NCBI RefSeq assembly: GCF_902713615.1
Contig: NC_052147.1
Coordinates: 202,089,140-202,153,139, forward strand
DNA: 64,000 nucleotides
From: Scyliorhinus canicula
Lineage: Eukaryota
Direction: 5' to 3'
The notes under the pieces are model-generated. The model was not told the DNA's origin. It ran no database searches and saw only the letters and a program-made list of their open reading frames with translations. Below, one piece after another: positions 1 to 64,000 of this stretch. How positions within the stretch are numbered: position 1 is the stretch's first letter; each line of letters opens with the position of its first letter. The position numbers and the translations under genes were made by a program.

Positions 1-130
1 TCTGACCTTCAACTACACCTTTTTGTCAAAATTCCACCCAATATTGGTAAAAAGAGCTCTTTCCTATGCCTTCGAACAGGAGCTGCCCTGTGTGCGACCA
101 CTCACACCATGGCCGCCACCACACGTCCCA
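1..130 (-). mobile_element. L1-clade LINE 5' end fragment
   Basis: ggagctgcc...gtgcgaccactcacaccatggcc is shared with 8362-8400, which lies upstream of an L1 ORF1. Confidence 0.55.
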
Positions 131-359
131 CTTGCTGTTGTTTCAGGCTGTTGTGGTGGTGCTGACAAGAGGGAGCTGGGCAGCTTCCCAATTGGGACAG
201 GCACTGGATTGTACAGATAACACCTGTCCAAGTGATCTCTAGGACTGGTTCCAATCACTGGCGGGAGGTGTGGGTGTCATGGAGGGGAAGTTTCCATTGA
301 ATTTCTTTCCCTCATGGGCCCTTGGTTTTTCTCTTGTTTTGCCTCTCATAAGAGATTAT

Positions 360-515
360 GGGCGGGATTCCCCCATGTCGTATAGGAGAATTGGCGTTCG
401 CGCCATTTTTTCCGGCAGCACCGTAGGGGGCCAGAATCGGTAGTGCCCGCGCCCATTTCGCGACGGCGTTCATGACGGCGCGAACACTCTGTCTCCATTT
501 CGGAGAATCGTGCCC
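360..515. mobile_element. Short MITE (PIF/Harbinger-like, non-autonomous)
   Basis: Ends gggcgggattcccc / ggagaatcgtgccc; right end similar to the 20400-20472 end. Confidence 0.6.
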
Positions 516-930
516 GTACATATTTGCTGAGGTGGAGGAGGCAAAGTGTTTAGCCAGACTTGTCGGACCAACCCAGGATGTGTCAAGCTTGATTGTTGTC
601 GCAGTTTATCAGACCTTTCATTCATAAAGCAGGGTAGTTTCAGGTAGTATCAAAGTACACATTTAATGTTGCAGATCTTGATGGCAGAAAAGCACAAATC
701 TTGATTAAGGCAGGACCAAAGTATCATTGCAGATCTTTGCAGAAGCAATATATATGTTTTTGATTCAAGTAGCACAGATGTACAAATAGTGAACTGAAAC
801 AGGAAGAAATAATGTATAAAGCTCATGATGAACTTTGAAGTTTAAGCTTTGTGAGACAGGAAGCATAAGCGCCATCATGTGATTCTTAACTTATATATGA
901 CTGGAAGTGATATCGATGGGATTGCATATA

Positions 931-2035
931 CAAAGAACAAAGAAAAGTACAGCACAGGAACAGGCCCATTGGCCTTCCAAGCCTACGCTGACCATGCTGC
1001 CCATCTGAACTAAAATTTTCTACGCTTCCAGGGTCTGTATCCCTCTATTCCCATCCTATTCATGTATTTATCAAGATGCCCCTGAAACGTCACTATTGTC
1101 CCTGCTTCCACCACCTCCTCCAGCAGCGAGTTCCAGGCACCCACTACCCTCTGTGTAAAAAAACTTGCCTCGTACATCTCCTCTAAACCTTGCTCCTCGC
1201 ACCTTAGACCTATGCCTCCTAGTAATTGACCCCTCTACCCTGGAAAAAAGTCTCTGACTATCCACTCTGTCTATGCCTCTCATAGTTTTGTAGACCTCTA
1301 TCAGGTCGCCCCTCAACCTCCTTCGTTCAAGTGAGAACAAACCAAGTTTATTCAACCTCTCCTCATAGCTAATGCTCTCCATACCAGGCAACATCCTGGT
1401 AAATCTCTTCTGCACCCTCTCTAAAGTCTCCACATCCTTCTGGTAGTGTGGCAACCAGAAATGAACACTATACTCAAGTGTGGCCTAACAGGGGCTGGTT
1501 TAGCTCACTGGGCTAAATCGCTGGCTTTTAAAGCAGACCAGCAGCATGGTTCAATTCCCGTACCAGCCTCCCCGGACAGGCGCCGGAATGTGGCGACTAG
1601 GGGCTTTTCACAGTAACTTCATTGAAGCCTACCCGTGACAATAAGCGATTTTCTTTTCATTTCATTTCACTAAGGTTCTATACAGCTGCAACATGACTTG
1701 CCAATTTTTATACTCAATGCCCAGCTAATGAAGGCAAGCTTTCCGTATGCCTTCTTGGCTACCTTCTCCACCTGTGTTGCCCCTTTCAGTGACCTGTGGA
1801 CCTGTACACCTAGATCTCTGACTGTCAATACTCTTGAGGGTTCTACCATTCACTGTATATTCCCTACCTGTATTAGACCTTCCAAAATGCATTGCCTCAC
1901 ATTTGTCCGGATTAAACTCCATCTGCCATCTCTCCGCCCAAGTATCCAGATGATCTAAATCCTGCTGTATCCTCTGACAGTCCTCATCGCTCTCCGCAAT
2001 TCCACCTATCTTTGTGTCGTCTGCAAACTTACTAA
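931..2035 (-). mobile_element. CR1-clade LINE 3' portion, interrupted by a SINE at 1491-1669
   Basis: ORF peptides SKFADDTKIGG and LERVQKRFTRMLPG...LGLFSLERRRLRGDLIEVYK; microsatellite-like tail at 931. Confidence 0.93.
1491..1669 (+). mobile_element. Short tRNA-derived SINE with Rex1-like tail (here called family 2)
   Basis: tRNA-like head (TTTAGCTCACTGG, GGTTCAATTCCC); tail cttttcacagtaac...gtgacaataa(catttt)n; at least five further copies in the window. Confidence 0.88.
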
Positions 2036-2650
2036 TTATGTGGCAGGTGACATTATGCAACCAAAGTAGCACCATCCAATGTTTGCTGTATGTCATGGGT
2101 GTAATCTACAGTCTCTACTTTGGGAAACACCCAAGCCCAGAGACAGACAAATGTTGGCAAATGCCACGTGGAACCCTAGATTTGCATTGAGCACAGCAGG
2201 GGTTTCAGTAACTAAAACAATGCAATTCATATGCAAAGCAATTAGAATGTACATCATGCAAAGTTGAGTAGAGCAATTGCAACGCCCCAGTACCAATCTG
2301 GAGAGACAAACCAATCACTGGGACAGTCTGATTGCTGTACAAGATTTCATTAGTTTCAATCTCATCCTTTTGTACCAATTCAGTCTGCTTTCCTCGTTTT
2401 GGTATGACCCTCCTCCAAGGAATACTACTTGTAGTGGGCATGCTTATTGTTTGCAGATTAAGTTACCTCAAAATTGACGCAAGATTGAAACTAGCTCAAT
2501 AATCCTCTGTGGTAGCGAACACAACCCAGTGTAATCACTATAGGGGCTAGGATTATTTCTACTAAATAACAGACCTAACCAAATATGCACTCGTGATGAC
2601 ATCTCTTCAGTGTGTAGTTTGTCTAGGTTACTTGATTTCTTCAATGATTT

Positions 2651-2986
2651 GGGTAGCACAGTGGTTAGCATAGTTACTTCACTGCTCCAGAGTCCCAGGT
2701 TCGATACCGGCTTGGGTTACTGTCTGTGTGGAGTCTGCACGTTCTCCTGTGTCTGCATGGGTTTCCTCCGGCTGCTCCGGCTTCCTCCCACAGTTCAAGG
2801 ATGTGCAGATTGGGTGGATTGGCCATGCTAAATTGCCCTTAGTGCCCAAAAAAGCTGGGGCAGGGTTACTCGGTTATGGGGATAGGGTGGAGGTGTGGGC
2901 TTGGGTGGAGTGCTCTTTCCTGGGGCCGGTGCAGACTCGATGGGCCGAATGGCCTCCTTCTGCACTGTAAATTCTATGATCTATGA
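2651..2986 (+). mobile_element. HE1-like V-SINE, CR1 tail A
   Basis: A/B-box head, V-domain GGTTTCCTCC..TGCTCCGG..TCCTCCCACAG, tail gggccgaatggcctccttctgcactgtaaattctatgat. Confidence 0.9.
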
Positions 2987-3279
2987 TAGACGTTGTTTTC
3001 TATTACCAATTCTGATTTTTTCATCATGGATTTTTAGAGCTTTCCATTATTTGGTGTGAATAGAAGTACGGGTATTGTTGACTAGATTATAAGGAGATTA
3101 TAATACAAGTGATTTATATTGAAGTTGGAAACTGCATTTTGACCTCAGCATAAATAGTGTTGGGATTGGGTGCAGAGTCCAAACACTATCAAACTCCATA
3201 ATTTATACAGAGAATGCCACACCTTGAATTTTGCACTACCACTTGCCAATGCAAAATAAATGTAAAAATTGTAAATAAC

Positions 3280-3425
3280 CTTTAGTGTCACCAGTAGGCT
3301 TACATTAACACTGCAATGAAGTTACTGTGAAAAGCCTCTGGTCGCCGCATTCCAGCGCCTGTTCAGGTACACAGAGGGAGAATTCAGAATTCCCAGCTGG
3401 TACAGGAATTGAACCCGCGTTGCTG
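3280..3425 (-). mobile_element. SINE with Rex1-like tail, partial
   Basis: Same tail as the 13738 and 49912 copies. Confidence 0.7.
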
Positions 3426-3546
3426 ATTGTTGAGCACTTGTGTTATGTTTACACAAAAGCAACCTGCATTAAATAGCAACTTCAACGGAAAAAATCCCAT
3501 GGTTTTTCAAGGTGTATAATTGGATGAAAATGGATATTGGGTCAAA

Positions 3547-3771
3547 TATTTTTTTAAATATAAATTTGGAGTACCCAATTAATGTTTTCCAATTAAGGGC
3601 CAATTTAGCATGGCCAATCCACCTACCCTGCACATCTTTGGGTTGTGGGGGTGAAACCCACGCAGACACGGGGAGAATGTGCAAACTCCACACGGACCCC
3701 GGGCCGGGATTCGAACCCAGGTCCTCAGAGCCGTAGGCAGCAATGCTAACCACTGTGCCACCGTGCTGCCT
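3547..3771 (-). mobile_element. V-SINE variant with short A-rich tail
   Basis: Near-identical to 61820-62045; tgggtca repeated on both flanks. Confidence 0.88.
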
Positions 3772-5485
3772 ACTACTGGGTCATAGGAGGGGCAATCATA
3801 AACTTGATGTTAAGATATTAAAATAGGGGAGGCTAAGAGATTTAGGGAAGTAATTGTAGAATGTAGAGCATGGAAAACTGAAGGCACTTTAGCTAATGGG
3901 ATAAGGGAAGGACAGAAATCCCAAAACACTATAATTAGAGAAATGACGCCTACTTGGATGGTGTAGGACTGGAGGAGGTTTTGTTGGGTGAAGCAATTGA
4001 ACAGGTAGTCTCAATCATGCTAATTAGCGATAAAGGTGGAGAGGCAACAGGGAAATGGTTTAATGAGACAGTTGATTATGACAGCAAAAAGCCTCGGCCC
4101 AGGAGTAGCAGGCATTTTGTGGTAGAAGAAGGTACGACTCAGTAATGCTTGATGCATCCCTAGGTTTCCACATTAGCAGCTGCACCATCAGCTGCCTCGC
4201 CCTCAGCTTTCATATTTCTATCCTGGAAGAAGTCGATAAATGGTTTCCATCTCTGGGCAAACTCCTTTCACAGACCCTCTCAAAGCGAACTTAATTTTTT
4301 TTCCAGCCTAAGGAATTCTGCAAGGTCACTCACCCACATCCCCAGTTTCGGCAGCTCCAGCCCAACAGGATCCGTCTCTGGGCTACCAGCGAGGTAAAGG
4401 CCAAAACGTCGGCTTCTCTCACCCCCTGGACCCCAGTGTCTCCCAAAATTCCAAAATCTGCCAATTCTGGACTTGGGTCCACCTTCACCCTCAGCACCAT
4501 CACGTCAGCGGACTCCCGCCAAAGTCCCTCCAGATTTGGACAGGCCAGAACATGTGGACATGGTTCGCAGGCCCACCCGCACACCGCCCACACCTATCCA
4601 CCACCCCCTCAAAAAACCTGCTCATTCTGGCCATCGTCATATGCGCCTTGTGGGCGACTTTAAATTGAAAGAGGCTAAGCCTAGTGCACAAAAAGGATGC
4701 ATTCACCCTCCTCGGAGCCTCCTCCCATAACCCAGCCTCCAGCACCCTCCTCAGTTCTTCCTCCCACTTCTGCTTAACTTCTCTTATCGGGGCGCCCTCC
4801 CAGTCCAATAACTCTTTGTAAATCTCCGACACCCTGCCCTCACCAACCCCTGTTTTCGACACCACTTTGTCCTGCAATCCAGGGGGCGGCAGGTCAGGAA
4901 AGGACGGCACCTGTTTCCTCACATAGTCCTGAACCTGTAAGTACCGGAACCCATTCCTGCTGGGCAGCTCATACTCCTCTACCAACCCTGTAGATACGTA
5001 GAGCAACAGGTCGTCCACATATAGAGAGACCCTATGTTCCACCCCTCCCCGCACAATCTCTTTCCAACCCCTTGACGCTCTTAAGCGCCATTGTCAGTGC
5101 CTCCATCACCAAGATAAAGAGTAATGGGAAGAGTAAACTGCCTCGTCCCACGATGCAGACTGAAATACCCTGAACTTACCCGGTTCGTCCTTACACATGC
5201 TGCTGGTGCTTGATACAACAACTGGACCCAATCCACAAACCCCTACCTGAACCCAAACCGCCTCAGTACCTCCCACAAATATTCCCATTCGACCCGATCA
5301 AAGGCCTTCTCCGCGTCCATAGCGATGCCACCTCCACATTCCGTCGTTCCAAGGGCATCATTATAAAACGTTCAACAGATGCCTAACATTGACCGACAAG
5401 ATGCCTGCACACAGTCCTCAATCTGCGAGGCCAAGATCTTTGCCAACAAGTTGGCGTCTACATTCAGCAGTGATATTGGGCAGTA

Positions 5486-6095
5486 GAACGAAGAACAATA
5501 CAGCACAGGAATAGGCCCTTCGGCCTTCCAAGCCTGTACCGGTCATGATAACACTCTTGGCCAAAACCCTCAGCACTTCCTTGTGCCCTATCCCTTTATA
5601 CCCTTCCTATCCATGTGTTTGTTGGGATGCCCTTTGAAAGCCGTTAATGTATCTGCTTTCACAATCTCTCCTGGCAACAAGTTCTAGGCTCTCACCACCC
5701 TCTGCGTAAAAAAACCTGCCTCGCACATCTCCTCTAAACTTTGCCCCACGGACCTTAAACCTATGCCTTCTTTTGACTGACCCCTCCACCCTGTGAAAGG
5801 GTGCCCATCCACTCTATCCGTGCCTGCCATAATCTTGTAGACCTCTATCAGGTCACCCCTCAACCTCCGTCATTCTAACGAAAACAGTCCGAGTCTATTC
5901 AGCCTCTCCGCACAGAAAACACCCTCCAGACCAGGCAATATCCTGGTAAACCTCCTCTGCACCCTCTCCAAAGCCTCCACATTGTCTGGTAGTGTGGCGA
6001 CCAGAATTGTGCACAATATTCCAAGTGCAGCCGTACCAGGTTCTATACAACTGTAGCATGACTTGCCAGTTTTTATACTCGATGCCCCATCCAAT
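5486..6095 (-). mobile_element. CR1 LINE 3' end nested in L1
   Basis: LERVQRRFTRILPGLEG peptide; L1 sequence resumes on both sides. Confidence 0.88.
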
Positions 6096-7198
6096 GTAGG
6101 ACCCACACTGCTCCGGATCCTTGTCCTTCTTCAAGATTAAAGCTAATGAGGCCTGCGATAACGTGTAGGGGAACTCCCACTTCTCCCTTGCCTCATTAAA
6201 TGCCCTTACCGGCAAAGGCCCCCGGTCTCCCAAAAATGTTTTATAGAATTATACCGCAAAACCTTCTGGGCCCTTCCCTCCCCCTCTACCAGGCCATCCT
6301 CTACCTTGGGGAACTGCAGCCTGTCCAGGAATCTCTCTCTCTCTTCCCTTCCACTCCTTCGCATGCGACACTCTCCCCGACCTCCGGCTCAACCAGTCCA
6401 AGCCTGGATCAATGACTGTGTTAAAGTCCCCCCCTCCCCCCCCCCCCCCCCCCTATAATCAACCAGTATGAGTCGGGATCTTCCCCAGCACTCTCCTCAT
6501 GAACTCTACATCACCCAATTTGGGGCATAAACATTTACCAGGACCACCGGCATCCCCTCCAGCTTCGCAATTACCATCACAAACCTTCCCCATGAATTTG
6601 CTACTATATTCCCCACCACAAACGCCACCCCCCGCGTCTTCATGTCCAATCCCGAATGGAAGAATTGGCCTACCCCACCTTTCCTTAACCTTGTCTAATC
6701 CCTGATCTTCAAATGCGTTTCTTATAAAAAGGACACGTCCGCCTTCAAACTCCTCAGGTGCGCGAAAACACGTAACCGTTTAACTGGCCCATTCAGCCCC
6801 CTCACATCCCATGTGGCCAGCCTGGTCGGAGGGCACCCCGCCCCCCTGCCCTACCGATCAACGATATCCCTTCTTAGGCCAGCCTCGGCCCATGCCACAT
6901 GCCCCTCGAGGCCCACCCTCAGATGATCACCATCATCACTCCCTCCCATGCTACGCCACAGCAACAACACATTTGTCAGCAGCCCCCCACCCCCCTTCCC
7001 TTAAACAAAACAACAATCCCATCCCCTCTACTACACTAACCACCCGATCACCCCCCCCACTGCGCTCCCATTAACTAGCACACCCAGCTAGCCTGGTAGC
7101 CCCCACCCAAGGCACCAATGCTTCCTACTTTCCACTGATTTCCCACCCCTTTTAAAAGCTATTAAAAGTCACCTAAAAGCGGTGCCAGGTACAGCAGC

Positions 7199-7530
7199 GG
7201 GGCATCACGGTAGCATAGCGGTTAGCACAGTTGCTTCACAGCACCACGGTCCCAGGTTCAATTCCTGGCTTGGCTCACTGTCTGTGTGGAGTCTGCATGT
7301 TCCCGCCCTGTGTGCGTGGGTTTCCTCCGGCTGCTCCGGCTTCCTCCCACAGTCCAAAAGATGTGCAGGTTAGGTGGATTGCCCATTCTAAATTGCTTAG
7401 TGTCCACAAAAGGTGAGGTGGGGTTATGGGGATAAGGTGGAGGCGTGGGGCTTAGGTAGGGTGCTCTTTCCAAGGCTGGTGCAGACCCGATGGGCTGCAT
7501 GGCCTCCTTCTGCACTGTTAAATCTGTAAA
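7199..7530 (+). mobile_element. HE1-like V-SINE, tail A, nested in L1
   Basis: Full head, V-core and tail. Confidence 0.88.
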
Positions 7531-9044
7531 CATCCCAAATTTCACCCCCTTTTTTAAAGAGCCTTCACCCGGTTAAATCCGGCTCTCCTCTTCGCCAGGT
7601 TCACGCCCAGGTCCTGGTACAGCCGGAGCTCGCTCCCCTCCCAGATGCATCTCCTCGTCTGCCTCGCCCATCTCAATATCTTCTCTTTGTACAGGAACTG
7701 GTGAAGACGCACCACCATCGCCCTCGGTGGCTCGTTCACCTGTGACTTCTTCATCAGTGCCCTGTGCCCGCGCCCAGTCAACCTCCAGGAGCTGGTCAAT
7801 GGCCCTTCTCCCATCAACTTGTCCACCATCTTAGCTATATACGAGCCAGCATCCGCTCCCTCGATGCCTTCAGGCATCCACACGATTCTTAGGGAGTGGT
7901 CTATGGGAGTGGTTTTCCAGATCCTCCACCGTCTCCTTTAACCGCTTCTAGGTCTCTTACATCAGACCTATTTTGGCTGCCAATGAAGCAAGCTGATCCT
8001 CATGCACCCCCGCCGCCTCCTCCACTTTCCGAATAGCCTGACCTTGGGACTGCTGCCTCAACGGTTCCACCGCCTTGACTAGGCCCTCCTGGCCCTACAA
8101 TTCATTTTTAAAATTCCACCAGTTGCTCCGTCAACCATTGGGCAGGCAAGGCAGACCAGACCCTTTACCCACTGCCACCTTGACCTGTGTCGCACGAAAA
8201 TTCTCCTGCTCCAACTGCTCCCTTCTCCTCGCTCCACTTCTAGTCCATGGATCTACCAACCAGCCCCACCAGTGGAGTCAAACCTTTCTCCAATCACCCC
8301 TACACATTTTTTACGCATCCATCCAACAAAAGGGGAAAAGATCCAAAAAATAGCCTCGAGCGGGAGCTGCCAAATGTGCAACCACTCACACCATGGCCAC
8401 AACCGGTGGTCTCCTTTCATATTCCCTCCTAAAGCCACTCCATGGCCTGACCTTTTTCCCTCACAGGCACATGCACTCGGTGAGCCCGAAAGCTGGTCTG
8501 AAATGCACTTATGGCCGCAGTCGGCACCGAAGCATGACTTCACGCTGGTTCATAGCCAGCCAGCATGAAATGTGTGATCTGAAACGCTGAGTGCTGCCAG
8601 GGAGGGCGGTGAAGAGGGTGGCTGCTGAGAGAAGAGAGGGTGCAGGCAGTATCATGCAGAATCAAGCAAGTGACAGCATGATACTTAGACCATCAAAAAT
8701 GTTATTTTATTCCGAACAATTTATCCCTCCCTGGATGAGGAATGGTGAATAAACATGACCACTGCTTGGCTGATGGGCCCATGCGCCAAGCATAAAAGCA
8801 CACAGGTCATGTAAAATTAGGACCAATTGCATGCTTAATGGGTTTAAATACCCTTTCAATTGTCAGCAGGCGAGTCTCCAACTGTCGCACATGCCCACTG
8901 AATGTAATATCGCACGAGTGCACCATGTCACTAAAATCCGTGCCCGTCGTCTCCTCAAGCAATTTCACATGCACTAGGGTGGGAAACAAGTCCGTTCAAG
9001 CTCTGTGAAATTCTGGCCCATCTCTGTACCTCTCCTCCATTAAT

Positions 9045-9303
9045 TAAGTGGTTAGCTGCCTCACAATGCCAGAGGCCTGAGTTCAATTCCAGCCTTGGAT
9101 TGCCTGTGTGGAGTTTGCATTTTCTCCCTGTGTCTGCATGGGTTTCCTCCGGGTGCTCCGGTTTCCTCCCACAGTCCAAAGATGTACAGATTAGGTAGGG
9201 TTATGGGGATAGGACAGGGGAGTGGTGCTCTTTCGGAGGTTTGGTGCAGACTCGATGGGCCAAATGGTCTCGTTCTGCATTGTAGGCGTTCCATGGTTCT
9301 AAT
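9045..9303 (+). mobile_element. Diverged V-SINE
   Basis: V-core and tail A recognisable. Confidence 0.8.
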
Positions 9304-9517
9304 ACATTCCTTAATACCTAACTCTCTGACCAAGCTTTTGATCACCTGTCCTGGTATCGCCTTACGTGACTTGGTGTCAAATCTGGATTGATAAAGCTCC
9401 TGTAAAATCCCTCAGGATACATTAAAGGTACCACACCACAATCAAAGGCGTAAACTAAATAAAAGTTTTTGTTGACATGATCCCGAAAGATTTCATGACG
9501 GATGGCTAAGCCAGTTA

Positions 9518-10520
9518 CATAGAATCATCGATCATAGAATTTACAGTGCAGAAGGAGGCCATTTGGCCCATTGGGTCTGCACCGGCTCTTGGAAAGAGCA
9601 TCCCACTTAAGCCCATGCTTCCACCCTATCCCTGTGACCCAATAACCACACCTAATCTTTTGGACACTAAGGGCTAATTTAGCATGGCCAATCCACCTAA
9701 CCTGCACGGGCAGAATTCTCCGCTCCCCACGTGGCCTGGGAGAATCGTGGGAGGGCCTCCCGACATTTTTTACGCCCCCCTGGCGCCCCCGCGATTCCCC
9801 CTCTTTCCCCCCCCCCCCCCCTTCTCGGAAAAATCGGCGCTCGCCATTTTTCACGGCGAACGGCGATTCTCCGAGCCCGATGGGCCGAGTGGCCGGCCCT
9901 TCACGCCCGTTTCACCACGGCAGCAACCACACCTGGTCGCTGCATTCGTGAAACGGGCGCCGGATGCCCGTTTGGGGCATCCAGGGGCCCGATTGGGATG
10001 GGAGCACCGCGACTGTGCTCCGGACGCACTCTTTCCCCTCCGCTGCCCGGCAAGATCAAGCCGCCACGTCTTGCCGGGCGGCGGTGGAGAAAGACGGCAC
10101 CGCGCATGCGTGGGTTCGCATCGTCTGCACGCTGATGCTATCCACGCATGCGCGGGTTCCTGCGCATGCGCGGATGACATCCGCGAAGCGCCGTTCGGGC
10201 GTCAAGTCCGGCGGCCGAGGTCGCGACCGGGAACGACAGAGGCCCGCTCCTAGCCCCCCGGGTGGGGGTGAATTAGGTGCGGGGAGCAGGCCCCGAGGCC
10301 GTCGTGAACCTCGGCCGAGTTCATGACGGCCTCCACGATTTTGGCCACCAGCGGAGAATTCCACCCCACATCTTTGGACTGTGGGAGGAAACTGGAGCAC
10401 CCGGAGGAAACTTGCGCAGACACGGGGAGACAGTGCAAGGTCCACACAGTCACCCATGTAATGGAATTGAACCTGGGTCCCTGGAGCTGTGAGGCAGCAG
10501 TCCTAACCACCGCGCCACCC
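9518..10520 (-). mobile_element. HE1-like V-SINE split by a MITE
   Basis: The SINE sequence cctgcac/atctttggactgtggg is interrupted by 9708-10366. Confidence 0.88.
9708..10366. mobile_element. CpG-rich MITE (PIF/Harbinger-like)
   Basis: Inverted ends gggcagaattctccg / cggagaattccaccc; 3-bp duplication CAC. Confidence 0.85.
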
Positions 10521-10859
10521 ACATACGCGCCACATTCACGCAATTCTTTGTTTCTTGGGCATGTAGTGAGAATTGGGGACCATACCAAAGAGATTAACCA
10601 GGTTGGAAGAGAGTAATTGTCTTGCTGGGGATTGAAAAATATGAGAGAGCGAGTGGTTAAGCACTTCAATGGCTGCAAAGGCAGGATGGAGAACTAGAGA
10701 ATGAAATGCCGAGGCCATACTCCTAGCATGGATAGCTTTGTGAAGAATATGATGTTACACATCGAATAATTAATTTTACAATGTAAATACTTTATATAAA
10801 TCTGCATTGCCAGGAATTTAACTTCTGTTATGGTAACCTAATGGTTTTATGTGTTTCAG

Positions 10860-11259
10860 TTGAAGCTCTGTACAGAGACACATATCCTGAATATCTTCAG
10901 TACATTTACCTGGTGGCTCCCATATCACTGATGTTGTTGAATCCAATTGGTTTCATCTTCTGTGAAATACAGAAATGGAGGGAAAACATAAACACCCAGC
11001 AAAGCAAACTGAAGACTGTTGCACTGGTACTGTTACAGGTTTTTAAAAACCCAATTGTTTTTATGGTCATTGTTGGAATTTGTGGGAATTTTATCTTTGA
11101 ACAAAAGATTCCGGTGATTATCGGACAATTTCTGGATGGTCTGGCAAGCTCTTTCAGTGGTTCAGCTCTCTTTTATCTTGGACTGACAATGGTGGGGCAG
11201 ATCAAGAAGCTGAAAAAAAATTCATTTGTTGCAATTATTCTCCTGATCACAGCCAAACT
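10860..11259 (+). CDS. GPR155: GPR155 exon, 400 nt (transporter-like domain)
   Basis: tttcAG|TTGAAGCT ... GCCAAACT|GTaagt; [40 protein letters not shown]...ILLITAKL. Confidence 0.97.
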
Positions 11260-14200
11260 GTAAGTAGAAAAATCTTGCCATCTGATATAAGTACAATTAG
11301 TGCCTGATTCAATTAAGTTAAATTTTCTATACTGTGCATTTAATATGGTTGTGAAGTTTTTTTAATAATGGGATTCCACTTGTGAAATCAAAAAATATCC
11401 ACAACTGCCTTTTCCCTATATTCATAATGTGTCTGTGACTGACTTAAGGATAGATGTAACAGAGGAAAAGTGTATTTTATCAAAAACGGGAAGGCAAATG
11501 AGAAGTAACCACCCATAAGGTTAAAAGGAGGAGGAGGAGGCAAAAGTAAGTGGCACAGTCTGGAATTGTCCAGTAAGTATACAGTCCTTGATACCTATGC
11601 TGAAGACATGGACTGAGGGACAAGAGAGGGTTATCAAGAGCAACAACATGGTATTTCAATTCATTGGGTGGTATCTTCTGCCTATCCCCATGGTGACTGG
11701 AGAGCATTTAATGAGTGAGGAGAGTGGCTTGTGGGGACCCCCGTTAAACCCATGGTGGGATGGCCTGTGTACAGCCTTCCTGCCTCACCACCATTTGAGG
11801 TACTAAAGTGGGCAACAAATTCCCACTTAAGGGTCTCGTCCTGCTGCTGCTGTACTAACCCAGCAGCAGGCCAGGGGTTCACCATGTTGGGAGCGCAACA
11901 AGCAAACTGGCATATTTGCTTCCTGGTTGACGGGAGACAAGCTTCCTTGCTTCAAAGCACTCGGTGCCTGATTGAGGAACCCAGTGTCAGGAAGGTGAGG
12001 GGTGGGGGAATGACTGCCCTTGCTGCTGACTCCAACCAAGCAACCCCCTTCACTCACCTGCCTGAGTCTCTCCTTGACCTAATGTCTTGGGTCAGTGTCA
12101 TAATAGCAGCAGCCACCACCACCTCCCTGGGAGTGTTGTTGAGTACAGAAGAGCCGGTGAATCAGTCCTTAAACTAAGGTGAAGCCCATTGCTATTCAGC
12201 TAAGTGCCTGAGTAGCAAACATTCGGCAGGCTATCCTGAAAAGAGGGGATGCAGGGTTCCCTCTGGCTCTTTGGCCGGCAACAGAAACTCCTGTCGCTTC
12301 CACATACGGTTATTCAAAAGAGCATAAAATATGAGATATAGCAGCAGCTGTAAATTCTATAATGAAGGAGACAAACATTTTGGAAAGAGTTGTACCAGGC
12401 AAAGAGAGGTAGGTTTCTGTGCCTTTGGGAAATCAAATCCAATTATCGTGAAGTCAGCTAGGCATTGCAACATCATTCCGCCTTCTTTCAGGATTCATTC
12501 CAAAGATGTGCGGGTTAGGTGGATTGGCCATGCTAAATTGCCCGTAGTGTCCTAATAAAAAGTAAGGTTAAGGGGGGGGGTTGTTGGGTTACGGGTATAG
12601 GGTGGATACGTGGGTTTGAGTAGGGTGATCATGGCTCGGCACAACATTGAGGGCCGAAGGGCCTGTTCTGTGCTGTACTGTTCTATGTTCTATGTTCTAT
12701 TGGGGCGGGATTGAAGGCCAGGAGAAATTCCCCATCTGGTCTGTCGGGAAACCAACTTAAGAACTGTTTTAATGCTCCATTCTGGATTTAATAGCCTAAT
12801 TCTGCTCCTCTGTCTTATGATCAGTGGTTATGGGGAGAAGGCAGGAGAATGAGGATGAGAAAAATATCAGCCATGATCGAATGGCGGAGCAGACTCGATG
12901 GGCCGAGTGGCCTAATTCTGCTCCTAGGTCTCATGGCTCCTGTTTCCTTAGCCGTTCAATTCGCCAGGTACAGCGAGGAGAAAGCACAACAGGAATAGCT
13001 TCAGCTTCTTCAATGAAACTGGCAAGTTTGTATGGCTTTTATCAGTGAAACTGAAGAACCCTCAGCCATGGCCAGGGGAGCCACTGCTGTTCAAAGCATT
13101 TCTTCTCTCCCAGAATACTTTCCCTACATGACACATAGAACAGTACAGCACAGAACAGGCCCTTCGGCCCTCGATGTTGTGCCGAGCAATGATCACCCTA
13201 CTCAAACCCACGTATCCACCCTATACCCATAACCCCCCCTACTTTTTAGGACACTACGGGCAATTTAGCATGGCCAATCCACCTAACCGGCATATCTTTG
13301 GACTGTGGGAGGAAACCGGAGCACCCGGAGGAAACCCACGCACACACGGGGAGGACGTGCAGACTCCGCACAGACAGTGACCCAGCCGGGAATCGAACCT
13401 GGGACCCTGGAGCTGTGAAGCATTTGTGCTAACCACCATGCTACCGTGCTGCCCATACATGCTACCGTGCTGCCCATACATGCTACCGTGCTGCCCATAA
13501 TGCTAACCACATGCTAACCACTTTTCGGAAGGTACTTCATCTGTCTAACTGCTGCACATCCCGGCTGAGCAGGCAGTAATTGATAAGGTGCTTGTCACTT
13601 CAGGGTCACTATTTGGCACTTGACAGTGTTATGCCACACACCTTACCTGTCCTTGAGATCCTGAATTATCTTGATGCACTCTCCCCAAGTTGGAGAGACT
13701 GCAGTTCGGCTACTTGGGGAGCCCATAGTTGGGAAGTTATAATAATAATAATCTTTATTGTCACAACTAGGCTTACATTAACAGTGCAATGAAGTTGCTG
13801 TGAAACGCCCCTAGTCGCCTGTTTGGGTACACAGAGGGAGAATTTAGAATGTCTAAATTACCTAACAGCACGTCTTTCGGGAGTAGTTGGAGGAAACCCA
13901 CGCAGATACTAGGAGAACGTGCAAACTCCACACAGTGACCCAAGCCGGGAATTGAACCTGGGACCTGGAGCTGTGAAGCAACAGTGCTACCCACTGTGCT
14001 ACCGTGCTACCTTAGTTAATGCCGTGGCTTTGCTAAAGGGCACCCATTAGTTAAACGGGTTCCTTACGTACAATTGGGCTGGCATTTCAGCAGGGAATAA
14101 GTGCAGAAAAATGTCACCCTTTGTTTTGCAGCCATGACTGGGAGTCCTGAATGGGATGTTACAGGACTCCAGAGAGAATTGAAAATGTTACCAAATATGA

Positions 14201-17200
14201 CCAGAGGTAGTGGTTCATGTAGCTATCAGTGTAGTGGGAAAGAGTAATATCACCGTTTTGTAGAGTTTGAGAGATGGATTATATATTGATGTATAAGACT
14301 TTGAGGATAGTTAAAATAGATAAACATGAAATAGGAGACATATTTAGATGGATTGGACAGTGGCTAAACCAGAGAAAGGAAATGATTGTTAATGGAACTT
14401 CGGGTACATAAAGGGGTCAGTGATGCCAGGTTGTCACAGGTTAGTGCTAAGTGATTGTTTTTAAAGCATATGTAAATTATTTTGGAACTGGGGGCAGAAA
14501 TAAAGATGCATACGTTTATAGCAAACATAAATGAGAGGAAAATGCAAAATATAAAGGGATCTGGGTAAGTTGGAAAGGTAGGTTAATGAGTGGTAAATGC
14601 CATTTAATGTGTACAAGTGCATGATAATAAAGATTTGGAAGATAATCTAATGGCTCTAGGTTATTGTATTTACATATGTATTATTGAATTCCATAGTAAT
14701 TCAGTCTTTGTGAAGCATGTGGACAAGTTTGAAATATGCAAATAGTATAACAAATATAAATTACAAAATATAAATGATCTTTCGTCTCTCATTTATGCTA
14801 TCACATTAAATCTATTTTCCGTGTCCCTGTTCTGTGTGTGCTCTTTTTAAATATGTATCTTATTCCAACCAATGCAACAAAAATTCACAAATAAAAAACA
14901 CTCAAGTATCTTACAAACAGTTTGTCATTTTCTTTTTACAAACTAACTATTATTGTCCCCCCACCCCCGCACCCACCCATAATCGGTTCCCCACTAATTG
15001 CTGGTCACAAACAGATCTTTAAAGAAAGCAACGAACAGCTTCCACTCTGAGTAAAACCCTTCCAGTCCCCTAATGCCATATTTAAACTTTTCCAGTTGCA
15101 GAAATTGTGCCAACCATGCCGAGGCCCTAGATGGCACCGCCGACCTCCATCCAAGGAGGACTTGCCGCCAGACAATCAGAGAAGCAAGGGCCAAGGTGTC
15201 AACCCTCTTCCTCCCCCTAGCAGCTCTGGCAAGTCCGACAGCACAAACATCGCCACCAGTTGGCATGGTTCCAACCTAACCACCATAATCACTGACATGG
15301 GGCGGGATTTTTCCATTCGGCGGCAGAGTGTCCATGCCGTCGGAAACGCTGTCGTGTTTCACGACGGCGTGAACGGGCCGCTGGGAGTACCGCTTCTGGC
15401 CTCTACAGGGGGCCAGCTCGGCATTGGAGTGGTTCATGCCGCTCCAGCCTCCTATCCCGGCGGGAGCTGTGTGCTGCGGGTCCAGCGCATGCGCAGTGGC
15501 GCCGTCGCCAACCCGCGCATGCGCGGTGGCCTTCCTCAACCTGCCGGCCCCGACACAACATGGCGCAGGAGTTCAGGGGCCGGTGCGTAAGAAAATAGGC
15601 CCGGAGAGCGAGAGGCCGGCCTGCCAATCGGTAGACCCCGATCGTGGGCCAGGCTCCATCGGAGGCACCCCCGGGGTTGGAGCCCCCCATTCTACCCCCC
15701 CCCCCCCCCACACACACACACAGACCACCCCCGACCCTGCGCGACCAGGTGTGGACGACGGCGGGACTCAGCCTTTTTAGAGCAGCCGCTCGGCCCATCC
15801 GGGACGGAGAATTGGTGGCCCGGCGGCGTACAATCACCCACGACCGGCGTCGTGCCAAACGTGCCGGCGCTGATTCTCCGCGGTGCCAACGACGGGGTGG
15901 CGTGGCCCGGATACGGGGTTTCTCCGGCCCGGCCCTGGGTTGGGAGAATCCCGCCCCGGTATCAAAGAACAAAACCAATTTTGGCCAGGACCAGAACATG
16001 TGCGAGTTGTTCGCTGGCACCCCCTAAATACCACTCACACCGGGAAGAACTCACTCGTGCGCTCGAGTCATGATTACTTTAAATTGTATCAAGCTCAGCC
16101 TGACGAAAGAGGAAGTAGATTTTACCCTGCACAAAACCTCACTCCAGGCCCCTCCCTCCAGCCCCAAGCCCAATCCCACCCCACTTCCCCATACTATCTT
16201 CTAAAATTATAAAAAATAAATTTAAAATATCCAATTTTTTTTTCCCCAACTAAGGCGCAATTTACGTTGGCCAATTCACCTAGCTTGCACATCTTTGGGC
16301 TTTGGGGTGAGACCCATGCAGACATGGGGAGAATCTGCAAACTCCACACGGACAGTGACCTGGGGCCGGGATCGAATCCGGGCTCTCAGCACCATGAGGT
16401 AGCAGTGCTAACCCCTTTATCACTTCAAATGCAGCCTTCCCCGTCTCCAGCAACCGCACATACATGTCCAATTCATCAAAAGACAACATTCTATCTATCA
16501 GTTTAGTCTAGGCAACTGGGGGAACAAAGAGATCTTTGCGAACAAAGTCCCGCACCTGCATATACCTAAACTCGCTCCTGCTCGGGAGTTAGTGGGTGGG
16601 TTTCTCCAATCCCGTGGCAGAGTGTCCACGGTAAACGCCGTCGCGTTTTACGACGGCGTGAACGAGCCGCTCCCAGGATTGATTCTGGCCCCTTCAGGGC
16701 CCTACCAGTTGCTGATCCCGTTGCGAACTGTGCGCCGCGGGATCCGTGCATGCGCTGGCGCCAACGAAGACGTGCAATGGCACCAGCACCAACCGCCCTT
16801 GCGCAGTGGCCTCCTTCAACGCACTGGCCCCAATGTAACATGGCACAGGACTACAGGGGCTGGCGCGTGGGAAAGGAGGCCCCCAACCAGAGAGGCCAGC
16901 CCACTGATTGGTGGGCCAGGCCACATCGGAGCCCCCCCCCCCCCCCCCCCCCAGGTGTCCCTCCGGCCCAGAGCAGGTTAGAATGGTACCAGCGGGACTC
17001 GGCTCTTTTCTTACGGCCACTCGGCCAATGTGGTCCAGCCACGTAGAGCATGGCGCGATTTGCGTGGCCCGCCGCCGATTCTCCGACCCAGCGCGGGGTC
17101 GGAGAATCCCGCCCAGTATTTTTCCTTCAACTCATCCAGTCCCACGAACCTGTCCTTCACAAACCGATCCCTGATCCTCTCGACCCCTCCCTCTTCCAAA

Positions 17201-20200
17201 TCCTATACATTGCATCTGTCCCAGACGGTGCAAACCTATGGTTTCTGCAGATTGGCAACAGTGCTGACATGCCCCATAATCTAAAATGTTGCCTGGATTG
17301 AGTCCAGATTTTAAAGATGCCATCAGTACTTGGTTTATTGTGAATTTGGCCAGAGAAAATGGGAGAGAGGCAGTAACCAATGGACTTAAACTCTACCCCA
17401 ATCTAGCGCCGGCATCTCCACATCATGGATACCTCTCCATTCATTCAACGACCTAAGTGCGATAGCCAAGGGTTCAGTTACTAGCGCGAACAACAATGGA
17501 CATCCCTGTCTCATGCCCCTGTACAGATGGAAATACCCTAAGCTCACCGTGTTAGTCCGGACGCTGTCAATGGGAGCATTACATAACAGCCTCACCCAGG
17601 AGATAAATGTTGGCCCAAATCCAAACCATCCCAGAACCTTGACGAGGTACCTCCATTCCACCCAATCAAAACTTTCTCTTCATCCATGGAGATGATTACT
17701 TCAGACACCTTCCCCTTAGATGGGGACAGAGGCCTCTACTATTTTCTCCTCTTCAGAGGCTCGAGTACCTTCTGAATCCGATGAGGATCCCTTACCCGAC
17801 CTCTACCTTGTGTTGTATTCACCAGACATCACTCGAAAGAAGGGAACTTATTCTAGTATACGGCACCAATTCCTTCCCCAAAAATACCTGTTAACAAGGC
17901 AGAAAAATACCAAATCCCCAGGCGAGAGTCACTGCATGTGCGACTGTTCACCTCATATCTGCCACCGGAGGTCATGTGTCCCAATCTCAACTACTAGTTC
18001 ACACACACACCTGCACGCATTTACTTGTTCACTGCTCCTTTTCACTTTTTAGTTGGATCTTTCTCACTACCCATTATTGTTATCTATTTTTTTCAGTTGT
18101 GTTCACTCGTTCTGAATCATGTTTGTTCTTATCTCACAAAATCACACGTGCATTTTGGGCCTCTCTTCCTTTCTTATGAACTCCGTGCTCTTTCACTTGT
18201 TCCCCTTTTCCCTTCATTCATTGCACGTCTTTCCCATTGCTCACTCCTGTGTTCTTGTTCTTTCTTCTCCAACCGTTGCATATTCTCTGTTTCCATGCCA
18301 CAGTGTTGGGTGATTAACTTCTTAGTCTAGATTTAACAGTTCACTGAAATTCAAGTTGGGAATTTGAAAATTGTCATCAAACTTCTCAAAAGGGCAATAT
18401 GATTAATGATTTATGTTTCATTTAACTTTAATGATACATCTGTGTTTTAAAATTCATAGATTGGTCCTTCCTCTCATCAGCCGTGAGATGGTGGAATTAC
18501 TAGATAATGGCAGTACAGAGGCTAACTACACCAGTCTCTCGAACTATGCATTTTTATATGGCGTTTTCCCAACAGCACCAAGCGTAGCTATATATGCAAG
18601 TCAGTACAATATGGAAATTGAAATTGTAAGTATGTAGAGGATCACTCTCATTTTAAATTACAGAAAGGAACGTTTTTTACAAAGCAAGGATATATTAAGG
18701 ATGCAATATATTTTTTAAAGTGGGTATTTAAGAGTTTGCACTCTTTTTTGAATTACATTTTCAGTCTTCATATGACTCTCGCGTACTAAGTAACTTAAGC
18801 CTCAGTAAAATTTAGAATGGATACTGCTGGATAAGCTTATAATGCACTTTCCAACCAAAACCATGATGTTTCTTTTCTGTGGAATTACTGACTTTTGAGG
18901 ACTGACGACAGTATGTAAAGGAAACGCTCATTTAGCCAATCATGAGTCAGTGATATAGCATGCATTTTTCTTCAGTTTCTACATCACAATTTATGACTAA
19001 CATGGATATGAAATTATTTTTGTAGGTGACATCCGGGATGGTGATAAATACGTTTGTATCTGCTCCCATTATGTATTTGTCCGCATGGCTTTTGACAATT
19101 CCATCGATGCACACACATGTGTTGCAATCTGAAATTCGAAACATCAGCTTTGACATAAGCATAGTCACCCTCATTTTTCTGGTTAGTATGTAGCTTCTGT
19201 AAAAACATTCCTTTCTAATGTTTCACATCTGCTGAAGCATACTATCACTGCTCTTGAAAAGTTATTTGTTGTTGGCAGTACAGTTATTGTTAGTTTATAA
19301 TCTATGTGGTTGGTTTACATTTTGAGGTGTTGGTTGACTTGCAGTTTAAATTGCTGCTAAATTTTATTTAATTAAAATCTCAATAGTTCACTCAAAATTA
19401 TCTTTTTGGATAATGATGCTTCCAAACTCCAGCAACACCAGTGCAATCCTGTCAAACTTCAGAACTCTCCACCCTGGTTCTGACAAAGACCAGGATCATC
19501 CCCAGTTATAGCAATACCCCAGACTGTCCTTTAGTGCAGCTTAGTCATATTCATCTTAACGACCAGACATTTATCTCGAGTTGCTAAATGCTAGGTATTG
19601 ACTTCCAATGGTATAAGTATACTTTCATTGTTATAAAACCGTGATCTGCACGTTAATGATATGGACACACATACATAATATATGTAGTGTTATTCAGATA
19701 CCAATATACATGATCAATATATGTAAATGTGGTACAATCATTTCAACACTAGATGGCTCACAGTCAAATACTAGAAGAACTGGGGCGGGATTCCCCCCCC
19801 CCCCCCCCCCCCCCCCCCCTCGGCCGGGTGGGAGAATCACTGGGGCGCCACGTGAATCGCGCCACCCTGCCCCGACCCCCGCACGCGATTCTCCCACCCA
19901 CCCCCGAAACCAGTGCCGCGTGAATCACGCCGGGCCGCTCGGAGAATCGCCTCTCGCAGCAATTCTCTAGCGGCCGTGCGTAAACGGCCTAGTCCCGCTG
20001 GCGCCGTCCACACCTGGTCGCTGCCAGCGGGTACTCGTTGCGAAGGCTTGGGGGGGGGTGGCCTGTGGGGAAGGGGGGGCTCCGTTCCCAGGGGAGTCTC
20101 CGATGGGGTCTGGCCCGCGATCGGGGATCACCGATCAGTGGGCCGGCCTCTCTCCCCCCGGCCTACTTCCTTGCGCGACCGGCCCCAGAACCCGGCGCCA

Positions 20201-23200
20201 TGTTGGTGAGGGGCCGGAGCGCTCCGCGAGGTTACCGCACTTGCGCGGTTGGCACCGGTGCCACTGCGCATGTCATCGTTGGTGCCGGCGCAACTGCGCA
20301 TGCGCTGATCCTGCAGCGCCCAGTTCGCGCCGGGATCTGCGGCTGGAGTGTCGCAAACCACTCTAGCGCCGTGCTGAATTCGACGTGGGAGTGGCCTGTT
20401 CACGCCGTCGTAAAACGCGAAGGCGTTTGTGACAGGGTGGGCACTCTGCCTCCATTTCGGAGAATCCCGCCCCTGGTTTCCCGCCTTTTCTAAGTCAGAT
20501 GAAATGATGATGTGGTTCAGAACAGTGTACAAGCAAGACATAGAATAGCTAGAGTGAGAGAAGTTAGAACTAGTTTGTTGTAATAGTGTATAGTTATATA
20601 GTTATCTGTATTGTACTTTAATTCTTTATTGTTAGTTTAGTATTGAGTAAAAGGACTCACAGTTTATTATTTTATTACTTATTAAATAGTTCATCTTTCA
20701 ACAAGAAGACTATTGGTTATTTTATCGTCCTGGTGGATTCAAGAGTAATATTTATATTTTAGATAAGTCATTATTTAAAATATAACTATATATACAAAAA
20801 TATCTCTGTGCACTTCACGGTAGCATGGTGGTTAGCATCAATGCTTCACAGCTCCAGGGTCCCAGGTTCGATTCCCGGCTGGGTCACTGTCTGTGTGGAG
20901 TCTGCACGTCCTCCCCGTGTGTGCGTGGGTTTCCTCCGGGTGCTCCGGTTTCCTCCCACAGTCCAAAGATGTGCGGGTTAGGTGGATTGGCCATGATAAA
21001 TTGCCCGTAGTGTAAGGTTAATGGGGGGATTGTTGGGTTACGGGTATACGGGTTACATGGGTTTAAGTAGGGTGATCATTGCTCGGCACAACATCGAGGG
21101 TCGAAGGGCCTGTTCTGTGCTGTACTGTTCTAAATTCTAAATTAGCTGTAACATTATAAATTCCACAATTTGTCATGTAACTTCTCACACCCTGATCCAA
21201 TATCTTGCACATTGTAACCCTTCTTCAGCTGATGACTACATTCAACTTTGACTCTGTGCAGCGATACGGGCAAGTAACTATATAGAATTAGATAGAACCA
21301 CAGTATAGTGACATTGAAGGATTAAGGAAAATTGACACTCTCAAAATTCAATTGTTAATATTTTAAAACAATGGGTGGGATTCTCCCAAGCCCCCGCCGG
21401 CGTATTTGGTGGTTGGCACAGTGGGAGAATATGACAAGAGGGCCAGAAATCAGTTTCATGCCAGTGTGAATTTACAGCAGGATCCTCCGCTGGTGTCCGC
21501 CATGGTGGCTTGGAAAACCCATCAGAGGATGGCATAAACCTCATTGGCATCCTATTAATGGAAGCAGATAAAGGTCCGACCCCCCCACACCAGATTCTCC
21601 ATGATGTCGCCAGAAAACACGCTGGCCTCCAGAGTTCAGGTTGGAGGCTGCCTGCACCTCTGGAACACCCACAGTAATAGTGGGTTGGAGTGCATCTGCA
21701 GGTGGATCGATGTCCTGGAGGGGGTCTTTGTTAAACAAAGATATTAAGGGCCAAAGGCAGGTGTATGAAGTTAGACACAGGTCAGCCATGATCTCATTGC
21801 ATAGCGGGACAGGGTCGAGGGGCTGAGTTGGCTACTCCTGTTTCTATGTCCATCAGCTGAATAGGCTACTCCTGTTTCTATGTCCAGCTGCCAGCTTCAG
21901 AATATTCCTGGAGATCCATCATCATTTTCAGAAGGTCCACCTATTTTCTTCAATGGTGGGCCAGTGATGTTGGGCGCCTTTTCAATATGACACCCGGGCA
22001 CAATGGCGGACTATAATAATAATAATAATAATAATATGTGCCAGCCAGGCCTGTCCCGCCACTGTATATAGCATGAAACAACCAGGTTCATAATTAATGA
22101 GGTTGGGGACAGAAGATTAAGCGTGTTTTCCCACTGGCCAGCTCAGCGGGAAACACTCCACATTCCAGCCCCTGCCACAGTACTTAGTCTCAAATTGGGA
22201 GAATTCTGCACTGTAAATTCTATTCTATGGTAATTCTGCCCAGTGAGTATGCTTGCTCATTACATCCTAATCTACTTCAGCATTACCTTCAACAGAACAA
22301 ACACACCCATTTGGGTGACCATCTGATCTATATAATTTTAAAAATATCAATAAGCCTGAAGTAACTGTTTCCAGCTTATATTGAAATAAATTTAATATTC
22401 TGTGCATAGGCACATGAATTATACAATCAAAATGGGAACCTTTGTGGCACATATGTATCTGGTTCTTTGTTTCAATTTATTGTATGGACTGTGTAATCTG
22501 TATTGCAACAGTTTGTTGTTTTTACTTAACAATCAAGACAGCCACTATTTTTTTTCTGTGGGCTCCGAGCATTCACCTTCAAATGGATTTCAGTGGTTTC
22601 TGTCCAATTTCAGTGCACAAAATTGCATAAATCTGTACGTTAATATCTCACCCAAAAGATTCCATCAGTACAGCACTGAAGTGTCACCCTAAATTATGTG
22701 CACCAGTGCCTGGAAGCAAGCTTGATCTCACGGCCTTGGAGACGAGAGTGCTACTGTGATGAATGAACCTAAATTTACAGTTGAAATTACAACATAAATC
22801 TACAAAAAGGGTCACTTAATTCAATATAAAATAGCTGGATCAACCCGCTTTACTTCTGCTGTTCCAAGTTCCTAAAAATGATCTGAGTAAGATCCATGAT
22901 TCACAAGGCAGCCTCAGTCTCAATTGACACTGATTTCCAGGCCTACCCTCGCACTGAAAACCATTCCCCTGCCACAACTATTCCTGCAGCTCTTCTTTTG
23001 CCAGCCTTACCCCTCCTCTCCGACAAACGCTGACTAGCTTGACTCCAGCTTGCCTGTCTTCATAGAATTTACAGTGCAGAAGGAGGCCATTCGGCCCATC
23101 GAGTCTGCACCGGCTCCTGGAAAGAGCACCCTACCCAAGGTTAACACCTCCCCCCTATCCCCATAACCCAGTAACCCCACCCAACACTAAGGGCAATTTT

Positions 23201-26200
23201 GGACACTAAGGGCAATTTATCATGGCCAATCCACCTAACCTGCACATCTTTCTGCAAGTCCTGGAAAAGTGCACTTCAGTGCTCAGCCACTTGAAGGAGC
23301 ATTCAAAGGTCATAATCAATATCACAGATCTTCAGTAAAACAAAGTAAACATGCAAGTACAGTTTGAAACCCAGCTGTGCGAATGTTGCACTGAAACTTT
23401 ATTTGCATTGTCCCTGATGCCACTCCTTCCTCACCCGTTTGCATTTACTCATGTATACTCCTCCACCAGTGTTTAGATATGATTACTCTGGTGCTTATTC
23501 TGTGACTGCTAATAATGTATTTATAGAGGTACACGCTCAGTCTGATTCCTTTACCATTATTGTACCCTGTACTCTAAAGTGATAGCCGAGGTTACTCAGA
23601 ACACATACTCAGCAACTGACTAATGCATTCTACCATTCTCCAATTCTCCTGTTCTTTATAAATCTTTAATCTTTAACTTCCCGTGACAAAAGCTATGCGA
23701 TCCATCTGTACTTGAATTAAACTTTAAAAAATGTAATTTATCTGAGATGTCTGAAAGTGCTACAATTGATAGATCTTGAATTGTTACACACTTGAATATT
23801 CTGGGGAGCACGGTAGCACAGTGGTTAGCACAGTTGCTTCACAGCTCCAGGGTCCCAAGTTCGATTCCCGGCTTGGGTCACTGTCTGTGCGGAGTCTGCA
23901 CGTTTTCCCCGTGTCTGCGTGGGTTTCCTCCGGGTGCTCCGGTTTCCTCCCACGGTCCAAAGATGTGCAAGATAGGTGGATTGGCCATGCTAAATTGCCC
24001 TTTGTGTCCAAAAGGGGGGGTGGGGTTGCTGCGTTACGGGGATGGGATGGAGGTATGGGCTTGGGTAGGGTGCTCTTTCCAAGGGCTGGTACAGACTCGA
24101 TGGGCCGAATGGCCTCCTTCTGCACTGTAAATTCTATGATTCTATGATTGACTCAGATTCTTATCAGTAGTTGAGTAGCTAAAGCATCACATTTTTGCCT
24201 GGGTCTATTTAGACCTGGTGGTCTCAAAGAGCTAGACCAAGTTAAGAACACCCCTAACTTAGTAGCAAACCTGTTGAACTTTAACCTGGTGTTGTAAGAC
24301 TTATTACTGTGCCCACCCCAGTTCAATGCCGGCATCTCCACATCATTAGTAGCAAATGACTTTACGCACAGCAGTGCCATTATCTGTATAAACAAAAGAA
24401 CTATGAAAATACAAATACTTTCTATTGTTATCATGGTACTGTCATAAATAAATACAATGCCACGGGTAAGCACTATTATTTATATATTAGTTAATATTAA
24501 CCACTTAAAAGTGCTGATTAAAGAATATTTTTAAAAGCTGATTAGTCGAGATGGATCTCAATTTTAAGTTGAAACCATTTATGTACTTACGCAACTTTGT
24601 TCTTTCATATAGGTTTGGTCTGTGGCTGTTATGCTTCTGAGTAAGAAATTTAAGCAGTTGCCACATTTACTCTCTGTTAATTTGCTGCTTGCCCAGGTAA
24701 GGCCCTTAAATTATTAATTATTAGGGTCAGATTTTGTGGTATAACATATTCATTGAGGAATAATTGGGCTGGTGGGTATTGCACATTTTCTGCAGGTACT
24801 TCAACTTGGGGAAATTTTAGCAGAATGGAGCAAATCCCAATGTCGAGCTAACAAGCTGGTCCCAGACTCTCATTTGCTGACAGCAAAACAGACAGCCTCC
24901 TAATTGACAGCCCACCCCCCCACCCACCACCACTGCAAAGTGACCCTTATGTAAATTGCCCAGCACACAGCCCACCACAGAGAAACGTCCCCAATGGTGT
25001 GACTGCACTGGGAGGCTATCTTGATGCAGCTCCCTGGCATTTTACTGACACCCACCACCCCCTTCCAGCCTGTTGTCCAGGCTGATTTTGGAAGGACAGT
25101 AACTAAGAAAAGGAGGCTCTGTTAATTAGGGATGACATGAGTACAATAACGAGAGATTACCTGGGTTCTAAAGATTAAGATTTAGAGTCTGTTTGGGTAG
25201 AGATGAGATGGGGGCGGCAGTGGTTAGCACCAATGCTTCACACCGCTAGGGTCCCAGGTTTGATTCCCGGCTTGGGTCACCGTCTGTGCAGAGTCTGCAC
25301 ATTCTTCCTGTGTCTGCATGGGTTTCCTGCAGGTGCTCCGGTTTCTTCCCACAGTCCAAAGATGTGCAAGTTAGGTGGATTGGCCATTCTAAATTGCCCT
25401 TAATGTCCAAAATGGTTAAACGGGTGGGCTTAAATAGGGTGCTCTTTCCAAAGGCTGGTGCAGACTCGATTGGTCGAATAGCCTCCTTCTGCATTGTTAA
25501 TTCTATGTCTAAATAGCAATGGAAGAAGTCATTTGTGGGTGTAGTTTATAGGACCCTAATAGGAGCAAAATTGTAGAATGAAGTATACAGGAAGAAATAA
25601 TGGGGCTTTGTAAGAAAGGTACAGGTTGAGCATCCCTTATTTAAAATTCGAAAAGATCTGAAATCTGCACTTTTTTTCAAGTGAATTTAATTATATTACA
25701 ATGAGACAGCATTAATTAATGACTTCATAGTGAAGGAACCTCAAGGCAGCAGTGATCATAACATCATTGGATTTTGCATTCAGTTTGAGGGTGAGAAGAG
25801 CCATTCTAAGACCAGTGTCTTAAACTTAAATAAAAGCAATTACAAATGTGTGAATATAGAACTGACTAAAGTAAACTGGGAAATTAGATTAATGGGTAGG
25901 ACATGAGAGATGTAGTGACAGGCATTAAAGGAGATATTTTATAACACTTATCAAAAATGAAAGAGTCTCGGAAAAGAATGCACCATCCCTGGCTAGCTAA
26001 GGAAGTTAAAATTAGTACCAAATTGAAAGAAAAAGTGCACAATTCTACAGAGTAGTGGTAGGTAATAGGGGAAGAATTTTTTAAAAACAATGATTGAAAC
26101 AAAATGAGGGGGAAATTAGAGCACGAGAGAAAATTAACTAGAAATGTAAAATTAGATTGTAAGAGTTTCTACAATTTTTAAAAAAGGAACAGCATAATTA

Positions 26201-29200
26201 AAGGGACAGAGAGTGAAAATAGGGAATTAATGGAGAATAAGGAAATGGTGAAAGCATTGAATGGATGAGGTGAAATGGATTATTCCCTTGTGTTAGTTCT
26301 CACTCCACATGACAGAAGCCCACTCTGGTAGCTATATTCATCAGTACTGAGCACCAAATCACTCTTGGTGATGGATCTTGCACAGTGGTTAGCACTGTTC
26401 CTTCACAGCGCCAGGGTCCATGGTTTGAATCCCGGCTTGGATCACTGTCTGTGTGGAGTTTGCATGTTCTCCCTGTGCCTGCGTGGGTTTCTCCGGGTGC
26501 TCCAGTTTCCTCCCGAAGTCCCGGAAGACGTGCTGTTAGGTAATTTGGACATTCTCTATCTCCCCCCTGTACTCTGACTCATTGTTGTTTGAGATCCGAC
26601 CCACTATGGTCGTGGTATCAGCAAACGCGTAGATGGTGTTGGAGCCGAATTTTACCAGATAGACGCGCGTGTACAGGGCATATAGTAGGGAGCTAAGTAC
26701 GCAGCCTTGCGGGGCCCCAATATTGAGGACTATCATGGAGGAGGTGTCGTTGGTTATCCTTACTGATTGTGGTCGATGGGTCAGGAAGTCGAGAATCCAG
26801 TTGCAAAGGGAGATGCCAAGTCCTAGATTTTGGAGTTTGGCTATGAGCTTGGCTGGTATTATGGCGTTGAATGCAGAGCTGTAGTCAATGAATAGGAGTC
26901 TAATGTCGGAGTGCTTTTTGTCGAGATGCTCCAAGGATGAGTGTAGGGCCAGGGAGATGGCGGCTGCTGTGGACCGGTTGTGGCGATTATGCGAATTGCA
27001 GTGGATTGACCATGCTAAATTACTCCTCAATTGGAAAAACAAAATGAAAAAGCATTACATGACGTATAACATATGAGTATAGTGATCCAATTCCGATTTG
27101 CATGCATCTACTTAATTATAATATCACCCAATACATATTTTTCTCTGTTTATCTAATAACTTCCAGATATAGGTATGATAAGAATATATTTTGACCAGTG
27201 ATGTATAAATTCCCTTCCCCATTGTTCCTTGTTGTAGCGAACACACATATAGCTGCACAGTGTTCAATTGAATCCTTGTATGCGAATTGTGTAAACAAAG
27301 CTTTCTCTATAATCTGGTCCTTGGTTGTTGTCTGTGGATAGTCTGAGCTGAAACAACTGTTTTCTCATCACTAGTTTTCCGTCTTTGAGAATTTAGCAGC
27401 TAGCAGCTTGTGTGGCTTGTATGATTTTTAATCTTTTCAAGGGATAAAGGAAACATTCAGCTGACTTTGTAGAAATAAAAGTCAATTCTGATTCTTATTC
27501 TCTCAATAAACTGAATATTAATCACTTTGTACATTGAATAATTGTTTTCCAGACCATGGCGTGTTTGGCAATGATCATGTGGTATATTATCACCAAGCAA
27601 AATAATCTTCTGGGTCAAGTCCTGGTGTTCATTGTGCTATATAGTTCTTTGTATAGTACATATGTATGGACAGGTAAGGTGCCTAAAATGTAATTAATGT
27701 TAGAAGGCTGTTTCAGCCCAAGCAGTTGCCTTTCCTCATTTGTATGTTGTAATAATTTCTTGCATATGTCCAAGTCGGTAATGGATTTGCTCTGGGAGCC
27801 ATCGACATTGACTCAGGAGCCCAGGATGTCTCATGGCATGATGATGAAAACAAGGATAAGAAAACTCCCTACTGCTTTCCACATATCAGGAGTGTGATGG
27901 AATACTCTCCACTTGCCTGGATGAGTAGAGCTCCAACAACACTCAAGAAGCTCTACATCATTCCCAAGGACAATTAGGAATGAGCAATAAATGCAGGCCT
28001 AGCCAAAAATGCTTGCGTCCCATGAAAGAATAAAAAATAATACAGGACAAAACATCCTGCTTGATTGGCACCACAGCCGCAGCCTTCAACATTCACTCCC
28101 TCTACCACCGGCACACAGTGGCAGCAGTGTGTACTATCTGCAAGATGCACTGCAGCAACTCTCCAAGGTTCATAAAAACTAGGAGCAGGAGTGGTCCCTC
28201 GAGCCTGCTCCGCCATTCAATGAGATCATGGCTGATCTTTTGTGGACTCAGCTCTACTTTCCGGCACGAACATCATCACCCTTAATCCCTTTATTCTTCA
28301 AAAAACTATCTACCCTTACCTTAAAAACATTTAATGAAGGAGCCTCAACTACTTCACTGGGAAAGGAATTCCATAGATTCACAACCCTTTGGGGGAAGAA
28401 GTTCCTCCTAAACTCAGTCCTAAATCTACTTCCCCTTATTTTGAGGCTATGCCCCCTAGTTCTGCTTTCACCTGCCAGTGGAAACAACCTGCCCGCATCT
28501 ATCCTATCTATTCCCTTCATAATTTTATATGTTTCTATAAGATCCCCCCTCATCCTTCTAAATTCCAACGAGTACAGTCCCAGTATACTCAACCTCTCCT
28601 CGTAATCCAACCCCTTCAGCTCTGGGATTAACCTAGTGAATCTCCTCTGCACACCCTCTAAGCGCCAGCACGTCCTTTCTCAAGTAAGGAGACCAAAACT
28701 GAACACGATACTCCAGGCGTGGCCTCACTAACACCTTATACAATTGCAGCATAACCTCCCTAGTCTTAAACCTCATCCCTCTAGCAATGAAGGACAAAAT
28801 TCCATTTGCCTTCTTAATCACCTGTTGCACCTGTAAAGACTGGGCAGCAAATAGATGGCAAAACCACCACCTGCAAGTTTTCCTCCAAGTTACACACCAT
28901 CCTGACTTAAAACTATAGTGCGGTTCCTTCACTATCACTGGGTCAAAATCCTGGAAATTAGTTCCTAACAGCACTTTGGGTGTAATTATGCCACATGGAT
29001 TGAAGCGGTTCATGAAAGCGGCTCACTACCACCTCCTCAAGGGCGAGATGCAGATCATGCCGGCGGAGCGATTCAAGTAACGTGCCATTGGCCTGGCGCG
29101 GAGCCCAATTTGGGGCTCATGCAGAATTCACTGATTGCGCCCGGATCTGTGCCAGGCGCATCAGGGTTTCTAAATTGCACCAGTAGTAATATTACCTGAT

Positions 29201-32200
29201 GAAGGAGCTGAGCTCCGAAAGCTAGTGACTCCAAACAAAACTGTTGGACTTTAACCTGGTGTTGTAAGACTTTTATTTTAAGAACAGACAGCTTATCTGA
29301 TCATTTATTTCATTAATTTGATCTCTGATTAACAACACAGTTAGTTCAGTAAGTTCTTGAAAAATGGTTTAAAATGTCTCCAACCAATTTCTTTTAATAG
29401 GCCTCATAGCACTGTCATTACTTCTGTTGGAGAAAAATGCATTCAAGCAAAGAGGATTCTTCATTATTGCAGGATGGGGGTGAGAAAACTTTGAATTTTC
29501 CACTTTTAATCTGTGCTCCAAAAGGTTTTTTGAAATGAATGAAAAATGAATGAAGTGGTAGTGGGAAATCATTCGTGTTTTCAAATCGTATCTATGGGTA
29601 CAGGAAATGAGAGTGTAATTCAACCACAAACTGAAGACCGGGGCAGGGTAACATGCTTTTCTGTGTTACTGTCACGGAGGTAATGGGTAAGATTCACCCT
29701 TTGGGAGACTATGGGCGAGATTCTCTGCCTCGTGACACCCCAAATGAGTATGCTCTTGTGAATCTGTTCAGTAACTGCCATCTATGATTTCTTTAAGTTA
29801 GGACCTATCAAGTCAAGTTTCACTCTGGGGTCTGTGACTTGTCCTGTATTCACATCAGCTGAGATTGTAACAACCTGAGGATTTGTGAATAGTGCTGAAC
29901 ATTGTGCAATCATCTAGAAACATCCCCATTTCCGACCTTACGATGGAGGGAATATCATTGATGAAGTTACTGGGCTGAGGACACTATCTTGGAGAACTCC
30001 TGCAGTGATGTCCCGGCACTGAGATGTTTGACCTCCAACAACTACAGAAAGCTTTCTTTGTGCTGGGTATGACTCCAACCAGGAGAGAGTTTTCACCCTG
30101 ATTCCCAGTGACTTCAGTTTTGCCAGGGCTCCTTGATGCCATATTCGTTCAAATACGACTTGATGACATGGGCCATCACTCCACCTCACCTCTGGAGTTT
30201 AGCTCCTTTGTCCATGTTTAGATCCTTTGTCCATGTTTAGATCAAGGTTGTAATGAAGTCAGGAATGGCGTAGCCCCAGCGGAATCCAAACTGAGCATCA
30301 GTGAGCAGGTTATTGCTGAATAAGTGCCACCTGATAACATTGTTGATGACTCCTCCCATCACTTTGCTGATGATCAAGAGTAGACTGATGGGGCGGTAAT
30401 TCGCCAGTTTGGATTTTTCCTGCCTTTTGTGGACAGGACATTCCTGGACAATTTTCCACAATGCCAGATGTATGCCAGTGCTGTAACTAAACTGGACCAG
30501 CTTTCTGAATGGTGTTATGCTTGAGTTTTGTTGGAGCTGCATTCATCCAGGCAAGTGGAGAGCATTCACTTACACTCCTGGCTTGTGCCTTGTAGATGAT
30601 GGACAGGCTTTGGGGAATCAAGAGGTGAGTTACTCGCTGCAGGATGAAATGAAAATCGCTTATTGTCACAAGTGGGCTTCAAATGAAGTTACTGTGGAAA
30701 GCCCCTAGTCGCCACAATCTGGCGCCTGTTCGGAGAGGCTGGTGCGGGAATTGAACTGTGCTGCGGGCCTGCCTTGGCCTGCTTTCAAAGCCAGCGATTT
30801 AGCCCTGTTCTAAACCAGCCCCTAAACCAGCCTACGAGGATTTGTAGCATCTGACCTGCTCTAGTAGCCACAGTATTTATATGACAAGTCCAGTTCCGTT
30901 TCTGGTCAATGGAAACTCCCAAGATGTTGATAGTTGAGGATCCAGTGATGGTAATATCATTAAATGTCATTGGGCAATGGTTAGATAATCTATTGTTGGA
31001 GATACTCATTGTCTGGCATTTGTGTGGCAGGGATATTACTTGTCACTTAAAAGCCCAAGCCTGGATATTGTTCGAGTCTTTCTGCATTTGGACATGGATT
31101 GCTTCAGTATTTACGGAGTGGTCTATGGTGCTGAACACTGTGCAGTCATCAACGAAGATCCGTACTTTTGATCTTACGGTGGAAGGAACGTCACTGATGA
31201 AGCAGCTGAAAATGGTTGCACCTAGGAAACTACCTTGAGAAACTCTTGCAGTGATGCTCTGGAACTGATGACATGATTGACCTCCAACAACCACAACCAT
31301 CTTCCTTAATGCTAGGTATGACTCCAACCAGCAGAGAGTTTTCCCCCCGATTCCAAATTACTCCAGTTTTGCTGGAACTACTTGATGCTACACTCTGCGA
31401 GATGCTGCCTTAATGTCAAGGGTAGTCACTCTCACCTCCTGGGGATGATTCTGTCACCCACCTGCCGCAAGAACGCCATTGACCTCAGGCAGGATTCTCC
31501 GGTCACCAGGCGGACGTGGCCGGAGAATCCCACCCCTGGAATTCAGCTCGTTTTTCCATGTTCAAATCAAGGCTGTAATGAGGAGCTGAGTTAATCAACG
31601 CCCATAAAAGGTGCTCAGCAGGCTTGAAGGAGTAACTGAAGCCTCTGAACCATCTAAAGCAGGCCTGATTTTGCACAATGCACATTTTATTTCACATGTT
31701 TGTACATGCATTCACAGCAGTGCTTGAATGTGAGCTAAAGTCACCTTGAAACATATGTAATCAAAAACCTTGATGTCATTACTGAAAGTCTATGTTAAGA
31801 TTAATTGTAGTAAGTTTTCTGCCATGTCCATGTCTATAAGACCCGTACTACAGATGTGACTTTATTTCATGATGCTTGCCTCAGCTAATATCCTTTTTAT
31901 ATTTATTTGTTAATGCATTATTGTGACCCATTATTCTCGCAATTAATAGCTGTAAGTTTTTGTTCTATTAGAATACCGGCATTTGTTGTAGGAATGCTAT
32001 TGATTACTGGTCATCCAAATACACAACTACTGGAAGATTCAGCATTCTTTTATGGAAATACTCAGGTATGAATTAAGTGGCATCTCTGAATCACCTTCAA
32101 AGTATATCGCTAAAACAAGTACAAGTTCTTATATACATTGACTAGCATGGAAATTCTGTCTACAGAGATCTACATTTTCTTCCAACTGTTGTCCTAGAAT

Positions 32201-35200
32201 AATGTAAACCACTGATGCATTTATCACCAACATGCAAGTTTGGAGAAATGTGAAAGTAATTCACTTTTTATATACTTTATTTTGAAATACTTGAAATTTG
32301 GTAGTGTATTACTGTTGAGGTCAAGATGGAACATATTTTTATAATTCAGTGCTTAAATCATCAAAAGAAAAGCTTTAAAAAAATCACTGGAAGAATGAGC
32401 TTTAATAGTTATAGCTTACAATGATGGAATCCACCAGATACATAGAATTTATGACACAGAAACAGTTCTTTTGCTGGCTGTTTCTGCTCCACATCAGCCT
32501 CCCACCCATTATATTTATTTTCAAAGACCAGCAGAAGCTGGGAAATATCACTGCTTTTGCTGTGTGCTCACCAGTGATCTCTTCTTTGTAGTGTAATCTA
32601 TAGGTCAATTTTAATAACTGGCATCAATAAGGCAGCTCCAGGACACAACTTGTGTGCAGGAATAGCTCAGGAGGGGTGCAGATGCGCAGGGTGATGGGCC
32701 CTGATGCTGCAAGTTTGCGACTGAAGAAAAGTTCGGGTAGTTTCTTGGATTTTCATCAGGCTAAGAGGGAAGTGGTAGTTTGACCTGAGAGTATTAAGAC
32801 TCCTCTATTTTTCTGTAGCTCACAGGACCAAGTTGAATGCAAATAGCTTTCTGCAGTGTTTTTGTTTTTGGTTCTGAGCCATGAAAATAAATTAGCTCCC
32901 AAAGTTCAATCCTCGGTCATTGCTTCGTGAACTGATCTGATAGGGAGCCATAAGTGGACCTATAATTAGCCTCAGTGACGTGGAAGAGAACAATGCCTTT
33001 GTGAGATTGCAAATAAAGGAGAAATTATACTGTAATTTGCTATGTTCAGACAATGTGTATCTATTAGAACATTAATTAGGCTTTTGAAAGGTGGTTCTGC
33101 AATACATTATCGTATTTGCTAAAAATTAGATGGATGGGTGGAATTTAACATATGTAGTCTCACTGTTCACTAATGTTAACAAGACTGTTCATATAATTAT
33201 AAAACAGCATAGTTCCAAGTTTTATGTCAACAAATGACTAATTGTGGAAATGCACGGTATTCTTTATTGTATTGAATTGACTGAAGAAGCTCCATCTTGG
33301 TATTGAAATGAAATGAAATGAAAATCGCTTATTGTAACGAGTAGGCTTCAATGAAGTTACTGTGAAAAGCCCCTAGTCGCCACATTCCAGCGCCTGTCCG
33401 GGGAGGCTGATACGGGAATCGAACCGTGCTGCTGGCCTGCTTTAAAAGCCAGCGATTTAGCCCAGTGAGCTAAACCAGCCCCTATTGTCTTAGCTGAGAT
33501 TTGAGAAATATAACTTTACTTGAAAAGCAGCACTGTAAATATCCATTATTTTTCTATTATATTTTTGCAACTTATGTACAGTCTTGGTGTAATGTGACAT
33601 CCCAAGGCAATTCATAGTACATCAAACCTGGGGGAAAAGACTCACTATTTGACTGGAGAGTTGAATTTTGAAGAGGCTTTTGGAAGTGTAAAGAGATGTG
33701 GAGAGTTTCAGAAGAGATTTTCAGAATGTAAGGTCACAATGGTTCATGGATCTGCCACTAGTGTTAGATCGAAGGCAGTGGGGTTGGAGTGACGCAGAGA
33801 AATCTGGACAAGGGGCTGGTTTAGCTCACTCAGCTAAATTGCTGGCTTTTAAAGCAGGCCAGCAGCACGGTTCGATTCCCGTACCAGCCTCCCCGGACAG
33901 GCGCCGGAATGTGGCGACTAGGGGCTTTTCACAGTAACTTAATTGAAGCCTACTCGTGACAATAAGCGATTTTCATTTTTCATTTCAGGAGGAATTGAAT
34001 TAACTGAGAATGCTAGGGCTGTAGGAGATTTCATAGGTAAAATGGAAAGATGCCAGAGTGGATTTTATAATAATGCTAATGCTTTAATGCAATCGGAAAT
34101 GAGCTAGAATTGGCCAGTCAGAACTGGGTACCTAAAGTTGTGAGCTCCGTATGAATTGGAAATTGTAGTGCAGCTCAGAAGGTGGCTGGAAGAACAATTC
34201 CCCCAGTGACGAAGGCAAGGATGTGAATTCCATCGACGGTACGGTTAACCAGGGAAAAGCGACAGGATTGGAAAAACTGGTCAGAGCCTTTACTATCTCC
34301 TTTTTGACATTCATAAGAACTAGGAGCAGGAGTAGGTCATCTGGCCCTTTGAGCCTGCTCCGCCATTCAAGGACTTGAAGACTTAATTGCCTTGATTCCA
34401 GTTTACCTGTCATTTCATAAAGTCACAGAGACTTACAGCCCAGAAATGGGCGATTGGACTTATCATTCTGTACTGGCTCCATAAAAGAACTGTTAAAATT
34501 AGACCCAGCTTTATCCACATAATCATGCATATTGGTTCTCTTCAAATGTATGTCCTATAGTCATCACCATTTCAGTTAATGCGTTCCAAATGTATGTCCT
34601 ATAGTCATCACCATTTCAGTTAATGCGTTCCAGAATGTAACAAAAGAATGGGTGCGATTCAGCGGACTTGAGGTACTGAGAAACATCTCGCTATTCGATG
34701 GTACTTTGCCAGTTTGTTTTGGCCTCGGGCAGATTCTCTCCACCGAGACTGCACTTGGAGGGATTTCCAGCTGGCTAGCTAAAGCTCACCGGTAGGAAAG
34801 GCTCCTCCCAGATCAGATCACTATTTTATCTGTCTGCCCCAATCTCTTTCTCCTCCTCCCTTTTTTTCTGAACCCCGGGCTAGATCCCTAGCAGTGCCAA
34901 CCTGGCATCCAGGCACACTGGCACTGTCCACCCGGTGTCCTAACAGTGCCAGAGTGGCACTGGATCAGCTGTGTGGTGAGCACCAGATAGTGTCCTAGGA
35001 GCCTCTTCACTAACATGCCCAACCAAGGTGAGTGCCTCTGGAATACTGCAGGGTGTTGGAGACAGCTGTGACAGAAAATCACCGTCATCCTGCGACCCGA
35101 GCTTGGGGTCTCCTGAGTCTCGGGCGGAGGGCTGGTGTCCGAGCTGCTTTCAACGTTGGTGCCCGACTCACAGGAGGACTCCGGCTGTGGCACCTGAACC

Positions 35201-36729
35201 ACCGAGTGTCTTTAACTGGGAGATGCACCTGTGAGAAAGAGATTGTGAAATTCTACAAATGTCACCTAGAAGGAGGCAGAGGTGAAGAAATGCAGGGCTG
35301 TGTTGACTTTGATCTTCACTCGAAATGCATACCCACCTTGGTCCAATTAGAAAGACACTCATTCTTGACTGGATAAAGCTACTGTATAAGGAGCCGAAGG
35401 CGAGTGTCTGCGCAAATAATGTCAGCTCGGGATATTTTGCTCTCCACCGTGGGACTAGGTAGGGATGTCCCATGTCCTCCATGTTGTTTGCGCTCGCGAT
35501 TGAGCCGCTGGCCATTGTGTTAAGAAGTTTGGGGGGTTATGGAAAGGGATAGTGTGGTGGGGGAGGGTAGAGTTTAGGGTGTTGTTATATGTGGATGATT
35601 TGCTGTTATACGTGTCATAACCGAGTGTGTCAATAGGGGGAATATTGGAGCTGCTTTGAGTGTTTGGTTCTTTCTCGGGGTACAAATTAAACTAGACAAG
35701 AGTGAGTATTTTGTGGTGTCTCGGCCGGGAGTGGGGGCAGGGGTGGGGGGGCTGCCATTCCGTAGGGCAGGGACTCACCTTAGATATCTGGGGTGCAGGT
35801 TGCTCGGGATTGGGGAGACTCCGTAGGTACAACATTTGTAGTTTGGTGGGGAGAGTGAAAGCTGTCCTGGCGTGGTGGGATGGTCTCCTGTCACTGGCGG
35901 GTTGGGTACATGTGGTTAAAATGAACGTGTTGCCACGATTTCTGTTTATTTTTCAATGCCTGCCGATGTTCCTGCCAAAAGCATTTTTTTTTACAAAGAT
36001 TGAAGGAATGAATACCTCGTTCATATGGGGAGGGAAGGTGGCCAGAGTGAGAAAGGTGCTGCTACAGAGGGGAAGACAGCAGGGGGTTTGGGCCTTCCGA
36101 ACCTGATGTATTATTACTGGGCGGTGAATGTGGAGAAGGTACGGAGCTGGGTCAGAGGGGTTGACTCCCAATGGGTCAGAATGGAGGAGAGTTTGTGTAG
36201 GGGGTCGGGATTGAAGGCACTAGCAACAGCGCCGCTCCTGATGGCCCAGGATAAGTACTCAGGGAGACTGGTAGTGATAGCATTGTTGCGAATTTGGAGG
36301 CAGTTTAGCCAGCACTTCAGTTGGGGGCAGGGTCAAGGGAAATGCAGATTTGGGGGAATCATAGATTATTTGAGTGAGGGAAGAGGGACGGGAATTTTTG
36401 GAGATGGGAGGAGAAGGGAGTTGTTCTTAGGGAGTCGGTTTGCAGGATTGAAGGAGCTGGTTGCGAAGTATGGGCTGGAACAGGAAATGTTTCCTCCCAC
36501 AAGCCCCGAAAGACGTGCTGTTAGGTAATTTGGACATTCTGAATTCTCCCTCTGTGTACCGGAACAGGTGCCAGAATGTGGCAACTAGGGGCTTTTCACA
36601 GTAACATCATTGCAATGTAAGCCTACTTGTGACAATAAAGATTTTTTTTTAGGTGGTATATAAAGCACACTTCACAAAGGTGAGGATGAGCCGGCTCTTT
36701 GAGGAGGCAGAAGATGTGTGTGAACGTTG

Positions 36730-36761
<32 letters not shown>

Positions 36762-39700
36762 CGGTGTGCAAACCACGTTCATATGTTTTAGTCCTATCCA
36801 AAGCTGGAGGATTATTTGAAGAGGGTTTTTAGGGTAATCTCTAAGGTGGTGCACGTGAAACTTGACCCGGGCCCTCTCGAGGCCATATTCAGGGTGTCGC
36901 ACCAGCCAGGGTTGAAACGGGTGCGGAGGCAGATGTTGTAGCCTTTGCCTCGTTGATCGCCTGAAGGCGAATCTTGTTGGGGTGGAGGTCAACCTATCCA
37001 CCCTGTGCCCTGGCGTGGTGGGGCACCTGCTGGAATTCCTAACTCTTGAGAAGTTAAAGTATGAACTGAGGGGAAGGATGGAGGGGTTCTACAATTCATG
37101 GGTGTTATTCATTATGCACTTTCGAGAATTGGATGACATCGAACATTAGGGTGGGGGGGGGGGGGGGGGCTGTGTATGTTGATGGTGACTATGGGTGATT
37201 CCTGATTACCTTTTAATTTGATGTTTGTGTTGACATGTTGGTTGTTGTTTGGGGGTTGGTGGGAGGATGGGATTGTTGTTGTTGATGAGGGGATTGACAT
37301 TGTATTTGTTACCATTGATTGTTTGTTGTTGGGTGTAAATTTTGAAGAAAATGTGAAAAGGGGGGAGAATAAAAAAGTATTTTTGAAAAAAAAGAAATAC
37401 CCTCACTCAACACCTCCCACCATTCCAGAACTTATTGTAACCTTTGAAAGAGCTGACAACACTCTCATTCTCCAGTGCTTCTCTCCCATTGCCCCACTCT
37501 GTGGGCTGCTCTTGATTGGTTCCACACATGCCTATCTGGTCGAAGCCAAAGCATCTTCAGCAATTACTTCTTCTCCTGCTCCTACGTCATTACTTCCCAT
37601 GATCTGCCTTTGACCCCCTCCTACTACTATCCCTTCAAGTCTACAGACTTCAACATGTACACTGATCACTGCCATCTTTATCATGGTTACTGCATAGAAG
37701 GAGACTAATCAACACAGCTCTCTGCAAGGGCATTTTAACTAGTTCCACTCCCTTACCCGTTCCTGGAATCCAGTACATTTCACTCTCATGTGTTTCCGTA
37801 CCAGCCTCCCCGAACAGGCGCCAGAATGTGGCGACTAGGGGCTTTTCACAGTAACTTCATTGAAGCCTACTCGTGAAAATAAACGATTTTCATTTCATCC
37901 AATTTCTTTTATAAAGCTTCTCCACTGCTTCCGTCTCCCATTCCATTGTCAGACGGCATTTCCACCATCTTGTTTTCTGTGAGCAAAATTCACCTGCAAT
38001 TTAAAAGTTGGGAAGACTGAATCCATGGTTTTCTGCTCCTGCTGCAAATTCCATTTCCTTGTCATTATTTCCATCCACCTCCCCCACTTCCCTGTCCCTC
38101 CGATTCTGGCCTCTTGTGCTGCGAAGCTTAACATCATAAACTTGGATGTGGAGATGCCGGCGTTGGACTGGGGCGAGCACAGTAAGAAGTCTTACAAAAC
38201 CAGGTTAAAGTCCAACAGGTTTGTTTCAAATTGCTAGCTTTCGGAGCACTGCTCCTTGCTCAGGAGAATGAAGAGGTGGATTCCAGAAAGATATATATAT
38301 AGACAAAGTCAAAGGTGCAAGATAATACTTTGAATGTGAATCTTTGCAGGTAATTAAGTCTACAGGTCTAGACGGAGCAACAGGAGAGAGGGATAATCCC
38401 AGGTTAAAGAGGTGTGAATTATCACAAGCCAGGACATTTGGTAGGATTTCGCAAGCCCAGGCCAGATGGTGGGGGGGTGAATGTAATGCGACACAAATCC
38501 AAGGTCCCGGTTGAGGCCGTACTGTTCTGGCTTGAGACAATTCACACCTCTTTAACCTGTGATTATCCCTCTCTCCAATTGCTCCGCCTGGACCTGAGAC
38601 TTAATTACCTGCAAAGACTTGCATTCAAAGTATCGTCTTGCATCTTTGCCTTTGTCTGTATATATATTTCTGAAACCCACCTCTTCATTCACCTGAGGAA
38701 GGAGCAGTGCTCTGAAAGCTAGTGATTCGAAACAAACCTGTTGGACTTTAACCTGGTGTTGTCAGACTTCTTACTGTGCTCATAAGCTTGTGACAGCAAT
38801 AAAGTGTGACAGATAGCTTACGTATAATGTACTGACGTTTTCAATTATTAGACAGGGCTCCCATGCAAAATGAGGTAGATCGTACAAAGTTTAATGTAGT
38901 AGAACTAAAATGCTGCAGTGAAAGAAATTGTTTGCACGCTAGAGCTTCCATAAAGATGTATATTTTTATTGAGAAAATGTTTCACTATAACACAGTAGAA
39001 ACACAAAACAAATACAATCCCAAATCCCCCCCCCCAAACATCTGATGGTGACCGTCGCCCTGAAATAGGAAATGAAAGGCTGCCACCTCGAGTCAAACCC
39101 TTCTGCTGACCCTATCAGGATGTACTTGACCTTCTCTAAGTACAAAGACTCCATAAGGTCACTCAACCATGACAAAGCACTGGGCCGAACCGGAGTCCGC
39201 CACCCAAGCAGAACTCGTCTCCGGGCTATTAACAAGGCAAAGGCAAGAGCACCTGCCTTCGCCCCCATCTGAAGCTCGAGCGAGTCTGAGACCCCAAAAA
39301 TAATCACTTGCAGACAAGGCTCCAGTTCAATCCCAAGAATCCCTGGCATGCTGTTGAAGAAGGAGACCCAAAAGCTCACAGGTTTAGGACATGACCAGCA
39401 CATGTGTTTATGATTCGCAGGCCCCGAGAACTGCGCTCGCACTTCCACTCCCACCCATCCACACCCTGGTCAGATGTGCCCTGTGCACCACCTTGAGCTG
39501 AATCAAGCTGAGCTTAGCACAGGAGGAGATGGAGTTGACCATGTGAAGAATCTCACGCCACACACCCCTCCATCAAAAACCGGACCCAGCTCTCTTTTCC
39601 ACTTATTTTTACCTCATCCAACAGAGCTTGCTCTATTGACAAAATCCAACGATAAATATCCCGATATCTTCCCCTCCCCCAACCCAGCCAGCAAAAGGAC

Positions 39701-42700
39701 CTGAAAAAACCTAAATAGATTAGACTTCTGAAGTTGGAATTTCCCCAACAAATCTTCAAAACCGGTGAACTTCCCCTCTATAGACGGGATTTGCCGGGGG
39801 TATGGGCGTGAAGACAGCCCCCGCCAGCTGCTGAATTCTCCGGCGCCAGGGTTTTGGCGGGGATGGGAATCGCGCCGGTCGGCGGCCACTGGCAGCGGCC
39901 CCTCCGGCGATTCTCCGGCCCGTGATGGGCCGAGCGGCCGCCCATTTTAGGCCAGTCCCGCCGCTGTAAATTGGACCTGTTACTTACTGGCAGGACCTGG
40001 CTCTGTGGGCGGCCTCTGGGGGGGGGAGGTGAATCTGGCCCCAGGGGGTGCCCACACGGTGGCCTGGCCCCAGATCGGGGCCCACCAATCCACGGGCCGG
40101 CCTGTGCTGTGGGGGCACTCTATCCCTCCGCACCGGCTGCTGTGGATCTCCGCCATGGCCAGTGCGGCGACGAACCCTCCCTGCGCATGCGCTGGGATGA
40201 CGCCAGCACACACTGGCGCTCCCGCACATGTGCCAGTCGGCGGAGGCCCTACCATGCCAAGCCCATTCCGCGCCAATTGGCGCGGCGCCAACCCCGCCGC
40301 CGCCGGCCTAGCCCCTGAAGGTGCAGAGGATTCTGCACCCTCTGGGCGGCCTGACGCCGGAGTGGTTCACGCCACTCCTCGGCGCTGGGACCGCCTGCCA
40401 GGTAGGGGAGAATCCCGCCCTATATGTCCCCAAACTGCACCAACCCCTCCCTCCCCCAAGACCCGAACAATGAGTCCAAAACCAGTGGAAAGAAAATGCT
40501 GATTTCTGCAGATTGGGGCTAATATTGACATGGCACCCAACCTAAAATATTGTTGAAATGTTTCCATATCCGCAGAGTGGCCACCACCACCGGGCTTAAC
40601 GTAAACTTTGCGGGGGGGAAGCGGAAGTGGGGCCATAACCAAGGCCTCGAACGAATACGCTTACAAGCCTGCCTCTTTGGCCCCTCATATGAAATCAGGA
40701 TCTTTAAGCCACCCCTCTACTTTCTCAATATTTGCCGTCCAATAATAAAGTAACAAATTTGGTAGCGCCGATATCGTCCCCTCTGCAGACACTTCCAATG
40801 AATCTGTGGAGTTTTGCGCACCCAAATAAAGGAGGAAATCAATTTAAAGAATGAAATGAAAATCGCTTATTGTCACAAGTAGGCTTCAATGTCGTTACTG
40901 TGAAAAGCCCCTAGTCGCCACATTACAGTGCCTGTTCGGGGAGGCTGGTACGGGAATTGAACCGTGCTGTTGGCCTGCTTTCAAACCAGCGATTTAGCCC
41001 AGTGAGCTAAACCAGCCCCAAGCTAAACCAGCTTTATTCACCTCCACAAAGAAAGATTTGGGAAGGAAAATTGGGTGACACTGAAACCTAGGAAGGGCAT
41101 TAATTTTTACTGACTGAACCTTGCCTGCCAAGGACAAAGAGAGGTTCTCCCATTTTTTTCAATTTGGATTTAACCCCGTTCAGTAGGCTATAAAATTAAG
41201 TTTATGCAGCGAGGCCGAGTGGTGGGCCACCCGAATTTCCCGATAACGAAAGCTAGCTCTGGCCAAGCGAATAGGCAACATCCCCAAATCGGCACCCCCC
41301 TCCGGGGAGTTCACCAGAAAATATTTGCTTCTGTCCAGATTCAACCTTTTCCCGAAATGGAGCCAAAACCCATAACTAACTTCATTATCTGCACTACGCT
41401 GGAGAGAGGATCCATTATACAACAGCAGATAATCTGCATACAAGGACATTCTATGCTCCCTCCCTCCCTTCTTTATTCCCCTCTACCCCGTTGATGACCT
41501 CAATTCTCTGTCCAGAGGCTCAATTGCCAAGGCAAACAATAGGATCGACAATGGGTAACCCTGCCTCATACCTCTATTTAACAAAGTATTCCGAACGCTG
41601 GGCATTCGTACGAACACTAGCAGTGGGGGCTCTATATAAAAGATGGATCCAAGATATAAATATAGGCCCAAACCCAAACCTTCCAAGGACCTCAAACAGA
41701 TACCCCATTCCACCCTCTAAAATACCTCATCAGCGAACATTGAAATAATCACCTCTGGCTCAGGGACTTGAGAGAAATAATATTAAGCAAGCGCTGTATG
41801 TTGGCTGAAAGCTGGCTGCCCTTAACAAACCCAGTCTGTTCCTCCAAAATAACCCCGTAGGCAGGACTCCAAGCACATTGCTAAAACTTTCAGCAATAGC
41901 TTAGCGTCTGCATTCAATAACGAAATAGGGTGATACGACCTATGTACTGTCATATCCTTATCCTTCTTTAAAATCAAAGAGACTGATGCCTGCGCCAATG
42001 CAATTGGCAATACCTCCTAGGACAAGGAATCATTAAACATATTTAACGTCAGTGGGATCAGCTGACCTGCAAATTTCTTGTAAAATTCTATCGGGAATCC
42101 GTCCGGGCCTGTATCCTTACCCAACTGCATCAACCCAATGCATTTCATGATCTCCTCTGGGCTGAGTGGGGGCTCCAACTCATGTCTTCTCTCTTAGTCT
42201 ACAACTGGGATAGACAAGCCATGCAAAAATTCCATCATGGGCAACATATCATCCAGGGTTTCTGACTTAGAAAGTCTGCGACAAAACGCCTCAAAAACCT
42301 CATTGACCTTCCATGGGGCTGAGACCAACCTGCCACTAAAGTACTTCAGCTGTACTATCTCCCAGGAGGCAGCTTGCCGCCTCAGTTGGTGCACTAAAAG
42401 GCAACTGGCCTTCTCCCCATATTCATAAAATGCCTCCCTCGAGCGTCACAGCAGATGCACTGCCTTGCCCGTTGAGAACACAGCAAAGTCCATCTGTAAT
42501 TTCTTCCTGCTTGCCAATGACTCTGGTGTCGGGGTAAGCAAGTACTGGCAGTCCATCTGAAGGACGGAATCAAGCAACCTCTGTCTATTGATCCTTTAAC
42601 TCTTCTCTTACTGTACCCTATAAGAGATTATCTCCCTCTTAATGACCACTGTCTGAGCCTCCGACAACGTGGAAGGCGAGATAGTCTCACTTCTATTAAA

Positions 42701-45700
42701 ATCAATGTACTCCCCAATGGTGGAGGATACCCCCACACACGGAAGCTGGATATGATGTTGTACGCCAGCAACATCACATCCAGCTTCCATGTGGGGCGCT
42801 GAGCGGGGCCTCACCCCAACACAAAATCCACAAAATGTGGAGCATGATCTAAAATACCTATTGCCAAATATCCAAGTAAGGAGAAACCTATACCCCCCCC
42901 CCCCCCCCCCCCCCCCCCGAATTAGCTGGTGCGAGTCTAGATCGGGAATAGAAGCCAACAAATTGTTGACGAAAGCTGTATCATCCCAGTTCAGTGCATA
43001 TAAATTAACTAGATCCACCAGAGTACCCACTAACAATCACTACCTCCATTTTGAAAGAGCTTCCAAAAAGATATGATCCATGTATGAATAGAAATATGAC
43101 CAAAGATCTGTTTGCTACAAGAGTTGGGCTGTATTCTGTAATTTCAGTTGATCTGATCCTCAAATTCACACTTTTTTGAAGAGCGTGTTTTTGTGTTTTT
43201 GTTTCCTCCTTCACATGTTTCTCATGTACAGGTTATTAGTACTGCATTGGTACTGTCCTGCAGCATTGTTCTTGCGGGCTCATCATTGATGTTACTGAGT
43301 CGGAACAGGCATAATAATGCTTACCAGATACTACAGCGCAACTCTATTTCCAGCAATACTAGTGTGGACCCCAGACTGAAAGAAATCCAACCAACAGCTA
43401 AAAATGTAGCACCTGTTGCAGAATTTGCAACTGGAGAAAGTGAAGGTATTTTTTATTTACTTGATACAGCATGGAATGACAGATGTGGCATTTGTTACCT
43501 CCTTCCTCCTTAAAACATCTATATGGGCGGCACAGTGGTGCAGTGGTTAGTACTGCTCCCTCGCAGCGCCGAGGACCCGGGTTCGATCCAGGCCGTGTTC
43601 ATTGTCCGTGTGGAGTTTGCACATTCTCCCCGTGTCTGCGTGGGAGAAATGCTCTCTCATGACTTGGTGATTGTCAAATAATGGGGTCTAAGTTTCACCC
43701 ATTCGCACATCTTTTTGGTAGAGTTGGAGGTTTTTCACACCCATTTCTGGGAATTCCACTTCAAAGCCACAAGCTCTACAAAAAATATTGTTAACTAGTT
43801 TCTTAAATTATATGAATAAGGGCAGTCATTAACCACAGGAAAGATTTGTTGCATTTTAATCACTTCTCAGTGAGATATCTTGAAAGTTTGTTTGCAATTT
43901 AATCTCCAGCCAGATATGATGGCTAGTTCCAGGGCCTTGTGATTTTACAAGTATGTTTGTAGGAAAGAAAAGGTCACATGCCTCCTCAAATCCATTTTGT
44001 TTCTTGGGCGTGATTCAACGACCCTTTTACGCCTGGTGCAGGGCGCGATTCAACGACCCTTTTACGCCTGGCGCAGGGCAAGATCCAAATCTGAATATTT
44101 AAATTAGCCTAATGACTCAGACCTGGACACAGATTCACCCGGGTCTCACAGGCAGATCCTGGGGCACCTCTCCAGGATGCCGTTTAGTGCTGGTTACAAC
44201 TTGGTCCGTTACAACCAACAACCTGGTTATATAAAAGTCTTTATAAAAGTCTTTCCCTAGGTACGGTGGCACAGTGGTTAGCAGTGCTGCCTCACAGTGC
44301 CAGGAACCCGGGTTCAATTTCAGCCTGGGTGACTGTGCGGAGTTTGCACTTTCTCCCCGTGTCTGCATGGGTTTCCTCCGGATGTTCCGGTTTCCTCCCA
44401 CAGTCCAAAAATGTGCAGGTTAGGTGGATTGGCCATGATCAATTGCCCCTTAGTGTCCAAAGCGAAGCAGGTTAGGTGGGATTATGGAGTTACAGGGATA
44501 AGGCGAGGAAGTGAGCCGAGGTCGGGTGCTCTTTCAGCGGGTCGGTTCTGTGGGATGGTTTGATGAGATCTAGAATGGCCACCGTCAGGCCTTCTCTACA
44601 ATTGGGGCCCCCAATGGCAGAAGCCCACTGAGAGCTATTGGCAAATCAGAGGCCAGCAGTCTTCATACCATGAAAACCAGTGAAAGCGGATATTGATGGC
44701 GGCTGTGCACTCAGCAGAGGCCTAGGATTATCGTGAGACCCCAGATCAAGTTGAGGGAAGGTGGGATGGAGGTGTCCCAGGAGAGGGGGAGGTGTTTCGG
44801 ACGCAATGGCTTGGTTTGGCTTGCAGTGGCCCAGCCCTCTAAAGCTGGATCCCTCGATTGGGCGCAGACTGCCTGACTATGATCGGCCCATACATCACCT
44901 CCAGAAGGCCACTGGCAAATTCCAGCAGGGTTTGCTGGGTGACCTTCCAAGGGTGTCGGAGCACCTTGGAGCCGGTGGCTCCCGAGTCCAGCAAAACAAA
45001 AATCAATGATTAATTTTGTCACTCTGGGTACTTTGCGACCATCTAAGTTTGGAAACAGCAAGCCCACAGTTCTTTTACAAGAGTGCTGATTCTTAATGCA
45101 ATAATTAATTAAGTTGACAGCCAACCGACGTACACCGTAATTGCGGTCCCTTCTTCAGATAAATTTTAAATGAGATTCCAACGCCAGTGACAGTCCTGTC
45201 AGGCAAAGAATCATGACTCCAAGGCCTCTGGATTTGAACGACAGATGCTTCATTGTACAGAGCAATGCGAGTCCTCCCTCCTGTCCTTGAGAAGAAAAAT
45301 CCACTTGTGGCTCGACCGGGCCTACTTCAAGACCCTACCCCAGGAGCACCCAGGGAGGAACAGACCACGGGACTCAGCCCAACCTGCCTCAGGAAGCCCC
45401 TGCCCATGACCCAGGAAACCCGAAATGGCGGAGACCCCGCGCGAAGACCCGAATGTGCTGCAAGGTATTCCCGTGCCCGCAGAACGCCGTGGTCCCCGAC
45501 AGCGTCCTGGACCCCGCCAGATGCAACCACCTACCTTCCACAAGGGCTGACGTCTCCCATCGGATCCCGGCACCATCCATCCGCAGCCGCCGAACGAGGA
45601 AGCGAGGGAAACGCAGCGGTCTGTAGGTTAGACTGAAGCAATGCGGTTTCAAGACCCCTCTCCCCAGCATACTCCTGGCAAATGTCCAAGTGATCGAAAA

Positions 45701-48700
45701 CCAGCTGGATGAACTTAACGCCAGACTTACCTCTCAGAGGGAAGTAAGAGACTGCTGTGTGCTCTGTTTCACAGAGACATGGCTCACCCCCGCCTCACCG
45801 GACTGTGCCATACAACCTGAAGGCTTCTCAATTCACCGGGCGGACCGCACCGCGTCATCAGGCAAAGCGAAGGGTGGAGGGGTTTGCCTCCTCATCAACT
45901 CCTCCTGGTGCTTGGATGTGGCGACCCTGGCGACCTACTGCTCCCCGGACCTGGAATATCTGACCGTGAAGAGCCGCCCATACTATCTTCCACGTGAGTT
46001 CACTTCAGCCATTATCACAGCGGTCTACATCCCACCCCAGGCAGAAGTGAGGAATTCCACCAGCACATCTCCTGTCCCACCAGGGGCGACAACACTCTTG
46101 ACCACTGCTACTCAAAAATCAAGGGCGCCTACCGTTCCATCCCCCGACCACAGTTTGGGAAATCAGACCATAAGACGGTGTCCCTTCTCCCGGCATACAA
46201 GCAGAAACTCAAGCGGGAGAATCCAGCTAAGAAGGTCGTGCAGTGCTGGTCCGAGGAAACAGAAGAGCTCTTACGTAACTGCTTAGAGACAATGGACTGG
46301 TCCATATTTAAGAACTCAGCGACTAACTTAAATGAGTATGCCACCACCGTCACAGACTTCATCAGCAAATGTGTGGATGACTGTGTGCCAAAGAAAGCAA
46401 TACGTACGTTCCCCAACCGGAAACCATGGCTCAGTCGCGAGATGACCCCCTACTGAAGAACAGATCTGAGGCGTTCAAGTCAGACGACCCTGACCTAAAT
46501 AAGAAATCCATGTACGACCTCCTCAAAGCCATCCGAGATGCCAAGAGAGAATATAAACCAGGCTAGAGTCACAGACAGACTCTCGGCGGCTGTGGCAAGG
46601 ACTAAACAACATAACGGGCTACAAACCCCTCCCCGCTGAACTCAATGCATTCTATGCTCGGTTCGAGCAAGTAATCAACAATCCGCTGTCGAATGCCCCA
46701 GGAGCCCATAACTCACCCATACCCACCATCACAGCTTCCAAAGTCAGATCGGCCTCCCTGAAAGTGAACCCTCGGACGGGATCCCTGGTCGTGCACTCGG
46801 AGTCTGCGCGGACCAGCTGGCAGAGGTGTTCGCGGACATCTTTAATCTGTCCCTACTCTACTCCGAGGTCCCCACCTGCTTCAAGAAGACCACCATCGTA
46901 CCGGTGTCAAAGAAGAACCAGGCAACGTGCCTCAATGACAACCGTCCGGTGGCCCTGACTTCAGTCATAATGAAGTGCTTCGAGAGGTTGATCATGAAGC
47001 GCATCACCTCCATACTCCCGGAACGCCTTGATCCACTACAATTCACATACCGTCGCAACTGGTCCCCTGCAGACGCCATTTCTATGGCCCTACACTCATC
47101 CCTAGAGCATCTCGGCAACAAGGACTCCTCCACCAGACTCCTATTTATTAACTACAGCTCCACCTTCAACACCATAATCCTAGCCAAGCTCATATCGAAG
47201 CTCCAAAACCTAGGTCTTGGCTCCCCGCTCTGCAACTGGATCCTTGACTTTCTAACCCACAGACCACAATCAGTAAGAATAAATAACAACACCTCCTCCA
47301 CAATAGTCCTCAATACCGGGGCCCCGCAAGGCTGCGTACTTAGCCCCCTACTCTATTCCCTGTATACACCCGACTGCGTGGCAAAATTTGGTTCCAACTC
47401 CATCTACAAGTTTGCGGACGACACGACCATAGTGGGCCGGATCTCTAAGAACGACGAGTCAGAATACGAGTCAGAGTCAGGGAGATAGAGAACCTGGTGG
47501 AGTGGTGTAGCGACAACAATCTCTCCCTCAATGCCAGCAAAACTAAAGAGCGGGTCATTGACTTCAGGAAGCAAAATACTGTACACACCCCTGTCAGCAT
47601 CAACGGGAGGTGGAGATTATCATAGATTATCATAGAATTTACAGTGCAGAAGGAGGCCATTCGGCCCATCGAGAGTGCACCGGCCCTGGGAATGAGCACC
47701 CCACCCGAGGTCAACACCTCCTCCCCATCCCCATAACCCAGCAATCCCACCCAACACTAAGGGCAATTTTGGACACTAAGGGCAATTTATCATGGCCAAT
47801 CCACCTAACCTGCACATCTTTGGACTGTGGGAGGAAACCGGAGCACCCGGAGGAAACCCACGCACACACAGGGAGGATGTGCAGACTCCGCACAGACAGT
47901 GACCCAAGCCGGAATCGAACCTGGGACCCTGGAGCTGTGAAGCATTTGTGCTATCCACAATGCTACCGTGCTGCCCCTGAGATGGTTAGCAGTTTCAAAT
48001 TCCTAGGGGTGCACATCTCCAAAAATCTGACCTGGTCCACCCACGTCGATGCTACCACCGAGAAAGCACAACAGTGCCTATACGTCCTCAGGAAACTAAG
48101 GAAATTCGGTATGTCCACATTAACTCTTACCAACTTTTACAGATGCACTATAGAAAGCATCCTATCAGGCTGCATCACAGCCTGGTATGGCAACTGCTCG
48201 GCCCAGGGCCGCAAGAAACTTCAGAGAGTCGTGGACACAGCCCAGACCATCACACAAACCTGCCTCCCATCCATTGACTCGATCTACACCTCTCGCTGCC
48301 TGGGGAAAGCGGGCAGCATAATCAAAGACCCCTCCCACCCGGCTTACTCACTCTTCCAACTTCTTCCATCGGGCAGGAGATACAGAAGTCTGAGAACACG
48401 CACAAATAGACTCAAAAACAGCTTCTTCCCTGCTGTTACCAGACTCCTAAATGACCCTCTTATGGACTGACCTCATTAACACTACACCCTGTATGCTTCA
48501 TCCGATGCCAGTGTTATGTAGTTACATTGTGTACCTTGTGTTGCCCTATTATGTATTTTCTTTTATTCCCTTTTCTTCCCAAGTACTTAATGATCTGTTG
48601 AGCTGCTAGCAGAAAAATACTTTTCACTGTACCTCGGACATGTGACAATAAACTAATCTAATCCAATCTAATCCTTCAACCACTGGTATATGGTGACAAC

Positions 48701-51700
48701 AACCCTTTAAGTTGATGTATGTTGTCGGCAGTCAGCCTTTCTCTCTTCTGAGCAGAGATGCCTGTGTAGCTCTTGATCTTCTCAAGCTGGCTGAAGATGT
48801 CAAGAGTACAACGTCGTTTGCTGGCCAGAACATCACAGTCCTGAATCCTTAACTACTAAAGAGTATTCCGACTTTGATTTCACCTGCAAATGTCACTTCT
48901 CCTTTTGCGGAGCAAGTTTGCCCGTCATCATTCCAGATCTCAAAAGCCCTCATGATCAATCTATTGCGTTTTCACTGCACCTCCAGTGGAAGTAATACCA
49001 GAAAAGGTTCAACTGTCTGTGAGGAGCCTCTACCTCCAACTACGATGATAGTACAGCCGGTGGACACACCAACCATCGGCACTCATAGCAAATTCCAGCC
49101 AGTGTGCCAAAACCACAAGGGATGCTGGAATCTGGGAGCATTTACAGGCCATCAAAAACAAACGGTAGAGGTGAGCATGCTACTCAATCATTATCTCGCT
49201 ACAGGAATGCTCTTCCTCAGCCTCGGTGAACTTCCTGGTGACCTCAACGGAAAAAGAAGTAAAAATATCACTAAGCAGACAAATACCATATTCATCCACT
49301 ACGATGATAAGTCAAGACAAACAACAGCTATACAAAGAACAATTCGGCCGCCCAAGCCTGCACTGACTATAGTACCTGCCTAAACTAAAACCGTCTGTAC
49401 TTACGGAGTCCGTATCCTTCCATTCCCATACATTGCCAGAACAACCAGACATGGTTTAGCATCAAGGAATGGAAGAGACAAATTAAACCAGACACAAGTA
49501 CCAGTCAAACCTCCAAGCCAACAACAAGAACAGGAAACAGCAGACCGTACCACGCTCCCAACAAACAGCAAACAAGATGTGGAAGAATTGTAAGGCCCCC
49601 AGACCGTCTGAACCTTTAACTTCAAGTACTTGAAGTGGGGAGATGGGGCAGTGAGAATGTTGTTCATGATGATGCTAATGCTGTAATGGCAAAAATGTTA
49701 GAATAACATCAAGGTTGTAACAATAAGGATATTTGCACAAGACTTTAACAATGTAAGTCTTCGAAGTTAAATAAGGAACAAAAAACTAAACGAGCAATCT
49801 AGGTTGGTCTACTGAAAAGGAGAAAAAATTTAGATAATGATTATTACATTATATAAAGAGACAAACTAATTCATTAACGAGCTAGAGGAATGACTAAACC
49901 TGAGGGCAGAGAATAATAATAATAATCTTTATTGTCATCTTTATTGGGCAGCATGGTAGGACAAGTGGCTAGCACTGTAGCTTTACAGCGCCAGGGTCCC
50001 AGGTTCGATTCCCCGCTGGGACACTGTGCGGAGTCTGCACGTTCTCCCCATGTCTGATTGGGTTTCCTCCGGGTGCTCCGGTTTCCTCCCACAGTCCAAA
50101 GACGTGCCGGTTAGGTGGATTGGCCATGCTAAATTGCCCTTAGTATCCAAAAAGGTGAGGAGGGTTATTGGGTTACGGGGATAGGGTGGAAGTGAGGGCT
50201 TAAGTGGGTCGGTGCAGACTCGATGGGCCGAATGTCCTCCTTCTGCACTGTATGTTCTATGTTAAGTAGACTTACATTAACACTGCAATGAAGTTACTGT
50301 GAAAAACCCCAAGTCACCACATTTCGGCGCCTGTTCGGGTACACAGAGGGAGAATTCAGAATGTCCAAATTACCTAACAGCACATTTTTCAGGAATTGTG
50401 GGAGGAAACAGGAGCACCCAGAGGAAACCCACGCAGACACAGGAAGAGCGTGCAGACTCCACACAGACAGTGACCCAAGCCGGGAATCGAACCTGGGACC
50501 CTGGAGCTGTGAAGCAGCGGTGCTACCCACTGTGCTACTATTTAGCATTCAATTTTACACTAAAAATCTAGCGCCAGGGACCATATAGTTAATTGTAACA
50601 TCATTAAATAAAGATTTAAGTATTTATTTTAAATTCATTAACTTGTGCTTAAATATCACTCAGCAGGGTGCAGTGCTCTAACTGTGAGACGTGGAAGATC
50701 CGTGGAGCTTCTTGCATTCCGGTCGACGGTGTCTGCAGGAAGTGTAACCAATGGCAGCTCCTCGCAGACTGCGTGGTTCAGTTGGAGCAGCAGTTGATAC
50801 ACGTAGGAGCATGCAAGTGGTGGAAAGCGTCATAGATAGGAGTTACAGAGACGTGATCACACCCAAGGTGCAGGCAGACAGATGGGTGACCACTAGAAAG
50901 GGCAGGCAGCGAGTGCAGGAATCCTCTGTGGCTGACCCCTCTCTAGCAAGTATACTGTTTTGTATACTGTTGGGGGGGGATAGCCTATCGGGGTAAACAA
51001 CAGCAGCCAGAAAAGTGGCACCACAACTCTATAGTACGGGGCACAGATAGCCGCTTCTGTGGACATGAAAGTGACTATGGGATGGCATGTTGCCTCCCTG
51101 GTGCCAGGGTCAAGGATGTCTCTAAACAAACACAGGACATCCTGAAGGGGGAGGGTGAAGAGCCAGAGGTCGTAGTACACATAGGTACTAAAGACATCAA
51201 CAAGAAGACCAATGAGGTCCTGCAGAATGAGTTCAGGGAGTTAGGCAGTAAGCTAAGAAGCAGAACCTCCAGGGTAGTAATCTCAGGATTACTCCCTGTG
51301 CCACGTGCCAGTGAGGCTAGAAATAGGGATATAGTGCAGCTAAGTACGTGGCTAAATTGGTGGTGTAGGAGGGATGGTTTCAGATTTCTGGACCACTGGG
51401 ATCTCCTCCGGTCAGGTGGGACCTCTACAAGAAGGACACATTGCATCTAAACTGGAGGGGCACCAATATCCAGGCTGTGAGGTTTGCTCTGGCTGCTGAG
51501 GGGGAAAAAGGGGTACGGAAAGTGTGCAACATCGCCATGGTGCCCTGATAGTTGTGCTGCTGGCTGGGAGGGCTTCTGCCAGGGTTGGGGGGAGTAGCAG
51601 GGATGGCCAGGAGGTGGACTGTGGAGTTGGGGTGGATGGGCACGGACACCGTTGTCACAGCCTGCCAGACCGCCATGCGGCTGCGCATGCAGCTGACTGC

Positions 51701-53973
51701 CCACTGTGAACTTAGCGCCATGGGTTGTATGGGTGCCCCCCAGGCCACCCCTCCCAGATACCCTCTGGCCCCAGCCGACCCATCAATGGGATGGGTGCGC
51801 TCCAGTGCCATCTTGTTGTTTAGGATGAGTGTGTGTGAGGAATGTGAGGGCTCATACGCGGCTGCAGCTTGTCAGCCTCTCGAGTGCCAATCCCGGCCCC
51901 GGCGAATCTGACTCCATTTCCCATTAGAATCGATCGTGTTCCATGTGGTGCTGGTGCTAGCCCCTCAACGGTCGGTGAATTGGTCCAGGTGCGGAGGACA
52001 TGTGTAAACAGTGGAAGGCGAGTGCAGAATCCAGAACGTCACACCCACCTACCTCATCAAACATCACCTGCCAAACCTGTAGCAGAGTCTGCAGATCCAG
52101 GATTGGACTACTCAGCCACTGCAGAACCTACCTGCCCGGATTGGAAGCAAATCATCCTCAATACTGAGGGATTGCCTGAGAGAGAGAGACATATTTGGAA
52201 CTGCAGCTGAAAATGTGTTTTGATTTGGTTTCTGAATTTGAACATTTGCAGTTAATTATTTTAATTTGTATTACTTGGTTATTTCATTGATCTTGCAACC
52301 ATTTCTGTCTATGACATAACTGGATTGTATTTTCTCAAAATATATATCTTTTTGTACAGCTAGAAATACATTTTGCAGTTTTTACAGGATTCAACAGTTT
52401 GTAGAATTTGATCCACTTTTTTAAGATTGCATTAATGTTATTCTGTTAGGCGGTTTTGAACAATTATGATTTTAAAATTCACTTTTCTCAAATTTTCTGC
52501 TGTTATATTTGGTGCTTCTTTGAAAAGACGTGGCATAATAATTTTGGAGGGCTTGCGGTGTAATGGCAAGCACAGTACATATTGGGCTTGAATTTGAGCT
52601 TTTAATTCCATATGTAAACATTTTTTTTTATTAACAAACAGTTTTATTGAGGTCGTTTTCAGCATTGTAAACAGTTACAGACATCAACAAAAAGAAAGCA
52701 AATAAGGAAAAAATGTGCAAACATCCACGTACAATCAATACTTCAATCGTACCCTACTGCACAGGCCCGCTCCTCTCCCATCGGCACTACCCGCCAATTT
52801 ATCCCTCCTACTCTACTTAAACATTTTTTTTTATTGGCATTGTTAAGTGTGGAAACGGATGTTTAAGGTATTTCTACTTTACTCACAGAAATCTGTGCAT
52901 GTCGAATGAAAAATCAAGGCGAATTATGTTGTGGCAACCAGCAAGTTCAGAATAATGATACAAGTATAAATGAGGCATTACTGAGTGGTAAGTTTATTAA
53001 ACCAATATTGATTGGATATTAAAGCATCCAGTTTTAATAACTTCAATGTTTTGATGGCTAAAAGCAATACGAAAAGTATGATACGTACTGCAATACTTTT
53101 ATGCATACTAATCTAGAAATCCTTATCTCGTCAAACATTCTGGTATGGTATTTAAGAAGATATTGATAATTTGGCTAAAATGTTTAAAGTTTAAACAGGC
53201 TGCATTTCTTGTGGTGCAACTTGTATTTTTGAGTTAAACAATTGGATTTCTTAACTAGGCACTAATGAAATAATAATTTTAAGAGGAGAATCTTTGTTTG
53301 CTGCGAGTCTGATATTGTTTTACTTCCCTGAAGTTTACTTCCCTGCAAATGACAAAACTCAAAACAATAAAATGGTAGTTCCTGTATCTACAATACGTTA
53401 CTTATGATGTATTTTGCAGCAGAACAATGTACAGCCTTGTGCAAAACTGAAAACTGCATGTTGATCCAAGAAGAACAGCTTTTACAGAATACAGATCCAC
53501 AGTTAGCCAGACACGTGCTGCTGTGCTTGCTTCTCATTATAGGCTTGTTCGCTGTAAGTCTGACGTTTTATATTCAGTTCTTCCTTGACTTCAGTCAAAG
53601 AACAAAAAGTATAATTCATTTTTCCCCTGTAGTGTTTTCCTTTTATCTTGCTCACTTTCCCTCCCCTTCTTACCTGAAGATGATGGGGCGGGATTCTCTG
53701 AGCTCGCGCTGGGTTGGAGAGATGTTGGAGCTGCGGGTAATTCCCGCCACGTTGCTCTGAAGCCGGGCCGCCAATTCTCCGGCAACCGGAGAATCAGCAC
53801 CAATTGCGCCCACGTTGTCGCCGCGGCGCCGGTCGGGGGCAGCTGAAATAGGCCCCCGTGGCAATTCTCCGCGGGCGACGGGCCCAACCCCCGGCAAGTC
53901 CCACCAGTGTAGTTCGAACCTGGTACCACCTGACAGGAGTTTGGACCCGCGGCCGCTGTGGGCATCTTGGTGT

Positions 53974-54027
<54 letters not shown>

Positions 54028-57000
54028 CGAGGGGATCTGACTGGGGAGAGCCTCCACGGGGTCCTGGCCCGCAATCGGGGGCATCTGATCGGCGGGCGGC
54101 CTACCTCCTTCCACGCGGCCCGCTGTAAAGTCCCCAACATATTGCTCCGCGCCAATGCGGAGACGGCAACCACACGCATGCACGGGCCCGCGCCAGCCAT
54201 GCAGGGCCGCCTTTTGACGCCAGAGCAGCGCGCAGCTCTCCGGCACCCTGTGCTAGCCCCCTGAACAGTGGTGAATTGCTGGGCCAGGAGACCCGTTGAC
54301 GCTTGCGTACACACTCTGGTATATACGTCGGCGTCAACACTTGGCCGGGATTTTGGAGAATCCCGGCTGATGTTCTTAGTTGGTTCAACAATTCTATAAC
54401 GACTGTTCATCCTCCAGTAGTGCTTCCAAAGAGTCTCTAATTCATGTGAGCCTTGACAGTGAATTTCAGCAGACTGCTGGAGGAGGCAAATGAATAACCA
54501 AGAATGGAGCACCTGGCTATGTCTTTCTCCCTGTGCTGCTGCTTGTCACAGCTGAGCAATGGCAGTTGCCATTTTAGTTGATCTATGTATTACTGTGGTA
54601 AATGCCTGCCTAGAACATTATCTGTTTTATGTTAGTCATTTCACTGGGCTTGTACTTGCATCAATTGTATAAATAGCTTTTTGATTTGTCTCTGTTTTAT
54701 TTCATTTTTCAGAATGTGTCCAGTTGTTTGTGGTGGTTGGTTAATCATGAGCCAGGTCGCCTTTACGTTGAGCTGCAGTTCTTCTGTATAATCTTTAATT
54801 TTGGTCAGGTTTGTATTTCTGATATGCCAGCTTTATGTGACACTTGTGATATTTCAACAGTAAACATTATCTATTTAGTGATTAATATCAATTGAAATGT
54901 AATGGTAAATAATTAATCCAAATTTCTGTTTCCTTTCAGGGTTTTATTTCCTTTGTCATATTTGGACTTGATAAACATTTAATCATTCTTCCATGTAAAA
55001 AGAGGTAAATAATTTTATTTCATACATCTGCATAACACCCACTTCTGTCTCTTAAAATAAATGGCAGTGCAGCAGCTCCGGCAGTTTGCATTAGACCAGC
55101 AAGCTGAGGGTTTTGATTGACTATCAGTGCAACCTGCATATCTCAGTTACCCACGTACTGACAGTGTTCCTGATGGCAAACTTCAGAGAAAGAGAAGAGA
55201 GGGTCAGAGCTTGCCTGATAAGCCTTTTGCTGCGAAGGAGTTTAGCCAGTTTGTGATCACGTAATGTAATTAGTTGCAGTCATGATGTTCACAGTATATT
55301 CTTTTCCTGTCATTGTGACTGAAGATATGCCAACCTGGCTGACCAGTGGTAACAGTGAAAGATGTCAACGGGAAATTTTAAAATGTTTTTTTGTGATACT
55401 AGAGAATTTCCACATCAAAAAGCTTTAAAGTCCTGCAGCTGCCATTGATGTTCAGACTATCTACCTACCTAGCTGTATCTACCTACTTGGCTGTATCTAC
55501 CTACCCGGCTGTATCTACCTACCCGGCTGTATCTACCTACCCGGCTGTATCTACCTACCCGGCTGTATCTACCTACCTGGCTGTATCTACCTACTTGGCT
55601 GTATCTACCTACCTGGCTGTATCTACCTACTTGGCTGTATCTACCTACTTGGCTGTATCTACCTACCCGGCTGTATCTACCTACCTAGCTGTATCTACCT
55701 ACTTGGCTGTATCTACCTACTTGGCTGTATCTACCTACCTGGCTGTATCTACCTACTTGGCTGTATCTACCTACTTGGCTGTATCTACCTACCTGGCTGT
55801 ATCTACCTACCTAGCTGTATCTACCTACCTGGCTGTATCTACCTACCCGGCTGTATCTACCTACTTGGCTGTATCTACCTACCCGGCTGTATCTACCTAC
55901 CCGGCTGTATCTACCTACCCGGCTGTATCTGCCTACCCGGCTGTATCTGCCTACCCGGCTGTATCTCCCTACCCGGCTGTATCTACCTACCCGGCTGTAT
56001 CTACCTACCCGGCTGTATCTACCTACCCGGCTGTATCTACCTACCCGGCTGTATCTACCTACCCGGCTGTATCTACCTACCCGGCTGTATCTACCTACCC
56101 GGCTGTATCTACCTACCCGGCTGTATCTACCTACCCGGCTGTATCTACCTACCCGGCTGTATCTACCTACCCGGCTGTATCTACCTACCCGGCTGTATCT
56201 ACCTACCCGGCTGTATCTACCTACCCGGCTGTATCTACCTACCCGGCTGTATCTACCTACCCGGCTGTATCTACCTACCCGGCTGTATCTACCTACCCGG
56301 CTGTATCTACCTACCTGGCTGTATCTACCTACCCGGCTGTATCTACCTACCCGGCTGTATCTACCTACCCGGCTGTATCTACCTACCCGGCTGTATCTAC
56401 CTACCCGGCTGTATCTACCTGCCCGGCTGTATCTACCTGCCCGGCTGTATCTACCTGCCCGGCTGTATCTACCTGCCCGGCTGTATCTACCTGCCCGGCT
56501 GTATCTACCTGCCCGGCTGTATCTACCTGCCCGGCTGTATCTACCTACCCGGCTGTATCTACCTACCCGGCTGTATCTACCTACCCGGCTGTATCTACCT
56601 ACCCGGCTGTATCTACCTACCGGGCTGTATCTACCTACCGGGCTGTATCTGCCTACCGGCTGTATCTGCCTACCCGGCTGTATCTGCCTACCCGGCTGTA
56701 TCTGCCTACCCGGCTGTATCTGCCTACCCGGCTGTATCTGCCTACCCGGCTGTATCTGCCTACCCGGCTGTATCTGCCTACCCGGCTGTATCTGCCTACC
56801 CGGCTGTATCTCCCTACCCGGCTGTATCTCCCTACCCGGCTGTATCTCCCTACCCGGCTGTATCTCCCTACCCGGCTGTATCTCCCTACCCGGCTGTATC
56901 TCCCTACCCGGCTGTATCTCCCTACCCGGCTGTATCTCCCTACCCGGCTGTATCTCCCTACCCGGCTGTATCTCCCTACCCGGCTGTATCTCCCTACCCG

Positions 57001-60000
57001 GCTGTATCTCCCTACCCGGCTGTATCTCCCTACCCGGCTGTATCTCCCTACCCGGCTGTATCTACCTACCCGGCTGTATCTACCTACCCGGCTGTATCTA
57101 CCTACCCGGCTGTATCTACCTACCCGGCTGTATCTACCTACCCGGCTGTATCTACCTACCCGGCTGTATCTACCTACCCGGCTGTATCTACCTACCCGGC
57201 TGTATCTACCTACCCGGCTGTATCTACCTACCCGGCTGTATCTACCTACCCGGCTGTATCTACCTACCCGGCTGTATCTACCTACCCGGCTGTATCTACC
57301 TACCCGGCTGTATCTACCTACCCGGCTGTATCTACCTACCCGGCTGTATCTACCTACCCGGCTGTATCTACCTACCCGGCTGTATCTACCTACCCGGCTG
57401 TATCTACCTACCCGGCTGTATCTACCTACCCGGCTGTATCTACCTACCTGGCTGTATCTACCTACCTAGCTGTATCTACCTACATGTCTATATTTAAAAT
57501 GGGAAGTCCCTTTGTGACAGCAATTATGTTCTTCTGTCTGTGATAACACAGCAGTGCCCTCACTGGGAGAGGGTGTAATTACAGTGTGACAAGTTTATGA
57601 TTAAGATTCAAAAACAACTTCTTCCCCACTGTTAACAGACTCCTGAATGACCATCTTATGGACTGAACTGAACTCTCTTTACATCTTCACTATAGTTTTT
57701 CATTTTAGAAAACATTTTATTGAAGCATTCGAAACAACAGAGCGGTCCGACACACACAACAACATCACCAGAACGTACCCAACACCCCCCGACCTACCTC
57801 CTGACTGCCCGTATATTAGATTCCCTATACCTATTCTACAATGCCATGCCCCCCCGCCTTCCGCTGACGGTCAGTTTTCCTTAAAGAAGTCGATGAACGG
57901 CTGCCACCTCCGAGCGAACCCCTGAATTGAACCTCTTAAAGCAAACTTAATCTCCAGCCTGAGAAACCGTGTAATGTCATTGACCCACACCCCCGACTTT
58001 GGAGGCTCCGAGTCCCTCCATCCCAGCAACATCCTTCTCCAGGCCACCAGGGAGGCAAAGGCCAAAACATCGGCCTCTCTCCCCTCCTGGGCTCCCGGAT
58101 CCTCCGACACCCCAAATATTGTCATCTCTGGACTCGGAGTCACCCTCCTGACCAGAACCTCTAACATGACATCTGAGAATCCCTGCCAGAATCCCCTCAA
58201 CTTCGGACACACCCAAAACATGTGTACATGATTCGCCGGATTTCTCCCGCACCGCCCACATCTGTCCTCCACCTCCTCAAAAAACCTACTCATCCGGGCC
58301 ATAGTCATATGAGCCCTGTGGACCACCTTGAACTGGATCAGGCTGAGCGTGGCACACAACGAGGATGAATTGACTCCTCAAGCCCTTTTCCCATATTCCG
58401 ACTTCCAATTCCCCTTCCAAACTCTTACCCCCACTTCCTTTTCACCTCCCCAATTGGAACCCCTTCCCACTCCATCAATTCCTTATATATTTCCGAGACC
58501 CTCCCCTCCCCAACCCCTGTTTTAGACATCACCTTATCCTGTAATCCCCTTGGAAGGAGGCGAAGGATGCTTGGAATCTGCCATCGGACAAAGTCCCTTA
58601 CCTGTAGGTACCAAAATCCGTTCCCACCCAGCAACTCAAACTCCTCCTCTAATCTCTCCAGGCTCGGATAACCCTCTTCAATGAAGAGATCACCAAATCT
58701 CTCAATCCCTTCCCGCTGCCACCTCACAAAGCCCCCGTCCACCCCTCCCGGAACAAAACGGTGGTTGTCACAGATCGGTGACCTCACCGACGCCCCCTCC
58801 AGTCTCATGTGTTGCCTCCATTTCCCCTACACCCTCAGGGCTGCCACTACCACTGGGCTTGTGGAGTACTGAGCCGGCGAGAACGGCAGAGGTGCTGTTA
58901 ACAAAGCCTCCAAACTCGCACCCTTATAGGATGCCGCCTCCGCTAGCTCCCACACTGACCCCTCCCCAACTACCCATTTTCTAACCATCGATATATTCGC
59001 CGCCCAGTAATAATTAATAAAATTCAGAAGGGCCAAGCCCCCCATCCCGTGCCACCGTTCCAAAAGGACCTTCCTCACCCTCGAGGCCTTACAGGCCCAT
59101 ACGAAACCCGAGATCACCGCGTTCATCTTCCTGAAAAATGCCATAGGGATAAAAATTGGAAGACATTGAAACACAAACCGCAATCCCGGGAGGATTCTGA
59201 CCTTCACAGTCTGTACCCTCCCCGCCAATGACAGCGGGAACACGTCCCACCTGCGGAGGTCCCCTTGCATTTGCTCAACCGCCCGTCCCAAATTTAACTT
59301 ATGGAGCTGACCCCAGTCCCTTGCCACCTGAATCCCCAGGTACCTAAAACTCCTTCCCACCACTTTAAACGGTAACTCCCTCAGTCTCCTCTCCTGCCCC
59401 CGTGCCTGAATCGCCTCTTACCCATGTTTACTCCGTAGCCCGAGAACTGACCAAATTCCTCCAATATCTCCATGATTCCAGCCATCCACCCCAACGGGTC
59501 TGTTATGTAAAGGAGCATGTCGTCCGCGTAGAGTGAAACCCGATGCTCCAACCCCCCATCTATCTCACTTTGCCCCACCAGATATTCAATGACCTAAGCA
59601 CCATTGCCAAGGGCTCCATGGTCAAGGCAAACAGTAGTGGGGAGAATGGACACCCCTGTCTTGTCCCCCTACGCAAACTAAAATATTCTGACCGGACCCA
59701 GTTGGTCCTTACATTCGCCAGAGGTGCCTGATATAACAGCTGGACCCAGTCAACGAATCCCTGCCCAAACCCAAACCTTCCCAGGATATCCCACAGGTGC
59801 TTCCACTCGACCTGATCAAAGGCCTTTTCTGCATCCATGGCTACCACCACCTCGACCTCGCGCCCTTCCGCTGGCATCATTATCGCATTTAAGAGCCGTC
59901 TAATGTTGGACGTCAGGTGACGTCCCTTCGCAAACCCCATCTGGCCCTCCCCTATCACCTCCGGGACACAGTCCTCTCTGTGCATGGCCAAGATCTTTGC

Positions 60001-61188
60001 CAGCAATTTTGCATCCACATTTAAAAGGGAGATCGGCCTATACGATCCACAGTTCTCTGGATCCTTATCCCCCTTCAGAATAAGGGAAATCAATGCCCGC
60101 GCTAACGTTGGGGGAAGCACTCCCAGCTCCTTGGACTCACTAAAAGCCTTTACCAGGAGCAGCCCCAGCAGCTTTTTGTAGAACTGGACTGGGTATCCGT
60201 CAGGTCCCGGGGCCTTACCCGATTGCATCGCCCCCAATCCCGATTGGGCCTCCAAGCCTTCCACCAACTCCGGGGGTCCGATTTGTATAGTCTACTATAA
60301 AATTCCCAAACCACATCATTCACTCCCGCCGGATCCACAACCACCTTCCCCCCCCCCCCCCGTATCCTTTACTTTCCCAATTTACATCTTCTCCTGTTGT
60401 AGCACTCTGCTCCGTATGCTTCACCCGATGTCTATGACTGTGTATTTATTACATGTCCTATGCTTTTCATGTATGGAACAATCTGCCTGGATGTACACAG
60501 AATAATACTTTTCACTGTACCTCGGTAGACGTGACAATAAATCTAAATCTTATGAAAACAGTTTCTATTACAAATATGACATAAACATTTACAATGGAAA
60601 AAATTGACAGGGCATGCATACCAGGGCAAAACCTTTGATTTATATGACACGCTTCAGAAGAGGCACTATTATAATTATAAAGTAAAACGGATTGACATAA
60701 AACAGTGTATTTGTGTAACTTTCTTGATGCATAGACAGTGGATGTGGGTTCACACCCCTCCTTACCCCATTATGAAGCTAATTTCTTTCTTCTGCTGTAC
60801 TGTCGCAGAGCTGGTTTTGTACAATTTTAGGACTGTGTTATTTGTAGCTATGAGTGAAAACACGGTTGCGCTCCCCATGCAATCACCAAGGTGGTAGGAG
60901 GAAAACCAGATGGACCTTGGTCCTTTTTTTTGTGTAACAATTCCTATATTCCACCCCTAGAATGGCAAAGTGTGCTCAAGAGTTGGGAATTAGAGTTTAT
61001 TTGGCATTTTTTGGCATGTCATTAGTTAATTATTCTGGTTAATTTGACAGGCTGGAATTCCTATGGTATGGAAGAAATCTAGGCGTACAGACTGACAATA
61101 CATTACCTGAGGACATAAGGATGACTTGCCAACAGTTTTCTCAATATCATAAGCATCAATGTGCCAGAGATATTGTCAAAGAAAGGAG
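10860..61188 (+). CDS. GPR155: GPR155/LYCHOS, partial gene model of 13 internal exons: join(10860..11259,18460..18625,19026..19181,24613..24696,27553..27673,29401..29479,31972..32065,43232..43445,52889..52987,53420..53553,54713..54808,54940..55004,61051..61188)
   Basis: The exons splice into one stop-free frame with AG/GT boundaries. The translation matches vertebrate GPR155 as I recall it ([62 protein letters not shown]). 5' and 3' exons are outside the window. Confidence 0.96.
12497..12700 (+). mobile_element. 5'-truncated V-SINE, CR1 tail B
   Basis: Tail gagggccgaagggcctgttctgtgctgtactg(ttctatg)n. Confidence 0.85.
12824..12935 (+). mobile_element. CR1 LINE 3' UTR fragment
   Basis: atcagccatgatcgaatggcggagcagactcgatgggccgagtggcct; resembles the 3' end of the 28172 CR1. 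Confidence 0.75.
13133..13520 (-). mobile_element. V-SINE, tail B, with triplicated 5' end
   Basis: Full SINE followed by (catgctaccgtgctgcccata)x3. Confidence 0.88.
13738..14010 (-). mobile_element. V-SINE head with Rex1-like tail
   Basis: Head as HE1; tail ...gtgacaataaagatt(att)n. Confidence 0.82.
14330..14650 (+). mobile_element. Ancient degraded CR1-like RT fragment
   Basis: Decayed similarity to the CR1 WI..WL..R.QRV / W...WQM.FN..KC region. Confidence 0.4.
15300..15956. mobile_element. CpG-rich MITE
   Basis: gggcgggatttttcc / gggagaatcccgccc; inserted in L1; target duplication imperfect. Confidence 0.82.
16205..16412 (-). mobile_element. V-SINE, A-rich tail variant
   Basis: Similar to the 3547 and 61820 copies. 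Confidence 0.8.
16594..17114. mobile_element. CpG-rich MITE
   Basis: gggtgggtttctcc / ggagaatcccgccc; duplication AGT. Confidence 0.85.
17393..17427 (+). mobile_element. Tiny Penelope-like end fragment
   Basis: accccaatctagcgccggcatctccacatcatgg, same terminus as the 24265 copy. Confidence 0.5.
18460..18625 (+). CDS. GPR155: GPR155 exon, 166 nt
   Basis: catAG|ATTGGTC ... GAAATT|GTaagt; [15 protein letters not shown]...[27 protein letters not shown]. Confidence 0.96.
19026..19181 (+). CDS. GPR155: GPR155 exon, 156 nt
   Basis: tgtAG|GTGACA ... TTTCTG|GTtagt; [52 protein letters not shown]. Confidence 0.95.
19629..20750 (+). mobile_element. Possible solo LTR (about 430 bp) split by a MITE
   Basis: Begins TGTTA, ends TAATA (TAACA expected); flanks ttcat/tttat; ATTAAA near the 3' end. 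Confidence 0.35.
19783..20472. mobile_element. CpG-rich MITE
   Basis: gggcgggattc / gaatcccgccc; duplication CTG. Confidence 0.88.
20815..21143 (+). mobile_element. V-SINE, CR1 tail B
   Basis: Full head, V-core and tail B. Confidence 0.88.
21373..22241. mobile_element. Older MITE of the same inverted-end group, with nested CR1-tail fragments
   Basis: gggtgggattctccc / gggagaattctg[insert]ccc; flanks AAT/AGT. Confidence 0.6.
22660..22756 (-). mobile_element. Degraded Deu-domain SINE (SacSINE-like) 5' fragment
   Basis: cagtacagcactgaagtgtcaccctaaattatgtgc...gagagtgctac resembles the shark Deu-SINE head as I recall it. Confidence 0.4.
23060..23251 (-). mobile_element. 5'-truncated V-SINE, tail A
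   Basis: Near-identical to 47630-47821. Confidence 0.88.
23803..24149 (+). mobile_element. Full-length HE1-like V-SINE, tail A
   Basis: Intact head, V-core and (ttctatga)n tail. Confidence 0.92.
24265..24345 (+). mobile_element. Penelope-like pseudo-LTR end fragment
   Basis: aaacctgttgaactttaacctggtgttgtaagac...gccggcatctccacatca is the reverse complement of 38145-38225. Confidence 0.75.
24613..24696 (+). CDS. GPR155: GPR155 exon, 84 nt
   Basis: tatAG|GTTTGG ... GCCCAG|GTaagg; [28 protein letters not shown]. Confidence 0.94.
25210..25510 (+). mobile_element. V-SINE, tail A
   Basis: Head, V-core and tail. Confidence 0.87.
25520..26262 (+). mobile_element. Degraded CR1 ORF2 (endonuclease/linker) fragment
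   Basis: GVVYR-like (gtgggtgtagtttatagg) and SDHNII-like (agtgatcataacatcatt) motifs. Confidence 0.6.
26378..26570 (+). mobile_element. V-SINE 5' part (Rex1-tail subtype)
   Basis: V-core followed by gacgtgctgttaggtaatttggacattct. Confidence 0.8.
26560..27000 (-). mobile_element. Rex1/Babar LINE RT fragment
   Basis: [17 protein letters not shown]...[17 protein letters not shown]...FADTTTIVG; same family as 45250-48672. Confidence 0.9.
27553..27673 (+). CDS. GPR155: GPR155 exon, 121 nt
   Basis: ttccAG|ACCATG ... GGACAG|GTaagg; [41 protein letters not shown]. Confidence 0.94.
27870..29045 (+). mobile_element. Old CR1-clade LINE 3' region, split by a younger CR1
   Basis: ggagtgtgatggaatactctccacttgcctggatg matches the reverse complement of 30535-30580. 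Confidence 0.65.
28172..28835 (-). mobile_element. CR1 LINE 3' end
   Basis: [42 protein letters not shown]. Confidence 0.92.
29190..29272 (+). mobile_element. Penelope-like pseudo-LTR fragment
   Basis: Matches 38690-38768 (ctgttggactttaacctggtgttgtaagact). Confidence 0.75.
29192..29228 (+). ncRNA. Minimal type I hammerhead ribozyme motif (Penelope-like element derived)
   Basis: ttac-CTGATGA-a-GGAGC-tga-GCTCC-GAAA-GC-TA-gtga: complete CUGANGA/GAAA/UH core, 5-bp helix II, short helix I, palindromic helix III. Confidence 0.8.
29401..29479 (+). CDS. GPR155: GPR155 exon, 79 nt
   Basis: taatAG|GCCTCATA ... TGGGG|GTgaga; [26 protein letters not shown]; phases fit both neighbours. Confidence 0.92.
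29870..31600 (-). mobile_element. Old CR1-clade LINE RT fragments, two head-to-tail segments, with nested SINE
   Basis: [15 protein letters not shown]; WLESY..RK.VVVVGGQ occurs twice; [11 protein letters not shown]. Confidence 0.8.
30645..30830 (-). mobile_element. Family 2 SINE
   Basis: Reverse complement of 1491-1669. Confidence 0.85.
31972..32065 (+). CDS. GPR155: GPR155 exon, 94 nt
   Basis: attAG|AATACCG ... ACTCAG|GTatga; [31 protein letters not shown]. Confidence 0.93.
33305..33483 (-). mobile_element. Family 2 SINE
   Basis: Reverse complement of 1491-1669. Confidence 0.88.
33811..33987 (+). mobile_element. Family 2 SINE
   Basis: Near-identical to 1491-1669. Confidence 0.88.
34543..34630. 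repeat. Perfect 44-bp tandem duplication
   Basis: (caaatgtatgtcctatagtcatcaccatttcagttaatgcgttc)x2. Confidence 0.9.
35350..37395 (+). mobile_element. L1-clade LINE 3' half with nested SINE fragment at 36490-36642
   Basis: RGTR*GCPMS; [26 protein letters not shown]; [14 protein letters not shown]; GT-rich 3' UTR, AATAAA and A tail near 37368-37395. Confidence 0.88.
37795..37897 (+). mobile_element. Family 2 SINE, 5'-truncated
   Basis: 3' half of 1491-1669. Confidence 0.8.
38145..38780. mobile_element. Penelope-like element remnant with inverted pseudo-LTR arms
   Basis: Arms of about 255 bp (about 38174-38432 and 38522-38781) are imperfect reverse complements, each with a hammerhead-like motif. 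Flanked by cataa(a/g)cttg at 38135-38144 and 38781-38790. Confidence 0.8.
38689..38725 (+). ncRNA. Minimal type I hammerhead ribozyme motif in the Penelope-like repeat
   Basis: tcac-CTGAGGA-a-GGAGC-agt-GCTCT-GAAA-GC-TA-gtga; core intact, helix II closed by a G-U pair, helix I tcac/gtga. Confidence 0.78.
39782..40420. mobile_element. CpG-rich MITE
   Basis: agacgggatttgcc / ggagaatcccgccc; duplication TAT. Confidence 0.8.
40849..41019 (-). mobile_element. Family 2 SINE
   Basis: Reverse complement of 1491-1669. Confidence 0.85.
43232..43445 (+). CDS. GPR155: GPR155 exon, 214 nt (TM helix plus start of the LED loop)
   Basis: tacAG|GTTATT ... GTGAAG|GTattt; [34 protein letters not shown]... Confidence 0.9.
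43526..43645 (+). mobile_element. V-SINE 5' fragment
   Basis: tRNA-like head and start of body. Confidence 0.75.
44006..44079. repeat. 35-bp tandem duplication of a MITE-like left end
   Basis: (gggcgYgattcaacgacccttttacgcctggYgca)x2. Confidence 0.8.
44260..44545 (+). mobile_element. V-SINE
   Basis: Head and V-core, tail truncated. Confidence 0.85.
45250..48672 (+). mobile_element. Near full-length Rex1/Babar LINE with internal deletions and a nested SINE
   Basis: Endonuclease [11 protein letters not shown]...KGGGVCL; [45 protein letters not shown]; C-terminus [10 protein letters not shown]...RLKNSFFP; tail gtgacaataa(ctaat)n. Confidence 0.93.
47618..47978 (-). mobile_element. Full-length V-SINE, tail A, nested in Rex1
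   Basis: Flanked by gagat at 47613-47617 and 47979-47983. Confidence 0.92.
48680..49650 (+). mobile_element. Degraded Gypsy-like LTR retrotransposon pol 3' remnant
   Basis: 49575-49619 encodes [14 protein letters not shown], a typical Gypsy pol C-terminus, followed by the purine tract gaagtggggaga; LLNHYLAT...GEL resembles integrase LL.YR.TP..SP.EL. Confidence 0.5.
49912..50540 (-). mobile_element. V-SINE with Rex1-like tail, split by another SINE
   Basis: Tail tctttattgtca at about 49926 resumes as aagtagacttacatt at 50263. Confidence 0.85.
49946..50262 (+). mobile_element. V-SINE, tail A, nested in the opposite-strand SINE
   Basis: Full head, V-core and tail. Confidence 0.9.
50660..51480 (+). 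mobile_element. CR1 LINE ORF1 remnant (zinc finger/coiled coil plus SGNH esterase-like domain)
   Basis: [11 protein letters not shown]...[10 protein letters not shown]...[14 protein letters not shown]...GFRFLDHWD. Confidence 0.82.
52620..52830 (-). mobile_element. L1-like 3' UTR fragment with poly(A) tail
   Basis: T tract plus tttattg (AATAAA on the minus strand); taaacatttttttttatt occurs on both sides. Confidence 0.55.
52889..52987 (+). CDS. GPR155: GPR155 exon, 99 nt (Cys-rich part of the LED); too short for the ORF track
   Basis: tcacAG|AAATCTGT ... CTGAGTG|GTaagt; [33 protein letters not shown], similar to mammalian CCSCSMGNGELHC; phase 1-1. Confidence 0.85.
53420..53553 (+). CDS. GPR155: GPR155 exon, 134 nt (alternative in-frame start at 53423)
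   Basis: tttgcAG|CAGAAC ... TTCGCT|GTaagt; [44 protein letters not shown]. Confidence 0.93.
53686..54368. mobile_element. CpG-rich MITE with a 54-nt G run
   Basis: gggcgggattctc / gagaatcccggct; flanks gatg/gatg; G run 53974-54027. Confidence 0.82.
54713..54808 (+). CDS. GPR155: GPR155 exon, 96 nt
   Basis: tttcAG|AATGTG ... GGTCAG|GTttgt; [32 protein letters not shown]. Confidence 0.95.
54940..55004 (+). CDS. GPR155: GPR155 exon, 65 nt
   Basis: tttcAG|GGTTTT ... AAAGAG|GTaaat; [22 protein letters not shown]. Confidence 0.94.
55458..57483. repeat. Intronic minisatellite, 18-bp unit GCTGTATCTACCTACCCG, about 112 copies
   Basis: Directly visible tandem array of about 2026 bp with blocks of variant units and a 1-bp deletion near 56656. 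Confidence 0.98.
57604..60550 (+). mobile_element. Rex1/Babar 3' end (57604-57690 plus 60381-60550) split by an L1
   Basis: Left piece matches 48410-48470; right piece ends acttttcactgtacctcggtagacgtgacaataa. Confidence 0.8.
57696..60380 (-). mobile_element. 5'-truncated L1-clade LINE
   Basis: [58 protein letters not shown]-terminal CCHC; flanked by tttacatcttc. Confidence 0.93.
61051..61188 (+). CDS. GPR155: GPR155 exon, 138 nt (linker and start of DEP domain)
   Basis: tgacAG|GCTGGAA ... AAGGAG|GTatga; [46 protein letters not shown]. Confidence 0.93.
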
Positions 61189-61594
61189 GTATGAGTTTCT
61201 ATTAGCATGACACATGCATTGTGCTATTCAATGCTTGGTATTGGCAATCCATTGCATTTTCTTAATTTGCTTGGATTCTTAATAGTTTTGTTTCAATCTG
61301 AAACACTGAATTTATTTCCGAAGATTTACTAATACTCCACTAATACTTATTCTTAAAGACTTTTGATATTATTTAAATTCACAGCAATATTTTCATTGCT
61401 GTAAAACATTTGCTCTACAATATTTTTCACTTGAGTATGGCACAAATTAATGAGGTAGCATTATTTGTACAGGAAACTTTTAAATATATATTATTGTATT
61501 GAAAACAGTAGTTTTAATTAATGAGGATACAATGCTTAAAATTTGGGGGAACTTTTTTGAGCGATTTGTACGTGTTGCACTTTTGAAATATGTT

Positions 61595-61794
61595 AGGCGG
61601 GAGTCTCCGGCCTCTCAGCCGTGTGTTTCTCGGCAGCGCACCGTTCGCTGGCGGCAGGATGCTCTGCTCCCACTGCTGTCAGTGGGAATTCCCATTGAAG
61701 CCACCCCATGCTGCTGGGAAACCCATGGGCGGAGGTTCACTGCCAGCAGCATCGGAGAATCCCGCCGCCAGCAAACAGCTGGAGAATTCCAGAC
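61595..61794. mobile_element. 200-bp MITE
   Basis: aggcgggagtctcc / ggagaattccagac; duplication GTT. Confidence 0.7.
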
Positions 61795-61819
61795 GTTTTC
61801 TCTACAGAAACACATTCCT

Positions 61820-62045
61820 TTTTTTAAAATAAATTTAGGGTACCCAATTATTTTTTCCAATTAAGGGGCAATTTAGCATGGCCAATCCACCTACTCTGCA
61901 CATCTTTGGGTTGTGGGGGCGAAACCCACGCAGACACGGGGAGAATGTGCAAACTCCTAACGGACAGTGACCCAAGGCCGGGATTTGAACCCAGGTCCTC
62001 AGCGCCGTAGGCAGCAATGCTAACCACTGTGCCACCGTGCTGCCC
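61820..62045 (-). mobile_element. V-SINE, A-rich tail variant with 15-bp target duplication
   Basis: cagaaacacattcct at 61805-61819 and 62046-62060. Confidence 0.92.
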
Positions 62046-62784
62046 CAGAAACACATTCCTGTGTTTATTAAAACATTTTGCTTTCCACAGATGTTTTTTG
62101 TGTAGATCTTGATTCACCTTCAGAATTGCTGATTGGGTGAATGATTTTGGTTTGCAACCTGGATGAATGATTTGCATTGTATAGTGCTTGCATTGAATGT
62201 TGCATGTTTGAAGCAGAATTAAGATACAAAATTGTGCTCGAAGCGTTAATAAATGTTAATCTCAGATAATATATTTATATCAGCTATCAGTGATAAATAT
62301 GTTTGGTTAGGTTAGTCTGAACAGAATAGCACTTCAATTTTGCTAAAATCACTTGTCACATGACAGTGCCTCACACAAGATTTATGTGTGAGGTGGTCGG
62401 AGGTTTGTTCCAGTGGGAAGGGCCGAGATGAATTCTACCCCAGCGAGGGCAAGATCCAGATCACACAAACAGAGAAAATCAGGTGGACTCACAATCGGTC
62501 CAACGCCTGGCACGGAGCCCGATTTGTGCGATGTATTCATTGTGCCCCGATCTGCGCAATGGAGTTGCTGATTCATACCCCAGATCTGGAGATAACTTAA
62601 ATACGCAAGAGGGTTTTGGTAGCTGACTGACTGAGGCAGGGTTGGATATTATTGAGGTGGAAGTAGGCGGGTAGACAAAGAAAATATAAGGGGACAATTT
62701 TCAGCCCGAGATCGCTATCAGAGAAACGGTGACATGGGTGGAAAATCCAGAGAGAATCACTTTTCCTGACTTTTCCCGCCCCTT

Positions 62785-64000
62785 AGAACATAGAACGATA
62801 CAGCGCAGTACAGGCCCTTCGGCCCACGATGCTGCACCGACATGGGAAGTCAAAAACTAAAGGCTATCTAACCTACACTGTGCCATTATCATCCATATGC
62901 TTATCCAATAAACTTTTAAATGCCCTCAATGTTGGCGAGTTCACTACTGTTGCAGGTAGGGCATTCCACGGCCTCACCACTCTTTGCGTAAAAAACCCAC
63001 CTCTGACCTCTGTCCTATATCTATTACCCCTCAATTTAAGGCTATGTCCCCTCGTGCTAGCCACCTCCATCCGTGGGAGAAGGCTCTCACTGTCCACCCT
63101 ATCTAACCCTCTGATCATTTTGTATGCCTCTATTAAGTCACATCTTAACCTTCTTCTCTCTAACGAAAACAACCTCAAGTCCATCAGCCTTTCCTCATAA
63201 GATTTTCCCTCCATACCAGGCAACATCCTGGTAAATCTCCTCTGCACCCGTTCCAAAGCTTCCACGTCCTTCCTATAATGAGGCGACCAGAACTGTATGC
63301 AATACTCCAAATGCGGCCGTACCAGAGTTTTGTACAGCTGCAACATGACCTCATGGCTCCGGAACTCAATCCCTCTACCAATAAAGGCCAACACACCATA
63401 GGCCTTCTTCACAACCCTATCAACCTGGGTGGCAACTTTCAGGGATCTATGTACATGGACACCGAGATCCCTCTGCTCATCCACACTGCGAAGAATTTTA
63501 CCATTAGCCAAATATTCCGCATTCCTGTTATTCTTTCCAAAGTGAATCACCTCACACTTCTCTACATTAAACTCCATTTGCCACCTCTCAGCCCAGCTCT
63601 GCAGCTTATCTATGTCCCTCTGTAACCTGCAACATCCTTCCACACTGTCTACAACTCCACCGACTTTAGTGTCGTCTGCAAATTTACTCACCCAACCTTC
63701 TGTGCCCTCCTCTAGGTCATTTATAAAAATGACAAACAGCAACGGCCCCAGAACAGATCCTTGTGGTACGCCACTCGTAACTGAACTCCATTCTGAACAT
63801 TTATCATCAACCACCACCCTCTGTCTTCTTTCAACTAGCCAATTTCTGATCCACATCTCTAAATCACCCTCAATCCCCAGCCTCCGTATTTTCTGCAATA
63901 GACGACCGTGGGGAACCTTATCAAACGCTTTACTGAAATCCATATACACCACATCAACTGCTCTACCCTCGTCTACCTGTTCAGTCACCTTCTCAAAGAA
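62785..64000 (-). mobile_element. Young CR1 LINE, RT C-terminal half with open ORF, continuing beyond the window
   Basis: 371-aa stop-free ORF 62873-63988: VDVVYMDFSKAFDKVPH, SGVPQGSVLGPLLF, KFADDTKVGG; 3' stem-loop and (ttctatg)-like tail. Confidence 0.96.

Follow-up and report, generated by a model that had tools for sequence, protein, structure and literature searches.

A single minimal hammerhead ribozyme of a Penelope-like element (PLE) shows no detectable cleavage and dimers show low cleavage, and pairs of such hammerheads on opposite strands, 100–700 bp apart, are reported (Cervera & De la Pena 2014, PMC4209133). The PLE hammerhead of Anolis cut only in the presence of the PLE protein and left no RNA-seq ends at the site, and the optional PLE 'tail' was attributed to reverse transcription that starts internally (Frangieh et al. 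2024, PMC11167929). Non-LTR retrozymes are defined by tandem units which yield circular RNAs (PMC7229834; 10.64898/2026.07.22.740005), and about 43% of the monomeric retrozyme offspring of Xenopus are placed in introns (Li et al. 2026 preprint, 10.64898/2026.07.22.740005). Domesticated hammerheads of amniotes are canonical type I ribozymes which make tertiary loop contacts and are conserved across classes (PMC6155905). Here, we analysed a hammerhead motif located in an intron of the shark GPR155 gene, within a 64-kb stretch of DNA (referred to as the window; all positions are those of the window). The reading which we favour, at a probability of roughly 85%, is that the motif is inert and sits in a dead remnant, solitary and heavily 5'-truncated, of an abundant PLE-type retroelement or of a gene-less derivative of one.

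The preliminary description of this DNA had placed a hammerhead with an intact core on the sense strand, and the letters at this position are indeed those of a minimal type I hammerhead: UUAC / CUGAUGA / A / GGAGC-UGA-GCUCC / GAAA / GC / U / A / GUGA. Its parts are as follows.

29192–29228, + strand: minimal type I hammerhead motif, 37 bases, read from the sequence
29192–29195 with 29225–29228, + strand: helix I, 4 bp, one U-G wobble
29196–29202, + strand: core box CUGAUGA
29203, + strand: unpaired A between A9 and G10.1, extra relative to the standard core
29204–29208 with 29212–29216, + strand: helix II, 5 bp, with the loop at 29209–29211
29217–29220, + strand: GAAA
29220–29223, + strand: self-complementary palindrome AGCU
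After A29224, + strand: predicted cut site, placed from the motif layout

We checked the core at C3 U4 G5 A6 N7 G8 A9, G12 A13 A14, the A15.1-U16.1 pair and position 17 (A, C or U), and all letters of a type I core are present (29196–29202, 29217–29220 and 29223–29224), as is the G10.1-C11.1 pair (G29204 with C29216). A strict minimal-hammerhead descriptor was then applied, which asks for helix I of 4 bp, the CUGANGA box with an optional bulge after it, helix II of at least 4 bp closed by G-C, GAAA, a palindrome at the 15.2/16.2 pair, and a U whose next base is A, C or U. On both strands of the window it found a single site, 29192–29228, and it found none in 200 dinucleotide-preserving shuffles. 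The search with Rfam hammerhead models (Hammerhead_1, _3, _II, HH9 and HH10), which had been proposed as a check, gave no match at the gathering score in the whole window and none at E<=10 over 29100–29320. Five weak Rfam matches, to a CRISPR repeat, bacterial sRNAs and a miRNA, were taken as chance. No U3-A8 variant hammerheads were found in the window, and a 16-nt match at 31194–31209, which lacks both helix II and GAAA, was likewise attributed to chance.

The motif opens a short repeat fragment, which belongs to a family with four copies in the window, the fragment included (BLAST, nhmmer).

29193–29273, + strand: Penelope-type repeat fragment, about 81 bp long (BLAST, nhmmer), 5'-truncated at the edge of the ribozyme
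38175–38781, both strands: head-to-head palindrome of two family copies of about 300 bp each (self-reverse-complement match of 82% over 619 columns)
C3 at 38693, + strand: motif of the + arm of the palindrome, with G-U at the 10.1-11.1 pair
C3 at about 38262, − strand: motif of the − arm of the palindrome, with a G8-to-C change
24259–24344, + strand: fourth family copy, reduced to the sequence 3' of the ribozyme, with an extra 3' extension of about 40 nt

The fragment corresponds to positions 228–308 of a family model of about 380 positions, and its BLAST matches lie at 38691–38769 (90%) and 38264–38187 (86%). Since it aligns to the three other copies in the window and this homology begins at the 5' edge of helix I, the claim of an 80-bp remnant starting at the ribozyme holds. 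The 3' boundary is ambiguous (29272 to 29279); the 3' ends differ between family copies, some of which have an extra stretch of about 40 nt. The unpaired A equivalent to 29203 is present in both sister copies of the palindrome. The intronic motif has kept an intact core, whereas each of the two neighbouring copies has a change in the core or in a helix; an intact core in some copies is, however, expected by chance. The intronic fragment is about 10–14% diverged from its sister copies, as any old repeat would be. In addition, RNA reads by the hundreds stem from other genomic copies; they carry C, not A, at 29240 and diverge from the locus before 29233 and after 29272. The family consensus derived from these reads across the ribozyme is AAGGAGCMGTGCTCCGAAAGCTCGTG.

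A chance look-alike without ribozyme ancestry, for which one could cite the ordinary stability of the monomer fold (z -1.44) and the missing Rfam hammerhead match, is refuted in practice by the family alignment, as the motif is common, position for position, to other family copies and to the read-derived consensus; the empty shuffles also speak against it.

Cervera & De la Pena 2014 list four hallmarks for the minimal hammerheads of PLEs, and the motif has them all: the unpaired nucleotide, G10.1-C11.1, the palindromic 15.2-16.2 pair and a multi-copy consensus family. It also has the short 4-bp helix I. A PLE ORF was sought in the window and rejected: the RT ORFs resemble those of LINEs and have no link to the repeat family, and GIY-YIG was not found in the 18 scanned of the 32 window ORFs of at least 130 aa. 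Because no PLE RT or GIY-YIG ORF in the window is linked to the family, a Penelope-like origin of the fragment can only be inferred, from the motif architecture and the insertion pattern. We found no description of the shark family in the literature searched, where one cartilaginous fish is covered by the 2026 preprint.

The copy in the intron stands alone: 27600–30000 contains no tandem repeat of the unit, and the motif occurs once in the intron, so that the head-to-tail tandem required of a non-LTR retrozyme is absent from the locus. No inverted partner was found near the motif, and the nearest motif on the same strand is 9,497 nt away. The motifs of the palindrome lie on opposite strands, about 430 bp apart. 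No target-site duplication was seen, with no common word of at least 5 nt between the flanks 29150–29195 and 29268–29315.

Folding of the motif gave a minimum-free-energy structure which retains helices I and II, with pairing probabilities in sequence context of 0.9 for helix II and about 0.35 for helix I; the stability of the monomer fold is unremarkable. A type I hammerhead requires three helices, and the third does not form in the monomer because A15.1-U16.1 would close a 2-nt loop. According to these models, helix III would be possible only between two copies, and the isolated AGCU/AGCU duplex amounts to only -2.5 kcal/mol. The cofold of two copies was a domain-swapped duplex formed via the near-palindromic helix II and not a catalytic helix III dimer, and it was set aside as not meaningful. 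The preliminary description's view of a minimal type I, PLE-like hammerhead whose palindromic helix III needs a dimer thus agrees with the published minimal architecture, the PLE label being the inferred part. With neither loop 1 nor a stable helix III, the motif does not attain the monomer-competent fold with loop-loop contact of the RECK/CTCL type.

We then placed the motif within the gene.

27549–27673, + strand: upstream GPR155 exon, matching human residues 422–461 (phmmer against PDB chains of GPR155/LYCHOS, E 6e-9), within a transcript contig
27674–29400, + strand: GPR155 intron bearing the motif, 1,727 nt, GT..AG
29401–29479, + strand: 79-nt GPR155 exon downstream of the motif, with splice joints on both sides and a frame that is open and continuous with both neighbour exons
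31972–32067, + strand: next GPR155 exon, with a splice joint, matching human GPR155/LYCHOS residues 491–520 (PDB)

The motif lies on the sense strand of GPR155, and 172 nt separate its end from the exon at 29401–29479; the earlier claim of a GPR155 exon about 170 nt downstream was therefore confirmed by splice joints and by the match of the neighbour exons to human GPR155/LYCHOS. A PDB sequence search with the 26-aa peptide of the small exon, in two frames, gave no match because the query is too short, and Pfam was uninformative on the short exon peptides. The splice joint 27673|29401 was found in three raw-read RNA runs (X20–X22, with 4, 8 and 11 reads) and in one transcript contig of 2,708 nt, and the GT..AG joint across the next intron, 29480–31971, in three RNA runs (10, 8 and 1 reads) and in the transcript contig as well. 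Thus, splicing of the intron bearing the motif is about as frequent as that of the next one.

The preliminary description had also suggested looking for RNA ends after A29224. Among the piles listed there is no pile of molecule ends at 29224/29225, while the locus-specific depth in the intron is only about 4 sense reads (recognized by the local A at 29211), and nearly all reads over 29233–29272 derive from other family copies. The read evidence on cleavage at the locus is uninformative rather than negative: low-level cleavage is compatible with it because the locus-specific coverage of the intron is almost nil, and a cut pre-mRNA would go unseen because the libraries were oligo-dT selected. 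Where reads of other copies extend to the site, most of them continue past it (median overhang of 35–36 nt in the two runs X21 and X22), and hence most RNAs of the other family copies appear uncut.

Taken together, the hammerhead motif most likely does nothing to GPR155. We propose that the parent element carried a minimal hammerhead at the end region of its repeat unit, and that this hammerhead would have processed multimeric element RNA, with two copies paired by the palindromic AGCU helix III and/or assisted by an element protein. The core would then happen to be intact in the GPR155 intron copy, and the motif would be transcribed with the intron, spliced out and degraded, with no measurable cutting of the pre-mRNA, because it is a single unit with neither helix III nor a nearby partner. 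The structure of the motif and the published biochemistry suggest that cleavage is absent. The proposal that the motif cuts the pre-mRNA and affects splicing or transcript yield thus lacks support (the copy is solitary, the junction counts are similar and published monomers are inactive), and the inert relic, which had been offered as the alternative, is the better reading, with no same-strand partner within 9.5 kb and splicing like that of the next intron.

It is unlikely, in our view, that the motif cuts a small share of the GPR155 pre-mRNA, via trans pairing with family transcripts or via folding assisted by a PLE protein, so that yield would be slightly lower when PLEs are expressed. An intact core lies on the sense strand, and the same RNA samples are rich in family transcripts, but a helix III formed in trans would have just 4 bp and -2.5 kcal/mol before any concentration penalty, and in context only about one structure in three of the ensemble has helix I formed. 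PLE minimal hammerheads cut as dimers, though slowly, and the Anolis PLE hammerhead is protein-assisted (PMC11167929); here, however, no end pile appears at the site among those listed (with about 4 locus-specific reads), junction counts are normal and reads of family copies mostly cross the site.

A broader form of this idea is more doubtful still. By analogy with Anolis, where the PLE protein helps the ribozyme, an expressed PLE protein or abundant RNAs could switch on intact, sense, solitary minimal hammerheads in host introns, and bursts of the element might then cut many host pre-mRNAs, GPR155 included, whether as collateral damage or in a crudely regulatory way.

Very improbable is a domesticated ribozyme that regulates GPR155 splicing, in the manner of the conserved amniote RECK, CTCL and DTNB hammerheads. 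The motif is intronic, on the sense strand, with an intact core and 172 nt from a small 79-nt exon, but the amniote ribozymes are canonical, with tertiary loop contacts and conservation across classes (PMC6155905), while the motif lacks loop 1 and a stable helix III, matches none of Rfam HH9, HH10 and Hammerhead_1, and has diverged from its sister copies as any old repeat. DNA runs of a second species contain 23–27% of the sampled words of 29120–29400, so that a related species has at least part of this region, or else a sequence akin to it; this share, however, indicates only similar sequence, of roughly 95% identity, and is silent on selection.

The intronic motif, most likely inert, is one more ordinary copy among the dispersed ones of a known retroelement class that bears ribozymes, and is of little consequence as it stands. 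Its only wider use is as one data point on whether intact-core sense copies are under-represented in introns in comparison to antisense or core-mutated copies. A deficit in introns of sense copies with an intact core would give a first sign, at the population level, of solitary PLE hammerheads cutting host transcripts in vivo.

Compared with the amniote RECK, CTCL and DTNB hammerheads (Rfam HH9/HH10), which are intronic, sense-strand, type I and thought to be retroelement-derived (PMC6155905), the shark motif shares these traits. It is, however, minimal, dimer-dependent and without an Rfam match, whereas the amniote ribozymes are full, monomer-active, deeply conserved and have loop-loop contacts. 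Animal non-LTR retrozymes (Cervera & De la Pena 2020, PMC7229834; Li et al. 2026) are gene-less PLE-related repeats with type I hammerheads whose offspring are scattered through the genome as monomers, and in both respects the shark family is alike; unlike retrozymes, the shark locus holds a single 81-bp fragment with no tandem repeat. In the Poseidon PLE of Anolis carolinensis (PAc, PMC11167929), as in the shark family, the hammerhead lies shortly upstream of where genomic copies end, 3' ends are variable with an optional short 'tail', and an AC-rich hairpin follows the cut site (29230–29248 in the shark). PAc copies end about 85–92 nt after the cut, whereas shark copies end about 48 nt and about 90 nt after it; PAc has protein and activity data, and the shark family is known here from sequence and RNA reads. 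Metazoan PLE minimal hammerheads (PMC4209133; Lunse, Weinberg & Breaker 2017, as cited in PMC6765202) lie in terminal repeats of elements coding for RT and a GIY-YIG endonuclease, while the shark family is known here without a linked RT/GIY-YIG ORF in the window, and helix II, of 6–8 bp in Schistosoma and Drosophila, has 5 bp in the shark. The shark motif shares with them the CUGANGA and GAAA boxes, the unpaired nucleotide at A9/G10.1, G10.1-C11.1, the 4-bp helix I with no loop 1, and a palindromic AGCU which, with no helix III of its own, would pair only in a dimer. As in these metazoan elements, there are many dispersed single copies, and the opposite-strand pair has its counterpart in the shark sister copies at 38.2–38.8 kb.

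The hammerhead-ribozyme motif lies on the sense strand of a 1,727-nt intron of GPR155. The GT..AG splice joints from 27673 to 29401 and from 29479 to 31972 were found in raw reads of three oligo-dT RNA runs and in one assembled transcript contig. Since all GPR155 junction reads map to the minus strand in an apparently stranded library, and GT..AG reads on the plus strand, the gene is placed on the plus strand. Its exons in this region are:

18488-18625, GPR155 exon, matches human GPR155/LYCHOS residues 297-342 (E 5e-17)
27549-27673, plus strand, GPR155 exon, matches residues 422-461 of the same protein (E 6e-9)
29401-29479, plus strand, 79-nt GPR155 exon, open in the frame joining both neighbouring exons
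31972-32067, plus strand, GPR155 exon, matches residues 491-520 (E about 1e-3)

The motif is 172 nt from the downstream exon 29401-29479, upstream of any plausible branch point; the splice joints and flanking-exon matches thus bear out the preliminary description, which had put a sense-strand site about 170 nt before a GPR155 exon. The same intron holds a repeat at 28273-28863 that RNA reads cover very deeply on both strands (to about 290x in the raw-read runs), with sharp read starts at 28289 (+) and 28548 (-), and diverged copies at about 62960-63409, 1267-1489 and 5828-6102.

The proposed hammerhead at 29192-29228 (+) was confirmed in the sequence, which reads UUAC CUGAUGA A GGAGC UGA GCUCC GAAA GC U A GUGA. 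In hammerhead numbering its parts, all on the plus strand, are:

29192-29195 with 29225-29228, helix I, four pairs, one of them U-G
29196-29202, C3-A9
29203, extra unpaired A
29204-29208 with 29212-29216, helix II, closing pair G10.1-C11.1
29217-29220, G12-A14 plus A15.1
29221-29222, G15.2 and C16.2
29223, U16.1
29224, A17
between 29224 and 29225, predicted cut

A strict minimal-hammerhead descriptor, run on both strands of the window, returned this single site and none in 200 dinucleotide-preserving shuffles, and a loose descriptor (the two boxes plus any helix II) returned two sites against 0.035 expected; it can be concluded that the motif is present at 29192-29228 and not by chance. The suggested Rfam search gave no family at gathering score over the whole window and no match to the hammerhead models in 29100-29320 even at E<=10, so that membership was not obtained, as is expected of a motif that has no helix III hairpin. 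The stability of the monomer fold is unexceptional (z -1.44); folded with its local flanks, the motif has a stable helix II (pair probability 0.9), and helix I is present in only about one third of the folding ensemble.

The motif belongs to a repeat family. BLAST of 29150-29300 against the window matched 29194-29272 to 38691-38769 (90%), 29236-29272 to 24266-24302 (95%), and the opposite strand at 38264-38187 (86%); a profile built from two long copies found exactly four in the window. The motif-bearing copy covers positions 228-308 of a family model of about 380 positions, thus the family extends at least about 225 nt further 5', and some copies run about 40 nt further 3' (...CTTACTGTGCTCACCCCAGTCCAACGCCGGCATCTCCACATC). 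Homology of the motif-bearing copy begins at the 5' edge of helix I (about 29192-29194), in agreement with the earlier view of a repeat remnant starting at the ribozyme. The family has UCAC in the 5' strand of helix I, and its replacement by UUAC accounts for the U-G wobble. This copy is 10-14% diverged from its sisters. Two of these, each of about 300 bp and hammerhead-bearing, form a head-to-head palindrome at 38175-38781 (607 bp, arms 82% identical) with the two motifs on opposite strands, some 430 bp from each other; in one arm C11.1 has become U, giving G-U at the 10.1-11.1 pair, and in the other G8 has become C, a change that abolishes cleavage in the Poseidon Penelope-like element (PLE) of Anolis carolinensis (PMC11167929). 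The copy at 24259-24344 is reduced to sequence lying 3' of the ribozyme, and its homology starts a few bases past the equivalent of the predicted cut, where the alignment is too ambiguous for an exact start. Around the motif-bearing copy we found no tandem repeat of the unit, no nearby inverted partner and no flanking target-site duplication.

RNA reads at the motif locus say almost nothing about cleavage. Read depth over 29061-29454 comes from other family copies: nearly all reads have C, not A, at 29240, they occur on both strands, and they depart from the local sequence ahead of 29233 (consensus AAGGAGCMGTGCTCCGAAAGCTCGTGTTTG) and beyond 29272. The local A at 29211 is present in only about four reads of sense orientation, and at this depth the piles of molecule starts or ends that were listed include none at 29224/29225. 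Where reads of other copies extend to the site, they mostly continue past it (median overhangs 35-36 nt in runs X21 and X22), thus in these samples the majority of such RNAs appear uncut, and junction reads are similarly frequent for the motif-bearing intron (23 in total) and the next (19). Both are weak evidence on cleavage, since poly(A) selection of the libraries leaves room for a minor cut fraction.

Other transcribed repeats were seen nearby. The short, highly expressed repeat at 30637-30833 is probably a tRNA-derived SINE, as its read overhangs GGTACGGGAATCGAACCGTGCTGC resemble a tRNA T-arm; copies lie at 1555-1668, 33305-33418, 33876-33978, 37793-37906 and 40851-40956. Reads joining 26555 to 30716/30733 on opposite strands (46, 30 and 24 in raw-read runs X20, X21 and X22) probably reflect these repeats in a different arrangement elsewhere in the genome, not this locus. 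Reads leading from 31583 back to 30287, the two places always separated by the same 28 added letters, are present in each of the four runs (48-83 in those of raw reads; depth 41.7 in the assembled contigs of X1) and could represent a repeat-derived transcript from elsewhere or back-joined RNA.

Most likely, the motif does nothing at GPR155. Helix III is impossible within a single copy; the AGCU/AGCU duplex between two copies is computed at -2.5 kcal/mol, and the closest motif on the same strand lies 9.5 kb further downstream, within a different intron. Published biochemistry is in line with this: cleavage by one PLE minimal hammerhead alone was undetectable, and that by dimers and trimers was poor and seen mostly at unphysiological Mg2+ levels (PMC4209133); reviews likewise describe dimer dependence and very low rates. 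For a lone copy of this kind, the suggestion that it cuts GPR155 pre-mRNA finds no support, and the fallback offered with it, an inert relic, is the best reading: the copy would most likely be transcribed within the intron, spliced out and decay. That it cuts at a low level, in trans or aided by PLE protein, is conceivable, and we consider this unlikely and unsupported. In the Anolis element, the only PLE studied with its own protein, the hammerhead cuts only if that protein is present, the cut is dispensable for insertion in vitro, and no RNA-seq ends fall at the hammerhead site (PMC11167929). A domesticated regulatory ribozyme of the RECK/CTCL type is very unlikely, as those hammerheads are complete, monomer-active and deeply conserved (PMC6155905), whereas this motif is minimal and its copy as diverged from its sisters as any old repeat; a second species' DNA runs contain 23-27% of sampled words of 29120-29400, which would fit similar sequence at roughly 95% identity and is silent on selection. 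A chance look-alike is excluded by the family alignment.

The reverse-transcriptase (RT) ORFs of the window are LINE-like:

45690-48470 (+), 59560-60267 (-) and 62873-63988 (-), LINE-like RT ORFs (Pfam RVT_1, E 1e-22 to 5e-25)
57871-58359 (-), ORF adjoining a LINE-like RT ORF, weak zf-RVT match

They were rejected as PLEs, with no GIY-YIG among the 18 ORFs scanned of 32 of at least 130 aa. A 674-aa ORF at 55445-57469 (+), for which Pfam gave no family at E<=0.001, is long for vertebrate intronic or intergenic DNA and possibly encodes a transposon protein. Since the family has no link to an RT or GIY-YIG ORF in the window, we infer its PLE origin from the motif's architecture and the insertion pattern; a gene-less, retrozyme-like PLE derivative is equally compatible.

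Minimal hammerheads occur in the terminal repeats of all PLEs, and thousands of single copies are scattered in fish, coelacanth, amphibian and reptile genomes (Cervera and De la Pena, PMC4209133). The motif agrees with them feature by feature, in the unpaired nucleotide between A9 and G10.1, the G10.1-C11.1 pair, the palindromic 15.2-16.2 pair, the short helix I and membership of a consensus family, which supports its preliminary identification as PLE-type. Their opposite-strand pairs lie 100-700 bp apart, as do the sister copies at 38.2-38.8 kb (about 430 bp). The variable 3' ends of family copies, about 48 or 90 nt past the cut site, are reminiscent of the 30-40 bp "tail" that PLE insertions may carry, which Frangieh et al. 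attribute to two internal sites of the RNA at which reverse transcription starts (PMC11167929). On that reading, 29272-29279, where the motif-bearing copy gives way to AT-rich DNA, may be its true 3' end, and the copy would represent the last 81 nt or so of a template that was copied no further than the ribozyme. The motif is thus a new instance of an already known kind.
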